From positions 1-17,258 of the forward strand of contig JAZDPL010000085.1 of NCBI GenBank assembly GCA_043797665.1: a DNA stretch of 17,258 bases, in the 5' to 3' direction. The notes under the pieces are model-generated. The model saw only the letters and a list, made by a program, of their open reading frames with translations. It did not search any database and was not told where the DNA came from. Positions 1 through 17,258 of the stretch are shown piece by piece. The position numbers and the translations under genes are program-made. Origin of the DNA: Candidatus Omnitrophota bacterium. Its GTDB lineage: Bacteria; Ratteibacteria; UBA8468; MWAK01. Numbering within the stretch: position 1 is the stretch's first letter; every line of letters starts with the position of its first letter.

Positions 1-388
1 CCGCCAGGATTCCGGCGACCTTGTCCGAATTATCTATCTCCTTTGCTTGGGAGACTTTGACATACTTCTTCAGGTGGTCGGTGACACCGTCCAGGACAGG
101 ACCCATCAGGACCTTAACGCCTTGCCTGGGGACGTCTGCGAACTTGGCGGTGCAGTTGGGCGCTCCCCAGATGGCTTCCGAGAGGTCTTTGCCTACTTTT
201 CTTTCGTCAACGTCAAAAGCAACTACCGGGATTATGTCGCTGACCTTGTAACCTCCGAGATCAGGATGCATAAGTCCCGGGATTACCTCGCCTTTCTTGA
301 TTTTTAGGTCTCTGTAGTAATACCTGCCCTGGACCAAAGAATTGGTGCAGTTACCTACGCCGATTACCGCGATTCTAATTTGGGACAT
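1..388 (-). CDS. ino1: myo-inositol-1-phosphate synthase, N-terminal part (runs off window edge)
   Basis: Not in the ORF track. Manual translation from ATG at 388 gives MSQIRIAVIGVGNCTNSLVQGRYYY...PGLMHPDLGGYKVSDIIPVVAFDVDERKVGKDLSEAIWGAPNCT, the typical bacterial/archaeal MIPS N-terminus (GVGNCxSSLVQG; AFDVDxxKVGxDLSEAI). Frame is open to the window edge. Confidence 0.92.
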   Translation of the reverse strand, partial: MSQIRIAVIGVGNCTNSLVQGRYYYRDLKIKKGEVIPGLMHPDLGGYKVSDIIPVVAFDVDERKVGKDLSEAIWGAPNCTAKFADVPRQGVKVLMGPVLDGVTDHLKKYVKVSQAKEIDNSDKVAGILA

Positions 389-391
389 TTT

Positions 392-1567
392 CTATCTTCT
401 CCTTTCCGGTTTGTAATATGGCGGGATTACCTCTTCTTTCAGCGGCAATTCCACCCAAGAGTTAGTTTGCATTGATTTAAAAACCGCGCACATTACTTCT
501 ATCGCCCTGGCTCCGTCTTCACCATTGGTCAGCGGCTCCTTGTCGTTGACGATGCAGTCAAGAAAGTGCTGCCAAAGGTAGTAGTAGTTATTCGGTTCTC
601 TGGGCGGGCAAATGGACACCCAGCGTTTTTGAACCGGTTTGGTAATCAAGTCCTCAGCCCAGAAGACCTGGGGCCAGCGATATTGACGCATGACTTCCGG
701 AAGCTGGTCCTGGCTGTAATCTTTGGTGGTATAAATCGCCAGCGGGACGGTCTGGTAAGGGTTCTGGGCGTCGGAACTGGTAAAGATGGTCCCTTCGGTG
801 CCGTAAAGTTCGGTAAACTGAGAGACGACCGGGCTGTACCGGTTGCAACTGACGTGGCCGAGGGCGCCGTTTTCGTGTTCCATCATAACTACCGCGGTGT
901 CGTCACACTTAGTGTAATCGGCCGGAAGGACTCTGCGGTCGGCAATACCCATCACCCTTTTTACCGGCGAGCCCAAAAGCCAGATTAGAAGATCAATGGC
1001 GTGGGCACCGGTGTCGGAAACCGCACTTCCGCCGATTATTTCCGGATGGAGGCGGAAGTCGGTGTAGGCGATGTTATCCTGGTAAAACTTGACGTGCTCG
1101 TGCATGGTGGTCTTACCCATCATCACCTTTCCGATGACGCCTTCTTCCGTAAGTTGTTTCGCCCATTGGTTCTGGCGCCAGAAACGGCGGTCGCAGCCAA
1201 CCATCAGTTTTATCTTTGCTTTCTTTGCGGCCTTTACGATATCCCAGGCTTCCCGATTGGTAACCGCCAGGGGTTTTTCCATCAGGATATGCAGTCCGGC
1301 CTGCGCCGCCGCCATGCCCTGGGCCCAATGAAATTTGGGCGGGGAGGCGATAATGACTGCCTGCAGGTCATTTCTTTCTTTGAGCATCTTTTGGTAATCA
1401 GTATACCAGGACTTCGCCTGCCATTTCCGGCTGGCTTTTCTGGCTGTTTCTTCATTTATATCGCAGGTAGCGATGAGTTCCACTTCCTCGGACCGGGCAA
1501 TGGATGGAAAATGAGCCAGGTTGGCAATACTACCACACCCTATTACCGCTATTCCTATCTTAGGCAT
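392..1567 (-). CDS. Gfo/Idh/MocA family NAD(P)-dependent oxidoreductase
   Basis: GCGSIA Rossmann motif, EKP motif, GGSAVSDTGAHAID (DxxxH); AAGGAG SD upstream. Confidence 0.92.
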   Translation of the reverse strand: MPKIGIAVIGCGSIANLAHFPSIARSEEVELIATCDINEETARKASRKWQAKSWYTDYQKMLKERNDLQAVIIASPPKFHWAQGMAAAQAGLHILMEKPLAVTNREAWDIVKAAKKAKIKLMVGCDRRFWRQNQWAKQLTEEGVIGKVMMGKTTMHEHVKFYQDNIAYTDFRLHPEIIGGSAVSDTGAHAIDLLIWLLGSPVKRVMGIADRRVLPADYTKCDDTAVVMMEHENGALGHVSCNRYSPVVSQFTELYGTEGTIFTSSDAQNPYQTVPLAIYTTKDYSQDQLPEVMRQYRWPQVFWAEDLITKPVQKRWVSICPPREPNNYYYLWQHFLDCIVNDKEPLTNGEDGARAIEVMCAVFKSMQTNSWVELPLKEEVIPPYYKPERRR

Positions 1568-1601
1568 AAATCTTCTCCTTTCTTGTAATGTTTTTATATT
1601 C

Positions 1602-1625
1602 GGGTCGGATAAATCCGACCCCTAC
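1602..1625 (-). repeat. GTAG-tagged REP-like palindrome
   Basis: Minus strand reads GTAG-GGGTCGGAT-TT-ATCCGACCC (perfect 9-bp stem), 2 nt after the regulator stop codon. Confidence 0.75.
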
Positions 1626-1627
1626 AA

Positions 1628-2776
1628 TTATGTTTTTGTCATTACTGCTACACAAGATTCCCTGGTGACTAATTCGGTCGGTAAGATTATCTTTTCCACC
1701 TTCTTTTTTACCCAGCCTCCTTTTATTCTTTTAATTAAAATCTCGCAGGCTCTCTTTCCGATTTCATATTTTGGCTGCCGGACCGTGGTTAAAGGAATTT
1801 CCCTGTAGGAGGAAATTTTCAAATCATCAAAACCCACGATGGATATATCGTCAGGAATCTTAAGCCCCATTTTCTTTACAGCCTTACAGCAACCCAGAGT
1901 CAGATAGTCATTTCCCCCAAAGATAGCGGTAGGCCTTTTTTTCAGGGCTAAAAGAGCCAGGGTTTCTTTATACCCCCCAACATCATCCGGTTCAAACCTA
2001 AGGCTGCCTTCAGTTTCAAACGGCTGAATTTTTCTAACCAGGTAGGAATTGAATGGAATACCCGCCTGGTTCAAAGCAGCCCGATAACCTTCAAATCTAT
2101 CTTCATTGGAAGTGCAATCCGCACCCATAATGTGCCCGATTTTTCTGTGGCCTAAACTAATAAGGTACTTGACTGCCTGATAGGCTCCCCGGTAATTATC
2201 AACCACAACCATATCTGTCTGGATATCTCTGAAATATCTGTCAATAAGAACGAAAGGATAACCTCTCTTTTTCAACTCAAGAATTTGTAACGCGTTAAAC
2301 CTGCCCCAGCAAGGAAATATAATCGCCCCCGGGATATTACTTTTTTTTAATAGTTCAATATTGGCGACTTCCTTTTCTATGCTTTTGTCAGAACTGAAGA
2401 TAACCGCTTGGTATCCATTCTGAGTCGCAACTTTTTTAATTCCCGGGTATATTTCAGAAATGAAAATATCTTCTATGTCGGGAACGACAAAAGCAAGTAA
2501 TTTCTCGCCTATCATGAGTTCTTGTTTTTTTTCTTTTCGGGGTTTTTCAAAATTAACAAAAGTCCCTTTTCTTTGTATACGAACGATATAACCTTCTCTC
2601 TTTAAATCTCCCAGAGCTTTTTTGATTGTTATTCTGCTCACCTTGTATTTGTTACATAGAATATCTTCGGAAGGGAGAGATTCCATGGACTTTTTTTCTC
2701 CGTTTTCTATCTGGGAGCGGATGTTTTCTCTCACTTGAATATAAAAAGGCACCGAATTTTTTCTATCAATTTTCAT
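1628..2776 (-). CDS. GntR-type wHTH fused to LacI-type sugar-binding domain (AraR-like regulator)
   Basis: N-terminal LPSEDILCNKYKVSRITIKKALGDLKREGYIVRIQRKGTFV; C-terminal LacI-type motifs (VVVDNYRGAYQAVKYLISLGHRKI, IPDDISIVGFDD, LTTVRQP, ELVTRES). Confidence 0.93.
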   Translation of the reverse strand: MKIDRKNSVPFYIQVRENIRSQIENGEKKSMESLPSEDILCNKYKVSRITIKKALGDLKREGYIVRIQRKGTFVNFEKPRKEKKQELMIGEKLLAFVVPDIEDIFISEIYPGIKKVATQNGYQAVIFSSDKSIEKEVANIELLKKSNIPGAIIFPCWGRFNALQILELKKRGYPFVLIDRYFRDIQTDMVVVDNYRGAYQAVKYLISLGHRKIGHIMGADCTSNEDRFEGYRAALNQAGIPFNSYLVRKIQPFETEGSLRFEPDDVGGYKETLALLALKKRPTAIFGGNDYLTLGCCKAVKKMGLKIPDDISIVGFDDLKISSYREIPLTTVRQPKYEIGKRACEILIKRIKGGWVKKKVEKIILPTELVTRESCVAVMTKT

Positions 2777-2785
2777 TTTATACCT

Positions 2786-2814
2786 ATTCTACCTCAAAAA
2801 AGATGTTTTGTCAA
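2786..2814 (-). promoter_or_regulatory. sigma70-type promoter of the GntR/LacI regulator
   Basis: Minus strand: TTGACA (2814-2809), 17 nt, TAGAAT (2791-2786); AT-rich upstream tract. Confidence 0.75.
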
Positions 2815-2945
2815 GTATTATTTATAATTTATATATAATTTTATTATACTTTATTCAGTATTAATTCCCGTAATGATTTGAATATTTTCAGAGAAGAACC
2901 ACCTGGTTAAATTAAACGGACTCTACGGACCTCTGGTCTGAAAGA

Positions 2946-3557
2946 CTATTCTTCTATCGCCAATAGCCGGCAGGGCAACTGAACCACACCGGGAATTTTG
3001 AGAGGCACCACACAAATCTTTACTTCTTCCTTTGATATCTTATCTAAGTTTACCGGGATACAGACACAAGAGATTCCAGCCTTAAAGAGTTCTACAAAGA
3101 TACCCCTGGGGTCAGCATGGTTCTCGTATACGTCAGAGATGAACAGGTCTATCTCCTGAGAAATTATCCACCCGACCGCGTCCTTTCCGTAAAAATATAC
3201 CTCCGGAGAATCAATAGACCTCGGATTCCAGCCGGTATCAATAATAAGCCCCTTTCCTTTAACCGAAATACCGGTTGCCTTCAGTTCCTCCGCCCTTATC
3301 TCCCTTCCCAAACCCTCCCGCTTCAGACGAATTACCGTAGTCGGCACCATAAAGAGTTTTTCCAGCGGATAATTACCCGCATCCAGGCGGTTGTCAAATT
3401 CCAGGATATGGCCCGGCAGGTCCAGATAGGTCCCGGACATGGAGGACAGCACAAGATTATGGATAATCCCCTGATAGAGGCTGTCTTTCATCCTTATCGG
3501 CACCAGCGTCCGCGAAACCCCTCCGGTAATTTCAGTAGTCAAATCGATAATTTTCAT
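2946..3557 (-). CDS. cyclase (kynurenine formamidase-like) family protein with degenerate metal motif
   Basis: MKIIDLT start, MSGTYLDLPGH where HxGTHxDxPxH is expected, LIIDTGW, C-terminal PLKIPG...PCRLLA; GAGGTG SD. Confidence 0.75.
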   Translation of the reverse strand: MKIIDLTTEITGGVSRTLVPIRMKDSLYQGIIHNLVLSSMSGTYLDLPGHILEFDNRLDAGNYPLEKLFMVPTTVIRLKREGLGREIRAEELKATGISVKGKGLIIDTGWNPRSIDSPEVYFYGKDAVGWIISQEIDLFISDVYENHADPRGIFVELFKAGISCVCIPVNLDKISKEEVKICVVPLKIPGVVQLPCRLLAIEE

Positions 3558-3579
3558 TTCACCTCGTACTTAAAAAAAT

Positions 3580-3610
3580 AGATTCCGGCTTATTACATGC
3601 CGGAATGACA
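3580..3610. repeat. TGTC/CGTC-tagged REP-like hairpin
   Basis: AGATTCCGGC-N9-GCCGGAATGACA; shares the AGATT...AATGACA frame with the other copies. Confidence 0.6.
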
Positions 3611-3636
3611 TCTATGTTGTTTGAGAATACCTAATC

Positions 3637-5175
3637 CTACATTGTATCCAAAAGGTGCCAGAAGGCAGAGGCTGACCTCTTGAAACTTTCTCTTCCCGCT
3701 CCCAAACAAGGTTTAAAAGAAAAAAAGCCGCCAAAACTCCGGCACCGCAAGATGGAAATCAGTTCCTTTATCTCCGCATTACCGTAGCCCGGCAACTGAT
3801 ATGAACCGGAAAAGAGACCGTCGTTAATGTACAAAAGACCGCTAAGTTTCCTTACCCGGGAGGGAATACCCAGAAAAGGTTTTTCGCCATTCCGGGCAAA
3901 GTTTGCCGGATTGAACGCCAGACGCAAATAAGGAGAATTTACGCTCCGGATAACATCTTCACACCGGGCTGAACCCGAACAATAGGTACCCGGCTCATTC
4001 TCAATCAGAAGAGCAACCTTTCGCTCCTGAGCCAACGCTGCCATTTCCCCTAACTTTTCCAAAACCTCTTTCCGGAAATTTCCGGCATTACCTTCCGGCA
4101 GATAGAATGAAGAAATGATAAGATATTTGACCCCAAAAATCTCTGCCAGGTCCAACGATTTCTTACACCGGTCCATGTTGGCAATTAAGTCTCCCTTTAA
4201 AGATATCCGGTTAATACCGGTATCTAAAGAAGAAACCGAAAAACCTTTATCTGCCAACCTCTTCTTTAATTCTTGAGTCTGACTGCCGGAAAGGTCTAAT
4301 AACTCTTTGCCCTCTACTTTACGCAACTCCACGTGGCTGATACCTTCTCCCTGCAGGACGGTCATAATCTCGTCGGTTTCCGAGCCGACTTCGTCGCTGA
4401 CCGCGGTCAAAATAAAAGATTCTTCCTTCAGCCGGGCAGACTTTATCTTGCCCCTCTGCATCACGCAATCCGTACAGTTAGGGTTGTCGCAGAGAAAAAC
4501 CTCCGGTTTCTTCCTTAAAGCCTCCAAGCCAACCTGCACCATCTTTTTAGCCTTCATCAAACGGACCACCGCATTGCCAATCTTACCGGTTTTCATTACG
4601 CCGGTCTCACGGAAGAGCCGGTCCATACCGATAAAATTCCGGTGCGGACCAGGAAACCTCTTGAGTACTTTGGTCTTCTCCTGCCCCTTCTCATCCCGGC
4701 ACTTAACCTCCTTCTCGGAAAGGTACGGTACATCAGCATAGTCTTCAATGGTATGCAAGGTAGTACTTCTATCCTGGTCAACACCTAAAAGCAGGATATA
4801 GCCTCCCCAATCTATTAGTTTGGCAAAGGGCGTACCTTTTCCGCAGGCGGTTTCCGCTTTGATGTGGTCAACAACCAATCTCCCTGCTCTCTTCCCCCAG
4901 GCTGAAACCGAATGAGTTGGGTGGCCACTCTTCACCACATCAGGGCGCATACTGAACATCCTGGTAACCTCTGCCCCACCTAAAGGGTACGTCATCACCA
5001 CCGTCCCTTCTTTACCCACTGTTTCCAGGATGGCATCAATAACCTTTTCCGCACCGCCTTCAACCTCACCCAAACTACTCAAAGCGCTGTGCACCATTAC
5101 GATATTACCCTTCTTCAAGCCTAACGCCTTCAACCTTTTCTTTATCTCTTCTTTGGTAACCATTCTTGGACCCAT
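3637..5175 (-). CDS. AAC(3)/Antibiotic_NAT family N-acetyltransferase fused to xylose-isomerase/AP_endonuc_2-like TIM barrel
   Basis: AAC(3) motifs MVHSALSSLG, HPTHSVSAWG, ILLLGV..STTLHTIE and Cys-rich CDNPNCTDC; second domain AVSDE...VELR...IENE...FNPAN...PGYG. Start moved from 5274 to ATG 5175 (GGTGAG SD; 5163 also possible) because the ORF extension translates a REP (CHSERSEES). Confidence 0.85.
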   Translation of the reverse strand: MGPRMVTKEEIKKRLKALGLKKGNIVMVHSALSSLGEVEGGAEKVIDAILETVGKEGTVVMTYPLGGAEVTRMFSMRPDVVKSGHPTHSVSAWGKRAGRLVVDHIKAETACGKGTPFAKLIDWGGYILLLGVDQDRSTTLHTIEDYADVPYLSEKEVKCRDEKGQEKTKVLKRFPGPHRNFIGMDRLFRETGVMKTGKIGNAVVRLMKAKKMVQVGLEALRKKPEVFLCDNPNCTDCVMQRGKIKSARLKEESFILTAVSDEVGSETDEIMTVLQGEGISHVELRKVEGKELLDLSGSQTQELKKRLADKGFSVSSLDTGINRISLKGDLIANMDRCKKSLDLAEIFGVKYLIISSFYLPEGNAGNFRKEVLEKLGEMAALAQERKVALLIENEPGTYCSGSARCEDVIRSVNSPYLRLAFNPANFARNGEKPFLGIPSRVRKLSGLLYINDGLFSGSYQLPGYGNAEIKELISILRCRSFGGFFSFKPCLGAGRESFKRSASAFWHLLDTM

Positions 5176-5187
5176 TAATTTCTCACC

Positions 5188-5214
5188 AGATTCTTCACTG
5201 CGTTCAGAATGACA
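5188..5214. repeat. TGTC/CGTC-tagged REP-like single unit
   Basis: AGATTCTTCACTGCGTTCAGAATGACA, homologous to the units at 7442-7499, 14617 and 16982. Confidence 0.8.
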
Positions 5215-5310
5215 ATGATTAGAGTATTTATAAAAGGGGAGAGGCTGATTTCTTGAGACATACTCAAAAACCAACGGGGCAATAAATTCGTAATGCTTGT
5301 TTCTTTTAAC

Positions 5311-6636
5311 TTACCGGCCGGAACGGCTGGCTGCCTTTTTGGCCGCGTTTCTGATTCCAGTAATTATGGCGTCTAAGTCGCCCCTGGTCAGCCTGGGGTG
5401 CATCGGCAGGTTCATCTCCCGGCGGTAGAAAAACTTGTCCGCATTGGGACAGCGTTCCTTACCGCAGCCTAATTTTTTGAGCGCGGTAAAGTCATAGGTC
5501 GGCTGGTAGTGCAGAATTCCCTGAATCCCTTCCTCCTTATAGAGAACCCGCATAAAATCATCCCGGCTCGCACCTAATTCTTCCTCTTCCACACAGAGGG
5601 TGTATAAATGATAGACGTGGTAGCAGTTAGGGTCTTCATAGACCGGCGTAATCCCTTTCAGTCCTTTCAGCCCTTCGTTCAGGTACCGGCCGTTTTCCCG
5701 CCTCTTTTCGCTAAGCATGGTTAATTTTTTTAACTGAGCCCGGCCACAGGCAGCCTGGGGTTCATTCATCCGGTAATTGTTGCCAAAATGACCGTTGGTG
5801 TCCTCAACGTCAAAGTGGGAAGGGAGCCAGTAGTCAGTAACTCCTTCCTTGACCAGGGTGGTATCTCCAAAGGTAAACCTGGTCTGCCCTGCCGGCCAGT
5901 GGCCGATAGACATACAGCGCATTTTACTGATGGCATCAACCAGGTCATCGCGGCTGGTCGTAATCATGCCGCCCTCGCCCAAAGTAGTCATATTCTTTAA
6001 GGAATGGAAACTGAAACAACCGACGTCACCGATGGAACCGGCTTTTCTGCCTTTGTATTCCGCGCCGGGCGCGTGGGCGCAGTCTTCCAGAACATAGAGG
6101 TTGTGCCTCCGGGCAATTTCCATAATCGGGTCCATATCGCACATCTGACCGCCGTAGTGGACCACGTAAATCGCTTTGGTACGCGGGGTAACCTTCTCCT
6201 CAATTTTCGCCGGGTCGATATTGAAGGTACGCGGGTCAATATCAGCGTAAACCGGCCGGCCTTTTTCTTTTAATATCACCAGGGAAGTGGCGATAAAGGT
6301 ATTCGGCGTAACAATCACTTCGTCGCCTTCCCTGATATTAAATACCTGGGTCGCCACGTGCATTGCGGTGGTGCAGTTACTGACCGCAAAAGCATGCTTA
6401 ACACCGTGGACGTCGGCAAACTCTTTCTGGAAGAGTTGCACCTGCGGCCCCATGGTAAGGGAATCCTGTTTCATCGCCTTCAGCACCATCTTCTCTTCTT
6501 CTCCATCGTAAATGGAGCCGAAGAAAGAATACGGAACCTTCAGCGGCACCCCGTCATTCATCTGATAGCCGGAGGTAATACCGCCTTCCGTATCACTGCC
6601 GGTATACAAATCCTTCTTCTCTTCATTCTTTTCCAT
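5311..6636 (-). CDS. DegT/DnrJ/EryC1/StrS family PLP-dependent aminotransferase
   Basis: SNCTTAMH, EDCAHAPG, FSFHSLKNMTTLGEGG (PLP lysine), GNNYRM, HVYHLY, LPMHP; GGAGG SD. Confidence 0.95.
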   Translation of the reverse strand: MEKNEEKKDLYTGSDTEGGITSGYQMNDGVPLKVPYSFFGSIYDGEEEKMVLKAMKQDSLTMGPQVQLFQKEFADVHGVKHAFAVSNCTTAMHVATQVFNIREGDEVIVTPNTFIATSLVILKEKGRPVYADIDPRTFNIDPAKIEEKVTPRTKAIYVVHYGGQMCDMDPIMEIARRHNLYVLEDCAHAPGAEYKGRKAGSIGDVGCFSFHSLKNMTTLGEGGMITTSRDDLVDAISKMRCMSIGHWPAGQTRFTFGDTTLVKEGVTDYWLPSHFDVEDTNGHFGNNYRMNEPQAACGRAQLKKLTMLSEKRRENGRYLNEGLKGLKGITPVYEDPNCYHVYHLYTLCVEEEELGASRDDFMRVLYKEEGIQGILHYQPTYDFTALKKLGCGKERCPNADKFFYRREMNLPMHPRLTRGDLDAIITGIRNAAKKAASRSGR

Positions 6637-7420
6637 CGTTCACCTCCATCAGACGTTGGATGAGACGGACCAGTTCACCCACCGCTTCTTCGCAGATCTT
6701 CCGGCCTAATTCGGCGCTGGCTCGTTCCGGATAGCCCATTACACCGACTTTTATTTTGGGATGCTGGGAGATGTAAGGAAAAACCGCTTCATCGTCAACC
6801 GGCTTCTCCTTCACCTGATAGGCATCCTGGTCCCGGCGCATCATCGCCAAAATCTCCGGTTCATCCAGAACCACCGGTTCTTTAACCAACTCCGGATGCC
6901 AGTAGAGCATCAGGGAAGTCTCCATATAGCCGGCGTGAAAGTCTTTTTCCGCAAACGCCTTCTTAAAATTTTCGGATAATTTCCAGAAAAGGAATAACGC
7001 CACCGTTACACTCTTATCCGGCAATCTCTTCCTTAAGAAAAAATCTATCCCGTCTTTAATCGCCTGTTCGTTTTCGGTTCCGCCGTGACCCGGCACGATG
7101 ATAATCTTCTTAAATCCCTGCTGACTTAAAGAAGTCAGGATTTCGCCAATCATCAGAGAGACTACCGGCGGACTGATATTAATCGTTCCCGGAAGGGTGC
7201 CACCGGAAAAGACATAGTTGAGAACCGGTGCAACTACGGCACCACTCTCGGCCGAGGCGCGATGGGAAATCTCAACCGCATTATGGATATCGGTGGAAAG
7301 CGGCAGGTGAAATCCGTGCTGTTCGCAAATACCGACCGGAAGCAGTATTACCCTTCCGTCTTTGATAGCCTGACCGGCCTCTTTTACCGTCATTTCTTCC
7401 ATCAGTGTTGGTTTCTTCAC
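6623..7420 (-). CDS. creatininase/creatinine amidohydrolase family protein
   Basis: LPVGICEQHGFHLPLSTD, GHGG.EN, DFHAGYMETS, GVMGYP..ASAELG. Start reassigned to GTG 7420 (GGAGG SD 6 nt upstream); the longer ORF begins inside a REP. Overlaps the aminotransferase start by 14 nt. Confidence 0.9.
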   Translation of the reverse strand: MKKPTLMEEMTVKEAGQAIKDGRVILLPVGICEQHGFHLPLSTDIHNAVEISHRASAESGAVVAPVLNYVFSGGTLPGTINISPPVVSLMIGEILTSLSQQGFKKIIIVPGHGGTENEQAIKDGIDFFLRKRLPDKSVTVALFLFWKLSENFKKAFAEKDFHAGYMETSLMLYWHPELVKEPVVLDEPEILAMMRRDQDAYQVKEKPVDDEAVFPYISQHPKIKVGVMGYPERASAELGRKICEEAVGELVRLIQRLMEVNDGKE

Positions 7421-7441
7421 TATAAACCTCCGTCTTATGTT

Positions 7442-7499
7442 TGTCATTCTGAGCAAAGCGAAGAATCTGAGATCCTTCGGCTGGCGCCTCAGGATGACA
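7442..7499. repeat. inverted doublet of TGTC-tagged REP-like units (REPIN-like)
   Basis: TGTCATTCTGAGCAAAGCGAAGAATCT-G-AGATCCTTCGGCTGGCGCCTCAGGATGACA; the two halves are imperfect reverse complements. Confidence 0.85.
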
Positions 7500-7516
7500 T
7501 AAGTGCCCTATCCCAT

Positions 7517-8809
7517 TCAAGGGATAGAGAACCCGTATTTTGAGCGGTCAACCACTACTTTGCCGGAAGAAACCGTATAGACTACCCGGCCAGCCATCTT
7601 TTGATTCAAAAAAGGCGTGTTCTGACTTAAGGATTTGATGTTATCCGTGGTCAGCGTCCATTCGGCTTTGGGGTCAAAGACGGTGACATCAGCCCGCAAA
7701 CCTTTCTTAAGGGTGCCCCGGTCAGAAAGACCAAATACCCGGGCCGGTCTGACCGTAAGGCAGGCAATCAGTTGATTCAAGGGAATCTCTTTTGTTAGTC
7801 TCAATAAAAGGGGCAAGGCGGTCTCAAACCCCAGCATCCCGAAAGCCGCGCTGTCAAAGTCGGTCTCCTTCTCTTCCCGGCTGTGGGGTGCGTGGTCGGT
7901 CACAATGATATCCACCGTACCATCCCTGACCGCCACTTTTAGCGCTCTGACATCTTCTTCCGTACGTAAAGGAGGGCTGACCTTGGCGCTGGTGTTATAT
8001 CCTTTTACCGCCTCTTCGGTTAAGGTTAAGTGGTGGAAAGTAACCTCGGCGGTTACTGGAAAGCCTGACCTTTTTGCCTGCCGAAGAAGGGATATGGAAC
8101 CCGCGGTAGTAAGATGGGCAAGATGAAGATGTCCCCGGGTTAAGGAAGCCACCGCAATATCCCGGAAGACCGCCACCTCTTCGGCTTCCTTCGGAATAGC
8201 GGTTAACCCTAAGAGTGTGGCGAGTTTACCTTCATTTATTACCCCTTCCCGGGCCAGAGCCGAATCTTCCGGATGGTCAATGACCGGTCGGTTTACCATT
8301 CTGGCGTATTCCAGCGCCCGGCGTAAGACCTGGCTGTCCGCAACACATCTACCGTCATCGGAAAACGCCGCCGCACCGTTTTTTGCCAGGTCAACCATTT
8401 CCGTAAGTTCTTTGCCCTGCCGGTTTCTGGTAATCGCACCGATGGGAAGTACTGAAATGGGTGTTTCTTTACCCTTATTGAGTACAAAAGCCACCAGGAA
8501 ACCGTTATCAATACAGGGATTGGTGTTAGGCATCGCCAGGATTGTGGTGTATCCGCCGCTGGCGGCCGAATCTGCACCGCTCTTAATCGTCTCCTCATCC
8601 TCCCGGCCTGGTTCCCGTAAATGACAATGTCCATCAATAAACCCGGGCGAAACAATCAGTCCTCCGGCATCAATCACCCGAATCCCTTTATCCGGAGTAA
8701 TATTCTTGCCAAGTCTTACCACCTTATCACCGGCACAAAGAAGGTCTAAAACTCCATCAATTTTCTGCCCCGGGTCGATTACCCGACCACCCTTGATCAA
8801 TAGATTCAT
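7517..8809 (-). CDS. pyrC: dihydroorotase (type I)
   Basis: PGFIDGHCHLREPG, AMPNT, FSDDG, EVTFHHL, KVSPPLR, TDHAPH, SxSxNTPF. Confidence 0.96.
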   Translation of the reverse strand: MNLLIKGGRVIDPGQKIDGVLDLLCAGDKVVRLGKNITPDKGIRVIDAGGLIVSPGFIDGHCHLREPGREDEETIKSGADSAASGGYTTILAMPNTNPCIDNGFLVAFVLNKGKETPISVLPIGAITRNRQGKELTEMVDLAKNGAAAFSDDGRCVADSQVLRRALEYARMVNRPVIDHPEDSALAREGVINEGKLATLLGLTAIPKEAEEVAVFRDIAVASLTRGHLHLAHLTTAGSISLLRQAKRSGFPVTAEVTFHHLTLTEEAVKGYNTSAKVSPPLRTEEDVRALKVAVRDGTVDIIVTDHAPHSREEKETDFDSAAFGMLGFETALPLLLRLTKEIPLNQLIACLTVRPARVFGLSDRGTLKKGLRADVTVFDPKAEWTLTTDNIKSLSQNTPFLNQKMAGRVVYTVSSGKVVVDRSKYGFSIP

Positions 8810-8817
8810 CGCTTAAT

Positions 8818-8826
8818 ATTATACCA
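8818..8826 (-). promoter_or_regulatory. extended -10 promoter immediately upstream of pyrC
   Basis: Minus strand TGG-TATAAT, 8 nt before the ATG; no SD in between. Confidence 0.6.
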
Positions 8827-8855
8827 CCAGTACATAATAGAAATAAACCAACCAG

Positions 8856-10226
8856 TCATTGCGCGGAAAGAACTGATTTAATGATATCTATGGAACGCCG
8901 GGTCGCACCGGTATGCTGACGGACAGCCTGACAACCTTTCTGCCCGACATCTTCAGCCCATTCCGGCTCGGAAAGACACCGGTCAAAGAAACGATAAAGT
9001 CCCTCGGGGTTGTTCACTAAAACCGCGCCGCCCGCCCGGATTAAAAGGTCTCCCTCCTCCCGGAAGTTCCAGGCATGGGGACCAAAGGTAACCGGTTTCC
9101 CAAAAGCCGCCGGCTCCAAGACATTATGTCCGCCATCACCAAAAATGGTAAGACTTCCGCCCACAAAGGCAGACTTACAAGAGGCATACGCCTTGTTTAG
9201 ACATCCCATTACATCAAAGATTAAATACGGGGTATCGTCTTCCTGAACCTTTTCTTTACTCAAAAGTTTGGAAAGAACCTGAAATTTCAAGCCTCGCTGA
9301 GGCAGGATTGAAAATAGATTACTCCGTTCTAAATGGCGCGGCCCAAAAACAATCTTCAAATCCGGATGCCGGACTAATAGTCTTTCGGAAATATCTATCG
9401 CCATTTCCTCCTCTTCCGGATGAATGGAACCGAAAACAATTCCTAATCCCCCTTCTTCCCCCTTTTGCAAAGGGGGATTGAAGGGGATATTATTTACCCC
9501 TGCCTCTTCCTTCAATATCCGCTGGGCTACTGAAACTACCAAATCATACTTCAGGTTACCGGTCGCAGACACCCTCTCCGGCGGTGCCCCCAATTCTTTT
9601 ATCCACTCTGCTTCTTCCCGGCTGCGCATGCCAAAAGCCTGGAATTGAACCAGAATCGGCGCCAGAATTTTTTGGATTCTTCGGTATCTGCGGTAGGCAC
9701 GCGGAGAGAGACAGCCGTTAATCAAAACCGCGGGAATCTTTTTAAGGCTTAAATTAAATAAGAGATTGGGCCAGAGTTCTGTTTCCAAACTAATAAAAAG
9801 GCAGGGTCTGAACCGTCGGATAAAAAAGAAACCCGCCAGAGGCAGGTCGAGCGGGAAATAGGCCACCGGTACATCCGGAAACAACCGCCGGGCGGTTCGG
9901 AACCCGGTCGGGGTAGTGGTAGTAAGAAATACAGGACGCTTCAGTTCTTTTTCAAGCGCCTCAACCAGAAGGGTACTGATGTTTACTTCGCCTACGGAAA
10001 GCGCTTGAACCCAGATACTGCCGGAAACAGGCTTACCGGATGCGGGAAACCCCAGTCCTAAACGACTGAGCACCCCATTAAAACCGCCTCCACGGCGGAA
10101 ATGACGGTTCAAAGTAACCAGAATAAAATAGGGAAGGGTTAAGTGGAAAAGAAGGTTATATAGGAAATACGCCTGCAGTTTACGAGTATGATAAAACGAT
10201 TGTGATATTCTATCGTCCTTCAACAT
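8856..10226 (-). CDS. waaA: 3-deoxy-D-manno-octulosonic acid (Kdo) transferase
   Basis: IWVQALSVGE, TTTTPTG, YFPLD, ETELWPN, TGNLKYD, PRHLER, FVGGSL...GGHNVLEPA. Exact start uncertain (overlaps upstream gene by 17 nt). Confidence 0.93.
   Translation of the reverse strand: MLKDDRISQSFYHTRKLQAYFLYNLLFHLTLPYFILVTLNRHFRRGGGFNGVLSRLGLGFPASGKPVSGSIWVQALSVGEVNISTLLVEALEKELKRPVFLTTTTPTGFRTARRLFPDVPVAYFPLDLPLAGFFFIRRFRPCLFISLETELWPNLLFNLSLKKIPAVLINGCLSPRAYRRYRRIQKILAPILVQFQAFGMRSREEAEWIKELGAPPERVSATGNLKYDLVVSVAQRILKEEAGVNNIPFNPPLQKGEEGGLGIVFGSIHPEEEEMAIDISERLLVRHPDLKIVFGPRHLERSNLFSILPQRGLKFQVLSKLLSKEKVQEDDTPYLIFDVMGCLNKAYASCKSAFVGGSLTIFGDGGHNVLEPAAFGKPVTFGPHAWNFREEGDLLIRAGGAVLVNNPEGLYRFFDRCLSEPEWAEDVGQKGCQAVRQHTGATRRSIDIIKSVLSAQ
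9445..9491. repeat. palindromic element within waaA coding sequence
   Basis: CCCCTTC-T-TCCCCCTTT-TGC-AAAGGGGGA-TT-GAAGGGG nested stem, translated as NIPFNPPLQKGEEGGL. Confidence 0.7.
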
Positions 10227-10950
10227 TAAGTGTTTTTGTTTTCTTTTTTAAGGTTCTCAGGGTAAAATACGTTATTAACCCAACGATGAACAATAAACTC
10301 CAGCCTGAATCTAACTTTATTTCCCCTTCTCCAAGCAGGTCTGCCATAAAATCAAGAAAAGGGAAAGTTGTAGTTATTACAAAGAAAGCAGTGTATTCCC
10401 TCTTCAGAACATTTTTGAATGAAAACGGCAAACCAGGTTTTTGCCAATTTTTGAATCGCGGCAGAAAAGCCGGTGTCCTTTCGGCCCAGGCCAAAAATAA
10501 TGACCCAAACTTTTCTTCCAGAAATTTTTCTTCGGCAAAAATTATCCGCTCGTAATATAACCAGAATGCTAAAAGAGTTATTAAACCAAACCACCATACC
10601 TGAATAAATAATGTTATCCCTAAAAAAATTGCGAAATTCCCCAGATAAAGAGGGTGCCGAACCAGGGAATACATTCCGGTGGTATTAAGCACTTCTGCTA
10701 TCTGTCCTTTTGTGTTTCTGCCCGATGTCCCTTTGGGGACATACCCTATGGTAAAACAACGTATAGCCAGACCGGAAAAAGATACCAATAAACAGGGAAT
10801 CTCCCATAATGACTCCCACCCAAAAGTCCTCTCCAAATATTCAGAGTGTTTTAAAGCAATGAACATAATTGGAAGAATTAAAAAAGGCAGGTAACTTCGC
10901 CGTTCAAAAAGCCACCTGCCTTGCTTTTCTAATTCTTCACGAATGGTCAT
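10210..10950 (-). CDS. lmtA: ICMT/PEMT-family membrane methyltransferase, LmtA-like lipid A phosphate methyltransferase
   Basis: GMYSLVRHPLYLGN and EEKFL..FG ICMT-family motifs; QGxWLFxxRSYLP, TSGRNT, KREY and terminal VEGR match my recollection of Leptospira LmtA; adjacent to waaA. Confidence 0.8.
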   Translation of the reverse strand: MTIREELEKQGRWLFERRSYLPFLILPIMFIALKHSEYLERTFGWESLWEIPCLLVSFSGLAIRCFTIGYVPKGTSGRNTKGQIAEVLNTTGMYSLVRHPLYLGNFAIFLGITLFIQVWWFGLITLLAFWLYYERIIFAEEKFLEEKFGSLFLAWAERTPAFLPRFKNWQKPGLPFSFKNVLKREYTAFFVITTTFPFLDFMADLLGEGEIKLDSGWSLLFIVGLITYFTLRTLKKKTKTLNVEGR

Positions 10951-10954
10951 TTAT

Positions 10955-11716
10955 TCACTCCAGACGAACCGGGATACCCCGGCCGGACAAAAACTCTTTT
11001 ACCTGCTTAATAGTATACTCGCCGTAATGAAAGATGCTTGCCGCTAAAACCGCATCAGCCCGACCTTCGTTTAAAACTTCATAGAGATGTTCTAATTTGC
11101 CCGCCCCACCGGAGGCGATAACCGGCACCGTAACCGCCTCCGATACCTTCCGGGTAAGAAGAACGTCATAGCCGGACTTCGTCCCGTCTTTATCCATACT
11201 GGTAAGGAGAATTTCACCCGCGCCCAGGGTTACCACTTTCTTCGCCCAGTCAACCGCAGAGAGTCCGGTGGGCTTCCGGCCGCCGTAAGTGTAGACCTCC
11301 CATTCCTCCGGTCCGGACATCTTGGCATCAATCGCCACCACCATACACTGATTACCGAACTTCTCCGCGCCGGTAGCAATTAAATCCGGATTTTCCACCG
11401 CACTGGTATTCAGGGAAACCTTATCTGCACCGGCCCGCAGGATATCCTTGATATCAATAATATTCCTGATACCGCCACCCACGGTCAGAGGAATAAAGAC
11501 CGAACCGGCTGTCTTCTCCACTACCTCCAGAAGAGTACCCCGTCTCTCAAAGGAAGCGGTAATATCAAGAAAAACCAGTTCGTCTGCTCCTTCCTGACTG
11601 TAAGTGGCGCCGGCCTCAACCGGGTCACCGGCATCCCTGAGGTTCTGAAAGTGTACTCCCTTAACGACCCGGCCGTCTTTCACGTCTAGACAGGGAATAA
11701 TCCGCTTGGTCAACAT
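10955..11716 (-). CDS. hisF: imidazole glycerol phosphate synthase cyclase subunit
   Basis: [66 protein letters not shown]. Confidence 0.99.
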
Positions 11717-11778
11717 AGGCCCCCTTATCTCTTTATTGTGCCAAAATGCCCCATAATTGTCAAATCGTCGTCGTCACT

Positions 11779-11809
11779 CCCCACCATCCTGTCGCAATCA
11801 GTTTTGACT
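11779..11809 (+). repeat. motif B copy 1
   Basis: CCCCACCATCCTGTCGCAATCAGTTTTGACT. Confidence 0.85.
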
Positions 11810-11896
11810 TACCCTAAACTTTGGGTAATTCGATACGGGGGAGTTGTACGTCTTCAGCCAGCGGTGGACAAACTGGGCCTTTTCTTATGTGTTGAA

Positions 11897-11995
11897 GGAG
11901 AGTTGAACAAGGTTCGAACCGGAATCAGGCTTAAAATACCCCCCTTTTCTTGTTATCCCCCCTACTCCACCCTCCAGTCGTAATTAACTTTGACT
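11897..11995 (+). repeat. short A-B unit (motif A 11897-11920, motif B 11960-11995); direct repeat of 16776-16872
   Basis: GGAGAGTTGAACAAGGTTCGAACCGGAATCAGGCTTAAAATACCCC...TGTTATCCCCCCTACTCCACCCTCCAGTCGTAATTA aligns end to end with 16776-16872. Confidence 0.9.
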
Positions 11996-12018
11996 TGACT
12001 TTAGCAAGGTGATAACAT
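11990..12018 (+). promoter_or_regulatory. sigma70-type promoter, -35 lying in motif B
   Basis: TTGACT (11990-11995), 17 nt, TGn-TAACAT (-10 at 12013-12018), upstream of the 12080 gene. Confidence 0.6.
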
Positions 12019-12079
12019 TTAGAGAGGCCAATTACAAACCCAGTGTGTATATTAAATATCAACAAGGAGGGTATACAAG

Positions 12080-13258
12080 ATGCCTACTCGACAAAACAGA
12101 TTAAGGTGGCTAGGAAGGTATGACAGCGGTATAGTACAGAAAACCAAGTTGGATATTATTTTATTTCTTTTTTGTTCCATCATTTTTGCAGTTTTTTCTT
12201 CTGGTGGGTCTGAAGAACAGCCGACGGATACAATCATCACCGTCATTGTTGATAAAAGAGGTGGAAGAGTAGATTGGTCACATACCAATAATATAATAAC
12301 TCACTGTAGGTATGGCTATGACGGATATTATGATTTATGGACAATGAATCCGGACGGTTCTGGGGCGAAATGTCTGACAGGTAATAAACCGGGCATTCCT
12401 CAATTACATAATGGACAACCAACATGGCATTCCAGTGGTAAATATATTGTCTTTCAATCTCAAGACCCGGCCTTACCCCATACCAAAGAAATAGATTATG
12501 CTTACACCGAAGCAGGACATGGCTTACACAATAATCTCTGGATTACCAATCCCGAAGGCGACAAATTTTATCAACTGACAAAAATTAAAATAGGCGGAGC
12601 GATACTGCATCCCTGTTTTTCTCGCGATGGCAAAAGGCTTTTATGGTCGGAAAAGGTTGGTAAGAATTCATTAGATTGGGCAATTAAAATTGCTGATTTT
12701 ATTGAAACTCCCACGCCCCATCTAGGAAATATAAAATCATATCAACCAGCGGGAAAAACATGGTACGAAGCACACGAGTTTTCTGTAGATGGCTCAAAAA
12801 TTCTATGTACTATCGGGTCGGGTACCGAGGCTTATTACAATTATGACATTTGGGAAATGGATATGGCAACGCAAAAATTAATCCAATTGACTAATACGCA
12901 GGATGAGTGGGACGAACATGCCCATTATTCACCTGACGGGAAAAAGATTTCTTGGATAAGTAGCAAAGGATATCCGTATAACCCTTCCAAGTGGGGACTA
13001 ACTCTCAAAACGGACTTGTGGATAATGGACGCCGATGGTTCCAACAAAGAAAGAATTACATATTTTAACGAGCCGGGTTATCAAGAATATACCGGCAAAC
13101 AAATGGTTATGTCCGACAATAGCTGGGGCCCGGATGGGAAAAAAATAGTGGCAATCATAATGGCTCCAAAAATGGGCCGGAAATCTGCCCAGATAGTTAT
13201 AATAGATTTGAAAAAGGCGCTGCTTCGGTCCAAAAAGAAGGTGGTATCCTATAATTGA
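12080..13258 (+). CDS. exported TolB-like/PD40-repeat beta-propeller protein
   Basis: AGGAGG SD; hydrophobic N-terminal segment; repeated P.WS.DG-type blades (PTWHSSGK, PCFSRDGK, FSVDGS, AHYSPDGKK, SWGPDGKK) and LW.M..DGS motifs. Confidence 0.85.
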   Translation: MPTRQNRLRWLGRYDSGIVQKTKLDIILFLFCSIIFAVFSSGGSEEQPTDTIITVIVDKRGGRVDWSHTNNIITHCRYGYDGYYDLWTMNPDGSGAKCLTGNKPGIPQLHNGQPTWHSSGKYIVFQSQDPALPHTKEIDYAYTEAGHGLHNNLWITNPEGDKFYQLTKIKIGGAILHPCFSRDGKRLLWSEKVGKNSLDWAIKIADFIETPTPHLGNIKSYQPAGKTWYEAHEFSVDGSKILCTIGSGTEAYYNYDIWEMDMATQKLIQLTNTQDEWDEHAHYSPDGKKISWISSKGYPYNPSKWGLTLKTDLWIMDADGSNKERITYFNEPGYQEYTGKQMVMSDNSWGPDGKKIVAIIMAPKMGRKSAQIVIIDLKKALLRSKKKVVSYN

Positions 13259-13344
13259 CTTTGGCAGGCTTGGGAAATTCCGAATAATCAATCCTTTTGT
13301 TTCTATTAGTCCAGAACTATATTGTAATATTTAAAAATTCGCCA

Positions 13345-13499
13345 CTGGGACGAGTGGACGACTTCCGAACTTTTAAGTGGCTTGAAACCATCCCCTACCC
13401 TCAACAGATGCTATTGAAAATCAAGGACTTTCTGCAATTTTCACCTGATTTCTCAACTTCCTTCCCTAAGAATCCCTACTCCACCATCCAGTTACAATT
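13345..13499 (+). repeat. long A-B unit (motif A 13345-13370, motif B 13474-13499); direct repeat of 14661-14828
   Basis: Shares e.g. AACAGAT(G/A)CTATTGAAAATCAAGGACTT and TGCAATTTTCACC with the 14661 copy. Confidence 0.92.
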
Positions 13500-13528
13500 C
13501 AGGATTTATGCTGAGTGTGTAGTGGGTG

Positions 13529-13557
13529 TTGACATAATTAAACTTTTATATTATTAT
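13529..13557 (+). promoter_or_regulatory. promoter of toxin-antitoxin operon
   Basis: TTGACA (13529-13534), 17 nt, TATTAT (13552-13557), then AGGAGG SD. Confidence 0.75.
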
Positions 13558-13577
13558 ATCAAACAGGAGGAAGGAAT

Positions 13578-13802
13578 ATGGTTACTACAACCGTAAGATT
13601 ACCGGAAGAAAAACTAAAATTGACTAAAGCGATTGCTGGATATGAAGGCAGGTCTTTGAGCAAAGTCTTTGAAGAGCTGGTGGATGAATATATCATCATG
13701 CATCGGGAAACGATGGAACTTCTCAATATTCCGGGGTTTGAAATGGAGTGTCTCCAGGGACTGGAGGAAATAAGGAAAGGCAAAGGCAAGAGGCTTGGAT
13801 GA
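13578..13802 (+). CDS. type II antitoxin (RHH-like N-terminus)
   Basis: TTTVRLPE...AGYEGRSLSKVFEELVDEYI; acidic C-terminal half with ETMELL; ATGA overlap with the toxin. Confidence 0.8.
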   Translation: MVTTTVRLPEEKLKLTKAIAGYEGRSLSKVFEELVDEYIIMHRETMELLNIPGFEMECLQGLEEIRKGKGKRLG

Positions 13803-14068
13803 AATGGGAAGTTCAATTATCCTCTAAGGCAGAAAAATATTACCACCGGTTACCCGAGAAAATAAGAAAAAAAGTTCTTACTGAACTTTTCAAGTTAAGT
13901 ATACTGGATATAGTCCTTTCTCATCCGGATGTAAAACCATTGATTGGAAAGCTGAAGGGGTTTTATCGCCTAAGGGTTGGGAAATACCGCGTTATCTTCG
14001 GTCTCTTAAAAAATGAGGGCATTATCGCGGTGGTAAACATCCATCCGAGAGGCGATGTCTATAAATAA
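13799..14068 (+). CDS. RelE/ParE family toxin
   Basis: MKWEVQLSSKAEKYYHRL...VKPLIGKLKGFYRLRVGKYRVIF...IHPRGDVYK; start placed at ATG 13799, coupled to the antitoxin stop. Confidence 0.9.
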   Translation: MKWEVQLSSKAEKYYHRLPEKIRKKVLTELFKLSILDIVLSHPDVKPLIGKLKGFYRLRVGKYRVIFGLLKNEGIIAVVNIHPRGDVYK

Positions 14069-14070
14069 AA

Positions 14071-14298
14071 ATGGAAGAGATGGACGGGTTCGAACTGGGG
14101 AGGGTGAAAACCATCCAAGATTTTCGGCAGTTTTACAAAAATATCATCATTAAGATAAAAGGAAGCCACATTACCATCAAAATGCCAACCGGACAATTAA
14201 TAACCATTCCGGTAACAAAAGAGTTGAAGATTGGACTGTTAAAAGACGCATTACGAAAGGCAGGACTTACTGAAACTCAATTTTCGGAACTTTCATGA
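14071..14298 (+). pseudogene. chimeric/5'-truncated HicA-family toxin remnant
   Basis: C-terminal IKGSHITIK...ITIP...ELKIGLLKDALRKAGLT fits HicA; the first ~22 codons derive from motif A and its tail; no hicB seen. Confidence 0.65.
14072..14135 (+). repeat. motif A copy with internally deleted long tail
   Basis: TGGAAGAGATGGACGGGTTCGAACTGG then ATCCAAGATTTTCGGCAGTTT (IQDFRQF, compare IKDFLQF in the long units). Confidence 0.7.
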
Positions 14299-14571
14299 GG
14301 ACATGGCATCAAACACCCTTACCTTGATTAGACAAAGGTTCTCTTTATTGATGACCTCATAGATTTCGTTCAAGTTTTGCTGATTTGGTTCTTGTTTGTT
14401 GTCAGTCAAGTAAAAGGTGTTTAATCCATGAAAAATAATATTTGCCCTACTATTTATAGTTTCGGGATTAAACTGCGATACGAAAAGTAGACTATATTTC
14501 ACACTTAAATTGCTTATTATTGTTCTTCTTATCTGGATTATACTCTGCGTATTCCGGTCCATGGGAGCCAC
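14293..14571 (-). CDS. hypothetical protein or gene fragment
   Basis: 92-codon ORF in AT-rich DNA, AGGTGAG-like SD near the start; no recognisable motif. Confidence 0.3.
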   Translation of the reverse strand: MAPMDRNTQSIIQIRRTIISNLSVKYSLLFVSQFNPETINSRANIIFHGLNTFYLTDNKQEPNQQNLNEIYEVINKENLCLIKVRVFDAMSS

Positions 14572-14603
14572 TCACCTGTAGTAAACGTCGGTACACTACA
14601 GAA

Positions 14604-14664
14604 TTCGCAATGACTGAGATTCTTCGGCTTCGCCTCAGAATGACAGAAGGAAATTTTTAGCTGG
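14604..14664 (+). repeat. REP-like unit plus flanks; direct repeat of 16969-17030
   Basis: TTCGCAATGACTG(A/G)GATTCTTCGGCTTCGCCTCAGAATGACA...AATTTTTAGCTGG at both sites. Confidence 0.9.
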
Positions 14665-14828
14665 GAGAGGTGGATGTATTTCGAACCTTTCAATGGTTAG
14701 AAACTATTCCTTACCCTTAACAGATACTATTGAAAATCAAGGACTTCTTGCAATTTTCACCCGATCTCTTAACTTCCACCCCTCCCTATGAATCCCCTAC
14801 CCCACCATCCCGTCGCAAATAGTTTTGA
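14661..14828 (+). repeat. long A-B unit (motif A 14661-14687, motif B 14795-14828)
   Basis: Colinear with 13345-13499. Confidence 0.92.
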
Positions 14829-14853
14829 TTAGTATCTTAAAATGTGGTATGCT
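14825..14853 (+). promoter_or_regulatory. sigma70-type promoter, -35 lying in motif B
   Basis: TTGATT (14825-14830), 17 nt, TGn-TATGCT (-10 at 14848-14853), upstream of the pilin-like gene. Confidence 0.6.
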
Positions 14854-14899
14854 TTAATATGATTGGGTTCTATCTGTCTTTTAAGAGTACAATACTCAC

Positions 14900-15487
14900 G
14901 TGCAAAATGCGGTGATTAAAAAAAAGAAACGTAACTTCACCCTAATCGAACTTCTGGTTAGTATAGCTATTATCACCCTGTTAGCAGCGATGATTCTAAG
15001 CGCAATCTCCCGAACAAGAGAAAAAACCCAAAGTATTGTCTGCCTTAATAATCTCAGGCAGTTAGGATTGGCAATTCAAATGTACACTCAGGATAACTAC
15101 GAGAACTTACCCAGTGAAATTGGTTGGATAGATGAAGTGAGTAAGTATGTATATGAGAAAGAAGAAATCTATTCCTGCCCATCAGAAAAGAACAAAAGAG
15201 GTGCTACCGACTACGGATATAATGCCAAGGCAGCCAATAGAAAGTTGTCGGGCAGCAACCACGTTGGCATTTTTCCCCTTATCTTTGACCGTAACCCAGG
15301 GGCAGATCCGGTCCTGGCCGCTGACCCTGACCCGGGCAGTCCTAACTATTATGCTAATTTTTACTATGACTTCTGCTCCAACCGGCATTATGGCGGTACA
15401 AATTTCCTCTTTTTAGATGGTCACGCTACCTGGATTAAAGCTCCGATGAGTGCAGAAATTAACATCCTAAATTTTAATCCTGAGTGA
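14900..15487 (+). CDS. prepilin-type N-terminal cleavage/methylation protein with DUF1559-like region and H-X9-DG motif
   Basis: KKKKRN-FTLIELLVSIAII, CLNNLRQLGLA, CPS, RHYGGTNFLFLDGHA. Confidence 0.9.
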   Translation: MQNAVIKKKKRNFTLIELLVSIAIITLLAAMILSAISRTREKTQSIVCLNNLRQLGLAIQMYTQDNYENLPSEIGWIDEVSKYVYEKEEIYSCPSEKNKRGATDYGYNAKAANRKLSGSNHVGIFPLIFDRNPGADPVLAADPDPGSPNYYANFYYDFCSNRHYGGTNFLFLDGHATWIKAPMSAEINILNFNPE

Positions 15488-15494
15488 TAACCTG

Positions 15495-16481
15495 TTACTT
15501 TGCGTCTTTGACACAGCGGAACCCTAATTTTGTCGCCGCAGTTGTTCCCTTAAACCGTACAAAGGTAGAGAGTTCAGCCGAACCATCTTCAAATGATCCT
15601 CCTTTAACTACCTTCCAACGCTTATTACCGGCGCTGTAAGGAGTGGCGGTCCACTCCCGGACATTACCTGCCATGTCAAAAACACCAAAAGAACTGCAGT
15701 CAAATGGAAAACTGCCCACCGGCATTGTTGTCCCTCTGCTTGCTGGATCGCCCTGACTGTTGGCCATTGTGGGTTTATAATCATTTCCCCATGGATAGGT
15801 AAGACCTTCATTCCCCCGAGCCGCCCATTCCCACTCTTCTTCGGTCGGCAACCTTTTTCCCCGCCAGTTTGCATAGCTTTCGGCATCTTCACATGTAACA
15901 TTGACCACCGGATGGTCGGCAAACTCTGCTGGATAACCACCGTCGTGCCAGATATCATATTTTGCACCCCTGGGATCGGCCGGTGCTTTGTAACCGGTCG
16001 CCTTAACAAAATCATAATACTGGCGGTTGGTAACTTCGTATTTATAAATATAGAAAGCCGTCATCTGGTTCTTTACAGGTTTTCCGTTCTCATCCCAACC
16101 CATAACGTATTCACCCCCGGGAATCAAAACCATGCTTTCTGAAGGCACTGAAACTGACGTTGTTCCTGTTGGCACTGAACTACCACCGCCTCCGGTACTC
16201 GGTACGGAATATTCCACAGTCGCTTGGGATTGAGGTTGGAGACCAACAACCCCCTTTTTCATTTCAGTAGGACTGGCAGTAGTATGCTCTTTTATTACCG
16301 TACTTATCTTGCGGTATATTTTGAATCCAAGCAAACTCAAACCAGCAATTACACCAAGAGTGACCAAAATTCGGAAAAGAATTCGGATCTTTTGAGGAAT
16401 GGGGTTCTTTGGAGGAGATGATTTGATTAATTTAATTATCTCGGCCGCATCTTTTTGTTCAATAAGAATCTTCGGTGACAT
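15495..16481 (-). CDS. membrane-anchored FGE-sulfatase (SUMF1/EgtB-like) domain protein
   Basis: N-terminal TM helix, Ser/Thr/Gly linker, EVTN.QY, HPVVNVT..DA, RLPTEEEWEWAARG, DMAGNVREWT, KGGSF, GFRC. Confidence 0.9.
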   Translation of the reverse strand: MSPKILIEQKDAAEIIKLIKSSPPKNPIPQKIRILFRILVTLGVIAGLSLLGFKIYRKISTVIKEHTTASPTEMKKGVVGLQPQSQATVEYSVPSTGGGGSSVPTGTTSVSVPSESMVLIPGGEYVMGWDENGKPVKNQMTAFYIYKYEVTNRQYYDFVKATGYKAPADPRGAKYDIWHDGGYPAEFADHPVVNVTCEDAESYANWRGKRLPTEEEWEWAARGNEGLTYPWGNDYKPTMANSQGDPASRGTTMPVGSFPFDCSSFGVFDMAGNVREWTATPYSAGNKRWKVVKGGSFEDGSAELSTFVRFKGTTAATKLGFRCVKDAK

Positions 16482-16662
16482 ATTAGTATAATCACCTTAA
16501 AAAATTGGGCTCAATCAGTGTAATATGTTAGCAATTCTAAAAATTACTACCTTATAATTTATCCTATTTCTCAGAATAAGTCAATTATTTGGTTTACTGA
16601 CTTTGCCAAGACTTTTCTGTAAAATTGGGTAATTATTATCAGAAAGGAAAAATGGGGCACCG

Positions 16663-16746
16663 CTGGGAGGATTGGACACTATCCGAACCGCCTTTCATAG
16701 ACTGGATAAGTACGTTTATATCCCCAAGATGAGCCTGCCAGCTTAG
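16663..16746 (+). repeat. motif A copy opening a different orphan coding tail
   Basis: CTGGGAGGATTGGACACTATCCGAACC...; reads LGGLDTIRTAFHRLDKYVYIPKMSLPA*. Confidence 0.7.
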
Positions 16747-16775
16747 GTTTCCGCTGTTTTTTCGGTCAGGTAAGA

Positions 16776-16872
16776 GGGAGAGGTGGACGGGTTCAAACTG
16801 GTATCAGACTTAAAAATACCCCCTTGTCTCCTGTTATCCCCCCTACCCCACCATCCAGTTACAATTAGTTTG
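16776..16872 (+). repeat. short A-B unit (motif A 16776-16800, motif B 16841-16872)
   Basis: Colinear with 11897-11995. Confidence 0.9.
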
Positions 16873-16968
16873 GTTTTAGGAAGTCATACACTATGGCGAA
16901 AGAAGTCTGTATGGGGTCGTCCGTCAAGGCAGTTGCCAAACGCCTTCTTACACTGAAGTTCCGGTAGG

Positions 16969-17030
16969 TTCGCAATGACTGGGATTCTTCGGCTTCGCCT
17001 CAGAATGACAAAGGGGTAATTTTTAGCTGG
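16969..17030 (+). repeat. REP-like unit plus flanks, second copy
   Basis: Near-identical to 14604-14664. Confidence 0.9.
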
Positions 17031-17084
17031 TAAGGTTGCCAAACTCTTTGTCTATTAACGACTCCTGACTATTACATATCCAAG

Positions 17085-17116
17085 TACCCCACCGTCCAAT
17101 CGCAATTAGTTCTTGA
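17085..17116 (+). repeat. motif B copy 6
   Basis: TACCCCACCGTCCAATCGCAATTAGTTCTTGA. Confidence 0.8.
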
Positions 17117-17232
17117 TCCTGAAATTCCGACATAAGAAGTTTTTTAGGGTTAAAGCCTGTGCTGCACACGCCGGCGTGGGACACAAGTCAATTCCGCCGG
17201 ACGGGGGAGGATTAAAACAGGAGGTGGCTACC

Positions 17233-17258
17233 ATGACCGGAACGGGTGGCTACTTTAC
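17233..17258 (+). CDS. probable start of a gene running off the window
   Basis: AGGAGG (17219-17224) 8 nt before ATG; MTGTGGYF... Confidence 0.45.

Follow-up and report, generated by a model that had tools for sequence, protein, structure and literature searches.

The window (the whole stretch of DNA analysed, 17,258 nucleotides) holds the tRNA-distal end of an accessory-gene array anchored at tRNA-Gln(CTG), and the region is a fast-changing stack of accessory genes beside that glutamine tRNA gene. Two recurring motifs delimit the genes. Judged from sequence, motif A is an attachment scar in which the 3' end of tRNA-Gln(CTG) is joined, in reverse, to the severed tail of a gene for a large serine recombinase (LSR). 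Taking A as such a scar, we put at about even chances a reading in which motif B is a second junction with reassorting flanks, likely cut by a recombinase acting in trans. Our verdict is that the array appears to have grown by known tRNA-island accretion, to which B would add a second exchange box.

The array between hisF and tRNA-Gln

The hisF side of the window is colinear with a congener (G001) up to 11771, and in five relatives of the same family hisF adjoins murJ-like genes and the array is absent. At its other end the window (contig C90) is broken by an insertion sequence (IS), and not by a further gene as an earlier sequence-only reading had supposed. Because the 12-bp target-site duplication of this IS joins the window to contig C44, the array can be followed for about 22 kb from hisF to tRNA-Gln and murJ. 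Along this path (C90-IS-C44) the far anchor is an intact tRNA-Gln gene at C44:7518 with murJ alongside, and the array measures about 22.4 kb without the IS, as against about 9.7 kb in G001, where it also reaches an intact target gene (C20-L105-C28, with L105 as the bridge). The features of the window are as follows.

10955..11716, minus strand: hisF, the left chromosomal anchor (Pfam His_biosynth)
11776..11802, plus strand: B box 1 (34 bits), 4 nt past the end of G001 homology
11894..11961, plus strand: degenerate A-like spacer of upstream family U1, like the copies at 16776 and in C44, C61 and G001
11962..11988, plus strand: B box 2, then promoter-like TTGACT-17-TAACAT at 11990-12018
12080..13258, plus strand: TolB-like beta-propeller protein (PF07676, PD40)
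13345..13475, plus strand: putative A scar with a 14-nt tRNA-Gln core that matches the C44 tRNA at 13/14; LSR tail LGRVDDFRTFKWLETIPYP...
13476..13502, plus strand: B box 3, then TTGACA-17-TATTAT at 13529-13557
13578..14068, plus strand: RHH antitoxin and ParE/RelE toxin (Pfam profile matches)
14071..14298, plus strand: degenerate A running into a HicA remnant that covers PF07927 profile positions 16-58 and lacks the N-terminus
14604..14658: REP-like hairpin repeat immediately ahead of A, with another copy at 16969-17023 (family D5, 89%)
14660..14796, plus strand: putative A scar with 16 nt that match the reversed C75 tRNA-Gln 3' end exactly; LSR tail LGEVDVFRTFQWLETIPYP...
14797..14823, plus strand: B box 4 (38 bits)
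14900..15487, plus strand: prepilin-type DUF1559 protein (profile match)
15495..16481, minus strand: FGE-sulfatase-domain protein (profile match), on the opposite strand
16662..16746, plus strand: putative A scar with an 8-nt tRNA-Gln core; LSR tail LGGLDTIRTAFHRLDKYVYIPKMSLPA-stop
16776..16842, plus strand: second A-like stretch, sharing 12 identical nt with the tRNA core; upstream family U1
16843..16869, plus strand: B box 5 (41 bits)
17025..17083, plus strand: 6-nt A trace that leads into upstream family U6
17084..17110, plus strand: B box 6, opening a RelBE module that runs on into C44
17107..17118: 12-bp target-site duplication; second copy on C44 beside the other IS end
17119..17258: end of the IS that breaks the contig; a copy at C44:81-2505 encodes a DUF6788 protein and a DDE transposase

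Profile matches upheld the cargo identities first read from the letters alone (PD40 propeller, RHH with ParE, HicA remnant, prepilin/DUF1559 and FGE-sulfatase), and the proposed placing of cargo between B and the next A is likewise supported. When cargo was compared across related genomes, as that reading had suggested, its content differed and the breakpoints fell at the motifs. With the same anchors, the G001 array has in common with this one a single 597-bp RelBE module, bounded by B and A. The TolB-like propeller gene has no DNA match in the five relatives searched, and the RHH and ParE/RelE pair has a 79% copy in G003, there in a different context. Identity between G000 and G001 is 94-98% in several modules, compared with 86-93% for core DNA; two common modules (91.9% and 92.4%) lie within the core range. 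The FGE-sulfatase protein is not matched by the genome's DGR template. (Note that a second carAB, 97.7% identical to G001, is found among B-associated cargo, and that pieces related to the REP-like repeat D5 also occur in the housekeeping part, as D8 and I1.)

Mis-assembly around repeats is a very unlikely source of this architecture. It could account for the finding that 12 of 21 B clusters lie no more than 3 kb from a contig end, where 4.8 would be expected at random, but the repeat copies are diverged (60-96%), G001 has the same architecture, metagenome contigs repeat the G001 array junctions at 99.6-100%, and the IS duplication matches across contigs.

Motif A and the serine recombinase tail

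An intact LSR gene on contig C75 reads through the reversed tRNA-Gln, ending ...IRTTWLGEVDSNHH. Among the 120 best homologues of this LSR, 16 have tails that are not tRNA-derived (for example FRTFDW..YP and VRT..Q..EYIYIPDL), and an HMM made from those 16 tails gave matches in 9 of 88 regions upstream of B and in none of three controls. Genome-wide, eight of nine LSR-tail HMM matches fall in the C61, C44 and C90 arrays, and the tail at 16662..16746 was matched by an HMM built solely from database LSR tails. Matches to the 3' end of the target tRNA (16, 13/14, 12 and 8 nt), a recombinase gene whose 3' end overlaps the att site, an array that stops at the intact target gene, and cargo that differs between relatives at one anchor are all marks of scars left by tRNA-targeting LSRs in DsiB-like accretion. 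As a bare profile, motif A is weak (316 genome matches above 12 bits, where two shuffles gave 173-199), and it is convincing only when taken together with its coding tail.

These results recast A, first proposed as a new cassette site, as a probable scar of tRNA-targeting serine-recombinase elements, and they lend support to the companion idea that units accreted in tandem at a hotspot through a recombinase whose gene lies outside the window. The A sites originally reported at 13345, 14660, 16662 and 16776 are clear and those at 11897 and 14072 degenerate; of the weak traces, the one near 11838 is unsupported and the one near 17024 amounts to the 6-nt core alone (17025). In the C61 array the target is tRNA-Asn. 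We took a scar at C15:243 for a possible far end of the C75 element but abandoned this, since that scar also occurs next to tRNA-Leu in G001. No LSR relatives were found in viral contigs.

That a genuine integron or CALIN array is present here, its attC sites being of an atypical kind, is scarcely credible. Its small co-oriented cargo and the toxin-antitoxin pairs between repeats are integron-like, but, as had been noted at the outset, attC architecture is missing: there are no RYYYAAC...GTTRRRY core pairs in 11.7-17.3 kb and no Rfam match there, an Rfam search of the array and seven B-rich loci returning nothing except tRNA. Moreover, six of seven folded stretches were no stabler than shuffles, no integron integrase exceeded the cut-off in the 86% complete genome (best TIGR02249 score 85 against 265), and A is accounted for by the LSR.

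Motif B and its flanks

Motif B is a 27-bp box with 52 copies in the genome; at a threshold of 16 bits, 53 sites lie on 19 of 93 contigs, so that B is not confined to the array. The profile recovers all six boxes previously named, on the plus strand at 31-41 bits, and none in the housekeeping part (1-11.7 kb), and it found no site above 18 bits in three genome shuffles. At the position of box 1 the corresponding spot in G001 has no B. Outside tRNA arrays B is found, for example, directly after hycI, uvrA and gyrB, and it lies ahead of pyruvate kinase and of the host genes for tRNA-Val, tRNA-Gly and tRNA-Thr. Within the family, G000, G001 and G006 are rich in B and other genomes poor in it. To judge from its distribution, B is a lineage-restricted box: outside the family one pattern was found in 0 of 32 genomes, a looser pattern gave 1-4 matches in 12 of 56 genomes (near the reversed-control level), four single matches in other phyla look like chance, and one exact pattern had no match in viral contigs. 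A literature search by title and abstract start, whose coverage stops short of most subscription papers and of supplements, returned no account of a B-like box.

Several identifications of B were rejected. The genome's own tmRNA 3' end differs from it; a canonical-looking dif candidate at C49:12660 (named by the 11-6-11 dif pattern) is unlike it; and in the two most plausible frames its deviations are not concentrated on third positions, as they would be in a coding relic (reverse-strand frames were read for six upstream families).

Flanks of B change partners. Among the 88 B contexts, pairs alike on the upstream side alone number 58, those alike on the downstream side alone 105 and those alike on both sides 3, and the switch falls inside the box; a 469-bp B-to-B module is present at two loci at 96% identity. 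B thus shows module shuffling at a repeat. Positions 1-4 and 11-15 of B track the upstream flank (p 0.008 and 0.043) and positions 16-24 and 25-27 the downstream flank (p 0.026 and 0.042), these being weak values, uncorrected for ten tests, from sites related to one another. Deviation within B is 6% in two conserved blocks and 22% at four variable spacer positions. In the cleanest B-to-B pair the differences lie at 12-13, 24 and 26 in one box and at 11-26 in the other, and partial B sites break at differing positions; such variable breakpoints and pair differences fit poorly with one fixed crossover. A detected LSR tail lies upstream of only 9 of the 88 sites.

A promoter-like TTGA(C/T)-16-18-TANNNT, scored by consensus match only, stands behind 59 of 87 boxes (shuffles: mean 0.9, maximum 4), and regulation alone could therefore conserve B. 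We regard as possible, though doubtful, that A is an LSR scar whereas B is a regulator-binding box, with modules shuffled by homologous or slippage recombination between near-identical boxes, much as in PeSL cassettes. The promoter-like sites, the host tRNA and pyruvate kinase genes behind B, the varying breakpoints and the lack of a dedicated enzyme in our searches all favour this. However, the distance from B to the -35 element splits into about 4 and 17-18 nt, a step of 13-14 nt that is not one helical turn. Moreover, copying through the longer homologies of the flanks should often keep both of them, which only 3 of 166 flank-sharing pairs do, and it leaves B at new sites, such as that 4 nt from the hisF junction, unexplained.

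Searches for an enzyme were confined to named families and loci. Candidate recombinases include XerC/D (C17/C79), tyrosine recombinases on C1, C52 and C65, the LSRs of C37 and C75, and two IS110 enzymes. B is missing from the flanks of two IS110, two Y1 and the DGR genes, and no B lies beside the tyrosine and serine recombinase genes of relatives. A Y2 transposase search gave no matches, its positive control likewise being without signal, and a coupling-protein search gave only weak ATPase matches, in YR-linked elements without an adjoining B. No enzyme was tied to B in these searches, and B has no clear dyad or hairpin and does not itself fold; both points count against reading it as a site cut by a recombinase. 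An improbable alternative is that an HUH enzyme, supplied by a visiting helper element, nicks B or starts transfer there (oriT-like or rolling-circle), the transfer ending at the next B or recombining at the next homology. Neighbouring boxes are co-oriented in 31 of 32 pairs, the left boundary is sharp at B, and the cargo includes the second carAB that is close to G001, all of which speak for this alternative. Against it, no MOBP relaxase was found in G000 and no TrwC in the 13 genomes searched; B has no conserved hairpin adjoining it; and the part of B that presumably resembles a nick motif is its most variable part.

Proposed explanation and known systems

We return to the reading of A as a scar and B as a second junction. 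An element with its attP in the last LSR codons would integrate at the tRNA 3' end and leave a tRNA core plus LSR tail at the far side; DNA that had followed the tRNA on its 3' side would then terminate at A, which would account for cargo ending there. Later elements would integrate, remove or bring recombinase-less units and then excise, following the published accretion and cis-mobilisation model, and through such rounds LSR-less units would pile up. Crossovers inside B, with positions 15-16 as their probable neighbourhood, would swap promoter-plus-cargo modules in tRNA arrays as well as at boxes beside core genes, and B-to-A and B-to-B modules would thereby move between loci and apparently between species. 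A bolder form, which we put forward tentatively, makes B the asymmetric 27-bp attachment site of an integron-analogous cassette system with mid-site recombination in trans, whose modules, each with its own promoter, would move among about 50 chromosomal sockets and between species after entering on serine- or tyrosine-integrase islands at tRNAs. The integron analogy originally drawn for both motifs thus survives for B, for which no enzyme was found, and lapses for A.

The A layer bears on the growth of recombinase-less gene stacks beside tRNA genes in uncultured bacteria; it names an enzyme family and a target, so that the C75 LSR allows a direct test of it. More surprising is the B layer, in which modules of promoter and gene exchange partners at a genome-wide box restricted to the lineage. 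Should a dedicated enzyme act on B, integron-style shuffling would have a second solution, one with a short new recombination site; if none does, a 27-bp promoter-side repeat would be enough to organise modular chromosomal gene exchange.

Integrons (IntI/attI/attC) are co-oriented arrays of small mobile modules with toxin-antitoxin cargo. The present array differs in having no attC cores or hairpin and no IntI found, and in modules that have their own promoters, several genes lying backwards.

The remaining comparisons draw on portions of the cited texts. The ssrA islands of Dehalococcoides (McMurdie et al. 2011, PMC3146451) are likewise tandem islands bounded by target-RNA 3'-end repeats; their DsiB is a serine recombinase of about 540 aa whose gene overlaps the attachment site at its 3' end, and they too hold units without an integration module, there taken as cis-mobilisable. 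Here the target is tRNA-Gln(CTG) (tRNA-Asn on C61), the units are of one to few genes and no dsiA/parB/mom module is apparent; the portion of that account drawn on describes no B-like second junction. CIME accretion and cis-mobilisation (PMC5704250) similarly involve integrase-less elements that keep att sites, with newcomers integrating alongside, but that model, in the portion used, is of ICEs and IMEs with conjugation and has no B-type box, and here no helper or relaxase was found. Prochlorococcus tycheposons (bioRxiv 10.1101/2020.12.28.424599), 474 of 501 with tyrosine recombinases, are also tRNA-seeded, with partial tRNAs, integrase fragments, transient elements and leftover cargo; in comparison with that partial account, the present array has LSR-tail scars and a second box that reassorts modules. 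Finally, PeSL cassettes of T4-like phages (Arbiol et al. 2010, PMC2839356), as far as the portion used describes them, likewise comprise about 50 promoter-linked repeats per genome before variable, shuffled modules. PeSL is a promoter plus a stem-loop, whereas B is chromosomal and upstream of several unrelated promoter families; of these two elements, B units have a sigma-70 promoter by consensus match (59 of 87), and B itself does not fold into a stem-loop.

Anchors and turnover of the accessory array

The window is the entire contig C90 of genome G000. Metabolic genes fill positions 1-11716, with hisF last, and all six copies of motif B, a 27-bp box, lie on the plus strand, none left of 11.7 kb. 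The window is closed by an IS end, and the 12 bp just before it are repeated on C44, another contig of G000, beside the opposite IS end. Because the IS is present in further copies, we base the link between C90 and C44 on gene order together with the 12-bp duplication. A murJ-like gene adjoins hisF in five family relatives, and that of G000 is on C44, beside a tRNA-Gln. The G000 array, from hisF to tRNA-Gln/murJ, thus measures ~22.4 kb without the IS. In the congener G001, homology to the window ends at 11771, 4 nt short of the first B, and an array of ~9.7 kb, joined across by the fetched locus L105, has the same tRNA-Gln/murJ end.

The cargo genes named by the sequence-only reading were borne out on checking. 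That reading also suggested testing whether cargo turns over between related genomes with breakpoints at the motifs, and this is what we found: the two arrays share a single RelBE module (597 bp, 97% identity), bordered by a B at its start, where the upstream flank differs, and by an A at its end, where the tail differs. The array is not an integron, since the attC test and the IntI test both failed.

Note that tRNA-Gln(CTG) occurs in two copies in G000 (C44:7518-7589 and C75:24599-24672); the murJ-side copy is present in G000 and G001 and missing between hisF and murJ in the five family relatives. The tmRNA also has two near-identical copies (98.7%; C66:1-307 and C57:7552-7858); each stands at the end of a contig, and the DNA that follows is not the same in the two. 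REP-like hairpin repeats stand immediately before two A sites (window 14604-14658 and 16969-17023), with related pieces at 5187-5223 and 7433-7503. The IS breaking the window has a likely MITE derivative at C69:6160-6423, 264 bp long and bounded by the inverted repeats of that IS.

Motif A joins a tRNA end to a displaced recombinase tail

G000 has two large serine recombinases (LSRs). The C-terminal end of the one on C75 reads ...IRTTWLGEVDSNHHTQIQSLKSYR, the final part being reversed tRNA-Gln(CTG). The A at 14660 is identical over 16 nt to the C75 tRNA-Gln end; for the A at 13345 the counterpart is the other tRNA-Gln gene, on C44, with 13 of 14 positions matching. Translation of A with the following 80-130 nt gives LGRVDDFRTFKWLETIPYP..., LGEVDVFRTFQW... 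and LGGLDTIRTAFHRLDKYVYIP.... Among the best 120 homologues of the C75 LSR, most stop at a conserved Trp or run into reversed tRNA sequence, and 16, chosen by pattern, carry different tails, such as those of P0105 (NDFRTFDWAEEYKYP) and P0119 (VRTVIQQQNEYIYIPDL). A tail HMM made from these 16 alone reached 6 bits or more ahead of 9 of the 88 B sites and nowhere in reverse-strand, downstream or shuffled controls; eight of nine genome matches fall in the arrays of C61 (terminating at tRNA-Asn), C44 and C90. The HMM did not match the 14660 tail, which we assign from its 82% identity with the 13345 tail together with short tail matches. The tRNA-end identity and the LSR-type tails together establish motif A as a junction of a tRNA end with a displaced recombinase tail.

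Serial LSR integration with cis-mobilisation very probably built the array. No LSR body is left beside the array tRNA-Gln in G000 or G001, as expected for recombinase-less units under the accretion model (PMC5704250).

The second LSR (C37:3070-5088) has a reading frame that runs on past the recombinase, into what resembles a comM-type gene.

Motif B and the reassortment of its flanks

A B profile refined on G000, with consensus (C/T)TACCCCACCATCCAGTCGCAATTAGT, gave 52 sites above 18 bits, versus 0 in three shuffles. Neighbouring B pairs within 15 kb are co-oriented in 31 of 32 cases; of the 21 clusters, 8 are within 6 kb of a tRNA, against 3.8 at random (p 0.02), and 12 are within 3 kb of where a contig stops, against 4.8 at random. 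One pattern detects B in five of nine family genomes, with 33, 15, 3, 2 and 1 copies, and in none of 32 genomes outside the family. B is not specific to LSR islands, because on C52 it is also found together with 5' halves of a tRNA, ahead of a tyrosine recombinase that overlaps a tRNA start.

On that contig (36772, 51891 and 79041-80497), promoters with 5' halves of a CAT-anticodon tRNA lie upstream of a 467-aa tyrosine recombinase; the end of this gene and the 5' end of the full-length tRNA overlap, an instance of 5'-side accretion. Elsewhere in G000 a B box is followed by a DarTG toxin-antitoxin pair (L043:754-2484, on C40), and pairs of DUF5678 and aspartyl-protease-like genes are recurrent cargo of several arrays.

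We compared 88 distinct B contexts, 53 from G000 and the rest from G001, G003, G005, G006 and metagenome loci (14 of 26, the 12 omitted being duplicates or likely chance matches). Of 3828 pairs, 58 have a common upstream flank only, 105 a downstream flank only and 3 both; identity of shared upstream flanks stops at the left edge of B, and that of shared downstream flanks starts at the right edge. Flanks are therefore reassorted inside B. Moreover, among 85 in-register sites, positions 1-4 and 11-15 vary with the upstream flank and 16-27 with the downstream flank (p 0.008-0.043, among ten tests on related sites), a switch of linkage that suggests a crossover near positions 15-16. Two observations speak against a fixed crossover point: in the zincin module described below, differences between boxes fall to the left as well as the right of position 16, and the breakpoints of partial B sites vary (about 10, 20 and 22). 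A protein-directed crossover at B would have roughly even chances. A promoter-like site follows 59 of 87 B boxes (shuffles 0.9), its -35 mostly 4 or 17-18 nt beyond position 24, and a less likely alternative would make B a regulatory box whose modules are shuffled by homology, as described for the promoter and stem-loop cassettes (PeSLs) of T4-like phages (PMC2839356).

Modules bounded by B also recur at separate loci. One B-to-B module, 469 bp long and carrying a zincin gene in reverse orientation, is present in the tRNA-Asn array of G001 and again downstream of hycI in L107 and L112 (loci 99.9% identical to contigs of G001), a place at which G000 has only one B; a UPF0047 module behaves likewise. 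Several modules are 94-98% identical between G000 and G001, versus 86-93% for core DNA, and two shared modules (91.9% and 92.4%) are not above core identity. The second carAB in the array (L041:7625-12358, on C44) is 97.7% identical to G001, versus about 90% for the core, and so was likely transferred recently between the species. L112 also holds (4140-4430) a MITE-like repeat of about 280 bp with more than 20 copies in G000.

Candidate enzymes and known systems

In G000, which is 86% complete, no integron integrase reached the cut-off, and searches gave no match for MOBP or Y2, the Y2 positive control also giving none; TrwC had no match in 13 genomes searched. That B is a nick site seems improbable. 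XerC/D-like genes and a canonical-looking dif are present, and B was rejected as a dif, being unlike it. B was absent from the flanks of two IS110, two Y1 genes and one DGR reverse transcriptase. In relatives, we inspected the surroundings of recombinase genes in 17 regions, and in none does a B lie beside such a gene.

Several loci were noted in passing. An ATPase of about 810 aa adjoins a 363-367-aa tyrosine recombinase in L247, L249, L250 and L251; three of these loci are at a tRNA-Ser or tRNA-Lys, and some of the elements also have a 540-aa serine recombinase. In L235 (C237 of G008, a genome in which no B was found) a tyrosine recombinase adjoins a gene resembling an IS91-type transposase. 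A complete-looking DGR (C50:7512-10036) comprises a reverse transcriptase and two repeats, a template and a variable one, which are 86% identical and whose differences fall on adenines of the template; FGE-type repeats of lower similarity lie on C36, C56, C5 and C47.

No description of a B-type box was found in the literature searched, mostly by title and abstract. Motif A is an already known kind of structure: as in the ssrA islands of Dehalococcoides, where the serine recombinase DsiB is reported to have the same arrangement of target end and recombinase tail, an RNA-gene end is joined to a recombinase tail (PMC3146451).

Follow-up and report, generated by a model that had tools for sequence, protein, structure and literature searches.

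Repeats that appear to be cut-off ends of large serine recombinase genes mark cassette joints beside tRNA genes in a Candidatus Omnitrophota genome

The long repeats between genes in this 17,258-nucleotide window, the whole of contig C90 in a 2.69 Mb genome assembled in 93 contigs and 86% complete, are very probably the cut-off last 30–40 codons of large serine recombinase (LSR) genes that span their own attP, marking the joints between cassettes. In the mechanism that we propose, a mobile-element family would integrate into tRNA genes at their very 3′ ends by means of an LSR of ~550 aa, the target being tRNA-Gln(CTG) at this array and tRNA-Asn and tRNA-His elsewhere in the genome. The attP would lie inside the LSR gene, ~30–40 codons before its stop, with one arm mimicking the tRNA acceptor and T-arm sequence and carrying the T-loop word 5 bp outward. 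Integration would cut the LSR gene, leaving its body beside the tRNA, where it reads into the antisense strand, and its tail with the attP arm at the far end of the element. The tails would have diverged under protein selection within intact LSR genes of different element lineages and would now be decaying: one has gained a stop, another has lost its own and a third is deleted. As elements inserted again and again at one tRNA and LSR-bearing parts were lost, they would produce a stack of 1–3-gene cassettes, with hisF distal and the tRNA-Gln on contig C44 proximal. The LSR probably makes these junctions itself, and the missing LSR bodies may have been lost through ordinary decay or through deletions to pseudo-sites catalysed by the LSR.

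The window alternates att/tail modules with 1–2-gene cargo, in the following order (window positions; assignments of attP arms and tails are putative):

10955..11716, − strand: hisF (Pfam PF00977), backbone gene at the far island boundary
11775..11807, + strand: B box, a ~33-nt lineage-specific motif, usually before a TTGAC word (PWM scan)
11894..11920, + strand: secondary "E-type" att-like half-site that reads GELNKVRT, its head without CTGGG
11961..11993, + strand: B box (PWM scan)
12080..13258, + strand: cargo, 392-aa protein with a PD40 (WD40-like beta-propeller) repeat
13345..13371, + strand: attP arm (motif A), made up of a tRNA-Gln-like 3′ end in antisense, a 5-nt spacer and the T-loop word, with the probable crossover just before 13345
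13345..13467, + strand: orphan LSR tail, long family (LGRVDDFRTFKWLETIPYP...)
13475..13507, + strand: B box (PWM scan)
13529–13557: sigma70-like promoter after the B box, 11/12 matches
13578..14068, + strand: cargo, RHH/DUF6290-like antitoxin (weak matches) and ParE/RelE-family bacterial toxin
14071..14298, + strand: cargo, HicA-like ORF whose 5′ end overlaps a degenerate E-type half-site (+4 spacing)
14604..14660, + strand: cassette end ("free arm") with a REP-like hairpin repeat
14661..14687, + strand: attP arm (motif A), its first 14 nt the exact antisense of the tRNA-Gln(CTG) 3′ end and equal to the LGEVD codons of the genome's LSR
14661..14786, + strand: orphan LSR tail, long family, with a premature TAA at 14718–14720
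14796..14828, + strand: B box (PWM scan)
14900..15487, + strand: cargo, prepilin-type N-methylation / DUF1559 protein
15495..16481, − strand: cargo, FGE-sulfatase-domain protein
16663..16746, + strand: attP arm and orphan LSR tail, second family (LGGLDTIRTAF...YVYIPKMSLPA, then stop)
16774..16874, + strand: E-type half-site (+4 spacing) and B box (16842–16874)
16969..17115, + strand: duplicated free arm joined at CTGG to a tail-deleted post-tail module, then a B box at 17083–17115
17107..17258, + strand: 12-bp target-site duplication (17107–17118) and the left end of an IS with a 26-bp terminal inverted repeat from 17119

In intact modules the E-type half-site follows the LGGLD tail. The 13345 tail has lost its own stop by a small deletion relative to intact 42-codon copies in the same-genus genome G001, and the free arm at 14604..14660 recurs at 16969–17023 and before another tail in G001. 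An Rfam scan of 11000–17258 returned no matches at E ≤ 5, and the window contains no tRNA and no long inverted repeat at its cassette joints.

The original prediction was that these repeats diverged like protein-coding DNA. Over 35 aligned codons (13345–13449 versus 14661–14765), its translations are exact and its counts stand: 15 codons differ, 10 of them synonymously and five not (R/E, D/V, K/Q, Q to the TAA stop at 14718, and M/I). The 20 nucleotide differences are distributed 5/2/13 over codon positions 1/2/3, a third-position excess with p = 0.004, and pN/pS is 0.146 (Nei–Gojobori). A null that places the same transitions and transversions at random yields a mean of 4.1 synonymous codons versus the 10 observed (p = 0.003). 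Removal of the nine att-arm codons leaves a pN/pS of 0.09 (p = 0.009). The coding-like divergence extends to a larger alignment of nine copies from this and the same-genus genome, where third-position bias is again present and pN/pS pooled over codons 10–31 is 0.20, from pairs that are not independent of one another. An antisense frame with shared third positions has a similar bias (10 synonymous and 10 not, over 123 nt) and is interrupted by stops in both the 13345 and the 14661 copy.

Homology indicates that the tail peptide is a real C-terminus of LSRs, terminating full-length enzymes. A profile of seven tail sequences, searched against 1.84 billion representatives at E ≤ 1e-3, matched 136 proteins, in 110 of which the match lies no more than 5 aa from the C-terminus. 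The matches include P0138, a complete 549-aa LSR with the tail at residues 518–549, and several LSR C-terminal fragments, among them P0196 and P0194, the latter matching a profile of LSR C-termini at E 4e-66. The majority are short ORFs in which an unrelated leader precedes the tail, although the ratio of short ORFs to full LSRs is biased by the 50% clustering, in which full-length LSRs fall into clusters whose representatives lack the tail. Records labelled Patescibacteria often contain the tail family. Scanning the genome collection with a DNA pattern located 44 loci, some overlapping, and the tail is in frame with a full LSR at four of them; a 136-aa frame at L076, not significant against the LSR profile, was left out of this count. 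A tRNA lies in the flank at four of the 44 loci, convergent with the tail each time. Resolvase, Recombinase and Zn-ribbon domains occur together in one protein in P0138, L085, L072 and L073, and two of the three in L096. The search for C-terminal homologues that had been proposed therefore found them, a complete LSR included. P0138 and the four in-frame loci bear out the suggestion that the repeats are the 3′ ends of an integrase gene. The suggested likeness of the LxxxDxxRT pattern to C-termini of tRNA-targeting LSRs agrees with this; the target here is tRNA-Gln(CTG).

The genome's LSR on contig C75 (555 aa; Resolvase, Zn ribbon and a weak, below-cut-off Recombinase match) runs antisense into a tRNA-Gln, ending WLGEVDSNHHTQIQSLKSYR (WLGEVDSNHH), and shares LGEVD with the 14661 copy. 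Regex sorting of 120 homologues of this LSR gave 68 tRNA-antisense-type ends, 13 attP-type tails and 39 short or other ends. The tails of a tRNA-Asn array on contig C61 are homologous to those of the window. A profile of the second tail family (LGGLD..YVYIP) matches the C-terminus of the LSR P0081 (E 1.4e-12), with no match in the reversed control. On C44, a tail of this family continues the reading frame of an LSR remnant (L017:6682–6972), and in the relative G006 a long-family tail is likewise fused in frame to a similar remnant (L039). By pairwise BLAST, the two remnants match the C75 LSR at E 2e-5 and each other at E 7e-22; Pfam returned no match for either. The tail profile matches 6 of 41 related genomes, G000 included. 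A single 41-aa tail searched among longer proteins gave one candidate and no scored match, and the tail alignment gave 45 pattern matches in viral contigs, none confirmed. An AF2 model of a tail-bearing LSR has a mean pLDDT of 86.8 and its best PDB matches are serine integrase–DNA complexes (E 4e-21); the tail is predicted as helices (pLDDT 83–87) beyond a disordered linker. Complex prediction of the tail against the LSR body gave no answer (score 0.01) and weighs neither way. The tail may change LSR activity.

Backbone homology to G001 stops at ~11771, just upstream of hisF (blastn and alignment), and GC content is 41.6% in the array versus 47.7% in the backbone. At its right end, contig C44 holds the opposite end of the IS, flanked by the same 12 bp as in the window; another pair of contigs has a different target duplication of its own. 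This shared 12-bp duplication is the one link between C90 and C44 across the unassembled IS, and by it the array probably continues through C44. The array had first been assigned to the C75 (leuB-side) tRNA-Gln, an assignment dropped once the duplication tied C90 to C44. So joined, it measures ~22 kb with seven motif-A sites, contains a 96-aa LSR remnant as its only trace of an LSR, and has a second tRNA-Gln (C44:7518–7589) at its proximal end. The content of C44, named by eye, comprises toxin-antitoxin pairs, a SOD-like gene, a carA/carB-like block and two-component genes. The C61 array is a fully assembled parallel, with 10 sites in ~28 kb before tRNA-Asn. Only two LSR genes exceed Pfam cut-offs in this genome, whose 86% completeness means that further LSRs may be missing, and a recognisable LSR body is kept at 2 of 36 sites. 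There are six tyrosine recombinases, none within the array, and no tmRNA was called in the assembly. As in CIMEs, integration genes are lost and att sites are kept, in tandem at the target gene.

The orthologous G001 array carries mostly other cargo; the cassettes common to both genomes are 94–98% identical versus ~88–90% for the backbone, and have different neighbours. The differing cargo and high cassette identity point to fast turnover and recent exchange, and some cassettes appear, from these comparisons, to have moved recently between species as units. This qualifies the original view that the different tails reflect repeated independent integrations: the tail divergence fits it (pS 0.3–0.9 in 35 of 36 pairs of copies), but recent movement of some cassettes as units would come in addition.

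Such exchange invites a further reading, which extends the best explanation without contradicting it and which we consider a serious possibility, if not the expected outcome: that the array is an integron-like platform, in which live integrase-less cassettes are moved in trans by an LSR elsewhere, such as that on C75. As only one arm is specific, the tRNA site would correspond roughly to attI and each P-arm junction to attC, and blocks could be cut out, put back in a different order and passed from species to species. The gene-sized cassettes and the seemingly unconstrained free arm would suit this traffic, as would the dense C61 sites set against only two Pfam-passing LSR genes, a count that the incomplete genome may understate. 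The shared cassettes with different neighbours and the duplicated cassette end within the window also agree with it, but cassettes could also move independently of any LSR, by homologous recombination at the repeated tails or B boxes, and a YjbQ-like cassette on contig C77 is indeed flanked by two B boxes without motif A. The visible decay (a stop, a frameshift, deleted tails) likewise speaks against live cassettes.

Tail homology begins abruptly at CTG, and no start or SD consensus was found 5′ of the orphan tails. A TAG stands in frame immediately 5′ of the 14661 copy; for the 16663 copy, a stop lies in frame 11 codons upstream and is followed by no in-frame start; and for the 13345 copy, the frame contains a purely mechanical TTG start 16 codons upstream, without a visible SD. 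The abrupt start at motif A without start codon or SD, noticed at the outset, is therefore confirmed in that the copies share no consistent start. The related peptides said to open at other motif A copies are also present, LGGLDTIRTAF..YVYIP at 16663 and GELNKVRT at ~11897. The leaders are unrelated between copies. An internal stop occurs in one of nine long-family copies within the stretch examined.

These observations make it quite improbable that the tails are independent small genes, such as trans-acting regulators or directionality factors, still selected in the chromosome. Genes of this kind would account for the strong pN/pS signal, the single internal stop among nine long-family copies, the helical fold predicted in LSR context (pLDDT 83–87) and the calling of tails as short ORFs in many databases. 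When this alternative was checked, however, an own start codon with an SD was not a property of the tails; leaders differ from copy to copy, several copies, 14661 included, have in-frame stops directly upstream, and the 14661 copy ends prematurely at 14718.

Motif A consists of a tRNA-like 3′ end, a 5-nt spacer absent from the tRNA, and the T-loop word, and the reverse complement of 14661–14674 is the 3′ end of the genome's tRNA-Gln(CTG). We scanned the genome for the T-loop word, n bases and a tRNA 3′ end, with the reversed sequence as control. The n = 5 spacing gave 42 match rows (28 places by our count) versus five in the control, and its clustered matches correspond to tRNA-Gln(CTG), tRNA-His and tRNA-Asn; undisplaced (+0) tRNA fragments are present elsewhere in the genome. 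The T-loop word occupies positions 20–27 in the P arm and 15–22 in the tRNA. The zinc-ribbon (ZD) motif of LI integrase is described at positions 16–24 and 11–19, 5 bp further out in attP than in attB (PMC3783163, as far as its accessible text goes), and the T-loop word lies ~3–4 bp further out than this motif. Because the +5 shift matches the known attP/attB shift of the zinc-ribbon motif, motif A reads as one attP arm, and the T-loop word is probably the ZD site. A GGATT head occurs at 4 of 4 YVYI-tail sites and at none of nine long-tail sites. Since the tRNA-like head varies with the tail family, it would travel with the element, and the tRNA-like segment is by this reasoning the element's own P arm and not a displaced host tRNA end. 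An origin of motif A as the 3′ fragment of a host tRNA, displaced by islands with tyrosine integrases and showing a coding signal by coincidence, is highly implausible despite the six tyrosine recombinases and the undisplaced fragments elsewhere, given the +5 displacement, the heads tied to tail family, the tails that end real LSRs and the pN/pS of 0.09 outside the att arm.

Upstream of the orphan tails, the base at −1 is G in two sets of sites: at 31 of 34 from this genome and its relatives, and at 31 of 34 from the genome scan, where 36 sites were entered and 34 had sufficient flank. No other free-arm consensus was found out to −45 except weak conservation at −3/−4, in flanks pooled across element lineages, which could mask lineage-specific motifs. 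The tRNA-Gln(CTG) genes of five genomes diverge immediately after C74, and one RelE-type cassette end joins an LGGLD tail in G000 and a long tail in G001, both exactly at AG/CT. Together, the −1 conservation, the divergence after C74 and these junctions place the crossover, as read from the alignments, at tRNA N73/C74, which would leave the tRNA intact. The 13345 site departs from the −1 rule, with A instead of G. The 3′ segment of the C44 tRNA-Gln is damaged or mismatched and looks like one P-arm type, a hint that exchange may now and then take place within the tRNA. In the pooled flanks, no two-armed pseudo-palindrome with ZD motifs on both arms was seen, and the second arm is probably biochemically unconstrained. 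As this arm seems free, the LSR could delete from tRNA site to pseudo-site or move LSR-less cassettes in trans.

The B box has 54 copies in the genome versus none in the reversed control (PWM scan), usually before a TTGAC word. It follows all three window sites at 130–179 nt, whereas it follows only 8 of 25 sites genome-wide, and only 8 of the 54 B boxes lie within 400 nt after a motif A. Its 21-mer pattern occurs in 4 of 41 related genomes and was absent from the viral contigs. The counts of 4/41 and 8/54 argue against a universal part of the system, and the 54 places before TTGAC, in arrays of different tRNAs, against a tmRNA or tRNA-Ala 3′ remnant. The B box is a lineage-specific accessory of cassette heads.

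We put forward more tentatively, as a rather doubtful extension, that this one-armed LSR system is an integron analogue in which a conserved helical tail, found in the attP state alone, decides whether the enzyme integrates or excises; integrase-less cassettes would in this way be taken up at several tRNA genes, rearranged and passed between species. If so, the enzyme would recognise only the tRNA-mimicking arm, both attL and attR would stay substrates, and direction would be set by the gene and not by DNA architecture, the tail being present either in the circular form or once a new cassette has inserted between a resident LSR body and the tRNA. An LSR needing only one arm, the tRNA 3′ end, would be a native-site integration tool. 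The cut-off LSR ends proposed here would explain how accessory genes accumulate at tRNAs in uncultured bacteria with small genomes. Such junctions would escape island finders designed around tyrosine integrases and exact tRNA fragments, and ~120 short public "hypothetical proteins" appear to be read-through of such tails.

The closest published case that we found is that of the Dehalococcoides DsiB/ssrA islands (2011), which have the same layout at tmRNA. There, the ~540-aa DsiB overlaps attL at its 3′ end and has no stop inside the island, and tandem islands lie at one RNA gene, 15 of them without integration modules; McMurdie et al. 2011 propose that only the circular form, or a position behind a neighbouring island, gives a complete DsiB (PMC3146451). 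In the accessible text of that paper, DsiB C-termini are called divergent and no conserved orphan tail is defined. The present targets are tRNA-Gln, tRNA-Asn and tRNA-His, not tmRNA; the crossover is placed at N73/C74, whereas theirs is described in the T-loop (PMC3146451); and the cassettes hold 1–3 genes. The DsiB question of 2011, whether an attP-encoded tail controls activity or direction, becomes directly testable here.

The A118/LI, phiC31 and Bxb1 integrases resemble this system in domain order (Resolvase, Recombinase, Zn ribbon, coiled coil), in dinucleotide crossover and in the 5-bp attP/attB shift of the distal motif, as described in available parts of PMC3783163. The same text gives LI ZD motifs on both arms, whereas the consensus here is on one arm only, the motif lies 3–4 bp further out and attP is inside the gene. 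The tyrosine integrases of SSV viruses and phage Mx8 also have genes that span attP and are split or rewritten at a tRNA (PMC7253208 and PMC4383910, accessible portions), but belong to an unrelated enzyme family, and here only 30–40 C-terminal residues are detached. CIMEs (PMC5704250) and tycheposons (bioRxiv 2020.12.28.424599) share repeated insertion at one tRNA and integrase-less units with att sites; as far as their available text shows, they differ in relying mostly on tyrosine recombinases with duplicated tRNA fragments. Integrons share the array of small cassettes, the many toxin-antitoxin genes and the repeated joints, whereas the joints here are LSR half-sites and many cassettes have their own promoter-like module. 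Site-specific serine IMEs are said, in the accessible text of PMC5704250, to disrupt dispensable genes; Islander 2014, in its available part, states that serine integrases were not known to target tRNA genes; and the word "tRNA" does not occur in the main text of Durrant 2022 (PMC10083194). The literature searched, which included few subscription papers, gave no description of orphan LSR tails or LSR cassette arrays at tRNAs, DsiB/ssrA excepted. For ssrA, the general layout has already been published.

Parallel cassette arrays at tRNA-Asn and tRNA-His carry the same +5 sites, tRNA 3'-end mimics with the T-loop word displaced by 5 bp, and more than one tRNA specificity is seen with each of the two large serine recombinase (LSR) tail families. 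The genus also has a second tRNA-Gln(CTG) gene, whose acceptor stem contains a G-G mismatch in the source genome (G000); the gene there may be retained chiefly as an insertion target. Neither tmRNA nor tRNA-Asp was detected by ARAGORN in the whole G000 assembly, probably owing to assembly gaps.

G000:C61:53981-81926, with contigs C62, C64, C52, C9 and C17: arrays at tRNA-Asn and tRNA-His
G000:C44:7518-7589 and G001:C28:2877-2948 (same-genus genome): second tRNA-Gln(CTG) gene

E-type secondary half-sites, with a spacing of +5, +4 or +0, often lie ~110 nt past an LGGLD tail. Similar words, GTTCGAAC, occur within the intact C75 LSR gene, and one LSR remnant in a relative (G006) starts near a GTTCGAAC-like word. 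These half-sites may be pseudo-sites for the deletion of LSR bodies.

Window 11894-11920, 14071-14096 and 16774-16799, also on C44 and C61: E-type half-sites
Window, within 11775-17115: B boxes
Window 14604-14645, 16969-17010, 7433-7503 and 5187-5223: REP-like hairpin repeats
Window 17119-17258, with a full copy near G000:C44:380-2505: IS

The B box, with a consensus near CCCCACCATCCAGTCGCAATTAG and usually directly followed by TTGAC words, is strongly expanded in this genus, reaching 54 copies in G000; B boxes also precede tRNA-Gly and tRNA-Val. The REP-like hairpins have dozens of genome copies. The IS possesses a 26-bp terminal inverted repeat, a 12-bp target duplication and a ~590-aa ORF with a small ORF upstream; one B-box copy is interrupted by an IS insertion. 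Many G000 tRNAs (Pro, Ile, Ser, Tyr, Ala, Met, Cys and Leu) have short 3'-end duplicates 100-200 nt downstream, a repeat class distinct from motif A, the attP arm heading the orphan LSR tails.

The C44 array carries housekeeping nitrogen genes as cargo, named by eye, in a block 94-98% identical to its G001 counterpart; G001 additionally has a more distant carB (66%). Behind the intact C75 LSR, the genes, likewise recognised by eye, constitute a possible ubiquitin-like defence module.

L017:7217-14358 (G000:C44): glutamate-synthase-like, GAF/ANTAR-like, carB and carA genes
L018:2670-7416 (G000:C75): a ThiF/E1-like gene and an ATPase, with small genes of E2-like and ubiquitin-like type
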